A DNA stretch of 64,000 nt, taken from positions 62,001-126,000 of the forward strand of contig NIVC01001315.1 of assembly GCA_002269645.1 (NCBI GenBank), written 5' to 3'. Under the pieces are notes generated by a model. That model was not told the origin of the DNA and searched no databases. It saw only the letters and a program-made list of their open reading frames with translations. Below, one piece after another: positions 1-64,000 of this stretch (position 1 is its first letter; every line of letters starts with the position of its first letter). The position numbers were made by a program, and so were the translations under genes. The stretch is from Macrostomum lignano (lineage: Eukaryota).

Positions 1-1902
1 AGAGCGGGACACGGCGTCTCTCTCCCTCCTACACGAGGAGAGGCCCCAGACTTGAAGAATCCCAGATCCCGCCGTTGCGACCCGTGGCGCGTAAAAGTAG
101 AGAATATTTCAAGGCAAGGAGGATGGGGAAGGGAGCTGAGAGCCATGCGGAACACGGGCTGGGCTGGGGCAGCCGGGGCTGCGAGGGAGAGAAGAGAGTC
201 GAGTTGAATCGCTGAGATGCGGCCGCTTGAATCAGATAATTGGCGGGCAGTCTATGCAGCCAGGCACTATCAAGAGTGCATCTCTGGGCCGGGGTTGCCA
301 CAGGGTCAAGGAGCAGCTCCGGTTCACCCGGCTGAAGCATTGTCAGCAAGTCCCGGAAGCTGCTAACTAATAGGCGGAACCAAGGCCAGGAACTGCTGCT
401 GCCTATGGCTTCTATGCTCACACTCTCCTACTGTGAGTAGAGATGCTTGCACTGCAAACTGCACGCAGTATAGAAAAATAGCAGAAAAAATGAAAGGAAA
501 GAATTGATACTGGCCAGTATGATTTTAGATTTTAAATCCAATTTAGTTTTCACAGCTCACCATGGATGCTGACGAGCTCCAAATCAGCAGCTGGCTGCTC
601 TTTGGCATTGGATTTCAGTTGCTGTGCACACGAGTGTATTAAGCATAAGTTTAAAGTTTAAAGATACAGTATTTAATTGATGATGACACTGTAATTCTCA
701 AAAAATTTACCATGCAAATGGCAATGATAATGTGAATGAAAGTATTCCAGTTCCCTGTAATTATATGAAGTTACAATGCCCAATGCTAATTGATAAAATA
801 TCAATTAGTAAGTACATTATAAATTTGAAATAAAAATTTATTAAATAAAAAAAGTAATTTTCAAAACCTATTTTTTTTGAAAGTGCAAAATAAATAAAAG
901 ATATGTAAAAAGGTAATTACTTGTGAGTATCAAATGCTTCAATAATTGTATAGCATAGCCCAACATGTGACTCTTCTATAATATTGGTTGTGAGTCACTA
1001 ATATGCCTGTATACAATAGTCTGGCCTATTTGAGTAACCTTTTATGTCATTAGCAACTCTTGCTAGCAACTTACTAGAGGTTGGGTGCACAAAATAGGCC
1101 AAGCTACCTACACAAAGCAGGATAGAATTTTTAAGATTTAAGGAAATCCCTTAGGTAATAATTTGCAAAAATTTTAATAAGAACCTTTGCATGGCTCTCA
1201 CAGTGAACTTTCTATTTACTACTAAAATATGCTCATATATTTGACTACTTGGATAATACTAACTGCTATAAAATAAATTTCAGTAGCTTCCTAAAGCCAA
1301 TAGCATTGAGCCAAGCACCATGGTTAATAAAAATAAAAGCCAACTTGTACTCTTTACTTAGAGCTTATAACTTTTACATTATAACAAAAACATTATTTTT
1401 GTTATGCTATATGACAAACATTTTCAGTGTATCCCTGACATAATAATCTTTCCTTTATTGGCAGTTTCATTTATATAATTTTGTATCTTAGATGTGCACA
1501 AGAGCTAAGTATGTAAGCAACTTTAGTCAGATGCTTGGCTTATATCTTTCTAGTGTATTACTAGGCATTTGGCATGAAATGCTAAATAAACTATTGGCCT
1601 ATTCTAGATTCCAACAGTCTTGAGTAGCTTTTTAGTTACCTTATATATATATTCATTCTAAATTCCTTAGCTAGCTACTGTTAAAAAGCTTAAAATAAAA
1701 CATTTTATATAGCTTGATTTTTTTACATATTGAACTTGACAAGTTTAAATAGTTTAAAGGATTTAGCATTGCAAGGTTACCAAATTTTCAGTTAATTTCT
1801 TTAAATTAACAGTTATTGATATTAGCTATTGCCAAAGTATGTAAATCCTATTACAAAAATCAATTAATATATAATATCTAGAATTTTTTTTAATGAGCTA
1901 CT

Positions 1903-2189
1903 TATTAGACTTTTTAATATATCGTAAGTGTTCATATAATATAATAATATTTATATTATGTAATAATAATATTTTTAGGGTAAACTCTATATTTTACTTT
2001 GCAATTGCACTATATACATAAAACTTTGCTTTAGCACTAATATGGTGCAATCTAACCCATTGACAAACAATCAGCTTTAGCTCTTGATGCTGTATGATTT
2101 CTTTTGCAGAAAGGTGACAGATTCCATTGCCAATATCTATATTACATTTGGCTTGTCTATCATCAAGACCTTTATAGTGTATGATAAGT

Positions 2190-2274
<85 letters not shown>

Positions 2275-3313
2275 GGTACTGCTCTCGCCGGCCATGCAAT
2301 AGCCAGAAAGGGGGGAGCAGTCAGAAAGCGCATCTCTGGGCCATTGCCCTCAGGAAGTCGCATCCCCCTGCTTGGTCTAGGGCGCCAGCGTCACTCATAA
2401 TAAGTAAGTACAAATACAAGTGCTTCAAAAATAGAGAACTGGGCCTTGAGGATAGACCTCATAGTGGGCACCCACCTAAACTCAATTATAATACCCTGGA
2501 AGTGCTCCTTGCAGAGAACAATCAGCAAACAATGGGCAAGTTGGCTGATATAAGCTAAATATGCACTAGATGACAATTGCTAATCACCTTTATCAGATGA
2601 AGATGAAAGCTAAACTTAGATGCAAGATGCCATATAAGCTTGGAGCCCATGATCTAGATAGCATTTATCTAGGTCATTACCTTAGTCAATCATACCAAAC
2701 TGATTGGCTGGATGATATGATCACTAGGGATGAGAACTAGTGCCTTAACCTCAATGTCCATTGCTGGCAATAATGATGTGGCCCTAGTAAAAAGCCAGAG
2801 TGAGAACTAAAATGTAAGCTTCATCCTAAGAAGTTCATACTGTCTGTCTTCTAGGATACCAAAGGAATCATGATGTAAGAGCTGTTGCCCAAGAACTAGA
2901 CAATCACTGCCAATTACTATCAGCATTAGCTAGACTATCTACAATAGGCTTTGACCAAGAAATGCTTGGAACATTGCAAAATAATCCTGCTATATGGGCA
3001 TGACAATATACTGGCATATAAGGCTTAGTCAATGCATAAGAAGCTGCTAGTGCTAGGTTAAGAGGTCTTCTTTAACCACCTTATAGCCCAGATCTTGCAT
3101 CTACGAGTACTAACTATTATCTTTTTGCTATGCTTAGCTAGTCAATGGCCCAATCAAGCTTCAAGGACAAGGAGGGCCTAAAGAAGCATCTGCATGACTT
3201 CTTTCACTCCAATAGCATAGAATAATATTATAAGAGCATCTATTCCCTGCATGCATGTTGGCAGGAGATTATTACCTTTGATATAAGAGAAACTTTTATA
3301 AATAATTCTAATA
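1903..3313 (+). mobile_element. Dead mariner (Tc1/mariner, DD34D-type) transposon, hypermutated; ends approximate
   Basis: Translation through stops gives mariner motifs: MLYDF..KVTDSIANIYITFG (2087-2150), FKNRELGLEDRPHSGHPPKL (about 2423-2480), ITRDEN* (=TGDExW, 2720), LHPKKF..SVF*D (2819-2857), HDN (2999-3007), LG*EV (3053-3067), PPYSPDLA (3076-3099). Putative right TIR ends ...ttctaata|ta at 3313; the left TIR (tattaga, about 1903) is weak. Confidence 0.9.
2194..2404 (-). mobile_element. 5'-truncated non-LTR retroelement/SINE 3' end with (TTG)n tail, inserted in the mariner ORF
   Basis: (CAA)n at 2191-2273 plus about 130 bp of GC-rich sequence, flanked by the direct duplication TAAGTACAA (2185-2193 and 2405-2413). 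Removing it restores the mariner frame VYDKYKYKCFKN. Confidence 0.7.
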
Positions 3314-4166
3314 TATTTCAATAATGTATTTAGACTACTTTTAAAATTTTTATATTTGGTTAAATAATTTATAATAATTTTATAGGCCTAATTAACAAAA
3401 ATTAATTATTATTATTATTGACAATGCTAATAAGACTAAAAATTCAATGAAAAAAAATATATATCCAACAAGATTTTGGATATATATATATGACATCATC
3501 ATAAACTATTTATTCTAATTTAACTAAATGCCCATTTAAAATTAATCCCTTTGATAGCTTTGCTTATATTAATGATCATATAAATACAATTTTTACTTAT
3601 ATATTTAAATGAATTAAATTATGAATTTTATTGCTTGTATATAATATGATTATCCTTTGATTTTTTAAATTTCTGCTACACTTCTTAAGTAGCCTACTTT
3701 AAAACAACCTTCTTTTTGTATTTAATCAATTATTTAGTTCTTAAGGCTTAAGTAAATAAATTATTTTTTTTTCTTTTATCTTATATTCATTGAGTAGTAC
3801 TCTATAAACATTTTTATATATTATTTGTTACTTAGCTAAAGAAAACAAAATATATTACATTTTGATTATAAGTCTATCTATTTTATACTGTTTTTAAATA
3901 TAAAATTCCTGTATTTTTGTATTAATAATAATAATAGATTAATACTTATAAATACCTGATTAATATCAATAATTAATAATTTTAGTCAACTTAAGATTAT
4001 TTTAACAATAAAAATAAGTTGTAAACAAAGATTTTTTTGTTTCAACATAATATTTACACTAACACATTTTATTTAATTTCGCCAATAATGTAAGTTGAAT
4101 TAAGATTTTCATTAATGATGCACTACACTATACTCTATAGTCTAGTTGCTCATTTTATTATAAATA

Positions 4167-7100
4167 GGGGTTCCAATGAGCTTCGTACAATGTGTCCCAA
4201 AAATGAAAAAACATACAAATGTGTGTTATGCAAATTGGATCAAAGAGGCACTAAATGATATAAATAAGTAAATCCAAAATATATGTCTGAAAGTATACAA
4301 AATATACTTTCCTATGAGTATTGAAACGATGTGTAATATGCCCTACAATAGAAGTTATAGGCACCAAAAGTTTAAGCAAAAAAACAAAAAAAAAACAGAA
4401 ATTTGTCCTTTATGAAAAATGGGGGTATGAAATACAAATTGAAATTTGAGCTTTTAAAAGAAAGAATATAACAAAATGGCTGTTGACTATACACAGAAAA
4501 TGATCTAAAAGATGAATTTTGGGGAAATCGGGATGAAATTTTTTCTAAATGCCCCTATACAGACAATGTAAAATTTTATTCTTTTTTTTCATTGCGTTAT
4601 TATGGGTGCGTTCGAGTGACTTAAAATGACTTAAACTGCCATTTTAACGTCCTTAGTAAAACAAATGTTAAGCAGACTAAATGTAAAAACAATCTAGGTA
4701 AATGATAGTCAAATTACAATTAAGAATTAATTCAATTTCTAAAACCGGTCTAAGATTAAAAAAACGTCGCCTATACTTCTTCCAACTCAACCTGAACGCC
4801 TAGGCACCGTTTTAACTTCGCTCGCAATTACCACATTTAATCGTAATTGAATATTTTGTATTCTTCACCTTTGTTCTATCATTTGCTTTCACGTCCTTTT
4901 GCTCAGTTCGCTACCTGGAAAAGCTGTTGGATTTCATAAATAGGGGCTTCAAATTACCAAAAGCAAAAAACCGCATCTCCTCAGCACCTTCTGCAAGGAA
5001 GATATAAATTTTCCATCAATACATATAAATTGTCATTGCCAAATGAAAAATCTGCCACAGTCAAAGGAATGATGCAGCTACAAGGATTTTATAGCTTTTT
5101 TGTATACATCATGCGATTCTAAATGACTGGAAGAGAGACACTTTCAAGGAAAGCTTTCCGCAAGGTCAAAAAAAAAATATTTTGTTGTGGTATATTTGTG
5201 TCTACTTATAGTAGACAAATGGAATTTAGCAACTACTAGCAATCTATGCCCCCCATTGGGGAGCCAAAGAAATTGATTTTTTTGATCTACAATTGATCTA
5301 CATGTAGCCTTGATATCTTAAAAAATCTGTCAAACTTCTTACCCTAACCCTAACCCCAACCCTAAATTTAATATTTTGTCCATGAGTTTTTGCATGGTGC
5401 TTCTATGATTTTTTGCATGACACTTCCATTATTTTTTTGCATGACGCTTCCATGATTTTTTCATCTGATGCTTCCATGAGCTAAGTTATAAGCTACCCTA
5501 ACCCTAGCCCTAACCCGAATCTTAACGCTATAACCCTGAACCTAACCCTAAACCTAAACTCTAATACCAACCCTAACACTAACCCTACAGCCTGACATCT
5601 GCATAAGTTTGTGATGCGCTAATAGTATTTTTAGCTTAGTATCTTAGCATTAAGGAGCCAAAAATGCAGTACAAGTTTTGTAATAAACTACATGTAGCAT
5701 CTCTTTGCAATATAGCTCAGTAGTCCCTTGTAAGCCTTGACATGTCAGCAATTCCCCCCACAAGCCTTAACATATCAATCCCCCCCCTTGACATCTCAGC
5801 AATGTCCCCATAAGCCTTGAAATCTAAAAAAATCTGTCAACTTTCTAACCCTAACCCTAGCCTAACCCTAACCCTAACCCTAACCCCAGCCCTAACCTTA
5901 AAGCATTGAAATTTCAGTAATTCTCTCCAAGAGTCATTATAGCACTACAGCATTATAGCAATTCCCTGCAAGCCTCGACATTGTAGGGATTCCCCAAATG
6001 AATCTCTTAACTTCGACATGAAGCTTATTTTATTTTTTATATTACGCTTTTCTATCAGCGATCCCTCCCCTGAGGAGGCATCAAATAATATAATAAAAAG
6101 TTTTCAATAAACTACATGTAGCTTCTGACTTTAGCCTTCACATCTCAGTTATTCCCCCATGAGCCTTGACATCTCAGCTATTTCCCCCGTAAGCCTTGAC
6201 ATGTCAGCGATGGCCCCCATAAACCTTGAAATCTGAAAAATCCCTTGTTAACCTTGAAACCCTCTAAAATCTAACCCTCAACCTACACCTGACCTAAACC
6301 TAACTTTAACCCAACCTAAAGCCTTGAATTCTCAGCAATTCTTCTCCCCTAAGCCTTGACATTTTAGTGATTCCTTCTTTAAGAATCACAGCACTATAAC
6401 GATTTCCACCAAGCTTTGACATTGTAGCAATTCCCAAATGAATCTTTTAACTTTGACATGACTTTTCTTTTATGTATACATAGTGCTACTTTTATTTTTT
6501 ACATGACTTCTTCTATCAGCGCCCCCCATGGCGAGCCAATAAAGAATGTAATAAAAAAATTGAGTAAAGTACATGTACTTTGAAATAGCTTCTGACTTTT
6601 GCTTTGACATCTCAGAAACCCTCCTCCCCCCTAATCTCATTTATTCTCCATGAGCCTTGACATCTCAGTAATTCTCTCCAGCACAGAACTATAGCTTCAT
6701 TTAATTTTCAATGTGAATTCTTCATTTATGTCGTATGGGGGTCAACAATGGAGGCTTCCGTTGGAAAGTCACTGGATTTTTTTGACCCTAGCATAAGATG
6801 ATCCCAACAAGCAACCCCTGGCATTTACCTGGTCAGCGACGCCAACTCTGTTTAATACATTGTTTAGTACATGTACAAGCAAAATACATTTCATTTTCAG
6901 AATCATTATTGAAGAAAAAATATTAACCAATAAAGAACATTTTAGGTGCTTGGACACACTACTTTAACTAGCTGAACAAGACAATATCATAAGCAGATTA
7001 AGAGAGGCTTGAAGAGATAATAAAGTATAAAAAGAAAGCAAAAAAATGACACCAAGCTTTTAGAAACTAGTCTAGGGAAAAAAAGAATGACAGGCAAAAG

Positions 7101-7328
7101 AATGCAAAAATTATATATTTTTTCGCAGAAAAGGTCACAAATTATAATACAAAAGTGCAATAGGAAATTGCGAAAAAAATATATAGTAAATATGGCATAA
7201 CTTTTTTTATTCCTTTGCCAAATCTAAAATGTGAGACCATTTTGGATTTTGGTCACAAAGATCTATCCAACATTCAACAATGTAAAAAACTATAAAAAAT
7301 AAAACTTCAAAAACCTCACTGGAACCCC
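4167..7328. mobile_element. Degenerate non-autonomous DNA transposon with TIRs and TA flanks, carrying internal telomere-like repeats
   Basis: TA|GGGGTTCCAATGAG (4165-4180) is inverted to CTCACTGGAACCCC|TA (7315-7330). Weaker inverted similarity lies further in. No ORF. Confidence 0.55.
5340..6320 (-). repeat. Interstitial degenerate (TTAGGG)n patches interleaved with an AAGCCTTGACATCTCAGCAATTCCC motif
   Basis: CCCTAA runs at about 5342-5365, 5498-5590, 5847-5900 and 6270-6320, e.g. aaccctaaccctagcctaaccctaaccctaaccctaacccc. Confidence 0.75.
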
Positions 7329-8224
7329 TATTAATTAAATATATACTAACCTAAGCAGCAAGCATTTATTATGTTTGCTGCTAGTAGAACTCTAATAGGC
7401 CTACTATAATATAACAAAAAAGTAAAGACAATATAATAAAGATAAAGATATAAACATTGTCATTGGTTGGGATAGAAAAGATAAGCACAATAATTTACTC
7501 AATTTGGAAGGCACAAATGATGCACACCTTTTCTCTATTATAAGTTGATTGATTTTTTCAATGAATTATATACTAATAAATTATCATACTCAAGCACATA
7601 TACTGTACACATGCATACATACATGCAAACATATATATATACACACTATAGTCTATCTATAGACCATAGCATATTGTCTATTGATATAATATACCCTAGG
7701 ATTTTGCAGCCCCTATTCAAAATTTTCTGGATTCACATTTGTGTTGTAAGTGTATGCAATGCCATTGTGTGGCAATGCTATAGGTCAACCTAAAAACTGT
7801 AAACTGTGAGTTATTAGGTAAACCTAATAACTCACTATGATAGTATTAACTATTTTATAGCTTGTAGGCCTAGGCCCTACACACAGACACAGTTAGATAA
7901 AAAGTAAGTCAATAACAGCAAAATACCAAAACATAGAGCTACTTCTGGAATTTTTAGAGAAGAGTAGCATAGATGATATTTAGTTCAGCTGGACAATTTC
8001 TTAGTTCTCAGACCTAGGACTATACTATAGATCTCAACGTTTTAACTCAATATAATAGGCCTAAGTTATTTAAGTTAAATTAACTACTAAAAGTACATTT
8101 TCTAAATTTAAAATAAAAATAACTTTTCTATTTGGTCTATACGACACCATTGCTGCTTTTTATAAAAAACTTTAGAATCTAACCTATAGATTTTAGTTTA
8201 TAACAGTTTTGGCGTAATATTTTA

Positions 8225-8618
8225 CGAAGAGCTTGCGTGCACGGCAGCCGTTCACGTAAGCTCAGAATTGCGTGCACGGCGGCTATCTACCTAGTGCTTT
8301 ATTTGCATGTATGCAGCCGTACACCTAGTGTTGTAATTGCGTGCACGGCAGCCGGCAATTGGCCGGGACTAGGGCCCTTAAATCCACGCATTGGCATTGG
8401 CAAACCTAATTAAAAAATATTTTTACTATATTGTTTTATAATGTTTTATCCCCCGTACACCATGGACTGCAAATGTAATCTTAATTCATTGTTTTTTTGT
8501 TAACTTGAATATTAATTCGAATAGTATATGACTTACTGTATAAGCCTATAAGATATAGCTCTGCCGTGCACGCAATTCTGAGCTTACGTGAACGGCGGCC
8601 GTGCACGCAAGCTCTTCG
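8225..8618. mobile_element. MITE with about 65-bp TIRs and 9-bp TSD (Mutator-like)
   Basis: CGAAGAGCTTGCGTGCACGGC...GCCGTGCACGCAAGCTCTTCG, with TSD AATATTTTA at 8216-8224 and 8619-8627. Confidence 0.9.
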
Positions 8619-9040
8619 AATATTTTAAGTGAAACTGTAACTTTGTTTAATTTTATTTAGTTTTAGTAGCCTACTTATAGTAGTTAGCGTTTTCGTTTTC
8701 GTTTTCGTTTTTATTTGGTAGTCGTGACCCTAGACTTACGGTACGTAACGTAGGTACCTTATTATCAGGGTTTTTTTTTGTGCGCAGAGTGTGCGTATGC
8801 ACCCTAAATTTTAAAATTGCACCCTGAAATTAAAAAAGTAGGTGCGGTTTAGGTGCGGTCTTATAACCATTTTTCTTTAAAGGCTTAACCATGCTTAAGC
8901 TATTTTTTATGCACTGCCTTAAAATATGAAACAAAATAACTCTTTAAATCCTATTAAGTCATATAGGCGATATAGCCTATAGCTATAGCCTTATGTAAGA
9001 TATTAAAATATACATTCCCAGTTGTCTGAAATGTGAGCAA

Positions 9041-11527
9041 TGTGAGGGTTTCACGAGAGATATTCAGACAAAGGCTCCCTAAAACACGCCCCACACCGGG
9101 CCCCGAACTGCTACACATTATAACATTTTTTGTCAATGCAGTATTTGATTTGATTGGAAAAGTTAAAATAGTAATGGAATAAATATCTTTATTTATTTTT
9201 TTAAATATTCTAATTTTTTATATTCTCGTTTTCATTATTAAATTATAATATTATTATTTTATTAATATTATTATTAATATCACTTATTGTTCACCGAATT
9301 TTATATTTCAAAGTAAAAAAAACTAAATTTAATAAAAACTTGAAGCTTAACAGAAAACGCATTCTGAAGTGTCTTTAGTTATAGTCCAATTTGTTTTAAT
9401 GTGTAGCGCTGCAGGGCGGTGCGGGGCGTGTTTTAGGGAGACCCATTCAGACAGACATTCAAAATGATTGTCTGTAACTTCAAACAAAATTGACCCGCTT
9501 CAACCATCTTTTTGGCAAATACTTACGCAAGTGTTGGGCGTCGAATAAGCTTTAATTTATTAACTGAAGTAAAAATCCTTCTGACATACATTGATTTAAA
9601 AATTGCTTAGCAACACTAGCTCTGATTAGAAATCGCTTTACTGTTGACTAAAATTGTTTTGATCGTAGCAGCCTAAAAGCAGATACTGGATTTAAAAATG
9701 CTTCAATTTACTCTATACGCATGTCTCAGCTTTAAAATGACACCTCAGGCGTCGCAAAAGACAGCTTTGATGCTGAGATATTCGACACTAAACATGCATT
9801 GCTTTGCGCAATCTCACATTCAGAAATTTCACTGATTTTTTGTCGATATTTGTGCAGTTGCCATGTCCTTGTTTTTCATCAGAATCTTGTCAAATTCTAG
9901 TCATGTCTATACGCATGTCTCAGCTTTAAAATGACACCTCAGGCATTGCAAAAGACAGCTTTGATGCTGAGATATTCGACACTAAACATTGCTTTGCTCA
10001 AACTCACATTCGGAAACTTCACTGATTTTTATTCAATATTTGTTCAGATGCTTGTCTACTTCTCCATTTATTAACCATCGCATGGAGCCTTGCTAACGTA
10101 CAAGTGTATGTAGTTACAGTAAATGGGGTTTTTGTGACTCACTTAAACTTGTTTACGCATTCTGCAGCTATTCGCCGCCTTTCATTAGAGTGATTCATGG
10201 AGTCCAGTTGATAAATTTCCACAAATTGGACTGCTTCTACGTCAGATCTCAACATTTGGAACTGTCCTTGAACTATTTCAGAGTTAAGTGAGCTAATGGC
10301 ATCAAATGGAAGGCTAGTGCTCGTACTTGGAAGCGAAGCAGGTTCACAATTGAAATGGTTGTATTCATGGCCATGGGATCTAAACTGATCTGTTTTACTT
10401 TCACGGTCGATTTGGTCTCAGAAGGAGCAGCAGTTGATGGACTGAGGTGAGAAGAAGATGTGTCACGATTTGAGCTGTTTTTAGAAAATATCTTTATCCA
10501 ATTAAATATTTTCATGCGGCTCCTTAGGTTGTTCCGAATTCCGAGTCTAGAAGTCAAGACAGAAAAAAAGTTAAGAACTGCTACTGTAGTCCGTAAGGAT
10601 TGGAAAGCTTAGCAGTACATTAGAAATCGCCTGTTCAATCTAAAAAGTTTGAAGTACATATAGCTATTGGGTTGCAACAACAGTAGAAAAAATTCTTCCT
10701 TTTTATTTTATTCCCACCGCTTACCTCATTCCGATTTGGATAGCAGAATTGCCACGCAAAAAAGTAAAAACATAACAATAAACTATTTGCTTCATATTAA
10801 TTGCCACTGACTGCTAATAAACGCGACGTCAATTTCTCTCAATAACAGTTGGAACATGTTTCTCGTACACTTGTATATTTATTTGAACCGCAAAGCAGTG
10901 AAAAAGTCATGATTGGTTGCCATATGTACAAATGTACACTCACAGACTCACTGACTCAGGTACAATCTATGCAATATAAAGGCAGGAATCATTAAAAATC
11001 AAATACTTAAGACAGTTTAAGAGAAGTCCAGGTTTAAACTGGACATGACTAGAATTTGACAAGTTTCTGATGAAAAACAAGGACACGGCAGCTGCACAAA
11101 TATCGACAAAAAATCAGTGAAATTTCTGAATGTGAGATTGCGCAAAGCAATGCATGTTTAGTGTCGAATATCTCAGCATCAAAGCTGTCTTTTGCGACGC
11201 CTGAGGTGTCATTTTAAAGCTGAGACATGCGTATAGAGTAAATTGAAGCATTTTTAAATCCAGTATCTGCTTTTAGGCTGCTACGATCAAAACAATTTTA
11301 GTCAACAGTAAAGCGATTTCTAATCAGAGCTAGTGTTGCTAAGCAATTTTTAAATCAATGTATGTCAGAAGGATTTTTACTTCAGTTAATAAATTAAAGC
11401 TTATTCGACGCCCAACACTTGCGTAAGTATTTGCCAAAAAGATGGTTGAAGTGGGTCAATTTTGTTTAAAGTTAAAGACGATCGTTTCGAATGTCTGTCT
11501 GAATATTTCTTGTGAAACCCTCACATT
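9041..11527. repeat. Long inverted repeat (foldback-like), arms 9041-9907 (interrupted) and 11041-11527
   Basis: 9445-9907 is the reverse complement of about 11041-11503 with few mismatches, and 9041-9070 pairs with about 11498-11527. A partial direct duplication of the arm follows at 9907-10040. Confidence 0.9.
9071..9444. mobile_element. MITE with 9-bp TSD nested in the left arm of the long inverted repeat
   Basis: TIR (AA)GGCTCCCTAAAACACGCCCC...GGGGCGTGTTTTAGGGAGACCC; TSD ATTCAGACA at 9062-9070 and 9445-9453. The right arm preserves the empty site. Confidence 0.9.
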
Positions 11528-11634
11528 CTAAACAAGACTCAAGAGAAATTGCACTCTGAGCCTTAAAATCGCACCTTGAAATTTGGCACAAGGTGCGATT
11601 TCGCACCTTATCTCTGGCGAAAAAAAAAACCCAG

Positions 11635-11716
11635 CTTATTATTAAGCGGAGGAAAAGAAACTAACAAGGATTCCCCTAGTAACGGCGAGTGAACGGGGAA
11701 GAGCCCAACACCGAAT
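11635..11716 (+). rRNA. Short 28S (LSU) rRNA 5'-region fragment, non-functional dispersed copy
   Basis: TTAAGCGGAGGAAAAGAAACTAACAAGGATTCCCCTAGTAACGGCGAGTGAACGGGGAAGAGCCCAACACCGAAT matches the conserved LSU segment at and after the ITS4 primer site. No other rDNA is nearby. Confidence 0.9.
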
Positions 11717-12964
11717 ACAATGATTTATTGTATGTCGATAGTCAATACTTACGTTGTATTTTTTTACACCTGAAACTTATTTTTGTCAATGGTTTTACGT
11801 TTGCGGTTTTTGAAAAAGTTTTGTTACGTCCACTTTAAAAATTCGGTATACAGAAGAGTATTCCTAGACACATCCCCCGATTTCCACCTAGTCGCTAGTG
11901 CTAGTAGTGGTAGGCCTAGTAGTATTAGTACTAGACTAGTAGGCCTTGGCAGATAGGCCTGCCTAGAAGAGAGCCAAGACAAGTTTTAACTTAAAGAATT
12001 TAATTTAAGGAACCAAATGCTGTGGCATAAGCATAACACACATTCAAAGCCTACTAGTAGAAGTGCCCAATACTAATGATAACTGGCATTAGGCTAGGCC
12101 TAATTCTAAACAAATATTTTATAAACGAAAGTAGTGGCTCTAGCTAGTAAGACTTTAAAGTTTTTATAATTATATTTTATTTAATTTGATAAATCCTATA
12201 TATTTGTCTAAATAAAAATACACATTATTGTGGTTGTGGAAATTAGTCAAGAGACTATACTCTTCCAATAAATCCTAAATATTAAATGCTAAATCTTAAG
12301 AAAACTACTGGCAATGGGCCAATGGTATTGCCATGCATTTTAAAATTAGGTCTGACCTAAACAAAATAAAAATAAGCTAAAAGAAAGAAATTAAAATTTA
12401 AAATAGAAGAAACTTATTTATTATAAAAAATTTATTAAATTATTTTTATATATGAATCATATAATTCAATATATAATTATTTAGTATAATATAGATAGGC
12501 CTATAATTATATATAGGCCCTATATAACATCTAGCTTATTTAGCCTTATTAACCTATTTTAAATAAATATAATGTTTTATTTAATATTTACTAGGTATTT
12601 ATACTTTATATACTATATTATAATCAGCCTATACAAAGATAGAAAGTTTACCTAGGTCTACCACTTTACCAGGTTTAGTTTGGCTAATAATTAGACATTT
12701 AGCTTGCATATAAAAGTATATATTTTCTAGAAAATTCATTATTTAAGTTATAATTCTAGCTCTAGGCCTATAATTATTTTCTTAATAATATTCACTTGTT
12801 ATTTTTTACAATAAAGATATTTGAAGTTGACAAACATTTATTAGTCCTAAAAGCTAGCTTATGTCATAAGATATTAGAATCTTGGTTATGCCATTAGCAT
12901 TTCTGCAATATCTATAATCTGTAAGCTGTCTTTGTAACCCCCCTCCCCTTTATAAGACTTAACA

Positions 12965-14370
12965 ATGACATTAGTAATTCCCCTATGAGCCATAGCAATG
13001 GCATCTTAGCAATTCCCCTGTATGCCATCCATAGTTATTCCCTTATAAGCCATGGCAATTGTTCTTATCAGTTCCCTATGAACCATGGCAATGGCAGCTT
13101 AGCAATTCCCTTATAAGCCATAGCAATTGTTGTTAGCAGTTCCCTATGAGCCATGGCAAAGGCATCTTAGCAATTCCCTCATGAGCCATAGCAATTGTTG
13201 TTAGCAGTTCCCCTATGAGCCATGGCAATGACATCTTAGCAATTCCCTCATGAGCTATGGTGATTCCCCTATAAGCCATGGCAATAGCTCTCAGCCATTT
13301 CCCTGCAAGCCATGACAATTTCCCCATGAGCCATAGCGATTCCCCTATGAGCCATGGCGATTCCCCTGTGAGCCAAGGCAATGGCAACTCAGAAACCTCT
13401 ATGAGCCATGGCAATTCCTCTATAAGCCATGGTGATTCCCTCATAAGCCATGGCAATGGTATCTTAGCAATTCCCTTGTGAGCCTTGACAATTCCCCTGT
13501 GAGCCATGGCAATTCCCCTGTGAGCCATGGCAATTCCCCTGTGAACCTTGACAATTACCCTGTGAGCCATGGCAATTCCCCTGTGAGCCATGGCAATTCC
13601 CCTGTGAGCCATGGCAATTCCCCTGTGAACCTTGACAATTACCCTGTGAGCCATGGCAATTCCCCTGTGAGCCTGGCAATTCCCCTGTGAGCCGTAGCAA
13701 TTCCCCTGTGAGCCTTGACAATTTCCCTGTGAGCCATGGCAATTCCCCTGTGAGCCTTGACAATTTCCCTGTGAGCCATGGCAATTCCCTGTGAGCCATG
13801 GCAATTCCCTGTGAGCCATGGCAATTCCCCTGTGAGCCTTGACAATTTCCCTGTGAGCCATGGCAATTCCCCTGTGAGCCATGGAAATGGCATCTCAGCA
13901 ATTCCCCTATGAGCCATGGCAATGGCTCTCAGCAATTCCCCTGTGAGCCATGGCAATTCCCCTGTGAGCCATGGAAATGGCATCTCAGCAATTCCCCTAT
14001 GAGCCATGGCAATGGCATCTCAGCAATTCCCTGTGAGCCATGGCAATTCCCCTTTGAGCCATGGAAATGGCATCTCAGCAATCCCCTGTGAGCCATGGCA
14101 GTTCCTCTGTGAGCCATGGCAATGGCATCTCAGCATTCAGCAATTCCCCTGTGAGCCATGGCGATTCCCCTGTGAGCCTTGACAATTTCCCTGTGAGCCA
14201 TGGCAATTCCCCTGTGAGCCTTGACAATTTCCCTGTGAGCCATGGCAATTTCCCTGTGAGCCATGGCAATTCCCCTGTGAGCCATGGCAATGACTCTTTA
14301 CAATTCCCCCATGAACCATGGCGATTCTTGTGTGAGCCATGGCAATGGCATCTCAGCAATTCCCCTGCAA
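12965..14370. repeat. About 21-22-bp minisatellite (CCCTGTGAGCCATGGCAATTC) with a leftward decay gradient
   Basis: Regular units at 13480-14370; increasingly TA-rich variants at 12965-13300. Confidence 0.95.
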
Positions 14371-15609
14371 TCCATTAAGGAGTTTCAGCACCTCACTAAA
14401 ATGGCGATGGACTAAGGCCACACAAGCCTCAAACACCCTTCAACTGGATTGTTAGATTGCTATTTTTTAGGCTTTCTTTGTGTAAGTTTTGTGAATCGAA
14501 TTGTTTAAGGTTTTCTAACACTATTTAAATGCCTGTTTTGCGACCACTGCTTTACTGATTTGATTGCAGGTGGTTATAAGATTCATAAGCTTAGTAGTAA
14601 TCAAAATCCTGTGTGCCAGGCCCTCTTTGTTTCTCCGTGTGCTTCCTTCACTTTACAGTTTGGCCTAGGGGGTGGATTATCAATATCAATGAGCTGCTGG
14701 CGATGACTAATCCACAGATTTTATCCCTAGCCTTGAGCAGCTATCTTAAAGTTAGCATTGCAGAGACCCGGGTTGTCCTGCTGAAGGGCCGACAGTCAAC
14801 TCGAGTTCACAATGGATGTGGGGTGGCTGCCCTTGCGAATTGAGGCTTCATAATCCTTCATTTAGTTTTGCTTCCCTGCCTCTCAGCCCTTCTGTCTCAC
14901 AAATCCCTTTAACTCCCTGGCCTCCTGCTTCTTTGTTATTGGAATTTATGGCAGTGAGGGGGCCTGTGCGTGACCCGCAGCACGGCCTGGGGTCTGCGCC
15001 GGTCCGCATTGGTCGGCTGGGGATGGGGTGGGTGCGGCATCGGGGACAGGGCCGTCTGAGTCATGCCGACCTCCCCGCGGCCCCGCCATCCATCTCCCCT
15101 TAAATGCACGCGTGGCCGCCTTTCTCTCTTCTGTCGCTCTTGCCTTCTCCTCCTCGCACGGAGCTTCCATCAGAGGAAAATATTATTTAACAAGAACCCG
15201 TTTCTAGTCCCATCATTTTGCAGACAAAGACCTCAGTAGTTCTAGTCTTTGTTCAAGCGCCTTTTACACTAGACCTAGAAGATAATAGAACTAAGCATGG
15301 AGCACATGCACGTAGCACCGAACGGTATGCTTTACTTTGGCTACCGGAAACAATATTGGCTGGCGCCTTCGGTTGCTGCTAATCTCATGTAAGTCTGTAC
15401 TGCTGCATCTGATTTTCACGTCTGCAACCTGCAAGCATCTCCTTTTATTAGGCCTAGTCTGCTTTCATTTTTCCCCAGAAAATTCACTCCCAGCATTTGC
15501 CGGCCGCCTGATAGCCACACCGAAGCTCTCCTAATGTCCCAATCAACATAATGTTTACTCCGAGATTCCCAATGTCATTCCTAGCTTCCAATCGTAAGTC
15601 CCTCCAAAT

Positions 15610-15910
15610 CAACATTTAATGCCCCAGGCTCCGTAATGTCACCACAAGCTCCATAATGTCACTCTAAGCTCCACAATGTCACCCCAAGCTGCATACTGTC
15701 ACCCAAGCTCCGTAATGTCACCCCAAGCTCCATACTGTCACTCCAAGCTTCACAATGTCACCCAAGCTCCATAATGTCATTCCAAGCTTCACAATGTCAC
15801 CCCAAGCTCTATAATGTCACCCCAAGCTGCATACTGACTGTCACCCCAAGCTGCATACTGTCACCCCAAGCTCCGTAATGTCACCCCAAGCTCCACAATG
15901 TCACTCCCAG
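15610..15910. repeat. About 20-bp minisatellite (GTCACCCCAAGCTCCATAAT)
   Basis: About 14 imperfect units are visible. Confidence 0.85.
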
Positions 15911-17186
15911 TTTCTCACTGTTATTGAGTGCTCTCAGACTCCAGTTCACATGCTTTTGTCTAGGTAGTAGTTTTACAAGCTCAGTTATCTGCATTCTTTA
16001 CTGCCAGCACTGCAGAGGGCTTAAAAAGGCGCCGTTAAAATATTTTATAACTTGATGCTCTTAGTTTCTACTCAAAAGAAGCCCGTCTGCCTATTTTTGG
16101 CATCTCTGAGAAAGACGCAACTGGCCACTGAGTTTTACTGCACTCGCAAGTTTTTCTTAACTTTTACAGCCCCACCCCTGGTTTTTGTCACGACGGCCGT
16201 TTATGGCTCTCGATTGTTAATAAGCTTGCGATTCCGGTTGGCTGGCCCCGTGTCCCCCGGCCTTTCCTTAATTTGGTGCAGCACAGCCGGTTAAATAGGC
16301 CTGCGGTGTAGCAGCGCTCTGGGTGCAGCAGTTTCATTAGGGTGCCGAGCTGTCATAATTTGGTGCAGCGGCTGCGAGTTCTATCCACTGCAGTCTATTC
16401 GCTGCAACGTGCCTGTCTCGCCTGGGATAACCGGGGCTGCCCAATTTCCCCTATGAAACATTACACTGCGCCATGGGGCTGGGCAGGCACGGCTGTCCGC
16501 GGGCTCGCTTCACGTTTCATTAAATTGTTTATTGTCTTGAAACTGGAACCAAGACGCGACAGAGCAGCAGGCTTGTCTGGGCTTTTGCCAACCATTTTCT
16601 CCCACGTAGGTGACTAGGAAAGAATTCGATGACATTGTGCGCTCTAATAGTTTGTCCAGGTGGGCAGGGCGGCCCCGGGGCGACAAGTCTTTGTTCCAGT
16701 GGGAGACCCTGGATCTGAGTGGATCTGGGGATTGACAGCCAGTCTAAAGGGAGGTTTTTTTGCCTTGATAAGAGGCCGGGGGGGAATTGCGTGGGCAGCC
16801 GTCTTTCAAATTGGAAAGCCTTTGTTCCTTTCTGAGCCTGTAAGCCCCCGAGGGCCACCTGGACCAAAAGATCAGAGAATTAATGCATCCCCAGATAATG
16901 CGCGATCATTCTTATCGATCTCATTCGCACCTTCCGAATTTGCTAGGATAGGAAAAAGCAGTTCTGCCCCCCTCTGTGTTGCGCAACCACCGGAATCGTG
17001 CGATGCCAGGTGGAAAGCGCTAACAGCTGAGTCCCAACGTGCGAACTGAGCCATTGTCCTTAGCTTGGGGTGGCTGTTTTGTTATTTATAATTTCAAATG
17101 GACGGCCCTGCCGCCCAACTACCGATTCGGGTGGCCTTAGTAACAGAAAATTTATTGTTGCGATAAACAAGTTGATTTTATTTCTT

Positions 17187-19769
17187 ATGTCCAACTACAC
17201 GAACCAATTTGCACCAATGGCATGCTTGACTGCTTGGGTGCCAACTTCAGTGCCAATATCCAATGCCGCTTCCAGGTCAGGCCGTCCAAGGCAGCGTCAA
17301 AGCGGCACTGGTGGCAGAAGCAGCACGGGAAACAGCAGCAGCGGAAGCACCGGAAGCAATCCCCGGCTAGTAGCCGTGCAGCCGTTCTCGCAGCGTCAAT
17401 ACCATCAGTACCACAGGCGGCCGCACCAGCAGCAGGCCATGAGACAGCAGGTCCTGCCATTCAATAACAACAATGTGCTCTCGCCTAGCGGCGCTGCCTC
17501 CGATGCAGCTAGCGCTGACGGCGGCACGGGAGCGGCTAACGAGCGCCCAGTCCGCCTGGAGCTGCTGCTGGACCTGCCGCCCTGCCCGCTGGAGGTGGCC
17601 AGCCAGCACGCCTGGAATCCTGCCGACCGGTCTTTGAATGTGCTGGTGAAGGCGGACGACTGTTTGACCCTGCACAGGTTCGTGGCGCTAGGAGTTCTGC
17701 CGCTAATGACTCACGTGTCTATCTATGACCCTCATCTTTGTATCAGTGACCCGGATCTTTATCTCTATGACCTTATCACTGTCTCTATGACCTTATCACT
17801 GTCTCTATGACCTCATCTTTGTCTCTATGACCCCATCTTCGTCTCTATGACCCTCATCTGACAATGTCTTCAACTTTGTCTCTGACGTCGTATCCATAAC
17901 CACATCACTGCCTATGACCCACGCCAGTATGTGTTATGACCCTCGCCTTTGTCAACACGTCTATCAATGACCAAACTTTGTATATCTACGAGTTCCAGTC
18001 TCTGGCAAACACCACAGTCTTTCTCGTTTGATTAACCCCCAACGCCCTCAGTATTGTCTAGGCCAGCAGTTTCCAATTACAGATCAGTTTGTTATTTCAA
18101 CCCCCCCCTCCCCGCCCCCACCGTCCAGACAGCCGGTGGCGCAGAGCACAGACTGCATCCGGTCGCTGTGCAGCTACAGCCGCGGCCTGCACGCCTGGGA
18201 GATTTGCTGGCCCGTCAAGCAGCGCGGCACCCACGCGGTGGTGGGCGTGGCCACCGCCAAGTGCCCGCTGCACTGCGTCGGCTATCACAGCCTGCTGGGC
18301 AGCAACGCCGAGTCCTGGGGCTGGGACCTCGGTCGGGGCCGCCTGCAGCACGACAGCGGCCGTCTGCCTACCCAGCAGTACCCGGTGGTGCCGCATGGTG
18401 CCGAGGCCGAGCCTCTGCAGGTAGGCGGCCAACTGGAGTCACTCGGATCCCCATTTCCCAAGATCCCCAATATCCTAATCCTCATCATCCCTATCCCCAA
18501 TATCCTAATCCTCATCATCCCTATCCCCAATATCACAATCCTCATTAATCCTATCCCCAATATCCTAATCCTCATTATTCCTATCCCCAATATCCTAATC
18601 CTCATCATCCCTATCCCCAATATCATAATCCTCATTATTCCTATCCCCAATATCCTAATCCTCATTATTCCTATCCCCAATATCCTAATCCTCATTATTC
18701 AGATCCCCATCCCCAATATCCTAATCCTCATTGTTCATATCCTCAATATCCTAACCCTCATTATCCCTATCCCAATATCCTAATCCTCATTGTTCATATC
18801 CTCAATATCCTAATCCTCATTATTCAGATTCCCAATATCCTAATCCTCATTGTTCATATCCTATCAATATCCTAATCCTCATTATCCAGAACCCCATTCG
18901 CAATATTCCAGCAGGTCAAATTAGGCCATCTATCCTAGTATTAACCATATCCGCAAAATCTCACATTCCACAGCACTTAGTGATGCATTGATAACTCCGC
19001 TATCACCTATCAGGTTCCAGACACCTTCATCATGGTGCTGGACATGGACGAGGGTTCGCTCAGCTTTGTTGTCGACGGCCAATTTCTCGGCGTGGCCTTC
19101 CGCGGACTCAAGGGCAAGCAGCTGTTCCCCTGCGTCAGCGCCGTCTGGGGCCACTGCGAGATTCGCCTGCGCTACCTCAACGGGCTCGAGCGTGAGTCAT
19201 GAGCTGCTCTCTTGCCTGCTCAGGGCCTGGCATTCCACATTGGTGTGCTTACCTTTGTTGGGCTCTCGCTCCGCTTAATCACCTCTCTGTTCCACCTGCC
19301 ATACAACCCATACTGCAACCCACTCTGCAAACCACACTGCAAACCACTCTGCAACCCACACTGCAACCCACTCTGCAAACCACTCCGCAAACCACTGCAA
19401 CCCACACTGCAACCCACACTGCAACCCACACTGCAAACCAATCTGCAACCCACACTGCAAACCACTCTGCAACCCACACTGCAACCCACACTGCAACCCA
19501 CACTGCAAACCAATCTGCAACCCACACTGCAACCCACACTGCAAACCAATCTGCAACCCACACTGCAAACCACACTACCCTGCCGCACCTTGACAGCCGA
19601 GCCGCTGCCGCTGATGCTGCTGTGCCGGTCCGTCATCCGCAAGCAGCTGCAGGCGGCTGTCCAAGCCGGCAAGCCTGGCCTGGCCGGCGCCGACTCGCTG
19701 CCGCTGCCGCTCACCGTCAAGGACTTCCTGCTCTACAGGGACCGGCGTGCGGCCCGGCCTGACTGGTAG
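17187..19769 (+). CDS. SPSB: SPRY domain-containing SOCS box protein (SPSB/gustavus family); exons about 17187-17677, 18129-18420, 19014-19191, 19597-19769; start codon uncertain
   Basis: [16 protein letters not shown]|[46 protein letters not shown]; [34 protein letters not shown]; SOCS box [32 protein letters not shown] introns with phases 2, 0, 1 join in frame. Confidence 0.95.
18465..18890. repeat. 30-bp intronic minisatellite (ATCCCTATCCCCAATATCCTAATCCTCATC), SPSB intron 2
   Basis: Direct tandem units. Confidence 0.9.
19300..19575. repeat. 12-bp intronic minisatellite (CACTGCAACCCA), SPSB intron 3
   Basis: Direct tandem units. Confidence 0.9.
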
Positions 19770-20784
19770 GCGGAGTTTGGCGACCCGTCTTTCTGGCTAG
19801 CGGGCCGGCAACTGTAACGCAAATTTCAGAGCTGTCTCAGCCCTGCGAGCTTTCCGCCTTTCTCTGGTTGTCCCCCCCATCTCCCATGAGTGTCCTCCGG
19901 CGTCTCCCGCTGCACCAGCGAATCTCCCCGCCCACCAGCCAATGATTCCCGCGGCACAGACTGTTGCTGCTGGCCCCGCCTACAAGCCCCGCCGATTGCA
20001 TCGGACTGAGCTCACCGGTATCGATTAGTTCACTCATTCCCACCGATGCCCGCTGTGCTGTTCTCTTTTTAATTTGTTTTTTAACGGGCAGCCGGGCGTC
20101 TTCCGGTTCCAGATCGCCTGCTGCTGCTCTCCGTTTTTATTTCTTATTCATTTCGTTTTCCACTGTCAGTTCGTGTTTTTATATAACTTTTTTAAACTAA
20201 CTGAGAGAAGACCTGACTGTAAAGTGCTGTACATTGCTGTACACAGTGCATGTACAGGTGTAGTATTAAATCCGCCACTTCCCTGGCCGCCTATTTAATC
20301 AACAATTGTCTCCATGCGAGCCTTTCATAGCTGATTTATTATTATAAATTAATGGAATTTCATTTTGCTTCGGAATGCAGGCAGGCGCTGGCGGTGACTC
20401 GCAACTTCTAGTCTCAGCACTGCCATTATTTAACTTATAGAGTGCTTGCGAATGTGTACTACTGCCACTCAGTAGCCAGTAGTATTGTGCGTGCAGTCAT
20501 CATTCTTTAGTGTTGTTCAACTTGTTGCTGCGTTCCGCGCTCTTTCTCAGCTGGAATTCCGCGGCAATGCTGGCGGCAATAATAAATTGCTATCCACTTC
20601 TCAACTGTTTAACTGGAGCTCCATTCCAGGAAACAGGCCCTGATTCCTCGCCAAAATTCACTCAAGGAACCGATCATTGTGACTTTGATATTGCGAACCA
20701 GAAATTGTGCGGTGGGACTTCACTTGACGAGTTTGTTATTTATTGCTCTATTGGGCTCGCGAATTCCGCAGATAGGGCGCTATC

Positions 20785-22135
20785 ACAAACCCTAAATATC
20801 ACATTCTCTAAGGGGGGGCATCACAAACCCTAAATATCACATTCTCTAAGGGGGGGGGCATCACAAACCCTAAATATCACATTCTCTAAGGGGGGCATCA
20901 CAAACCCTAAATATCACATTCTCTAAGGGGGGGGGCATCATAAACCCTAAATATCACATTCTCTAAGGGGGGGCATCACAAACCCTAAATATCACATTCT
21001 CTAAGGGGGGGGGGCATCACAAACCCTAAATATCACATTCTCTAAGGGGGGGCATCACAAACCCTAAATATCACATTCTCTAAGGGGGGGGGCATCACAA
21101 ACCCTAAATATCACATTCTCTAAGGGGGGCATCACAAACCCTAAGTATCACATTCTCTAAAAGGGGGGGCATCACAAACCCTAAATATCACATTCTCTAA
21201 GGGGGGCATCATAAACCCTAAATATCACATTCTCTAAGGGGGGGCATCACAAACCCTAAATATCACATTCTCTAAGGGGGGGGGGCATCATAAACCCCAA
21301 ATATCACAAACCCTAAATATCACATTCTCTAAGGGGGGCATCACAAACCCTAAATATCACATTCTCTAAGGGGGGGCATCACAAACCCTAAATATCACAT
21401 TCTCTAAGGGGGGGGCATCATAAACCCTAAATATCACATTCTCTAAGGGGGGCATCACAAACCCTAAATATCACATTCTCTAAGGGGGGGGGCATCACAA
21501 ACCCTAAATATCACATTCTCTAAGGGGGGGGCATCACAAACCCTAAATATCACATTCTCTAAGGGGGGGGGGCATCACAAACCCTAAATATCACATTCTC
21601 TAAGGGGGGGGGCATCACAAACCCTAAATATCACATTCTCTAAGGGGGGGGGCATCACAAACCCTAAATATCACATTCTCTAAGGGGGGGCATCACAAAC
21701 CCTAAATATCACATTCTCTAAGGGGGGGCATCACAAACCCTAAATATCACATTCTCTAAGGGGGGGGGGCATCACAAACCCTAAATATCACATTCTCTAA
21801 GGGGGGGGGGCATCACAAACCCTAAATATCACATTCTCTAAAAGCAACCTACATCATAAACCCCAAATATCATAACTCCTAAATATCACATTCTCTAAAA
21901 GCAACCTACATCATAAACCCAAAATATCATAACTCCTAAATATCACATTCTCTAAAAGCAACCTACATCATAAACCCCAAATATCATAACTCCTAAATAT
22001 CACATTCTCTAAAAGCAACCTACATCATAAACCCCAAATATCATAACTCCTAAATATCACATTCTCTAAATTCTTACAAGACCCATCGCAAGCCCTAAAT
22101 ATCATAACCCCTGAATATCACATTCTCTAAGGGAA
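20785..22135. repeat. About 37-42-bp minisatellite (Gn-CATCACAAACCCTAAATATCACATTCTCTAA) switching to a 57-bp variant at 21840
   Basis: Tandem units with a variable-length G run; the second unit type is AAAGCAACCTACATCATAAACCCCAAATATCATAACTCCTAAATATCACATTCTCTA. Confidence 0.95.
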
Positions 22136-22984
22136 ACTCTCTAAACCCGAAATATCACAAACCCGAAATATCATAACTTCAAAAGTTCTAGCATTGTCCA
22201 ACACTTTGCATTTTCGGAATTGTGATTTTTCGGGTTTTTGATGCCCCCCCCCGCAGATGCATCCTCTACTGTCTGCTAGAGACTTGAACAATATTACAGT
22301 GCGTGTACATCTGGTGTCAAGCTAAATACCAAGGACGACTCCAGTAGATTTCTTAGAAACGATTTTGGGCCCTGGTTTTCCGCGAAATGCACTACGGAGA
22401 TGGAAGGCTCGGTACAAATACCAACAGTTATTTATTCACCGAACCGAACCGCGCTGTCACCAGGCCTAATCAGATTCACAATCACACAGTCACACAGACT
22501 AAACTTCACAAATTTTGCAGGACCTTCACTTCACGTGACCTAAACTACATATTGGATCTAAACTTCACGTGACCTAATTTCAGAAATTTCAGGCTGTTTA
22601 TAGAGGTTTGCTTAGTTGATACATGTACATGTGCCTTGAACAAAAAAAATACGTTTTATTTCGCAAAAATCAATGTCCATAAATTTTCTAAGAATCAAAA
22701 TTTAACATCCTACTTAAGTAGTCCTTGCTGAATTCAATTGTCAAAGAAATATATTTGTAGAAGTATTGATTTTTTTCTACTTTCAAGTTGTGGAGAATTT
22801 TATCAATACTTGAGTGGGTACTCGATTAAGCTAATCTTACATGAACTGTGCATAGGTTTTTAAAACTTCAAAAAAAGTGCAGGTACAAGGAACCAGTCGG
22901 CGAAAAAGTACAGGTTTTCTGTGCTGTGCCATGTTCATTAGATGTACACTCAAAGGCCTGATTGAGAGCTCCCAAGCTGGTGGG

Positions 22985-24100
22985 CGCCATGCAGCTACAG
23001 AGGGGGCGCCATATGCAGCTACAGAGGGGGCGCCATATGCAGCTACAGAGGGGGCGCCATGCAGCTACATGAACAGAGGGGGCGCCATGCAGCTACATGA
23101 ACAGAGAGGGTGCCATATGCAGTTACAGAGGGGGCGCCATATGCAGTTACAGAGGGGGCGCCATATGCAGCTACAGAGGGGGCGCCATGCAGCTACATGA
23201 ACAGAGGGTGCGCCATGCAGCTACATGAACAGAGAGGGTGCCATATGCAGTTACAGAGGGGGCGCCATATGCAGTTACAGAGGGGGCGCCATATGCAGTT
23301 ACAGAGGGGGCGCCATATGCAGCTACAGAGGGGGCGCCATGCAGCTACATGAACAGAGGGGGCGCCATGCAGCTACATGAACAGAGAGGGCGCCATATGC
23401 AGCTACAGAGGGGGCGCCATGCAGCTACATGAACAGAGGGGGCGCCATGCAGCTACATGAACAGAGAGGGTGCCATATGCAGTTACAGAGGGGGCGCCAT
23501 GCAGCTACATGAACAGAGGGGGCGCCATGCAGCTACATGAACAGAGAGGGTGCCATATGCAGTTACAGAGGGGGCGCCATATGCAGCTACAGAAGGGGCG
23601 CCATGCAACTACATGAACAGAGGGGGCGCCATGCAGCTACATGAACAGAGAGGGTGCCATATGCAGTTACAGAGGGGGCGCCATATGCAGCTACAGAAGG
23701 GGCGCCATGCAGCTACATGAACAGATAGGGTGCCATATGCAGTTACAGAGGGGGCGCCATATGCAGCTACAGAAGGGGCGCCATGCAGCTACATGAACAG
23801 AGGGGGCGCCATGCAGCTACATGAACAGAGAGGGTGCCATATGCAGTTACAGAGGGGGCGCCATATGCAGCTACAGAAGGGGCGCCATGCAGCTACATGA
23901 ACAGATAGGGTGCCATATGCAGTTACAGAGGGGGCGCCATATGCAGCTACAGAAGGGGCGCCATGCAGCTACATGAACAGAGAGGGTGCCATATGCAGTT
24001 ACAGAGGGGGCGCCATATGCAACTACAGAAGGGGCGCCATGCAGCTACATGAACAGAGGGGGCGCCATGTAGCTACAGAACCGCGCCAGTTACAAGAGGC
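22985..24100. repeat. Minisatellite of about 24-bp subunits (GAGGGGGCGCCATATGCAGCTACA and variants) with higher-order alternation
   Basis: Alternating GGCGCCAT(AT)GCAGCTACA and CATGAACAGAGAGGG subunits. Confidence 0.9.
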
Positions 24101-24297
24101 GCCAGCAACATGTACAAAGTGACTGCAATACCTACTGCAATAGCTACTACACTGCTAATTTAGAAGTTGGCTGCAACGAGCTGCAAGTGTCAGTGAGTGC
24201 AACAGTATGCTTGCCAATAATTTGATAGGCGGCAAAATGCGTGGCCGAAAAACTGTCGCTCCCGTACTCCGGCCAGCGCGGACGCCAGAGCTGGCAG

Positions 24298-27200
24298 TCA
24301 CGCCAACAGCCTGTCGATGGCCTCCTCCGCCAAGCGCTGCTGTCCATCGAACAGCGCCTCCGCCACGCGCTGATTTGTGGCGCCAACTTTGAGCGCCGCC
24401 AAAGCGGCCAGCAGGCGCGGCAGCCGGCCGAAGGCGCGCGGGTTGGCGGCGGCGGCCAGGCAGGCGAGGGCCTGATGCCGCAGCGACTGCAGCTTCACCC
24501 GCTGCTGGCTGAGCAGCGCCGGCTGCAGCAGCGCCAGGCTCTCCATCAGCGCCAGTTCGCCGGGCGCCGGCGCCAGCTCCAGCACCAGGCGCAGCGGACC
24601 GGCCAGGCCAGCCCGGCAGCACCGCTCCAGCAGCCCGGCAACCGAGGCGGCACCCAGGCGGTCAGTGGGGGCGGCGAGGCTCAGCGTCAGCAGCTGGCCC
24701 CAGCCGGCGCGCAGCAGGCAGCGCTTCTCATCCGGGAGCAGCGACTGGAACAGCTGGTTGCCGGCCTGCAGGCGGGCGACGGCGGCCTCCAGCAGGTCGC
24801 TGCCCGAGACGCCGCTTCGCCGGACTGGCGGCACCAGCGCCGGCTGCGGCGGCGGCAGAAGCGGCAGGAATGGCAGCGGCAGCAGAAACTGCTGATGCTG
24901 CTGATGCGGCTGCAGCTGCGGCAAAAACATCGGCGGCATCAGCGGCGGCGGCAGTGGCGGCGGCATCGGCAGCGGCACCGGGGGCGGGGTTGTCGCCCTT
25001 GCTGAGCTTCGGCTGCCGCCGCTGCCTCCGCAGGCCATCGATGAGGATTGGGAATTGTGGCACTGCTGACCGGCCGAGGACTGCCTGCCGGGGTCCCTGG
25101 AGCCCTTGTTCTTGCGGGCCCACGCTCCTCTTGCACGGCTGGAGACGGAGAGAGGACAAAGACTAGATGAGGGAATACAAAGACTAGATTGGGGAATACA
25201 AAGACTAGATTGGGGAATACAAAGACTAGATTGGGGAATACAAAGACTAGATTGGGGAATACAAAGACTAGATTGGGGAATACAAAGACTAGATTGGGGA
25301 ATACAAAGACTAGATTGGGGAATACAAAGACTAGATTGGGGAATACAAAGACTAGATTGGGGAATACAAAGACTAGATTGAGGAATACAAAGACTAGATT
25401 TGGGAATACAAAGATTAGATTGGGAATACAAAGACTAGAATGGGGAATACAAAGACTAGATTGGGGAATACAAAGACTAGATTGGGGAATACAAAGACTA
25501 GATTGGGGAATACAAAGACTATATTGAGGAATACAAAGACTAGATTGGGGAATACAAAGACTAGATTGGGGAATACAAAGACTAGATTGGGGAATACAAA
25601 GACTATATTGAGGAATAAAAAGACTAGATTGGGGAATGCAAAGACTAGATTGGGGAATGCAAAGACTAGATTGGGGAATACAAAGACTAGATTGGGGAAT
25701 ACAAAGACTATATTGAGGAATAAAAAGACTAGATTGGGGAATGCAAAGACTAGATTGGGGAATACAAAGACAGTTGTAGCTAAAACGAACACAGCGAAAG
25801 TCTTGCTTGCAGTGGAACTAGCAGATTGGTCTGGAATGAGTTGAGACCTCTGCCACTTTTAAGGCATCGGGTGACTATGTGACGGGCTTCGGCCATAGAC
25901 ATATTTGATTAGGGGAATATGGGGGAATACAGACAATTCTCCAAAGCGGAGATGTTTGAAATAAAAAATTGCCTACCATTTTTATTCATGCTGACGGCGA
26001 AGCATTTTTGCAGACGGCAGAAAGGACACCAGTTTCGGCGGGCTTTGTCGATCAGGCAGGTGCCCTTGCCGGCTGTGGGCAGAGTCGGGGAGTGGATGTT
26101 TGTGTCCGGGTTAGTGGCTCTGTCTGTGTCCGGGTTAGTGGCTCTGTCTGTGTCCGGGTTAGTGGCTCTGTCTGTGTCCGGGTTAGTGGCTCTGTCTGTG
26201 TCCGGGTTAGTGGCTCTGTCTGTGTCCGGGTTAGTGGCTCTGTCTGTGTCCGGGTTAGTGGCTCTGTCTGTGTCCGGGTTAGTGGCTCTGTCTGTGTCCG
26301 GGTTAGTGGCTCTGTCTGTGTCCGGGTTAGTGGCTCTGTCTGTGTCCGGGTTAGTGGCTCTGTCTGTGTCCGGGTTAGTGGCTCTGTCTGTGTCCGGGTT
26401 AGTGGCTCTGTCTGTGTCCGGGTTACTGTCTATGGTTATTTTTTTTAAAATCTGATTATGCAGTTTTCAACTACTCTTCAATACGTTCTAACACCTGGTA
26501 CATGTAGTTCTTCTTTGCCATTGTGGCCAGGAAATGATGCTCTGAAAAATGCTCTCTGCTCATCATTTTTCCGGAGATAAACAGAAATAAGGGATTCTCA
26601 TGAGAGAAGTGGCGGTACATCTAAACGTCTGAAACAGCCCATAAACCCAACCAAGGACCACTGTAGTAGAGTGGTCCTTGAACCCAACTACAGTAGGCTT
26701 TGCCGTCTGCACTACAGAGGTAACTCGAGCTACCATAGACAGAAATCCAGTTCCCACGCTTGCAAGCATTTTACGTGCCTTGCAGCAGCTGAGTCTAATA
26801 ATTGAATCAAACTTGATCCCCAACACCGCAGGCTGCCAGCCGTCAATCCCACCGTAAAGTCGCCATGACCGAAGCTTCGCCGTCCGCTCCTGCCCCTCCG
26901 GCACCTGCCGCAGCGGCTTCAGCCGCCACCTCGGAGTCCGACCTGGACTGGGTATACGTGAAGCTGGACCCTGATAACACCGGCTCTATCCCGGTGGACG
27001 AATTCTACCAGTTCATCACTCAGCACGAGCCGGCCAGGCAGTGTGTTGAGCACACCGCCCGCTACATCCTCGGCCTGTTCTGCCGCACCCAGCCAGGCCG
27101 CCTCACCCGGTCGGAGCTGGCGGCCTACATCAGCCTGTGCCGCAACGGCACCAGGGAGGATCAGTACGGCCTCATCTTCCAGGATGCTGGGCGGCGCTGG

Positions 27201-29794
27201 CCCGGCTGGCTGGCTAGAGACGAGCTGGTGCGCCTTATCGAGGACAAGTACCAGCAGGTGCTCAAGCCCGACTTTGAGGACATCTTCGACAACTGCGACG
27301 AGGACATGGACGGCCGGCTGACCCTGGCCGAGTTCATCAAGTTCATCGGCATCTACGAGCTCTGACGGGGCCGCGGCCCGGAGCTGTCGAACTTTGTTTG
27401 CTGACAAAACTGACATGCAGGCTTCTGCAGCGATATGTACGGTACATGAGACACTGTAGAAATGCTTTTTTCGTTTGCATTCGGCCTAGCAGAAATGCAG
27501 CATATTCCAAACTTTTGCTTCGTGCCTTGCTGTGATTTGCCCCTTATCGAAACACAGCTCATAGTCTCAGTCTGTCATCTCCTCTCCACTCAGTCACAGT
27601 CTGTCATCTCCGCTCCACTCAGTCACTCACAGTCTGTCATCTCCGCTCCACTCAGTCTCAGTCTGTCATCTCCTCTCCACTCAGTCACAGTCTGTCATCT
27701 CCGCTCCACTCAGTCTCAGTCTGTCATCTCCTCTCCACTCAGTCACAGTCTGTCATCTCCGCTCCACTCAGTCACTCACAGTCTGTCATCTCCTCTCCAC
27801 TCAGTCTCAGTCTGTCATCTCCTCTCCACTCAGTCACAGTCTGTCATCTCCGCTCCACTCAGTCACTCACAGTCTGTCATCTCCGCTCCACTCAGTCTCA
27901 GTCTGTCATCTCCTCTCCACTCAGTCACAGTCTGTCATCTCCTCTCCACTCAGTCACAGTCTGTCATCTCCTCTCCACTCAGTCTCAGTCTGTCATCTCC
28001 TCTCCACTCAGTCACAGTCTGTCATCTCCTCTCCACTCAGTCTCAGTCTGTCATCTCCGCTCCACTCAGTCTCAGTCTGTCATCTCCTCTCCACTCAGTC
28101 ACAGTCTGTCATCTCCTCTCCACTCAGTCTCAGTCTGTCATCTCCTCTCCACTCAGTCACAGTCTGTCATCTCCTCTCCACTCAGTCACAGTCTGTCATC
28201 TCCTCTCCACTCAGTCACAGTCTGTCATCTCCTCTCCACTCAGTCTCAGTCTGTCATCTCCGTTCCACTCAGTCACTCACAGTCTGTCATCTCCTCTCCA
28301 CTCAGTCACAGTCTGTCATCTCCTCTCCACTCAGTCTCAGTCTGTCATCTCCGTTCCACTCAGTCACTCACAGTCTGTCATCTCCTCTCCACTCAGTCTC
28401 AGTCTGTCATCTCCGTTCCACTCAGTCACTCACAGTCTGTCATCTCCGCTCCACTCAGTCACTCACAGTCTGTCATCTCCGTTCCACTCAGTCACAGTCT
28501 GTCATCTCCGCTCCGCTCAGTCACTCACAGATGCAGGTGTAGCTCATTCTCTTGCGAATCGACCGCTTGAAGAAGCAGGAGCAGCCGTCGCAGCAGAAGA
28601 CTCCGTAGTGCTTGCCGTAGCTCTTGTCGCCGCAGATGAGGCAGGGCACCGGCACCGGCAGGGTTCGGCCTGTGAAGGGCGATTTGGAAGGCCTGATTTA
28701 AATTTGACCAATTCGAGTGCAGCTGTGGTTTGAATGTCTGAGGAGGCTGGGTGGCCAAGCCTGAAGTCTGGGATTGTGGGGCTCAGCGCTGCCAATTAAG
28801 TCTGAAGTCTTGGGGAAGGAGGAAGGCGGGGCTCAGGGCTGCCAAGCCTGAAGTCTGCGGGGGGGGGCTCAGGGCTGCCAAGCCTGAAGTCTGCGGGGGG
28901 GCTCAGGGCTGCCAAGCCTGAAGTCTGCGGGGGAGGGGCTCAGGGCTGCCAAGCCTGAAGTCTGCGGGGGGCTCAGGGCTGCCAAGCCTGAAGTCTGGGG
29001 GGGGGGGGTTCAAGGCTGCCAAGCCTGAAGTCTGGGGGGGGGGGTTCAAGGCTGCCAAGCCTGAAGTCTGGGGGGGTTTCAAGGCTGCCAAGCCTGAAGT
29101 CTGGGGGGGGGGTTCAAGGCTGCCAAGCCTGAAGTCTGGGGGGGTTCAAGGCTGCCAAGCCTGAAGTCTGGGGGGGGTTCAAGGCTGCCAAGCCTGAAGT
29201 CTGGGGGGGGGTTTCAAGGCTGCCAAGCCTGAAGTCTGGGGGGGGGTTTCAAGGCTGCCAAGCCTGAAGTCTGGGGGGGGGTTCAAGGCTGCCAAGCCTG
29301 AAGTCTGGGGGGGGGGGTTTCAAGGCTGCCAAGCCTGAAGTCTGGGGGGGGGTTCAAGGCTGCCAAGCCTGAAGTCTGGGGGGGGTTCAAGGCTGCCAAG
29401 CCTGAAGTCTGGGGGGGGGGTTTCAAGGCTGCCAAGCCTGAAGTCTGGGGGGGGTTCAAGGCTGCCAAGCCTGAAGTCTGGGGGGGGGGGTTCAAGGCTG
29501 CCAAGCCTGAAGTCTGGGGGGGGGTTCAAGGCTGCCAAGCCTGAAGTCTGGGGGGGGTTTCAAGGCTGCCAAGCCTGAAGTCTGGGGGGGGTTCAAGGCT
29601 GCCAAGCCTGAAGTCTGGGGGGGGGGGGGTTTCAAGGCTGCCAAGCCTGAAGTCTGGGGGGGGTTTCAAGGCTGCCAAGCCTGAAGTCTGGGGGGGGGGT
29701 TCAAGGCTGCCAAGCCTGAAGTCTGGGGGGGGGGATGCGCAGTTCAGTGGGCGATCGCAACCAGATTAAATGATGCAGTCGGAGACTCACCCAT
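24298..29794 (-). CDS. Hr83: Nuclear receptor, NR2E group (Hr83/NR2E5-like); exons 29794-29791, 28669-28529, 26072-25977, 25138-24298; one-base frameshift near 25117
   Basis: M-G|[46 protein letters not shown]|[32 protein letters not shown]|AVQEERGP, followed by a divergent LBD ([29 protein letters not shown]). The CDGCSC P-box and DKARRNWCP are typical of Hr83. Exon sum is 1082 nt, one short of a multiple of 3. Confidence 0.9.
25145..25770. repeat. 21-bp minisatellite (GACTAGATTGGGGAATACAAA), receptor intron 3
   Basis: About 30 tandem units. Confidence 0.95.
26095..26425. repeat. 24-bp near-perfect minisatellite (TGTGTCCGGGTTAGTGGCTCTGTC), receptor intron 2
   Basis: About 13 units. Confidence 0.95.
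26865..27365 (+). CDS. Intronless EF-hand calcium-binding protein (NCS/calcineurin-B-like), nested antisense in receptor intron 2
   Basis: GCCATG start, 166 aa. Canonical loops [12 protein letters not shown] and [12 protein letters not shown]; NCS-like [24 protein letters not shown]; strongly GC3-rich codons. Confidence 0.9.
   Translation: MTEASPSAPAPPAPAAAASAATSESDLDWVYVKLDPDNTGSIPVDEFYQFITQHEPARQCVEHTARYILGLFCRTQPGRLTRSELAAYISLCRNGTREDQYGLIFQDAGRRWPGWLARDELVRLIEDKYQQVLKPDFEDIFDNCDEDMDGRLTLAEFIKFIGIYEL
27560..28528. repeat. About 29-33-bp minisatellite (CTCAGTCACAGTCTGTCATCTCCTCTCCA) abutting the receptor exon-2 donor
   Basis: About 30 tandem units. Confidence 0.95.
28810..29735. repeat. 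About 33-38-bp minisatellite (GGCTGCCAAGCCTGAAGTCT-Gn-TTCAA), receptor intron 1
   Basis: Tandem units with G runs of 7-14. Confidence 0.95.
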
Positions 29795-31384
29795 GATAAT
29801 TGGTTCCGATCGCTCAGGTAAGCGGATAAATTAGCGGGTATTTCGGTTTGCAGCCAGCGAAGTTGATCCCGCTGCATCCCGGGAGCTGCGCGCCGCTGCC
29901 TTTTTATCCACAAGAAAAAGCAGCTGCAGGGGTGACGCGCGCGCTTGGACAAACTGATCGCCCCATCGATTCCCGCTGCGCCTCACGCCCGCTCAGTGAA
30001 AGATGAGTCGAGTGTGGCAATGAGGGATGAGTGAAAGAGGAAAAAGACAAGAGGCCAAGCTGGGGGGTTGTCGGCGGCTGAGAAGTTGGCTGCGGCAGCT
30101 GCAACCACTTTTCTCCCAAACACGGCCCCCGGGCTGGAGCAACTTCCCCAGCAGCCGGCAGGGGATCAGGCGTGAAATCCGGTGTTTAGGCGGAGTGTCA
30201 GTTCACCTGGCGGGCTGAGCCGGGGTCTGGTGGGGTAAGATGACACGTAATTTCAATAATGCTTTGCATTGCCGATTCGCGGCTCAACTCTCGGGGCGCT
30301 CGCGTGGCGGCCGATTCCTTGCCGATCGAGTCTCCGCGGCTAAAGAAAATCTTTAGGATTTTCTTGGAAACCGATCGCTTTTGTTTGACGAGGAGTTGAA
30401 CGAGCCGGGCGGCCTTCAAATGGCTTTCCGACTGTTCGGGGAGGCCGGGCTGCCCCGCGGGCCTCCCTGGCCGGGTCGCCCCACTCCTGCCCGGGCGCCG
30501 GCTGTGTGAACACCTGCAGCGATAATCACCGCCGGGTTCTCATCTCCCCAGCTTGAAATGGCTTGGCCGCGCGATCTCCGCTCTGGAGCAAAAGAAGAAG
30601 CTGCAGAAAGCCGTTGTGGGCCAGGAGCTTGAGGGGGGCTTGCTTATTTGACAGATGCCCGGCCTGCTCAATGTTATTGGACCCGATCAATATAGCGGAG
30701 AGAGCTTAAGTGGCTGCTCAAGATGAGCGACTTGAAATCCAGACGGATGGCCGGGCAGTGGAGAATGAGAGGCAAGTAAATGCTGAACTCGCAATTTAAG
30801 TCGGCAGATTTGAGATTAGTAGAATAGCAAACAACGGTGGTGTATTACATGGGAGTGACGACTGAGATGACGTGATCGAGAATATAAGACTAATCCGATC
30901 TTAGCTTAAGGTCCTTGAAATAAATTGTGCTCTAAAATGCAAATTTAAAAGAAAATTTCCATTACAAATTCTTTAATTATGATTTAAGAAATGAGTCAGT
31001 ATCGTCTATCGTCTACTTGAATTTATAGTGGCATGAAAGCGAACTCTAGAACTTCTGTCTAGAAATAAAAGCAAGGCCCTCACATTAGTCCATATTTAGT
31101 CTATTTTTCTATAGAATAGATTTCTATTTCTATATTTCTATATTTCGCGTCTATATTTAGTATAGAAAGCTTAAAATTGAAAATTTCAAAATTTATGAGG
31201 GCTTGTGACTGAATTACAAAATTATCCCATGCTATAGCTCCTGAATGCTGTCGAACTCTGAGTAACTTGGCACAGAATGTTTTGTTAATACCGTTTTGTT
31301 CCGCGTGTAGCTTTAATGCAAAAAAGATCTCCGGTGCTTGCTAGAGAATCTTTGTCTGCGAACCTTCAAACTACACGGCAATAA

Positions 31385-31540
31385 AATGAGTGCCTGCTGC
31401 GGCACTAAAATCAGTGCCTGCGGCGCTAAAGTGAGTGCCTGTGACGCTAAAGTGAGTGCCTGTGGCGCTAAAAAAGTGAGTGTCTGCGGCGTTAAAATGG
31501 TGCGTTCGCGCTAAAATGAGTGCCTGCGGCGCTAAAATAA
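31385..31540. repeat. Short degenerate 20-22-bp tandem repeat (AAAGTGAGTGCCTGCGGCGCT)
   Basis: About 7 units. Confidence 0.7.
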
Positions 31541-34262
31541 TTTCTGACAACACCGATTCTTAAAATAATGTACATGTAGAAATTTAGTCATGTGCATGCA
31601 CATGATATGTACAATTCTTGGCTTTGTCGATTCCCATCACCATAAAATCCATGGCGACGCCCCTGCGTATTGAAACAACGCCAGCACGGATATGAGATGG
31701 CCGCGCGCGCGGGACAGGCCGGTCCAACTTGTGGCGTGTCGGTGGAAGTCGATGGATTACCCGCCACATTCGCCCGGCGCCCGCCCAAGATGCCCGAAAT
31801 TGTGACAACGAATCCCATAGCAGCACCCGCGGGCAAATGATGGGCAGTGTACTGGCCAAAGCGTAGAGCGGAGAGCTCTCGAGTCGACGCGTGCTAAATC
31901 AGCGCCTTAACTACGCTACCTTAACTTCTAACTGGTGATCATAAGATCATGGGGGCATGTTGTTGAACTCTGTCACTTAGGTTACAGACTGATTGGTTAA
32001 TATCGTTCCGTTCCGCAGCTTAAATTTACCTCGTCCCCAAAAAAGAATTCTGGCACTTGAATTTGTGTGCTTGCGTTACTCCATTCGGACGCATCAAACA
32101 AAAATCGCCTGAGTCTATAACTTTGCCATTTTTTAATAAAAATTGTATTCTATAACCACTAAACGACTATGTAACGACAATGGACATAACGACAATAGAG
32201 GACGATGTTTCAATTCGCGCTGAATTTGAAAAGAAAAAATAAAGTGTGAAGGTCAAGGACCTTCGTAGTAGTAGAATCTCAGATCTTTTCAGACATAAAA
32301 AGTTATGTAGTTAGTCTAGACCATGTTTTGCTTCTAAACGGATGTTATGGTGTCGTTTTTGCTTTTCCTTTAGTTTTGGGCTAAGATAAAAGTCTTATTA
32401 TGAAATTGGAATATTGTGTGCAGAAGAGTTTTTATTTGAACTCCGTTTGCATCGGCCATCAGCGTTCGTTTTATGTTTCTGAAGTCGTTTAATTGCATTG
32501 AGATTAAATTATTCCTAAGTTAAATTGTTATAAAACAAAAATACATATCATACGCGTTACATGGTGTTACGAAATGTATTCCTTTTGTTTGTTCTGTAGT
32601 CCAGTACACTGTATGGTATAAATATCATGTTCATCAGATTCCATAAAATAAATAACCTTCCTTATAAGCGATATATTATTTTAATCATCGTCTGATAATA
32701 AATAATACTTCTCTAAAGGTGAAACTGAAATGAAAATAAAAGATTTGTACAATATATAATGGGGACCTCAAGGATGAATTTCAACCCAAGAAATTTAATT
32801 ATCTTTGTTGTTGGTATGAATCAAAATGTATTCCAAACTTAGTGGAGACGTTTTTAGTTGAAAATATAATTATATTTATTACTTTTGTATTTAAGTATAC
32901 TGGAACATAGTCATTTAACTCAGGTTTTTTCTGTATACTATTAAATGAATCCTATTTAATGATAATATTTATATTAAAAATTATTTAAAATGGGTCACCG
33001 ATAGCTGATATTCTATCTAGAAGGTCATTAATTTGTTTAAAATTCTTAGGATATATTGTCCAAGGCTGAAGGATAAGCAAATATACCAAACAGTTTAGAA
33101 GATTTTGCCATGGCCAAGGCAAATTCATTATGAGTTTAAGTTTCATTGTGGTTAATTTGATATTGATATTGAAACGTAATTCATTTTGGTTAAATTAAAT
33201 AAAATATAGTAAATTTTTATATATCATAGATCAGGGAGTGAAATTTAGAATAAAAAGATTAATTAAAAGAGATTTAATAGGTTAGTTTACTATAAACAAA
33301 ATTTGGATTCCCTAAATTGTATACAATATCTTAATCAATAGGTAGCCTAATACTATCTTAGAAAAAACATATGCTTTTTAATGAGTAATTTTATGTAGGT
33401 ATTTTCTTAGCACTATTCTGTATAATTTTATTATATTTTTAATACCAAAGTCAAAGATAAATTTTGTTTAAATTTCATGTAGTCTCATTTCTAATAGTGA
33501 AAAAATAATAAATAATTCTTTCACAAGGTCATTCAAACATGCCCCTATACCTGATGTTATGTATATGTAGATTGATTTTATTTCAAATTGCAAAATGTAC
33601 TTTTGCTAGGTATTATATTTTTTACTAAATCTTAAAGCTTAGTCTTGATTTGATTAATCTTAAATAAATTAAAATTAACCAAAAATTAAATTTGTTATAA
33701 TATATAATATATTGCTGATTTCTGGTTCAAGCATAATTTTATTTTAATATCCTAGAAAGAAATTTTATACAAGACTACTTGTATATTACAAGTTGATTAT
33801 AATAAAGTGAAAGTTGAATAGAATAAATTAATATTTAATATTCCTTATTTCGTATTTCTTTGTAACCATAGTTGATTTAGATAAACATAAACTATAAAAT
33901 ACATCAGGATTTAAATTATAATAGAATCCAGTTCTGTTCAAACAAGGTGCCAATTTGGCAATTGAGGTTCAAATTCAGATTGCTAAGATGACAGTTAAGG
34001 TGCCATGACAAATTATAATGCAAAAAATGAATAACAAGCATTTATAATTTGATGACTATAGAAAATCATAGAAAAGCAAGTCATATAAATATGTACAAAA
34101 TTTTTGTAATTTAACTAGTCCTCAAGATAGCTGTGAGTGGTAGTTGGGATCCTTTAGGCAAATTTTTTGTATGGCAAAATTAATTAAAGTTGTTTTTGAA
34201 TTTCTTGCATGCATTTTTCAGGCCTTCTCTTCTAAGTTTATCTAGCCTCAGCAGACAGTGCC

Positions 34263-34282
34263 ATGTCGGCCCCTCAGCAGCC

Positions 34283-34318
<36 letters not shown>

Positions 34319-37300
34319 CCCAGCCGTGGGCTATGCAGGCCCCGGCTACCAGCAGCCACAGGGGCAGCCAATGCAAGCTGGCTACGCCCCGGTGCCTCAG
34401 CAGCCTCAGCTGGGCGCCCCCACTGGCCAGGTGGTGTGGATGAACAAGCCTGCCGCCTTTCCCGGCTGCCCGCCCGGGCTGGAGTACCTGACCCAGGTGG
34501 ACCAGCTGCTGGTGCATCAGCAGATCGAACTGCTGGAGGTGTTCACCAACTGGGAGACAAAGAATAAGTACCAGGTGAGAGGCTTCAGTTGGTGTAGAAA
34601 TCCTTTCAATGGTTGTAGATTAATGTTAATAGAGTGAGAGCAGGGATCCTGATATAGGATAAGATTTACAGTTCCTAAAACTGGATGGGGTGCGGTCTAG
34701 GGATCTTGAAGTCAATGGGGTAAGATTTAGGGATCTTGAATTCAATGGGGTGAGATTTAGGGATCTTGAAGTTGATGGGGTGAGATTTAGGGATCCTGAA
34801 GTTGATGGGGTGAGATTTAGGGATCTTGAAGTTGATGGGGTGAAATTTAGGGATCTTGAAGTCAATGGGGTAAGATTTAGGGATCTTAAAGTCAATGGGG
34901 TGAGATTTAGGGATCTTGAAGTCAATGGGGTGAGATTTAGGGATCCTGAAGTTGATGGGGTGAGATTTAGGGATCTTGAAGTTGATGGGGTGAGATTTAG
35001 GGATCTTGAAGTCAATGGGGTAAGATTTAGGGATCCTTAAGTCAATGGGGTGAGATTTAGGGATCTTGAAGTCAATGGGTGAGATTTAGTGATCTTGAAG
35101 TCAATGGGGTGGCATTTTAAGATCTAGAAGTCGATGGGTGAGATTTCAAGATCTTAAAGTCAAGGAGGTGAGATTTAGGGATCTTGAGGTCAATGGGGTG
35201 AAATTTCAAGATCTTGAAGTCGATGGGGTGAGGTTTAGGGATCTTAAAGTCGATAGGGTGAGATTTAAGTATCTTGAAGTCGATGGTGTGAGATTTAAGG
35301 ATTTTGAAGTCAATGGGGGTGAGATTTAGAGATCTTGAAGTCAATGGGGTGAGATTTAAGGATTTTGAAGTCGATCGGGTGAGATTTAAGGATTTTGAAG
35401 TCGATCGGGTGAGATCCCAATTCTGACTAGTATTACTGGAGCTCCCGACCGCCCCGCAGGTGAAGAACAGCATGGGCCAGCAGGTGTACTTCGCTGCCGA
35501 AGAGTCGGACGTGTGCGCCAGGCAGTGCTGCGGCCCACAGCGCGGCTTCGTGATGCACATCACCGACAACCTTGGCGCCGAGGTGATCCGCGTGACCCGG
35601 CAGTTCAAGTGCTGCGCCTGCCCCGGCTGCTACTGCATGGCCGGCATGGATTGCTGCGCCCACGAACTGCAGATCGAGGCCCCGCCCGGCAGCGTCATCG
35701 CCTACGTCAAGCAGCAGTGCAGCTGCCTGGAGCCCAGCTACGTCATCCAGGACGCTGGGCGCAAGACCGTCCTGCAGATACGGGGCCCCGTGTGCATCTG
35801 CCAGGGACCCTGCTGCACCTGGGACCAGGAGTTTAAGGTACGAGCTTTGTGCACTGTTGCTGAGGGCTGGAGACTTGGATCTTGATGCTGTGACAGGTGT
35901 TGCAGATGTGATGCTGTGACAGGTGTTGCAGATGTGATGCTGTGACAGGTGTTGCAGATGTGATGCTGTGACAGGTGTTGCAGATGTGATGCTGTGACAG
36001 GTGTTGCAGATGTGATGCTGTGACAGGTGTTGCAGATGTGATGCTGTGACAGGTGTTGCAGATGTGATGCTGTGACAGTACAGGTTGTTGCAGATGTGAT
36101 GCTGTGACAGGTGTTGCAGATGTGATGCTGTGACAGGTTGTTGCAGATGTGATGCTGTGACAGGTTGTTGCAGATGTGATGCTGTGACAGGTTGTTGCAG
36201 ATGTGATGCTGTGACAGGTGTTGCAGATGTGATGCTGTGACAGGTTGTTGCAGATGTGATGCTGTGACAGGTGTTGCAGATGTGATGCTGTGACAGTACA
36301 GGTTGTTGCAGATGTGATGCTGTGACAGTACAGGTTGTTGCAGATGTGATGCTGTGACAGGTGTTGCAGATGTGATGCTGTGACAGGCTGTTGCAGATGT
36401 GATGCTGTGACAGTACAGGCTGTTGCAGATGTGATGCTGTGACAGTACAGGTTGCAGAATCCAAGTGCTCCCCGACCCCACCCACCCCGCTCAGGTGTAC
36501 TCAGCCGACATGGCGCATGAAGTTGGCAAGATCAGCAAGCAGTGGTCCGGTTTCATCCGGGAGTACTTCACGGATGCTGACAATTTTGGCGTGTCCTGTG
36601 AGTGGCTGGTGACAGCGGTGGATTGGTGTCCACCGCAGGGTTTCCTGAACTTGGCGTTGCTTTTTGGCGCCACGTCGATGCTAATTTTGCGGGCACTGAG
36701 GCCATTGGTGGCACTGGTGATGTCAATTGATGTCAATTTGATGTCACAATTGCCATTTACATTTGCGTACCTTGAATCTTGACATTTATATGTCACTGAT
36801 GCCACTTAGATGTCACTGGGACATTGGACAGTAGAGCAGCTGTCTCTGGTTAAACTAGGCTGTTGTGACTACAGAATCAGTCACAATGCACATTGTCTAG
36901 AAATGCACAATCTGCAACAGCAGTTGGCATCCCACTTCCCCACCACTTCAGTCCCGATGGACCTGGACGTGAAGATCAAGGCCGCCATGGTGGGAGCCGT
37001 GTTCCTCATCGTAAGTACTCTGCGTCTGGCCCCGACTCCCCAGTTGCTGGGATTGGGATTCCAGTCTGACTGCCTCTGGCCCCGACTCCCCAGTTGCTGG
37101 GATTCCAGTCTGACTGTCTCTGGCCCCGACTCCCCAGTTGCTGGGATTCCAGTCTGACTGTCTCTGGCCCCGACTCCCCAGTTGCTAGGATTCCAGTCTG
37201 ACTGTCTCTGGCCCCGACTCCCCAGTTGCTGGGATTCCAGTCTGACTGCCTCTGGCCCCGACTCCCCAGTTGCTGGGATTCCAGTCTGACTGTCTCTGGC

Positions 37301-37670
37301 CCCGACTCCCCAGTTGCTGGGATTCCAGTCTGACTGTCTCTGGCCCCGACTCCCCAGTTGCTGGGATTCCAGTCTGACTGTCTCTGGCCCCGACTCCCCA
37401 GTTGCTGGGATTCCAGTCTGACTGTCTCTGGCCCCGACTCCCCAGTTGCTGGGATTCCAGTCTGACTGTCTCTGGCCCCGACTCCCCAGTTGCTGGGATT
37501 CCAGTCTGACTGTCTCTGGCCCCGACTCCCCAGTTGCTGGGATTCCAGTCTGACTGTCTCTGGCCCCGACTCCCCAGTTGCTGGGATTCCAGTCTGAGCT
37601 CCCACTCTACTCTGTTGCATTGCAGGACTTCATGTTCTTTGAGAACAATCAGCAGAACCAGAACAACTGA
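34263..37670 (+). CDS. PLSCR: Phospholipid scramblase; exons 34263-34574, 35460-35837, 36495-36597, 36952-37010, 37626-37670 (298 aa)
   Basis: Q/P-rich N-terminus; [66 protein letters not shown]; Cys-rich CCACPGCYC; GKISKQWSG..FTDADNFGVS|FPMDLDVKIKAAMVGAVFLI|DFMFFE. All introns are GT-AG and in phase. Confidence 0.97.
34690..35410. repeat. 30-bp minisatellite (GATCTTGAAGTCAATGGGGTGAGATTTAGG), scramblase intron 1
   Basis: About 23 units. Confidence 0.95.
35885..36460. repeat. 26-35-bp minisatellite (GATGTGATGCTGTGACAGGTGTTGCA), scramblase intron 2
   Basis: About 20 units. Confidence 0.95.
37025..37600. repeat. 44-bp minisatellite (CTGGCCCCGACTCCCCAGTTGCTGGGATTCCAGTCTGACTGTCT), scramblase intron 4
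   Basis: About 13 units. Confidence 0.95.
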
Positions 37671-38179
37671 GGCCGGCCCTGATCTGACAGCTTACTCAAC
37701 TATGCATATATGGCGCATATATCCATTTTTATTCAAACTTATATAGTTTTTGTCTCGCTGCCAAGACGCTGTTTGTTATTAACTATGCTGGCGAAGTTCG
37801 AATAACTCGCTTTAAATATTCACACATTTTATCTCGGCTGCATGCTCGTCTGCGCGCGTTTTCTTTTTCGTTTCTCCTGTCTTGCTGCCGCGGCCATGTC
37901 TGCTTGCATGGTTCGCGTCTTTTTCCTTTCTCTCTTTCTTTGTCGAGTTTACTTCTGTTGAATTTATTTTATTGCAAAAGCATCTCGCAGAGATGTCGCT
38001 TTCTTATTACTGCGCCGTTGCTTGCATTCGATGTGGAAATTATGGCCTGCTGTTGCTTCTTCTCTGGCCTTGGTCTGCCGCCATTCATTTCTGCACTGGG
38101 CAGCTGCTGTCACTTAAATTGGCGTGCTCAGTTAACTAACCATCTGCAGTCTGACTGGACGGAGAAATCCTGAAAATCT

Positions 38180-38410
38180 GCAGATTGCACTGAACAATCT
38201 ACAGATTGGACTGAGCAGTCTACAGATTGGACTGAGCAATCTACAGATTGGACTGAACAGTCTACAGATTGGACTGAGCAATCTACAGATTTGACTGAGC
38301 AGTCTACAGATTGAACTGAGCAGTCTACAGATTGGACTGAACAGTCTACAGATTGGACTGAGCAATCTACAGATTGGACTGAACAATCTACAGATTGGAC
38401 TGAGCAATCT
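38180..38410. repeat. 21-bp minisatellite (TCTACAGATTGGACTGAGCAA)
   Basis: About 11 units. Confidence 0.9.
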
Positions 38411-38929
38411 TATTATTGAGTGCATGAAACTGCAAGTATTTTTTGGCAATGCATATTGAGCTTATGTGTTAACCGGATTTATAGTTATACTATAGATTAT
38501 ACTACTGGATTATATTTATGATAAAAGTTCACGGCTGCGGTAAGGCAATCCTAGGAATCAAATTGTTGTATTTTTCTGTGTAGAAGGCTTATTTTTCCAG
38601 CTGTTTTTGTCATATTTTTAGATTGCTTTAGCACCCACCTTGTACTTTTCCGCCTGTTTTTGCACCAAAAATTATTTAATTGTTTATCTATGTATTTTGC
38701 CTAGTCATTGTTTATATCTACAGGCCTATTGACGCGGCAATTCAGCGGCAATTCATTGAATCTCGTACTCCCCGCCCCTAGTCAGAGTGCATCGTGTCCT
38801 CCCCATGTCTACGCAATGCTGTTTATACACTTTTACTCGTAACACCCCCATTTGCTTACCGCGCTGTATTCCTGCAGTAGTTTGTTGTTTTATAGTACTG
38901 AAAAAGCCAGAAGTGATGGTTGTTGACAG

Positions 38930-39320
38930 TGGGACATGTGCACTTGACAGCAGTACATGTGCACTTGACAGCAGTTCATGTGCACTTGACAGCAGTACAT
39001 GTGCACTTGACAGCAGTACATGTGCACTTGACAGCAGTACATGTGCACTTGACAGCAGTACATGTGCACTTGACAGCAGTACATGTGCACTTGACAGCAG
39101 TACATGTGCACTTGACAGCAGTACATGTGCACTTGACAGCAGTACATGTGCACTTGACAGCAGTACATGTGCACTTGACAGCAGTTCATGTGCACTTGAC
39201 AGCAGTTCATGTGCACTTGACAGCAGTACATGTGCACTTGACAGCAGTACATGTGCACTTGACAGCAGTACATGTGCATTTGACAACAAGACGCGCACTT
39301 TAGCAGGACATGTGCACTTG
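38930..39320. repeat. 21-bp minisatellite (GACAGCAGTACATGTGCACTT)
   Basis: About 17 units. Confidence 0.95.
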
Positions 39321-39849
39321 ACAGTAGGAAATGCACAACGATTGCCTCAGGCTTCTTGATTCCTTAGTCACCCGTGGCCACTTCTGCCCGTTGCTGCGCA
39401 CAGCAAAACAACAGTAAAAGTCTGCGTTGTCAAGGGATCAGCCCGAGTCCCTCCTCTATGTGTTTTGGCTTCGCCCTGCCTACGATAAAAATTATATTAG
39501 TTAATTGTTTATTTTTTACGAGCCTGACGCAGAATATATTTATAAATATAATCTGGCTAGCGACACGTGAAGCGAGGGCTTGTAAGATTGCGTCCAGATA
39601 TGACAATAGTTCATATTTATTATTATTACTCATATATAAACAGTTCGCATTTAGTTCGTTCGAGTTTTGTTGACTAAAGTAACACTTTAGAGTAAACGAG
39701 AGTACGCTGAGTGTACACTTAAGTACACTTGATTACAGGTAATTGACCTAGCTGAGCACCGCCACAGAAGTCCTTGGCTTTCGCGGCTTCTTCTGACTGG
39801 CTATTCCTGAAGCACTTTTAGCCTGTTTTGACTTCTTATGCTACTCGTA

Positions 39850-40205
39850 CTTGCCATCCCTGAAGCTACTTGCCATTCCTGAAGCTACTTGCCATCCCTG
39901 AAGCTACTTGCCATCCCTGAAGCTACTTGCCATTCCTGAAGCTACTTGCCATTCCTGAAGCTACTTGCCATTCCTGAAGCTACTTGCCATTCCTGAAGCT
40001 ACTTGCCATCCCTGAAGCTACTTGCCATCCCTGAAGCTACTTGCCATCCCTGAAGCTACTTGCCATTCCTGAAGCTACTTGCCATTCCTGAAGCTACTTG
40101 CCATTCCTGATGCTACTAATTGCCATCCCTGAAGTTACTTTCTATTCCTGAAGCTACTTGCCATTCCTGATGCTACTTGCCATTCCTGAAGCTACTTGCC
40201 ATTCC
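39850..40205. repeat. 19-bp minisatellite (TACTTGCCATYCCTGAAGC)
   Basis: About 18 units. Confidence 0.9.
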
Positions 40206-40361
40206 TATTCTAAGTTTCGCAAACGTCTATAGCTCCTTGCCATTCCTATTCTAAGTTTCGCAAACGTCTATAGCTCCTTGTGATTTCTACAGCAAATTCA
40301 GTTGTCCCAAAAAGCCAGAGCTCATCTTCCAGCCAGTCATCAGAGCCGCCTCATTCCGGCC

Positions 40362-45916
<5,555 letters not shown>

Positions 45917-46094
45917 GGCTGCTGCTGCTGCCGCTGCGCCTGCGGCTGAGTGCGCTAAAATTTATTATCTTAGACCTGCTCCGCGGTCTGAAAGCGCAAT
46001 GGACGCGCGAGGGGAAGGAGGGGGGACAGATAAGGCAAAGGCGGCACTCAGCAACACAAGTCAGGGCTTTATGAGCTCTGGCTAAAACATGATC

Positions 46095-46277
46095 TGATAC
46101 AGTCACTCTACACTTGATACAGTCACTCAGCACTTGATACAGTCACTCAGCACTTGATCCAGTCACTCAGCACTTGATACAGTCACTCTCCACTTGATCC
46201 AGTCACTCAGCACTTGATACAGTCACTCTCCACTTGATCCAGTCACTCTGCACTTGATACAGTCACTCAGCACTCAG
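46095..46277. repeat. 20-bp satellite (GATACAGTCACTCAGCACTT), left remnant
   Basis: About 9 units, same unit as 49705-51750. Confidence 0.9.
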
Positions 46278-49200
46278 CATCTCCCCGAGCGTTCCTGTTA
46301 GAAGAAGAATGCCAGGCGGTGCAGATGGTTGAAGCGAATCTTAAGTTTGAAGTTGGACGATACCAAGTGACGAATCCTTGGAAGGCGAATCCAACGGCAT
46401 TGCCTAGTAACAGGAACGCAGCCCTGCATCGGTTGAAATGCACTGAAAAGCGTTTGCGGAAAGATCCAGACCTGGCGAAGGCGTACCAGGAGGTGCATCC
46501 AGTTAAAGGTTGCACAGAAGAAGTCGACAGCACAGTGCCAGTGGCGGGTGAGTGGTACCTGCCGCACTTTGCAGTGGTGCGAGCGGACAAAGACACGCAT
46601 TGTCTTTGATGCATCAGCACGCTGCAATGGAATCTGCTTGAATGATGCCATCTTCGCTGGCCCAAAACTGCAAAATTATCTCTTCAAGGTTCTGCTAAGA
46701 TTCCGCATGCATGCAGTGGCCTGTTGTCCTGTGACATCGAATAAATGTATTTAAGAATCAGATTGGCCGCTGAAGACAGGCGATTCTTGCGGTTTCTATG
46801 GCGCGGACTCGAGGCAGATCGTGATGTGGAGCCGAAGGTGTACGAGTCCGAAGCGTCATCTTTGGTGTTAACTGCTCGCCATTCTTGGCCCAGTTCGTGA
46901 CGCAAGAGAACGAACGCTGGCATCAGGAAGAACTGCCAATGGCGGCGAGGACTGCCAATGGCGCGATCAGTTGACCGAGTTGTGGAGCAGAGCCGGGATG
47001 AGAGCATGCAAATGGATTTCCAACTCGGCGGAAGTACTAGCGAGAGTTCCGGAGTCCGAGCGGGCCCAGCGGTCTGAGTTGCTGCTGACAGGCAAGTCAC
47101 CAACCAGCAAAGCCCTGGGTGTCGATTGGCGGGCCAAGGAAGATGTGCTGTCAGTCACCTTGGATGAGTCGAATAGCAACTGAAAGATTACAACAAAGCG
47201 ACAGCTGCTGCGAAGCATTGCCAGTGTGTTCGATCCATGCGGCTTCATAGCTCCATGTGTCATTCGGAAAAAGATCATGCTCCAGGGGATTTGGCAGCAC
47301 GGATGTGACTGGGACGAACCGATCGATCCAGCGATGGCAGAGAAGGCATCCTAATGGATGAGCGAACTTTCAGTTCTTCAACAAGTTGCTGTGCCGCGTT
47401 GTCTGAATCCACAAGGCCGTCAAGCGGAGATTCACGCGCTTGTGGACGCTTTTCAAGATGCGTACGGAGCTGTAGTCTACTGCCGAGGCCACAATATTGA
47501 TGAGGTAACAATGCGCTTCGTAGCGTCGAAGTCGAAGGTAGCCCCGCTATTGACTGTCAACGTCCCGAGGCTTGAGTTGATGGCCGCGGTGCTGGGAGTT
47601 CGGCTGACCAAGACTATCGCGGATGCTCTGGGCATGGAGATTAGAGTAGCAACCCTTTGGACCGATAGTCAAACGTCCTGTCGTGGATACGGAACCGGAG
47701 CCGGGGCGTTCAAACCGTTTGTTGCCAACCGAATCGCACTGACTCATCTAGAGGTGAAGGTGAATCAGTGGGGATACGTGCCGACGAAGTTGAATCCAGC
47801 GGACATTTTATCCATAAGCTGCAGCGCTTCCGAGTTGCCGAATTCGTGATTGTGGTTCCAGGGACCAGAGTTCCCGCAAAGAAGGAAGAATGTTGGCCGG
47901 AGAAGAGGATTCCGTTAATGCCGGAGGACGCAGAAGCGTCCAAGAAGCCTGAAGGTGTGGTCAACCTGGGTCCACGTGAGCAGCGTCACTAGCGGACATT
48001 CGTCGCGGAAGCGGAGACAATGGGAAAAAGATGGTGGTTGGAACCAGCTGCTGATGAGTAAATTTCACCGTCGGGCTCGACACTGACTCGTTTTTGAATG
48101 CGTTCTACCGCATGGTCAACCGTCGAGGCCTGCCAAAGATCATGCACTCGGACAACGGCGGAAACTTTGTAAGAGGATCAGAAGAGCTCAAGCAACTGGA
48201 AAGTGTGAACAAGACCAAATGGCAAGAGAAGACAGCAGTGCACGGAGTAAAGTGGAGCTTTCAGTCGCCAGCAGCGCCACATTTTGGTGGAGCGCATGAA
48301 ATAATGATCAGCGCAGCGAAGCTCGGCGATCCTCGGCAACGCGGATGTTAACGATGAGGAGTTGCACTCAGCGATCACCGGAGCAGAGGCGCTTATTAAC
48401 TCACGCCCAATCACGTACCGGACGAGGTACCGTTAACGCCCAATCATTTTCTGCACGGACAAGCCGGAGGGCAGTTTTCACCGGATGTAGCGATTAATCC
48501 AAGAAAGCGTTGGCGACGGGTGCAGGAGCTCGTGACGCATGTGTGGCGGCGCTGGATGCGAGAGTGGCTACCCGGCCTGCAGCCGAGGTCCAAGTGGATC
48601 GACCAACAGAGAAACCTGCAGGAAGATGACGTAGTGCTGGTGGTCAAGCCCGTCGCACCGCGAGGTCGCTGGCCGCTCGGACGAGTGGTCTCGGTCTTCC
48701 CGGGTCAAGACGGTCGCGTGCGAGTGGCCAATGTTCAAGTCGGTCAGGCTGTGCTGGTACGGCCTCTGTCCAAGCTGTGTGTCATTGAAACATCAAGAAC
48801 TGAGTAACTGATTGTGACAGAGTGTGACAGAAAGACTGACTGTTAAACGCCTGTGGGCTTAGTTGTTACTGTATTGCTAGTTCGGGCGTTCATAACATCT
48901 GTTTCTTTTACTTTTCGGCAATTTTTGTTGCTTTTGATTACTTCTGTTGCCTTTTTCCTGCTGCAAGCTCATGCGATCTTTAGAAGTGTTTTTTCTGACC
49001 ATTTCTGATTTTTCTGGTGGATGTTTTTTCTTTTCAAATGAATTGTTTCTGTTTTTGCATTGCGTCATTTTCTTTTCTATTGATTTTATTATCGTAATTG
49101 TTTTCTAATCAGGTTTTGTGCAACTTCGAGGCGTAATGCTTTTCCAGGTTGGTCCGATCGTTTTTCGTGGTGATTGTTTCACGGAGAGTCAGCTTTTTGT

Positions 49201-49700
49201 TACTCGTAGTTTCCAGTTTATTGCAGGCACGATTCTCGTTGACAACATATTCATTAATGTAGTTGTTTACCAGCAGTCAGTTTTTTTCACACAAAGAACG
49301 TGCTTTGTTATGCGTTATTGCTTGCGCGTTTTGTCTTTTTCTGGCTAGTGGAGGGCTCATCTCAATTAAGCTTGTTACTTCATTCAATTTTATCCTATGT
49401 CAAGAAGGGGGGAATGTTTACGAGAGAGAGGGCCCCATTTTTGTATCGATTCATCAACATGTACTTTTCATCGTTCCATTAATTTTTAAGCGCGTGCAGG
49501 TTATTCGTACGAGTTCAGCCCCAACCCCCATCACTAATATATGTACAGCACCCACCCCCATTTGTTTAGAGAAGTTAATTATTTGCCAAAAGTATGTAGC
49601 CATCAGCTTCTCTCCAAGAAGTGCGCGTTCTTGGTTCTTTCTTCTGCTACTGGCTGAAAAGAAAGTCTCTTACTGCGTAGATTCAATCTATTGCATTCAA
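46278..49700 (+). mobile_element. 5'-truncated, internally deleted BEL/Pao LTR retrotransposon (RT remnant, RNase H/Pao domain, integrase, C-terminal domain, PPT, probable 3' LTR)
   Basis: [140 protein letters not shown]. Many frameshifts. PPT AAGAAGGGGGGAA (49402-49414) is followed by TGTT at 49415. Confidence 0.92.
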
Positions 49701-49704
49701 AGAC

Positions 49705-51750
49705 TTGATACAGTCACTGAGCACCTGATACAGTCACTCAGCACCTGATACAGTCACTGAGCACCTGATACAGTCACTGAGCACCTGATACAGTCACTGA
49801 GCACCTGATACAGTCACTCAGCACTCGATACAGTCACTGAGCACCTGATACAGTCACTCAGCACTCGATACAGTCACTGAGCACCTGATACAGTCACTCA
49901 GCACTCGATACAGTCACTCAGCACTTGATACAGTCACTCAGCACTTGATACAGTCACTCAGCACCTGATACAGTCACTCAGCACTCGATACAGTCACTGA
50001 GCACCTGATACAGTCACTCAGCACTCGATACAGTCACTCAGCACTTGATACAGTCACTCAGCACTTGATACAGTCACTCAGCACTCGATACAGTCACTCA
50101 GCACTTGATACAGTCACTCAGCACTTGATACAGTCACTCAGCACCTGATACAGTCACTAAGCACTTGATACAGTCACTCTACACTTGATACAGTCACTCA
50201 GCACTCGATACAGTCACTCAGCACTTGATACAGTCACTCAGCACTTGATACAGTCACTCAGCACTCGATACAGTCACTCAGCACTTGATACAGTCACTCA
50301 GCACTTGATACAGTCACTCAGCACCTGATACAGTCACTAAGCACTTGATACAGTCACTCTACACTTGATACAGTCACTCAGCACTTGATACAGTCACTGA
50401 GCGCCTGATACAGTCACTCAGCACCTGATACAGTCACTGAGCACCTGATACAGTCACTGAGCACCTGATACAGTCACTCAGCACCTGATACAGTCACTGA
50501 GCACCTGATACAGTCACTCAGCACTCGATACAGTCACTGAGCACCTGATACAGTCACTCAGCACTCGATACAGTCACTGAGCACCTGATACAGTCACTCA
50601 GCACTCGATACAGTCACTCAGCACTTGATACAGTCACTCAGCACCTGATACAGTCACTCAGCACTCGATACAGTCACTCAGCACCTGATACAGTCACTCA
50701 GCACTCGATACAGTCACTCAGCACTTGATACAGTCACTCAGCACTTGATACAGTCACTCAGCACTCGATACAGTCACTCAGCACTTGATACAGTCACTCA
50801 GCACTTGATACAGTCACTCAGCACCTGATACAGTCACTAAGCACTTGATACAGTCACTCTACACTTGATACAGTCACTCAGCACTTGATACAGTCACTCT
50901 ACACTTGATACAGTCACTCAGCACTTGATACAGTCACTCAGCACTTGATACAGTCACTCAGCACTTGATACAGTCACTCAGCACTCGATACAGTCACTCA
51001 GCACTTGATACAGTCGCTCAGCACTTGATACAGTCACTCAGCACTTGATACAGTCACTCAGCACTTGATACAGTCACTCAGCACTTGATGCCGTCACTCT
51101 GCACTTGATACAGTCACTCAGCACTTGATACAGTCACTCTACACTTGATACAGTCACTGAGCACCTGATACAGTCACTCAGCACTTGATACAGTCACTCA
51201 GCACTTGATACAGTCACTCAGCACTTGATACAGTCACTCAGCACTTGATACAGTCACTCAGCACTTGATACAGTCACTCAGCACCTGATACAGTCACTCA
51301 GCACTTGATACAGTCACTCAGCACTTGATACAGTCACTCAGCACTTGATACAGTCACTCTACACTTGATACAGTCACTCTGCACTTGATGCAGTCACTCA
51401 GCACTTGATGCAGTCACTCAGCACTTGATCCAGTCACTCAGCACCTGATACAGTCACTCTGCACTTGATACAGTCACTCAGCACTTGATACAGTCACTCA
51501 GCACTCAATGCAGTCACTCAGCACTTGATACAGTCACTCAGCACTCGATGCAGTCACTCAGCACTTGATACAGTCACTCTGCACTTGATACAGTCACACA
51601 GCACTCGATGCAGTCACTCAGCACTCAATGCAGTCACTCAGCACTTGATACAGTCACTCAGCACTCGATGCAGTCACTCAGCACTCGATGCAGTCACTCA
51701 GCACTCGATGCAGTCACTCAGCACTCGATGCAGTCACTCAGCACTCGATA
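49705..51750. repeat. 20-bp satellite (GATACAGTCACTCAGCACTT), about 100 units
   Basis: Long tandem array with variant blocks that recur. Confidence 0.98.
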
Positions 51751-52079
51751 CAATCCAGTCACTCAACTCTTGGAAGCCCAACAAGCGCACAACACTTCGC
51801 GGGAGCCTTGGCCCAAGTTTATAAAACGCGGGACATATCATTCAAAACAATTTTCGTCGTCAAAATGGCTCTTGTAGTGACTTGTAGTTGATGCCTTATC
51901 AATAGATAAGTTTCTGCAGCGAATGCTCTGCGCAAAACCCCCGGACCCTTTTTTCTTCTGAGTTGACAAGTTTGCAACTTTTTATATAAACAAATTTAGG
52001 GCCAGGTATGTTGTGTACATGTAACCTGCTCTGTGCAAAGCATGTACTTGGCGCCAGAGTTCACTGAAACTGTGGCGCC

Positions 52080-52755
52080 AGATGATACGGCGCCAGATAC
52101 ACTCTCAGTGTGTAGACACGGCGACAGATACACTCTCAGTGTGTAGACACGGCGCCAGATACACTCTCAGTGCGTAGATACGGCGCCAGATACACTCTCA
52201 GTGTGTAGACACGGCGCCAGATACACTCTCAGTGTGTAGATACAGCGCCAGATACACTCTCAGTGTATAGATACGGCGCCAGTTACACTCTCAGTGTGTA
52301 GACACGGCGCCAGATACACTCTCAGTGTGTAGATACAGCGCCAGATACACTCTCAGTGTGTAGACACGGCGCCAGATACACTCTCAGTGTGTAGACACGG
52401 CGCCAGATACACTCTCAGTGTGTAGACACGGCGCCAGATACACTCTCAGTGCGTAGATACGGCACCAGTTACACTCTCAGTGTGTAGATACGGCGCCAGA
52501 TACACTCTCAGTGTATAGACACGGCGCCAGATACACTCTCAGTGTGTAGATACGGCACCAGTTACACTCTCAGTGTGTAGATACGGCGCCAGTTACACTC
52601 TCAGTGTGTAGACACGGCGCCAGATACACTCTCAGTGTGTAGATACGGCGCCAGATACACTCTCAGTGTGTAGATACGGCGCCAGTTACACTCTCTGTGT
52701 GTAGACACGGCGCCAGATACACTCTCAGTGTGTAGATACGGCGCCAGTTACACTC
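52080..52755. repeat. 31-bp minisatellite (GGCGCCAGATACACTCTCAGTGTGTAGACAC)
   Basis: About 21 units; internal ACACT-ctc-AGTGT hairpin. Confidence 0.95.
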
Positions 52756-52876
52756 GATAGTCTCGATAGTCCAGCAAATGACCGCCCAGCCAATCAGCGC
52801 CTCTTGCCAGCCACAATTAAATAAACAGGCGAGGGAGGGGGGCGAAACCGAGCCCCAGTCTCAACCGCTATTTTCC

Positions 52877-55186
<2,310 letters not shown>

Positions 55187-56004
55187 CCAGCTCTGAGCGG
55201 ATCTGAGCAGCTCAAACTCGAGCTCGATCGAGATCAAGGAGTTTGAGGAGTTTTGCACTTAACTATTTGAGATTGAGTTCACCTCTGATTTCGGACAGAA
55301 ATCTCCCGCCCCGATTTCCACTGTCTGATCCCACAACTTTTAATCCGCACTTCCTCCTGTTGCCCGACTTTTCACTTGTTTTGCTTGTCTCTGACGGTGG
55401 AAGCCACGAAAAAACTCTGCTTTTGTAGGATCGACTGCTGATTTCCTGTTTTTGTTTTTGCTGCTTTTTCGAAAACAAAAGCAATCAGCTCGAGCTCTGT
55501 TGCCATGGGAACGGGACTTTTTCTAACAAGTTGCGACACGCAGCAGAGTTTTTGTCATGGAAATCCGAACGCAGTTCAGAGACAATGCGGAGTCCCAGCC
55601 GACGAAATTGCAGTTCAGAGACAATGCGGAGTCCCAGCCGGTGAAACTGCTTTGCTGCGGAACTTTTTTTCTTCAGATCGAGATGAACCAAAAAGATTTT
55701 ATTCAACTGATTTTTTCCCGACGGCTGGCACTGAACTTCTATCGATGCTGTTTACAAGTCGAATATCTGAAGGCTTTGACAGGACCCCAGCCTGCTTTGC
55801 TTCAACTTCAGTCGAAAAAAACAGACACGCACTCATACGCAGCCTCACACAAGGTGTACAGCGACCCTTTATGACATTCCAATCGTCAGGCATGTACACT
55901 TTCTCTGCGCCTTGGGGGTTGGCGCTCATGGATGTGCATCGCGCAGCAACCCCTCAGGCCCGTGTTTCCTGCACAAGCCGCAAATGACTGTCCTGGCGCT
56001 GCTG

Positions 56005-56355
56005 CTCCGCCCCTTTTCTCGCTTCAGCCAATGAGAAAGCGACAATTGCTCCGCCCCTTTTCTCGCTTCAGCCAATGAGAAAGCGACAATTGCTCCGCCC
56101 CTTTTCTCGCTTCAGCCAATGAGAAAGCGACAATTGCTCCGCCCCTTTTCTCGCTTCAGCCAATGAGAAAGCGACAATTGCTCCGCCCCTTTTCTCGCTT
56201 CAGCCAATGAGAAAGCGACAATTGCTCCGCCCCTTTTCTCGCTTCAGCCAATGAGAAAGCGACAATTGCTCCGCCCCTTTTCTCGCTTCAGCCAATGAGA
56301 AAGCGACAATTGCTCCGCCCCTTTTCTCGCTTTAGCCAATGAGAAAGCGACAATC
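56005..56355. repeat. 44-bp minisatellite carrying a GC-box and a CCAAT box in each unit
   Basis: Unit CTCCGCCCCTTTTCTCGCTTCAGCCAATGAGAAAGCGACAATTG, about 8 copies. Confidence 0.95.
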
Positions 56356-56674
56356 GCCATCTGCCGAGTTCTGAGCGGCATGTTTAGCAAAAAAAAGCTC
56401 GGAGGCGTCTGCCAGGCGTGTATTGTGGAAGTTGCTGTACGTGCATGCTGTGCTGGTTGGGAGTTGGCCTATGGGGTAAATAAGGATTAAATGCCAGCTA
56501 AGTAAGGGGATAGATGCCTAGCTACAAGGTAATAAAAGTTTGTCTGCGCTAGCGGCAATGCAGCTTTTGAGCGCCTTTTGTTCCGCTCCGACTCCGAGGA
56601 GTCTGCAAAGCTCTGTCACAAAACTAGATTGGCTGTGGCGCCGCAGTCTGTCAGGGGCGAACTGAAGTTGGGCT

Positions 56675-57538
56675 TCATCGGCGGCCGGCCGAGGAGTCCG
56701 GCTTCCGGAGGCTTTCCAGCAGGCCCTGAATCACCTGCAGGCTGCCGTCCGCGCCCGCCGCCGCCGCCGCAACACCCGCCGCGTTTTCCGAGTCGCTGGC
56801 GCTGCCCACCGAGTCCTCCTCGTACGAGCTGCCGGAGTCCGCCGAGTCGTCGTCGTGATGATTATTCAGCTGGTGCCTCTTGGCGCCGCCGCCACCGGCC
56901 AGGCGCCTGGCGCCGCTGTGGATGGCGCCGGACTGCTGCCTGCCGGTCTGCCGGGCCGCCTGCATGCCGCTTTGGCGCTGCTTCGCCTGCGGGCCGCCGC
57001 AGACGACCTGGAGGCAGAGCTCCTTGTCCTCTTCCTCCTCCGGCTCAGAGGCGTCGCCGCCGCCGCCGCTGCACGGCTGCCCAGCGGTCGCCTCGGAGGC
57101 GCCGCCGCGGTCCTCGCGCACGCTGGGCCGCACCAGCAGCGAGCCGTTCTCGGCCAGGCAGGACTCGAGCTTCAGCACCAGGCGGAGCTCGCTGGGCTCG
57201 ATGCGGACCCGCTGCTGCCCGCAGCCCGCCTGGTTGCTGGCGTTCGTGGCGACGACCGGCTGCGGCTCGGCTGGGCGCTGCGGCTTCTGGTGCTGCCGAG
57301 TGGCCTGCCTCACCTTCGGCTGCTGGAGCTGCTGGAGCTGCTGCTGCTGCTGCTGCATTTCCTGAAGTTCCTGGATCGGCTGCTTCTTTTCCAATTGTTG
57401 CTGCTGCTGCTGAATCGCCGGTCCCGCCGCCGGCCGTCTGTCTCGCTGCTTGATCTTGCCGATGACCTTCTCGAACTCCTTGGCCAGCTCGGTGGCCATC
57501 TCGTACAGTCCGTCAGTGGATTCGTCAAGGTCTGCCAT
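56675..57538 (-). CDS. Uncharacterised 287-aa Q/S/E-rich protein with an N-terminal helix resembling the start of an RH1 (RILP/JIP3) domain
   Basis: Long GC3-rich ORF with an upstream in-frame stop. LYEMATELAKEFEKVIG resembles the RH1 helix VYDLASEIGKEFERLI, but the similarity does not continue. Confidence 0.65.
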   Translation of the reverse strand: MADLDESTDGLYEMATELAKEFEKVIGKIKQRDRRPAAGPAIQQQQQQLEKKQPIQELQEMQQQQQQLQQLQQPKVRQATRQHQKPQRPAEPQPVVATNASNQAGCGQQRVRIEPSELRLVLKLESCLAENGSLLVRPSVREDRGGASEATAGQPCSGGGGDASEPEEEEDKELCLQVVCGGPQAKQRQSGMQAARQTGRQQSGAIHSGARRLAGGGGAKRHQLNNHHDDDSADSGSSYEEDSVGSASDSENAAGVAAAAAGADGSLQVIQGLLESLRKPDSSAGRR

Positions 57539-57829
57539 TGGGCTGCACTTCTTGGCTCTGGGATTGCTTGCGACTGGCGGCTCAGACTCTTGAATTTATG
57601 GCGGCTTTAGCGTGTCTGCTGTGAATCAGTTCGGGCAGCTCGTAGCAACGCCTTGTGCGGGCCCGCGGCCTGCTCTGCTCTGGCTCGAGCCATAGACACT
57701 GCTGGGGACCGGGCTGAGATTGCAGTCTGCTGTAGAAGTGCAAATATTGTGTCTGTTCCAAAAATTATTCCTATGTCTACGGCTAATTCGGGGCAACAAC
57801 TCCAGCACCTCATGCTCATATCCCTCTTG

Positions 57830-59190
57830 TCACCCTGCTCATTCCCCATCCTGCTCATTCCCCATCCTGCTCATTCCCCATCCTGCTCATTCCCCATCCT
57901 GCTCATTCCCCATCCTGCTCATTCCCCATCCTGCTCATTCCCCATCCTGCTCATTCCCCATCCTGCTCATTCCCCATCCTGCTCATTCCCCATCCTGCTC
58001 ATTCCCCATCCTGCTCATTCCCCATCCTGCTCATTCCCCATCCTGCTCATTCCCCATCCTGCTCATTCCCCATCCTGCTCATTCCCCATCCTGCTCATTC
58101 CCCATCCTGCTCATTCCCCATCCTGCTCATTCCCCATCCTGCTCATTTCCCATCCTGCTCATTCCCCATCCTGCTCATTCCCCATCCTGCTCATTCCCCA
58201 TCCTGCTCATTCCCCATCCTGCTCATTCCCCATCCTGCTCATTCCCCATCCTGCTCATTCCCCATCCTGCTCATTCCCCATCCTGCTCATTCTCCATCCT
58301 GCTCATTCCCCATCCTGCTCATTCCCCATCCTGCTCATTCCCCATCCTGCTCATTCCCCATCCTGCTCATTCCCCATCCTGCTCATTCCCCATCCTGCTC
58401 ATTCCCCATCCTGCTCATTCCCCATCCTGCTCATTCCCCATCCTGCTCATTCCCCATCCTGCTCATTCCCCATCCTGCTCATTCCCCATCCTGCTCATTC
58501 CCCATCCTGCTCATTCCCCATCCTGCTCATTCCCCATCCTGCTCATTCCCCATCCTGCTCATTCCCCATCCTGCTCATTCCCCATCCTGCTCATTCCCCA
58601 TCCTGCTCATTCCCCATCCTGCTCATTCCCCATCCTGCTCATTCCCCATCCTGCTCATTCCCCATCCTGCTCATTCCCCATCCTGCTCATTCCCCATCCT
58701 GCTCATTCCCCATCCTGCTCATTCCCCATCCTGCTCATTCCCCATCCTGCTCATTCCCCATCCTGCTCATTCCCCATCCTGCTCATTCCCCATCCTGCTC
58801 ATTCCCCATCCTGCTCATTCCCCATCCTGCTCATTCCCCATCCTGCTCATTCCCCATCCTGCTCATTTCCCATCCTGCTCATTCCCCATCCTGCTCATTC
58901 CCCATCCTGCTCATTCCCCATCCTGCTCATTCTCCATCCTGCTCATTCCCCATCCTGCTCATTCCCCATCCTGCTCATTCCCCATCCTGCTCATTCCCCA
59001 TCCTGCTCATTCCCCATCCTGCTCATTCCCCATCCTGCTCATTCCCCATCCTGCTCATTCCCCATCCTGCTCATTCCCCATCCTGCTCATTCCCCATCCT
59101 GCTCATTCCCCATCCTGCTCATTCCCCATCCTGCTCATTCCCCATCCTGCTCATTCCCCATCCTGCTCATTCCCCATCCTGCTCATTCCC
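57830..59190. repeat. 16-bp near-perfect minisatellite (CTGCTCATTCCCCATC), about 85 units
   Basis: Only scattered C>T variants. Confidence 0.98.
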
Positions 59191-59397
59191 CATTTTGTGC
59201 TTCATAAGTAATAAATTTATCAAGGCTGAACGGCCACTTGCGATTAAAGCTGATTGTTGCAATTTATTAGAGCATGTGTACAATGGAAAAGCATGCACGG
59301 AATCAAAGCAGATCATCCGAAAATTCGATGAGGACACGAGTAAAACAAACTAATTCAGCGAAAGAGAGATTGGCAGCAGCACAATTTTCAGGAGTCT

Positions 59398-60733
59398 CTA
59401 GTGCGCCAGTTTCTGCTGCAGCCGCCGGGGACCCGTGATCTCGTGCGCCAGCGTCGGGTCGATGGAGCCGTAGGTCACGTGACCCCCGACCACCGGCCAG
59501 CTCTCTTTGGGTAGGTAGGGGTGGCTGCGCCCGCCCCGCGCGGGCTGGGTGGCCTGGAACATCAGCTGCGGCCCGTAGGCGGAGGCGCCGTCCAGTCCGC
59601 TTTCTAGGAAACGGCGGACCCGGCCTTCCAGGCGGCCCGGCCAGAAAGCATCCTTGCGGGGTCCACGGAGATGCGCCTGCGGAGTTGGACAAGGACTGTC
59701 GACAGTTCTTGGATTGGAACCCCCCTAGCTGATTAAACTGGGTCATCACACTGTTAGACAGGGTCATCACACTGTTAGACAGGGTCATCACACTGTTAGA
59801 CAGGGTCATCACACTGTTAAACATGGTCATCACACTGTTAGACAGGGTCATCACACTGTTAAACATGGTCATCACACTGTTAGACAGGGTCATCACACTG
59901 TTAGACAGGGTCATCACACTGTTAAACATGGTCATCACTCTGTTAGACAGGGTCATCACACTGTTAAACATGGTCATCACACTGTTAGACAGGGTCATCA
60001 TACTGTTAGACAGGGTCATCACACTGTTAGACAGGGTCATCACACTGTTAAACATGGTCATCACACTGTTAGACAGGGTCATCATACTGTTAGACAGGGT
60101 CATCACACTGTTAGACAGGGTCATCACACTGTTAAACATGGTCATCACACTGTTAGACAGGGTCATCACACTGTTAAACATGGTCATCACACTGTTAGAC
60201 AGGGTCATCACGGCTGTTAGACAGGGTCATCACACTGTTAGACAGGGTCATCATACTGTTAGACAGGGTCATCACGGCTGTTAGACAGGGTCATCACACT
60301 GTTAGACAGGGTCATCACACTGTTAGACAGGGTCATCACGGCTGTTAGACAGGGTCATCACGGCTGTTAGACAGGGTCATCACGGCTGTTAGACAGGGTC
60401 ATCACACTGTTAGACAGGGTCATCATACTGTTAGACAGGGTCATCACACTGTTAGACAGGGTCATCACACTGTTAGACAGGGTCATCACACTGTTAGACA
60501 GGGTCATCACGGCTGTTAGACAGGGTCACCCGGCTTTCCCACCTGTCTCGAATAGTCGATCTTGTCGGTGAGTCGCTGGAACTCCTTAAACGTCAGCCAA
60601 CAGTCGACTTTCCGCCGCACCATCGCCGTGCCGGTCGGCAGCTCGACTTCGGCGTCGTCGTCGTCAACCAGCAGGTCGCGCTGGGTCGGCAAAGCCCGTC
60701 TGAGCCGCGCCATATTGCTGGCGCGACCGCCGC

Positions 60734-60766
<33 letters not shown>

Positions 60767-63345
60767 CTCCGCCACCGCTGCTGCCTCCGCCCTGGCGCCA
60801 CCATGGCGCGCCGCTGCCGATAGCGCCGCCGCTTGCGACTCCGACCACGCCAGGGTCGCCGCCTCGACGACCTCCAGCAGCAGCGGCGAGGGTGGCCCGC
60901 TGGCCGGGCGGCAGCACAGCGCTGGACGGCAGCTCGCTGGGATTCGAACCCGGGGGCGCCACCTGAGGAACGTTTGGAAGTTGGAATAAAGTTGAGTTGA
61001 GAAAGGCCGAGGGTGAGGTTTAGGTAACGAGGGTGAGAAGTGAGCTTGGGGTGATGGAAGGTGAGATGTGAGCTTGAGATGATGGAGGGTGCGAGGTGAG
61101 CTTGAGATGATGGAGGGTGCGAGGTGAGCTTGAGATGATGGAGGGTGAGAAGTGAGCTTGATGATGGAGGGTGAGAAGTGAGCTTGATGATGGAGGGTGC
61201 GAGGTGAGCTTGATGATGGAGGGTGAGATGTGAGCTTGATGATGGAGGGTGAGAAGTGAGCTTGATGATGGAGGGTGAGATGTGAGCTTGATGATGGAGG
61301 GTGAGATGTGAGCTTTGGGTGACGGAGGGTGAGGAGTGAGCTTAGGATGAAGGGTGAGGGGTGATAGGGGTCGTGAAGCTGGGACCGTTTTTAAAAGTGT
61401 TTTGTGAGTCTTCTTAGCTTACTGTGAAGTCGTTTTTGTTAAAACGAAAAAAGTTTACCTTCACTGTCGATTCGAAATCTACGGATGGTTTCATGGTGAG
61501 GCGAGAACTAAATTAATGTAAACAGGAGACGAGATTCCTGAGCAGTGTGCTCAAAGCCATGCGCAGCTCAGCAGCTCCCAGGCGGACTCACCTGCTGGCC
61601 GATCTGCTTCCTGGTGCGGTCCGCCGGGTGCAGGAAGACCCGCCGGCAGAGCCGCTCGGAGAACACCACGCCCCGCTCCTTGCACGCCTCCACAATGGAC
61701 ATGAACTCGCGCAGCTGCCGCTGTCTGTAGGCGTCCACCTGCTCGGCCAGCGGGCGCTCCGGCAGGCTGGACGGTGTCACGTGATCGTCGATGTCGCGGT
61801 CAAAGGTTTTTACCATCGAGCGGAATTCCTCGCCCCGATTGCGGCCTTTGCGCATGTAGCGCAGGGCGACCCGGTCCCGCCTGCGCAGCTCCGCCGAGGC
61901 CTCCGCGTTGTTCACCGAGTAGCGCTCCTGGAGCGGTGCGGGGTTCGAATTTTTGCTGAGATATTGAGAGTTGGCTAAGCTGAGTCTTTTTTTAGGCGTC
62001 ATATCTAATAGGAGCTATTTCCATGTCTAACAGGGGTATTTCATGCCTAACAGGGGTATTCCATGCCTAACAGGGGTATTCCCACGCTCGGCACCTGCGA
62101 GGTGTCGAATTCACCAGGCCGCAGGGTTGACAACTGCGACTCGGCACCGGACGCGGTTGCTGCAGTGGCGGAACCGGCGGGGCCGCCGGCGGTTGCCGAG
62201 TCTGGGCTGCGGGCGCCGGCGCCGTCGCGGCTCGGCGACTCGGCAGCGTCGCCTTCGGACGGCGACGATTCGCCGGTGGCGTCGGCGCCCCTGGCTAGCA
62301 GGAACTGGTTCGACTCCTCCGACAGCAGCGCCAGAAACTCCGGCGAGCGCCGTTCGCGCCTGTACTGCTCGAGTCCCTGGGCGAGCTCCCGATAGTCCAG
62401 CTGGTTGTTGTTGTCCTGGTCCAGGGTGATGATCATGTCCTCCAGCAGCGGCTCCGGCAGTGGCACGCGGTTCTGCCGCATCGCCTTGCGGAACTCGTCC
62501 CGGGTCAGCAGCCAGTCCTTGTCCTTGTCGATGCTGGTGAACAGGTCCGACAGGCGCAGCTTCCGCTTGCGTAGCTCGCCATCGATGATAAAGAGCGCCA
62601 GCGGGGACGGCCGCTTTACCGACACTTTGGAGGGCGGGCGCGTGCGGACCTCGGCCGCCTCCTCGACCACCTGCTCAACTTCTTTTGGCCGACGGCTCTC
62701 CTCGATTTTGTGAAGGGTGGCCCTCTCCATGCTGGACAGCTGGCCGCCCTTGCCTCGGAGGTAGCGCTCAACGTCTCCCATGCGCTCCAAGTCCCGATGT
62801 TGCACTTGGCGCTTCTTCAGCCACTGTTGATATCTTGACATCTCTTTTGCCGCCGGATCCTCGAGCTCTGACGTGGTTGCATCGAATTCTGAAGGGTCTG
62901 CGTTCCTAGAGTCACTGCTGATTTTAGGAAGGCAAGACACTGATGAAAATGAATCAAAGCCGCGGAGTTCAGACAGTGGCTGAGCAACGAACACTCGTTT
63001 TCTTCCATTGTCTTTTGTTAGGCGCTCCCGAACAAATCGCTGATTGCCGAATGCTTTAAGGGCAGTTTTGTACAATTTTGCTTCAAGGAGATCTCGACTT
63101 TTGAACTTTTTTATTTGCTCTTCAAATTCTAGGTGTCCAAAGTAGTTTGGATCGTACAGTAGTTCAAATGCATCTGTAAGACCTTCCAGTACTTCATCGC
63201 TAACTCCAGTATCGTGTACTTTTGGAGGCTTCGGCGGTGGTTTTTCTTCGACTTCGACTACATCAGAAATGTACCTTCGCTTCAGTATAACTCTAGACTG
63301 CTTTTTCTTGGCGATCTGTGATTCATGTGGATTAAACGAAGGCAT
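59398..63345 (-). CDS. EF-hand protein, EFCAB12-like, about 761 aa; exons 63345-62095, 61927-61592, 60962-60543, 59676-59398
   Basis: EF pair LSDLFTSIDKDKDWLLTRDEF / MIITLDQDNNNQLDYREL; later ..VEACKERGVVFSERLCRRVFLHPAD, CWLTFKEF, DAFWPGRL, ESWPV..VTYG. Three phase-0 GT-AG introns give a 2286-nt frame. Confidence 0.85.
59745..60525. repeat. 21-bp minisatellite (GGGTCATCACACTGTTAGACA), EF-hand gene intron 3
   Basis: About 37 units. Confidence 0.97.
61030..61370. repeat. 24-26-bp minisatellite (GAGGTGAGCTTGATGATGGAGGGT), EF-hand gene intron 2
   Basis: About 13 units. Confidence 0.9.
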
Positions 63346-64000
63346 GTTTGTCGGCTTTGAGCAATGTACACTGGGTATTAGAATTCGTTTTTCCGCAACA
63401 TTTTGAATATGTGTCGCTTGGCTTCTATAGATATAATTATTTTAACAAAACTTTGTCGGAGAAATAAAAACAACAAAGCGCTAAATGATTTTTTCAAAGG
63501 AAAAGCTGTTATTTTTTGTAGTGCATAAATAACAGAACTAGAAATATTACTATTATAATGCACGTAAATTCTAGTCGTGGTATTTTAATGACCGTCATTT
63601 CTCGGATCAAAAACTTGGAGCATCAGAGACGATGAACTTCAATAAAATTGACTGATAATTTCAGAATTTTTTGTTGGAAAACATTCTCTTTTGCTACATT
63701 TTTTATTATTTACACAATAAAATACATGTGTGAATAAATTTTTTATCTGTTAAGAATATGAATTACAGTATATTGCTTTATCACATGTAGAAACTATTAA
63801 AAAAACAGCTGCATGATTGCAATATTTATTTCTTTTCTAATAAAGCTGCGAATCGTGAAACTGTTCCCTATTTTCATTTATAAGAAATGTTAGATAGGAA
63901 GGACTTTATTAATGAGAATAGCAGTATTTATAGCAATTATACTATTACCGCTAAATTATTGAAAAATGGTTTTTAAAGTAAGAATATTAGGAATAATAAT

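Follow-up and report, generated by a model that had tools for sequence, protein, structure and literature searches.

We found that a near full-length mariner relic in the flatworm Macrostomum lignano (ORF 2042-3313) has decayed almost wholly by C-to-T and G-to-A changes on both strands, as had been proposed in the initial annotation of this locus. The window, meaning the whole stretch of 64,000 nucleotides analyzed here, belongs to the M. lignano assembly GCA_002269645.1, and the host is thus indeed an animal. The spectrum of the changes, their dependence on sequence context, their symmetry between strands, their spatial extent, and the contrast that GC-rich repeats elsewhere in the window provide are direct observations. 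We hold with moderate confidence that they are explained by a methylated AT-rich island, in which deamination of 5-methylcytosine at CpG would have acted together with an AT-biased C-to-T change at other cytosines. The earlier reading of the relic as a product of RIP is partly supported.

A mariner relic and its stop codons

The assignment of the element to mariner was borne out by two comparisons: Pfam Transposase_1 (PF01359) matched the stop-masked translation of the relic with E=2.6e-12, and residues 13-339 of the Mos1 transposase aligned to it with E=4e-27. The parts of the relic are as follows.

2042-2194, plus strand: 5' part of the ORF with the N-terminal helix-turn-helix region, starting at ATG 2042 and broken off by a later insertion
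2195-2412, minus strand (inferred from its tail): younger insertion of 218 bp, not mariner, read from the sequence
2413-3313, plus strand: rest of the ORF, with an HTH_48-like region and the DDE catalytic domain (PF01359, Mos1, and P0123 alignments)
2720-3067, plus strand: stop-dense frame, where the stops of the element are most crowded (11 in 116 codons; translation)
2729-2731, plus strand: first catalytic Asp, kept as GAT, in ITRDEN-stop (from ITGDEKW; alignment to Mos1 and a panel of relatives)
3002-3004, plus strand: second catalytic Asp, kept as GAC, in HDN (alignment)
3112-3114, plus strand: third catalytic Asp, now Asn (AAC) through a G-to-A transition (alignment)

The nearest relatives, P0123 and P0124, come from environmental assemblies and carry HTH_48 and Transposase_1. 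The N terminus of the relic (MVQSNPLT...) aligns with that of P0123 (MNQPYPLT...), the closest intact relative, and the frameshift-aware alignment begins at 2057 or 2084. Like these intact mariners and Mos1, the relic has the domain order HTH, HTH_48, DDE, the motifs ITGDEKW, HDNARPH, and PYSPDLAP, and the first two catalytic aspartates. Unlike them, it has lost the third aspartate, its stitched frame (2084-3282) contains 15 stops, two frameshifts (near 2550 and 3068), and the 218-bp insertion, and its identity to P0123 is just 40% over 319 codons, stops notwithstanding. The second and third aspartates are 34 residues apart in intact P0123, making the family DD34D; the relic's own spacing is 35 codons, with two codons inserted, one deleted, and one frameshift. 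Judged by transposase domain and D,D,D spacing, the relic classifies as a Tc1/mariner element of the mariner (DD34D) type. In contrast to intact mariners, whose short terminal inverted repeats are bordered by a TA duplication of the target, no convincing terminal inverted repeats were found around the ORF, where the best candidates were AT-only matches of 70-80%; the ends have probably mutated past recognition.

Translation of 2720-3067, which had been chosen as the densest, frameshift-free stretch of the relic, confirmed 11 stops at precisely the annotated positions: TAG at 2738, 2852, 2897, 2927, 2945, and 3026, TAA at 2771, 2876, and 3059 (nine TAG/TAA in all), and two TGA at 2774 and 2801. 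A random sequence of the same composition is expected to hold 7.7 stops per 116 codons, and the other two frames hold 7 and 10. What is unusual is therefore the survival of homology together with such a stop density, rather than the density as such. The annotation had further stressed that several of the stops sit where mariners have W or Q. This is correct, with R to be added: the closest relatives have W at 2738, 2774, 2852, 3059, and probably also 2876, Q at 2771, 2927, and 2945, and R at 2801 and 3026; 2897 is ambiguous, with T in relatives. However, because no codons other than those for W and Q and the CGA codon for Arg become stops by transition, this placement is forced by the genetic code once transitions dominate, and it says little about mechanism. 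The claim that the decay proceeded without indels holds within 2720-3067 but not for the whole frame, given its frameshifts and insertion.

The younger insertion comprises a perfect (CAA)28 microsatellite at 2190-2274 (TRF, 100% matches), which reads as a (TTG)n tail in the minus orientation, and ~136 bp of DNA with 57% GC. Because AAGTAC / ATAAGTAC is duplicated on either side of it, the insertion looks like a retroposon. Its 6 CpGs (observed/expected 0.56) are the sole CpG cluster within positions 450-4100. The window contains no second copy of it, nor did a tRNA scan find any tRNA there; an Rfam scan was negative as well.

Searches for relatives of the relic yielded only distant sequences. 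The window holds no further copy, the stop-masked translation matched none of 5.8 billion proteins, and a 50-residue stop-free piece (2406-2555) had two distant matches alone among 1.8 billion representatives. A profile built from the relic, Mos1, and SETMAR retrieved only Mos1-like (mauritiana) mariners at ~100-120 bits, none of them close, and tallies against this Mos1-like panel were set aside, as subfamily divergence dominated them. The closest family, represented by P0123 and P0124 on environmental contigs, was located with a query made for searching only, in which residues reachable by reversing C-to-T or G-to-A changes were reset to those of the panel. Among 5.8 billion proteins this query matched neither an intact member of the relic's family nor an M. 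lignano copy; its best match was 47% identical.

Substitution spectrum and sequence context

We scored substitutions only at fixed bases, meaning codon positions where a conserved residue leaves one possible base, using the 40 closest intact relatives as the reference. The family's own consensus is lacking and the reference relatives are at most 40% identical to the relic, so that decay and lineage divergence are not cleanly separable and the size of the C-to-T excess is uncertain. Transitions were found at 59 of 166 fixed G/C bases versus 5 of 161 A/T bases (1-3% at A/T sites), which upholds the annotated bias of missense changes toward C-to-T and G-to-A on both strands. The near-exclusive, dense G:C-to-A:T change on both strands is shared with RIP in Neurospora crassa and other Ascomycota. 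The 22 C-to-T and 37 G-to-A changes interleave at random along the relic (28 runs versus 28.6 expected; runs test z=-0.17), as expected of many independent deaminations. Transversions amounted to 9-15%, not above the 7-20% of intact P0123 analyzed identically.

The prime target was CpG. Every one of the 11 CGN codons for Arg has lost its CpG, being now TGY, CAY, CAR, or TAY (one CTG), and 80-100% of cytosines now before G were converted. A single CpG is left in ~1050 bp (observed/expected 0.03), and TpG (1.36) and CpA (1.13) are in excess; in the intact relatives, CpG observed/expected is 0.8-1.07 and GC 50-54%. Such CpG depletion with a gain of TpG and CpA is the pattern of methylation decay. 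CpA, which had been put forward as the hallmark target, is thus displaced by CpG. The near-extinction of CpG in the relic had been overlooked in the initial annotation.

The excess is not confined to CpG, and in this respect the annotation was right. At non-CpG G/C sites, transitions reached 24-58% in the relic, more than 10-fold the A/T transitions and ~3-fold the transversions. The intact relative, under the identical analysis, had 3-9% and no such excess. With few sites per context (18-38), CpA-type sites were mutated at 58-67% and CpC-type sites at 14-24% (14/24 versus 9/38, Fisher p=0.008; also p=0.0015); cytosines now before T were mutated in none of 8-10 cases. A 5' G appears to be protective: observed/expected is 0.73 for ApC, 0.87 for TpC, 1.07 for CpC, and 1.62 for GpC. 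This effect is clear in the surviving k-mers, whereas the inferred mutated sites (21% versus 32-37%) do not show it clearly.

The indices named in the annotation, together with the composite index, gave a non-RIP result. Fungal RIP is called at TpA/ApT of at least 0.89, (CpA+TpG)/(ApC+GpT) of at most 1.03, and a composite index above 0; the relic has 0.89-0.94, 1.7-1.9, and -0.8 to -0.9, respectively. The indices thus do not reveal the CpA-to-TpA preference of RIP, although site by site CpA-type still exceeds CpC-type. They are confounded here and are not a clean refutation of RIP: CpG that decays becomes new CpA and TpG, and general C-to-T change drains the ApC and GpT denominators. In simulations, CpG loss combined with general C-to-T change reproduced CpA, TpG, TpA, and TpA/ApT, and CpG loss alone yielded just 1-2 stops per 116 codons. 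A simulated preference for CpA as in Neurospora gave CpG of 1.4-1.8 and CpA of 0.3, far from the observed values. By our own arithmetic, the relic's rates lead to an equilibrium GC of ~15%; the flanks, at 17-24%, are near that.

The AT-rich island and its surroundings

The signature of the relic reaches far outside the mariner element. Two features define its setting.

450-4100 (contig about 62,450-66,100), no strand: CpG-free AT-rich zone of ~3.6 kb holding the relic (400-bp composition scan, di- and trinucleotide tables)
9445-11504, no strand: young inverted repeat within this AT-rich block, with arms at 9445-9907 and 11042-11504, used as an internal control

The flanks of the zone have 17-30% GC, essentially no CpG, and GpC at 1.8-2.5 of expectation, and a Pfam scan covering all six frames of the left flank found no TE domain. 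The zone sits within a 13-kb AT-rich island. The same block has normal CpG at 4400-5200 and 8000-12000, making the regime patchy. Across the window, GC is bimodal, with AT-rich islands among DNA of 50-60% GC, and the called genes nearest to the relic are more than 10 kb away.

Young duplicates in the window allowed a comparison of recent changes. The arms of the inverted repeat, ~6 kb from the relic, are 463 nt each and 98% complementary. Nine differences between the arms and 2 from an internal 84-nt direct repeat give 11, made up of 7 CpG/TpG or CpG/CpA exchanges, 1 CpA/TpA, 1 CpT/TpT, and 2 transversions. The window also contains more than 40 long tandem arrays of 90-99% identity. In the GC-rich arrays, transitions were balanced (47 versus 45), with no CpG excess. 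This contrast between arrays and island points to methylation that would be mosaic and island-specific. The telomere-like arrays at 5.3-5.9 kb were rejected as an internal clock, as they lie outside the CpG-free zone and their substitutions appeared mixed by eye, not dominated by C-to-T.

Origin of the C-to-T excess

In the account that we favor, the island forms, or once formed, a domain that is silenced and carries DNA methylation in the germ line. An extinct DD34D mariner copy would have decayed there after its death almost solely by C-to-T change on both strands. Deamination of 5-methylcytosine would have stripped essentially all CpG, and a weaker C-to-T pressure would have affected the remaining cytosines, most strongly at CpA, less at CpC, and least at CpT, sparing those after G. 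This pressure may stem from DNMT3-type non-CpG methylation or from inefficient repair of cytosine deaminations in the island's chromatin, and would have driven GC from ~50% toward the 17-25% of the older flanks. The methylation of the locus, the way in which non-CpG cytosines changed, and the timing of the decay are inferred from these patterns. M. lignano retains DNMT1 and DNMT3 (PMC11292947, PMC9246332), the only methyltransferases reported in the literature besides DNMT2 (PMC11292947, PMC3710501), and has 5mC at a low level (PMC11292947, PMC9246332, PMC10658182); according to reviews, the methylation patterns of free-living flatworms are unknown (PMC9246332). For a species with DNMT1 and DNMT3, the dominance of CpG is an ordinary methylation signature. 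Methylation restricted to CpG, as in other animals, leaves 25-60% C-to-T change at non-CpG sites beside 1-3% T-to-C unexplained, and the non-CpG component of the methylated-island account is thus an added assumption.

In a rival account, a very old element would have decayed neutrally and without any special non-CpG process: methylation-driven CpG loss, a generally AT-biased spectrum, and amino acid differences misattributed to decay would together produce the observed state. If all transversions represented decay, the age of the relic would suffice to lose every methylated CpG. In addition, the nearby young duplicates rank CpG far above other C-to-T changes, these at or above transversions, and transversions above A/T transitions, about as in the relic; the code-dictated W/Q stops and the indels of the element fit as well. 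We nevertheless regard this explanation as unlikely, in view of the surplus of non-CpG G/C transitions over both A/T transitions and transversions, the 1:1 ratio in the window's GC-rich arrays, and the significant difference between CpA-type and CpC-type sites. Moreover, the GpC excess (1.62; 2.2 in the flank) requires a neighbor effect.

It is rather unlikely that M. lignano has, or a recent ancestor had, a cytosine-mutating defense acting on silenced transposon islands, with C-to-T change far above background. Its agent may be a DNMT3-type enzyme, through methylation of CpG and CpA or direct deamination, or a dedicated deaminase. A RIP-like process in the strict sense, in which homology-dependent C-to-T conversion by a DNMT-like or deaminase activity killed the family and made the AT-rich islands as in ascomycetes, where RIP relies on a RID/Masc1-type DNMT and takes place premeiotically, appears improbable. 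It would account for a near-pure G:C-to-A:T spectrum that affects ~30% of G:C pairs on both strands, with little else beyond the intact relative, and for the many premature transposase stops. As in RIP, CpA is preferred over CpC among non-CpG contexts, and an AT-rich island of a GC-richer genome harbors the mutated element. Furthermore, the failure to find an intact family copy is consistent with an extinct family. However, the prime target is CpG, CpA and TpG are not depleted, the indices are negative, the Neurospora-type simulation does not fit, and patches of strand bias are absent. Searches of the window and of the protein sets gave no second copy of the relic and no support for repeat targeting. 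The left flank, devoid of a recognizable TE domain, bears the same signature, and the long, near-identical tandem arrays nearby were spared, displaying balanced substitutions. The host is an animal. Its genome is that of a recent polyploid and consists of ~75% repeats, which is hard to square with active RIP. The inverted repeat provides a further control. It surpasses the Neurospora thresholds, where RIP acts on duplicates of more than ~400 bp and ~80% identity (PMC3318451), yet its differences are mostly at CpG. Another parallel is the CpG-directed, RIP-like hypermutation of Pucciniomycotina, which targets TpCpG (Horns et al. 2012, PMC3318451). Both cases involve CpG-centered C-to-T hypermutation of TE-like sequence, and in both either methylation or a RIP-like process may be responsible. 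Unlike Pucciniomycotina, the relic has no evident requirement for a 5' T, its non-CpG cytosines are strongly hit, and the evidence comes from one locus rather than from family alignments. A single locus is no demonstration of a RIP defense of the fungal kind.

Editing of the transposon DNA by an AID/APOBEC-like cytidine deaminase is very unlikely. Like APOBEC3 editing of retroelements, the relic displays C-to-T (G-to-A) hypermutation that inactivates a mobile element. Some deaminases prefer a 5' A or T, and this resembles the scarcity of surviving cytosines after A/T and their enrichment after G. Yet APOBEC edits fall on one strand, in clusters, and require a single-stranded cDNA intermediate; in the relic, the strands interleave randomly without strand-coordinated clusters, CpG is preferred, which is no feature of deaminases, and the non-mariner flanks share the signature. 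The element is also a cut-and-paste DNA transposon, a class with no obligatory single-stranded intermediate. Last, a fungal or other foreign contig misassembled into this assembly can scarcely be credited. The bimodal GC recalls RIP-affected fungal genomes, but GC-rich DNA lies on both sides of the AT-rich island within one 262-kb contig along which several such islands are scattered, the composition is unlike Neurospora-type RIP, and the flanking DNA carries animal genes (SPRY/SOCS box, scramblase, C-type lectin, CAP) and a BEL/Pao element.

The methylated-island account links the relic to 5-methyl-CpG deamination in animals, of the vertebrate type or mosaic as in some invertebrates: CpG is near extinction, TpG and CpA are in excess, DNMT1 and DNMT3 are present in the species, and the young duplicates of the island differ mainly by CpG transitions. 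Unlike that decay, the relic combines a large non-CpG C-to-T excess with almost no A/T-to-G/C transitions and a protective 5' G. The locus provides sequence-level evidence for sharply bounded, CpG-erased islands in M. lignano that adjoin uneroded GC-rich repeats, which would imply mosaic, transposon-directed germ-line methylation. The non-CpG C-to-T excess is unexpected from animal methylation as now understood. If general, it would mean that an animal either methylates non-CpG cytosines to a substantial degree or has an active process that mutates cytosines, and a cytosine-mutating defense of this kind would be a functional analogue of fungal RIP.

Identity and structure of the mariner relic

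The element at 2042-3313 (plus strand), a dead DD34D copy, is a genuine mariner. Its translation with stops masked matches Pfam Transposase_1 (E=2.6e-12), and residues 13-339 of the Mos1 transposase align to it (E=4e-27). The reading frame starts with an ATG at 2042 and ends at about 3313. The 11 stops that the initial annotation listed in 2720-3067 were found at every position, nine as TAG/TAA and two as TGA. The stitched frame 2084-3282 holds 15 stops in 325 codons, 11 of the 15 inside this stretch of 116 codons, a density close to that of random sequence of the relic's composition (7.7 expected); the remaining two frames of 2720-3067 carry 7 and 10 stops. The reported lack of indels does not extend to the whole relic, which contains frameshifts near 2550 and near 3068, two in-frame insertions of two codons each, and a longer insertion:

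2195-2412: younger insertion, 218 bp, a perfect (CAA)28 tract plus 136 bp of 57% GC

Tract and insert span 2190-2412, with six CpGs in the insertion and AAGTAC / ATAAGTAC duplicated at its ends. Its sequence resembles that of a short retroposon whose (TTG)n tail reads on the minus strand; the insert is not tRNA-derived and has no second copy within the window.

The position of stops at tryptophan and glutamine codons had been taken as an argument for repeat-induced point mutation (RIP) as known from fungi. The only codons that one transition turns into a stop are CAA, CAG, TGG, and CGA. The change is always C>T or G>A, and of the five routes three amount by definition to CpA>TpA or TpG>TpA. 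Because the genetic code forces both the placement and the apparent CpA>TpA origin whenever transitions dominate, the stops alone are uninformative on RIP.

Mutation spectrum of the relic

The window holds no further copy of the relic, and the raw translation gave zero matches in the protein database. A profile seeded with Mos1 and SETMAR retrieved only distant mauritiana-type mariners. A query made for searching alone, its residues reset to those of the panel wherever undoing C>T or G>A could reach them, recovered the nearest available family, including P0123 and P0124, intact DD34D transposases of 340-343 residues from short environmental contigs. P0123 is clearly the nearest to the actual relic DNA (228 bits, 40% identity over 319 codons including stops); no M. 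lignano copy of the family was among the protein-search matches. The spectrum was thus read against a profile of relatives and not an own-family consensus, which is its main limit.

The 40 closest relatives supplied a profile, to which we aligned the relic with frameshifts allowed; we then scored codon bases fixed by a conserved residue (e.g., His C1 and A2; Trp T1, G2, and G3), tabulating columns with at least 60% conservation.

Substitutions in the relic at conserved sites
A/T sites: n=161; transitions 3%; transversions 9%
Arg CGN codons (CpG): 11 codons; CpG lost in 11/11, 10 via transition; transversion in 1 codon
CpA-type (H1, Q1, W2, C2, M3): n=24; transitions 58% (14/24); transversions 12%
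CpC-type (P1, G2, W3): n=38; transitions 24% (9/38); transversions 13%
Other G/C sites: n=80; transitions 29% (23/80); transversions 15%

In an identical analysis of P0123, with the panel lacking it, A/T sites scored 8% and 7%, and transitions at G/C sites came to 3-9%; for P0124, values were 0-3% throughout. The relic exceeded the control at CpA-type (Fisher p=3e-5), CpG (2e-5), CpC-type (0.007), and other G/C sites (0.002), with no excess of A/T transitions or of transversions. Thus, the relic-specific excess consists of G:C>A:T transitions only. CpA-type sites changed more often than CpC-type ones (p=0.008; p=0.0015 at 80% conservation). Classed by present-day neighbor, C now before T showed transitions at 0/10 sites and C now before G at 4/5. 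C>T was found at 22 of 74 sites and G>A at 37 of 92, and the two interleave randomly along the relic (28 runs versus 28.6 expected). Spectrum and strand data together therefore bear out the central perception of the initial annotation, namely dense C>T change on both strands beyond CpG.

CpG loss and its regional extent

CpA, in contrast to what had been proposed, is not the main target. That target is CpG, of which a single one is left in ~1050 bp of the relic (observed/expected 0.03). By the same measure, TpG (1.36), CpA (1.13), and GpC (1.62) are overrepresented, ApC (0.73) and GpT (0.54) are underrepresented, and TpA (1.01) is as expected; intact relatives show 0.8-1.07 for CpG, 0.5-0.7 for TpA, and 1.1-1.2 for GpC, at 50-54% GC. 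The suggested RIP indices came out negative (TpA/ApT 0.89-0.94; (CpA+TpG)/(ApC+GpT) 1.7-1.9; composite index -0.8 to -0.9), which is not decisive because ~60-70 decayed CpGs refill CpA and TpG, and C>T shrinks the denominator. Only the segment 8001-9000, AT-rich yet not CpG-depleted (observed/expected 1.28), passes the classical indices (TpA/ApT 1.48, substrate index 0.81, composite +0.68).

In forward simulations started from the relatives' ORFs, CpG decay alone left TpA at ~0.5 and made 1-2 stops in 116 codons, insufficient for the relic, while a Neurospora-like CpA process gave CpG of 1.4-1.8 and CpA/TpG of ~0.3, nothing like it. CpG decay combined with general C>T pressure matched its CpA, TpG, TpA, and TpA/ApT. 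The GpC excess and ApC/GpT deficit need an extra neighbor effect, in which a 5' G spares C and a 5' A favors change. Across the relic and the flank to its left, GCA, GCC, and GCT occur at 2.0-2.6 times their expected frequency; in the relic, ACN trinucleotides score lowest. We know of no nameable mutational process that explains the 5'-G effect. Present CpA+TpG counts put the true loss of CpA at an estimated 35-55% (own arithmetic).

The GC content of the window is strongly bimodal, with islands of 17-40% separated by DNA of 50-65% that is crowded with minisatellites:

about 450-13,000; 32,300-34,000; 63,000 onward: AT-rich islands, 17-40% GC
5340-5368, 5495-5597, 5846-5900: telomere-like (CCCTAA)n arrays, interstitial, in an AT-rich island
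13000-14300: 21/42-bp minisatellite, unit GCAATTCCCCTGTGAGCCATG, 50% GC
47358-47849: BEL/Pao retrotransposon protease fragment (Peptidase_A17, E=1e-22)
49703-51752: minisatellite, 20 bp x 102
about 53.9-55.0 kb: long simple-repeat tract
57834-59193: minisatellite, 16 bp x 85, 99% identical

The signature, CpG-free and high in GpC, extends unbroken from ~450 to ~4100, reaching 1.6 kb left and 0.8 kb right of the ORF. These flanks are more AT-rich than the relic (17-30% GC), and a scan of all frames found no recognizable protein domain in the left one. As the equilibrium GC calculated from the relic's rates (~15%, own arithmetic) is near that of the flanks, they look like older DNA in the same mutational regime. 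The regime is patchy: two segments of this island, 4400-5200 and 8000-12,000, have normal CpG content. GpC observed/expected reaches 1.9-2.6 in 12000-13100, and surviving C is strongly enriched after G both there and in 450-4100. The telomere-like arrays carry mixed substitutions (by eye) and alternate with 30-bp units (AGCCTTGACATCTCAGC.ATTTCCCCC) resembling, also by eye, the minisatellite at 13.0-14.3 kb. The latter is CpG-free (observed/expected 0.04-0.08), its unit having no CpG.

The GC-rich parts of the window encode SPRY/SOCS box, scramblase, and CAP proteins and a weak C-type lectin match, and a 166-residue EF-hand gene lies at 26865-27365. An exact match to this gene occurs on contig NIVC01001315.1 (262 kb) of assembly GCA_002269645.1 alone, and publications give this accession for the M. 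lignano genome; the window covers about 62,001-126,000 of the contig. This makes the host an animal, as had been assumed, and a misassembly is extremely improbable. DNA around the BEL/Pao fragment has 53% GC and near-normal CpG; thus, at least one transposon in the window shows no AT shift. The minisatellite load of 14000-63000 is very heavy (more than 40 partly overlapping TRF rows, periods 12-180 bp), and many of these arrays give rise to spurious long ORFs.

Internal repeats and the origin of the decay

Thirteen GC-rich tandem arrays (up to 102 copies, 90-99% identical) served as a control, with variants scored against each array consensus. Transitions were balanced (47 G:C>A:T versus 45 A:T>G:C), with neither CpG nor CpA excess. 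A second control, probably a foldback or long-TIR element of young age, lies ~6 kb from the relic and has normal CpG content:

9445-9907 / 11042-11504: inverted repeat, 463-nt arms, 98% complementary, 1134 nt between arms
9712-9795 / 9906-9989: 84-nt direct repeat inside the inverted repeat

The 11 differences in the two repeats comprise seven CpG<->TpG/CpA, one CpA/TpA, one CpT/TpT, and two transversions, which is a methylated-CpG signature at ~30 times the non-CpG rate. The inverted repeat surpasses the Neurospora RIP thresholds for length and identity (PMC3318451). That it differs mainly at CpG, and that the arrays are balanced, argues against an active homology-triggered process. The RIP-like reading has partial support: two-strand C>T change with a non-CpG component stands, CpA is not the main target, and repeat targeting is unsupported; we consider such an origin distinctly unlikely, and editing by a deaminase very unlikely.

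The simplest account, with roughly an even chance of being right, is that the relic would sit in a methylated, silenced island and be worn away by deamination. It covers the CpG extinction, spatial extent, and strand interleaving as well as the spectrum of the young duplicates and the untouched GC-rich repeats. The non-CpG C>T component is real: it follows CpA > CpC > CpT, is spared after 5' G, and exceeds T>C more than ten-fold. Mammalian non-CG methylation prefers CpA, often with A at -1, and DNMT3-type non-CpG methylation is one candidate source; others are weak uracil repair in this chromatin and an ancient burst of RIP-like or deaminase activity. Ordinary old decay appears rather unlikely; the 9-15% transversions do not separate into decay and lineage divergence because the family consensus is missing. 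If young in ordinary-mutation terms, the relic could represent true hypermutation; if old, strong AT-biased drift. M. lignano has kept DNMT1 and DNMT3 with low-level 5mC, in which planarians and parasitic flatworms differ (PMC11292947, PMC9246332, PMC10658182), and its genomic methylation pattern has been described as unknown (PMC9246332). Methylation-driven transposon decay, as favored here, is an already-known kind of process.

What the first reader, a model, noticed from the sequence alone, without database searches (positions are those of the whole stretch)
12965..14370. Mutation gradient recorded inside one satellite at the domain boundary
Seen: right-hand units read CCCTGTGAGCCATGGCAAT and CATCTCAGCAAT. 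Toward the AT-rich block they become CCTTATAAGCCATAGCAAT and CATCTTAGCAAT (TG>TA, CA>TA repeatedly at 12,970-13,300). Because every unit shares an ancestor, the array is an internal ruler for the spread of the mutagenic mark. The continuous array across the boundary also argues against a chimeric assembly.
Basis: seen in the sequence. Interest (0 to 1): 0.75.

Follow-up and report, generated by a model that had tools for sequence, protein, structure and literature searches.

The report
Old decayed end of a flatworm minisatellite
A tandem repeat in the flatworm Macrostomum lignano has an old, unrefreshed end that has drifted towards A+T by ordinary neutral C-to-T decay, next to a recently re-amplified clean part; it does not record a mutagenic mark spreading from the neighbouring AT-rich DNA.

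Summary
The quoted sequences are real. The array (12963-14375) is built of a 21-bp unit A and a 14-bp unit B. In its left 500 bp, 40 of 124 CpA/TpG sites read TpA, against 5 of 219 on the right.

- **Step, not gradient.** The change falls at 13472, where the recently amplified higher-order repeats begin, and there is no trend inside the left part.
- **Copied changes.** Many of the changes are copies within a 68-bp higher-order repeat. A minimal count gives 14 CpA>TpA events out of 47 substitutions (P = 0.03 against 25 other arrays).
- **An animal genome.** The window is Macrostomum lignano contig NIVC01001315.1, so fungal RIP is not expected.

A second copy of the locus (NIVC01000944.1) has the same order: AT block, array, SPSB gene. 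Its left end is also decayed. Its right part was re-amplified independently, as 35-bp dimers rather than 21-bp monomers. So the units differ in age and the array is not a ruler.

The AT block diverges 6-7% between the two copies, about the same as fourfold-degenerate sites of SPSB (5.7%). It evolves neutrally and is not hypermutated.

Verdict: ordinary array-edge decay with a CpA-biased neutral spectrum. The junction is genuine and not chimeric.

Open lead: the AT blocks have CpG o/e of 0.08, which could reflect past methylation.

The parts
12088..12945 (.). AT-rich, CpG-depleted block that abuts the array (GC 0.13-0.27). It is shared with the homeologous copy and has no satellite homology.
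   Evidence: Composition. No satellite signal with C>T-tolerant scoring. Aligns to L001 4930-5425 at 92% identity. CpG o/e of the shared AT blocks is 0.08.
12941..12978 (+). Left edge: a heavily altered A'-like unit (CCCCTTTATAAGACTTAACAAT) and the first B unit (GACATTAGTAAT). Both are also present in the homeolog, so they were altered before the copies split.
   Evidence: Sequence; pairwise alignment with L001 (columns 60-100).
12963..13471 (+). Old part of the array that has not been homogenised. It holds 17 A and 11 B units, mostly alternating, and includes the 68-bp higher-order repeat at 13037-13255. It carries the TG>TA and CA>TA variants (G7A, G9A, G16A in A; C8T in B).
   Evidence: Mean pairwise identity of A units is 0.79, and all 17 are distinct.
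13472..14291 (+). Recently amplified, homogenised part. It contains 21/42/63-bp repeats of A and A' (CCTTGAC variant) and a 90-bp repeat at 13847-14100.
   Evidence: TRF rows (13467-13888, period 21, 89% matches; 13847-14100, period 90, 96%). Change-point at 13472. A-unit identity 0.89.
14292..14375 (+). Right edge: four to five diverged units (GACTCTTTACAAT, TCCCCCATGAACCATGGCGAT, TCTTGTGTGAGCC...). The same variant units lie inside the homeolog's array, so they are old too.
   Evidence: the same units at L001 6077-6131 and 6593-6647.
14376..14700 (.). Unique right flank. Divergence from the homeolog falls from 4.7% to 2.7% to 0.7% to 0% in successive 150-bp windows towards the SPSB gene.
17277..19766 (+). 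Coding exons of the SPRY/SOCS-box gene (SPSB/gustavus homologue, BOX15_Mlig021347g1). I used them to fetch the homeologous locus and as a neutral yardstick.

Best explanation
The locus is a minisatellite in the flatworm Macrostomum lignano. It lies between an old AT-rich intergenic block and the SPSB gene.

The array has an age structure. Unequal exchange or replication slippage keeps re-amplifying the central and right part, which wipes out accumulated mutations there. The left 500 bp, and a few units at the right edge, have not been refreshed since before the genome duplication. These old units have accumulated neutral substitutions.

In this genome's neutral DNA the commonest substitution is C>T at CpA, with ACA the most affected context. 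Old units therefore read TATG, TAAG, ATAG and CTTAG, and their GC content falls from 0.53 to 0.44.

Amplification of a 68-bp higher-order repeat inside the old part then multiplied some of these changes, which makes them look recurrent.

The neighbouring AT block is the end state of the same neutral decay in much older sequence, including transposon fossils. It is not the source of a spreading mutagen.

*Shown:* the age structure, the independent re-amplification, the neutral rate of the AT block and the context bias. *Inferred:* the mechanism of re-amplification, and the view that the AT block reached its composition by the same decay.
For: 1. **Step at the repeat boundary.** The change falls at 13472, which coincides with the start of the TRF-defined homogeneous repeats.
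2. **All classes are raised on the left.** Other substitutions are 5.7% on the left and 2.3% on the right. Minimal events are 47 in 511 bp against 23 in 903 bp.
3. **Homeolog L001.** It has the same consensus units, a decayed left part (CpA>TpA 26/165 against 6/227 on the right) and a differently organised homogeneous right part. The extreme-left mutated units and the right-edge variant units are shared.
4. **Neutral yardstick.** Fourfold sites of SPSB differ at 11/194 = 5.7% (CI 2.9-9.9%), and the AT blocks at 5-7%.
5. **The load fits neutral decay.** In the AT blocks, CA<->TA differences are 0.22 per CpA site and 0.093 per site in CpC and CpT contexts pooled, a ratio of 2.4. Pooling the old parts of both arrays gives 0.228 against 0.105, a ratio of 2.2. 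With 9% minimal events per site, the left part is about three times older than the per-lineage divergence since the split (about 3%). That predicts roughly 16-33% of CpA sites converted; 32% is observed.
6. **Same context order everywhere.** The order of 5' neighbours (ACA, then TCA and CCA, then GCA) is seen in the array, in the AT blocks and, more weakly, in the GC-rich flanks.
7. **A second array behaves the same way.** In the array at 20782-22173, decayed units with ACA>ATA are shared by both copies, and the homogeneous part is specific to one lineage.
Against: - Counted per unit, the CpA>TpA excess in the window's left part (3.7 times other C>T) exceeds that in the homeolog (1.3 times, not significant).
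- In the tentative unit-by-unit alignment, window-only CpA>TpA changes outnumber L001-only ones 22 to 7, while the other classes are equal. Amplification of the 68-bp repeat can explain this, but I did not prove that it does.
- Young arrays and the GC-rich flanks show almost no CpA preference (ratio about 1.1). A compartment-specific spectrum is therefore not excluded.
- Substitutions in the AT blocks could not be polarised, because no outgroup was available.
- The old right-edge units show no CpA excess, though the numbers are tiny.
Confidence: 0.7

Rival explanations
1. Domain-specific mutagenesis. The AT-rich block is a silenced, cytosine-methylated domain (CG plus CA methylation by DNMT1/DNMT3, or another deaminating process). 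The first 500 bp of the array lie inside that domain, so CpA and CpG cytosines there deaminate faster. This would be an animal analogue of RIP leakage.
For: - CpA>TpA is the only class strongly enriched on the left when counted per unit.
- The shared AT blocks have CpG o/e of 0.08 in both copies, against 0.6-1.0 in the GC-rich flanks.
- CA<->TA differences per CpA site are 2.4 times those at other cytosines in the AT blocks, but 1.1 times in the GC flanks.
- M. lignano retains DNMT1 and DNMT3 and has low-level 5mC (PMC11292947, PMC9246332).
- The unique flank right of the array shows divergence falling over about 300 bp.
Against: - The AT block does not evolve faster than fourfold-degenerate sites.
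- The profile is a step at a repeat-structure boundary, with no trend inside the left part.
- The homeolog's left part shows no significant CpA preference.
- The compartment difference in spectrum disappears when normalised per C+T site. The enrichment of CA<->TA over the CpC and CpT contexts is then 1.87 in the AT blocks and 1.36 in the GC flanks, from the counts.
- Remaining CpGs in the AT blocks do not differ more often than CpAs (5/29 vs 84/380).
- No methylation data are at hand.
Confidence: 0.15
2. Pure subfamily structure. The left part is an amplified lineage of units that already carried A at position 7 of unit A and T at position 8 of unit B, as ancestral polymorphisms. Essentially no mutation has accumulated in place.
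For: - G7A units also occur in the right part (13903, 13993) and throughout the homeolog's array, and C8T units occur in the homeolog's left part.
- Together these two sites account for 22 of the 40 CpA>TpA changes counted per unit.
- The 68-bp repeat shows local amplification.
Against: - All 9 CpA sites are hit at least once on the left.
- After removing G7A and C8T, 18 of 96 CpA sites are still converted, against 13 of 149 other C sites.
- All 17 left A units are distinct, with 79% mean identity, so the left part is diverged rather than freshly amplified.
Confidence: 0.1
3. Fungal-type RIP, or an assembly chimera joining RIP-affected foreign DNA to flatworm DNA.
For: AT-rich blocks next to DNA of about 50% GC, with TG>TA and CA>TA changes, look like RIP at first sight.
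Against: - Genes on both sides are M. lignano: the SPSB protein is 98% and the EF-hand protein 97% identical to M. lignano proteins.
- Window positions 7277-29769 are 100% identical to NIVC01001315.1.
- A second contig has the same arrangement.
- RIP indices of the shared AT blocks are 1.11, 1.19 and -0.08, which fails the substrate and composite criteria.
Confidence: 0.02

Closest known systems
Age-structured tandem arrays: diverged edge units flanking a recently homogenised core, as in layered centromeric satellites, and one-sided (polar) turnover of minisatellites (from my own knowledge; polarity at one minisatellite is discussed in PMC2599865)
   Same: Edges are more diverged than the core. 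The core is organised in near-identical higher-order repeats. Turnover is fast enough that two copies of the locus have different cores but share their edge units.
   Different: The decayed zone is strongly asymmetric: 500 bp on the left against about 85 bp on the right. Its substitutions are dominated by one dinucleotide context (CpA>TpA).
RIP and RIP leakage in ascomycete fungi (PMC3105345, PMC9453070, PMC7882544)
   Same: C>T and G>A transitions with a CpA preference, next to an AT-rich block, acting on repeated DNA.
   Different: The host is an animal. RIP indices fail. The AT block evolves at the neutral rate. The profile is a step rather than a leak. The repeats most alike (the right part) are the least mutated, which is the opposite of what RIP does.
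Methylation-driven CpG decay in mosaically methylated animal genomes
   Same: The old AT blocks are almost free of CpG (o/e 0.08), while the GC-rich gene flanks keep theirs. The species has DNMT1 and DNMT3 (PMC9246332).
   Different: The satellite consensus has no CpG, so this process cannot explain the TG>TA changes unless CpA is methylated as well. No methylome of a free-living flatworm was available (PMC9246332 says the patterns are unknown).

Membership tests
Fungal RIP / RIP leakage | Occurs in fungi, which have the RID/DIM-2 machinery | tested here: not met
   The window is Macrostomum lignano contig NIVC01001315.1. I did not look for RID-like genes.
Fungal RIP / RIP leakage | C>T transitions on both strands with a CpA preference | tested here: met
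   Left part: 40/124 CpA sites against 13/149 other C sites (P = 1e-6 counted per unit). Both G>A (G7, G9, G16) and C>T (C8 of B, C13, C18) occur on the + strand. At the level of minimal events the evidence is weaker (14/47, P = 0.035).
Fungal RIP / RIP leakage | RIP indices: high TpA/ApT, (CpA+TpG)/(ApC+GpT) below about 1.03 (or 0.75), composite index above 0 | tested here: not met
   Shared AT blocks: 1.11, 1.19, -0.08. The block next to the array is borderline: 1.19, 1.00, 0.19. Array left part: 0.56, 4.29, -3.72.
Fungal RIP / RIP leakage | The affected region mutates faster than neutral DNA, and leakage declines with distance | tested here: not met
   AT blocks diverge 5-7% and fourfold sites 5.7%. 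The step model beats the gradient, and there is no trend within the left part.
Age-structured tandem array (edge decay plus core homogenisation) | Edge units are more diverged than core units in every substitution class | tested here: inconclusive
   Met for non-C>T substitutions (5.7% vs 2.3%) and for CpA>TpA (32% vs 2.3%). Other C>T changes are equal per unit (8.7% vs 8.2%), because two repeat-borne variants inflate the right-hand count. Minimal events per bp are 3.6 times higher on the left.
Age-structured tandem array (edge decay plus core homogenisation) | The core consists of near-identical higher-order repeats | tested here: met
   TRF: 13467-13888 at 89% matches, 13847-14100 at 96%. 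A-unit identity is 0.89 on the right and 0.79 on the left.
Age-structured tandem array (edge decay plus core homogenisation) | An independent copy of the locus keeps the edge units but has a different core | tested here: met
   The L001 array at 5415-7020 shares the left-edge and right-edge variant units. Its core is 34/35-bp A+B dimers, against 21-bp A monomers in the window.
Methylation-driven cytosine decay | Strong CpG depletion confined to the affected compartment | tested here: met
   CpG o/e is 0.08-0.09 in the shared AT blocks of both copies and 0.6-1.0 in the GC-rich flanks.
Methylation-driven cytosine decay | 5-methylcytosine is actually present on the region in the germline, in CG and CA contexts | not testable with these tools
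   No methylome was available. The literature says only that DNMT1 and DNMT3 are present and that 5mC is low (PMC11292947, PMC9246332).

The most novel reading that the evidence does not exclude
The AT-rich, nearly CpG-free blocks of the M. lignano genome are (or were) germline-methylated silent domains, in which CG and CA cytosines deaminate. The proximal 500 bp of this minisatellite lie inside such a domain. This would be an animal counterpart of RIP-like decay, with the array edge marking the boundary of the domain.
Probability: 0.12. Interest if true: 0.6.

Novelty: new member of a known kind. Interest (0 to 1): 0.22.

Why it matters
As it stands, this is an ordinary and clear example of how tandem arrays age. 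One part is continually refreshed, while the edges fossilise and drift to the genome's neutral composition.

It is useful mainly as a caution. Unit-to-consensus differences in a satellite cannot be read as a spatial record of mutagenesis unless the units are shown to be of equal age.

Two by-products may interest people working on M. lignano.
- The duplicated copies of this locus give a local neutral yardstick of about 6%. Against it, the AT-rich intergenic DNA is neutral and the GC-rich non-coding flanks look constrained (about 2%).
- The AT blocks are almost devoid of CpG. This hints at compartment-specific cytosine methylation in a flatworm whose methylation pattern has not been mapped.

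Tried and rejected
- **Fungal RIP as the starting hypothesis.** Dropped once a BEL/Pao peptidase and M. lignano proteins identified the host, and the RIP indices failed.
- **The AT block as a fully decayed continuation of the satellite.** I aligned it with scoring that tolerates C>T and G>A. Scores for 11613-12962 (16-42) lie within the range of other AT blocks (mean 31, maximum 53). Rejected.
- **Other genomic copies of the satellite through its translated ORF.** No protein hits.
- **Other copies within the window.** Only distant 30-bp relatives at 5700-6700. They lie in a lineage-specific insertion and are not usable as an outgroup.
- **Dispersed repeats to compare AT and GC copies.** None useful; only a pair of terminal inverted repeats.
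- **Rfam and tRNA scans.** Nothing found.
- **Exact look-ups.** The EF-hand ORF and P0001 are not on record. The look-up of the window's 166-aa ORF returned only the window's own contig.
- **Unit-by-unit orthology between the two arrays.** It implies 21% divergence, three times neutral, so most units are not orthologous. I treat the lineage-specific counts as unreliable.
- **Faster mutation in the AT compartment.** Rejected after the fourfold-site yardstick.
- **Wasik et al. 2015 (PMC4603488).** Not held in the library.

Full report
**What is there.** Positions 12963-14375 hold a minisatellite made of two units: A (TCCCCTGTGAGCCATGGCAAT, 21 bp) and B (GGCATCTCAGCAAT, 14 bp). B equals the tail of A plus an insert.

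The clean forms occur only at or after 13495, and the TA forms only at or before 13232, or 13471 for related variants. GC content rises from 0.42-0.47 in the left 500 bp to 0.52-0.56 on the right. TpA counts per 100 bp are 8, 8, 7, 2, 6 on the left and then 0-2.

**Substitution classes against the consensus**.

| Class | Left, 12963-13471 | Right |
|---|---|---|
| CpA/TpG>TpA | 40/124 sites | 5/219 |
| Other C>T | 13/149 | 23/281 |
| All other substitutions | 29/511 | 21/903 |

By 5' neighbour, the converted fractions are: ACA 14/19; TCA 6/19 and 8/11; CCA 5/19, 1/19 and 1/11; GCA 3/19, 1/11 and 1/11.

As a control I analysed 25 other minisatellites in the same window. CpA>TpA makes up 9% of their variant cells and 12% of their distinct variants. 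There is no CpA preference per site: 0.21 against 0.19. None of them shows a comparable one-sided concentration.

**Why the raw counts overstate the case.**
- The left part contains a 68-bp higher-order repeat (13037-13255, 3.2 copies, 92% identity), which copies G7A, C8T, G9A and G16A.
- A minimum-spanning-tree count over distinct unit haplotypes gives, on the left, 14 CpA>TpA, 9 other C>T, 11 T>C and 13 transversions. On the right it gives 3, 9, 5 and 6.
- Against the 18% share expected from the control arrays, adjusted for composition, 14/47 gives P = 0.035. Left versus right is not significant (P = 0.15).
- The profile is a step, not a gradient. The change-point at 13472 has AIC 209.6, against 224.6 for a logistic slope. 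There is no trend within the left part (rho = -0.09, P = 0.66). The step coincides with the start of the homogeneous 21/63-bp repeats called by TRF (13467).
- The array starts at the composition boundary and does not cross it. The AT block to the left has no satellite signal even with scoring that tolerates C>T changes.

**Whose genome.**
- A BEL/Pao peptidase fragment points to an animal.
- An EF-hand ORF is 97% identical to a Macrostomum lignano protein.
- The gene 3 kb right of the array is an SPRY/SOCS-box (SPSB/gustavus) homologue, 98% identical to BOX15_Mlig001905g1.
- Fetching the contigs that encode the two NCBI members of that cluster showed that window 7277-29769 is 100% identical to NIVC01001315.1 (L002). 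NIVC01000944.1 (L001) is a second, colinear copy matching window 653-31006.
- M. lignano is a recent polyploid with a redundant assembly, and about 15% of its genome is simple and tandem repeats (PMC5730564, PMC10733133). A window full of minisatellites is therefore normal for this species.
- RIP is described as fungus-specific (PMC6963459, PMC7882544).

**What the second copy shows.** L001 has the same order: AT block, array (5415-7020), SPSB gene. The junction is therefore real.

Its array has the same consensus units. This supports the polarity G7 and C8 ancestral, TA forms derived.

Its left part (5453-6130) is also heterogeneous and decayed: CpA>TpA 26/165 against 6/227 on the right, other C>T 24/204 against 10/244. 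There, however, the CpA preference is not significant (P = 0.29).

Its right part is a run of near-identical 34/35-bp A+B dimers, whereas the window's right part is mostly A monomers (unit orders). The cores were therefore re-amplified independently after the copies split.

The extreme-left units (GACATTAGTAAT, GGCATCTTAGCAAT) and the odd right-edge units (GACTCTT.., TCCCCCATGAACCATGGCGAT, TCTT.TGTGAGCC) are shared, so they are older than the split. The premise that every unit records the same time span is false.

**Is the AT block a mutagenised domain?** Between the two copies, the AT-rich left domain differs at 5-7% of aligned sites. The GC-rich non-coding flanks on the right differ at about 2%. 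Local GC and divergence correlate at Spearman -0.65 (P = 1.5e-12).

That looked like faster mutation. However, fourfold-degenerate sites of the SPSB exons differ at 11/194 = 5.7% (CI 2.9-9.9%), which is significantly above 2.2% (P = 0.004). The AT block therefore evolves at the neutral rate, and it is the GC-rich flanks that are slow, presumably because they are constrained.

In the AT blocks, C<->T differences are most frequent before A: 0.22 per CpA site, against 0.093 per site in CpC and CpT contexts pooled, with ACA highest at 0.34. The same order of 5' neighbours is seen, more weakly, in the GC flanks.

Pooling the old parts of both arrays gives 0.228 against 0.105, nearly the same ratio. 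With about 9% minimal events per site, the left part is roughly three times older than the per-lineage divergence since the split. That predicts the observed conversion of about a third of CpA sites. No extra process is needed.

**A second example.** The array at 20782-22173 repeats the pattern. Its decayed 57-bp units, with ACA>ATA twice, are shared with L001. The homogeneous 38-41-bp units are expanded only in the window.

**What remains open.**
- Counted per unit, the window's left part has more CpA>TpA than its homeolog. In a tentative unit alignment the window-only CpA>TpA changes outnumber L001-only ones 22 to 7. That alignment implies 21% divergence, so most of the units are not orthologous, and repeat copying inflates the count.
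- Young arrays and the GC flanks show almost no CpA preference. Whether this reflects selection, the lack of polarisation, or a true compartment difference cannot be settled without an outgroup. Normalised per C+T site, the difference is not significant.
- The shared AT blocks have CpG o/e of 0.08-0.09 in both copies, while the GC-rich parts keep their CpGs. M. lignano has DNMT1 and DNMT3 and low 5mC, and its methylation pattern is unmapped (PMC11292947, PMC9246332).

**Comparison with known systems.**
- The locus behaves like an age-structured tandem array, with fossil edges and a refreshed core. It meets the tested criteria for that kind, apart from the non-CpA C>T class, which does not differ between the two parts.
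- It resembles RIP leakage (PMC9453070, PMC3105345) only in the CpA>TpA bias. It fails on host, RIP indices, rate and spatial profile. In addition, the most similar repeats are the least mutated, which is the reverse of RIP.

**Verdict.** This is an ordinary phenomenon in a previously undescribed array, of low interest, with one modest open lead in the CpG-free AT blocks.

Noticed in passing
window 4075-7344 (detail at 5300-6700): A stretch absent from the homeologous copy L001. It is a composite repeat with a macro-unit of about 430 bp. Each macro-unit combines 30-bp units (AGCCTTGACATCTCAGCAATTCCCCC, relatives of the focal satellite) with telomere-like (CCCTAA)n runs. It may be a telomere-associated element or a captured subtelomeric repeat.
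   Followed up: partly
window 8746-11718; inverted repeats at 9445-9907 and 11042-11504: A second stretch missing from L001. It contains an element with 463-bp terminal inverted repeats at 98% identity and normal CpG content. It looks like a young DNA transposon inserted into the old AT block.
   Followed up: no
window about 2500-3200: A fossil mariner-type transposase (Pfam PF01359, E = 1e-12), riddled with stops and frameshifts. It sits inside the AT-rich domain and is shared with L001.
   Followed up: partly
window 653-817, 1049-2193, 3177-4075, 7344-8224, 12088-12945, and the matching parts of L001: The old AT-rich blocks have only 5 CpG in about 3.9 kb (o/e 0.08-0.09) in both copies, and GpC is over-represented (rho 1.6-2.2). 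The GC-rich flanks keep CpG at 0.6-1.0. This may be a trace of compartment-specific cytosine methylation.
   Followed up: partly
window 14376-31006 against L001 7020-22694: GC-rich non-coding flanks and introns differ by only about 2% between the two copies, while fourfold sites of SPSB differ by 5.7%. Much of this non-coding DNA seems constrained. Several 150-bp windows show 0-0.7% divergence.
   Followed up: partly
window 20782-22260; L001 14150-15064: A palindromic satellite. The window has expanded the forward arm (38-41-bp units) and keeps a tiny reverse arm at about 22220-22250. L001 has expanded the reverse arm instead. The decayed 57-bp units are shared by both copies.
   Followed up: partly
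window 15622-61358: About 40 separate minisatellite arrays (periods 12-57 bp) in 64 kb, several of them inside introns of the SPSB gene (18463-18885, 19304-19576). There are also very long, pure microsatellites: (AGAT)234 at 53947-54882 and (ACTA)89 at 44400-44754.
   Followed up: no
window 47358-47849 (+); 42712-43407 and 44843-45565 (-); 26865-27365 (+); about 34263 onward (+): Other coding features: a BEL/Pao retrotransposon peptidase fragment; two exon-like ORFs with CAP/SCP domain matches; a 166-aa EF-hand-like gene; and a scramblase gene that starts right of the second AT block and has arrays within its span.
   Followed up: no
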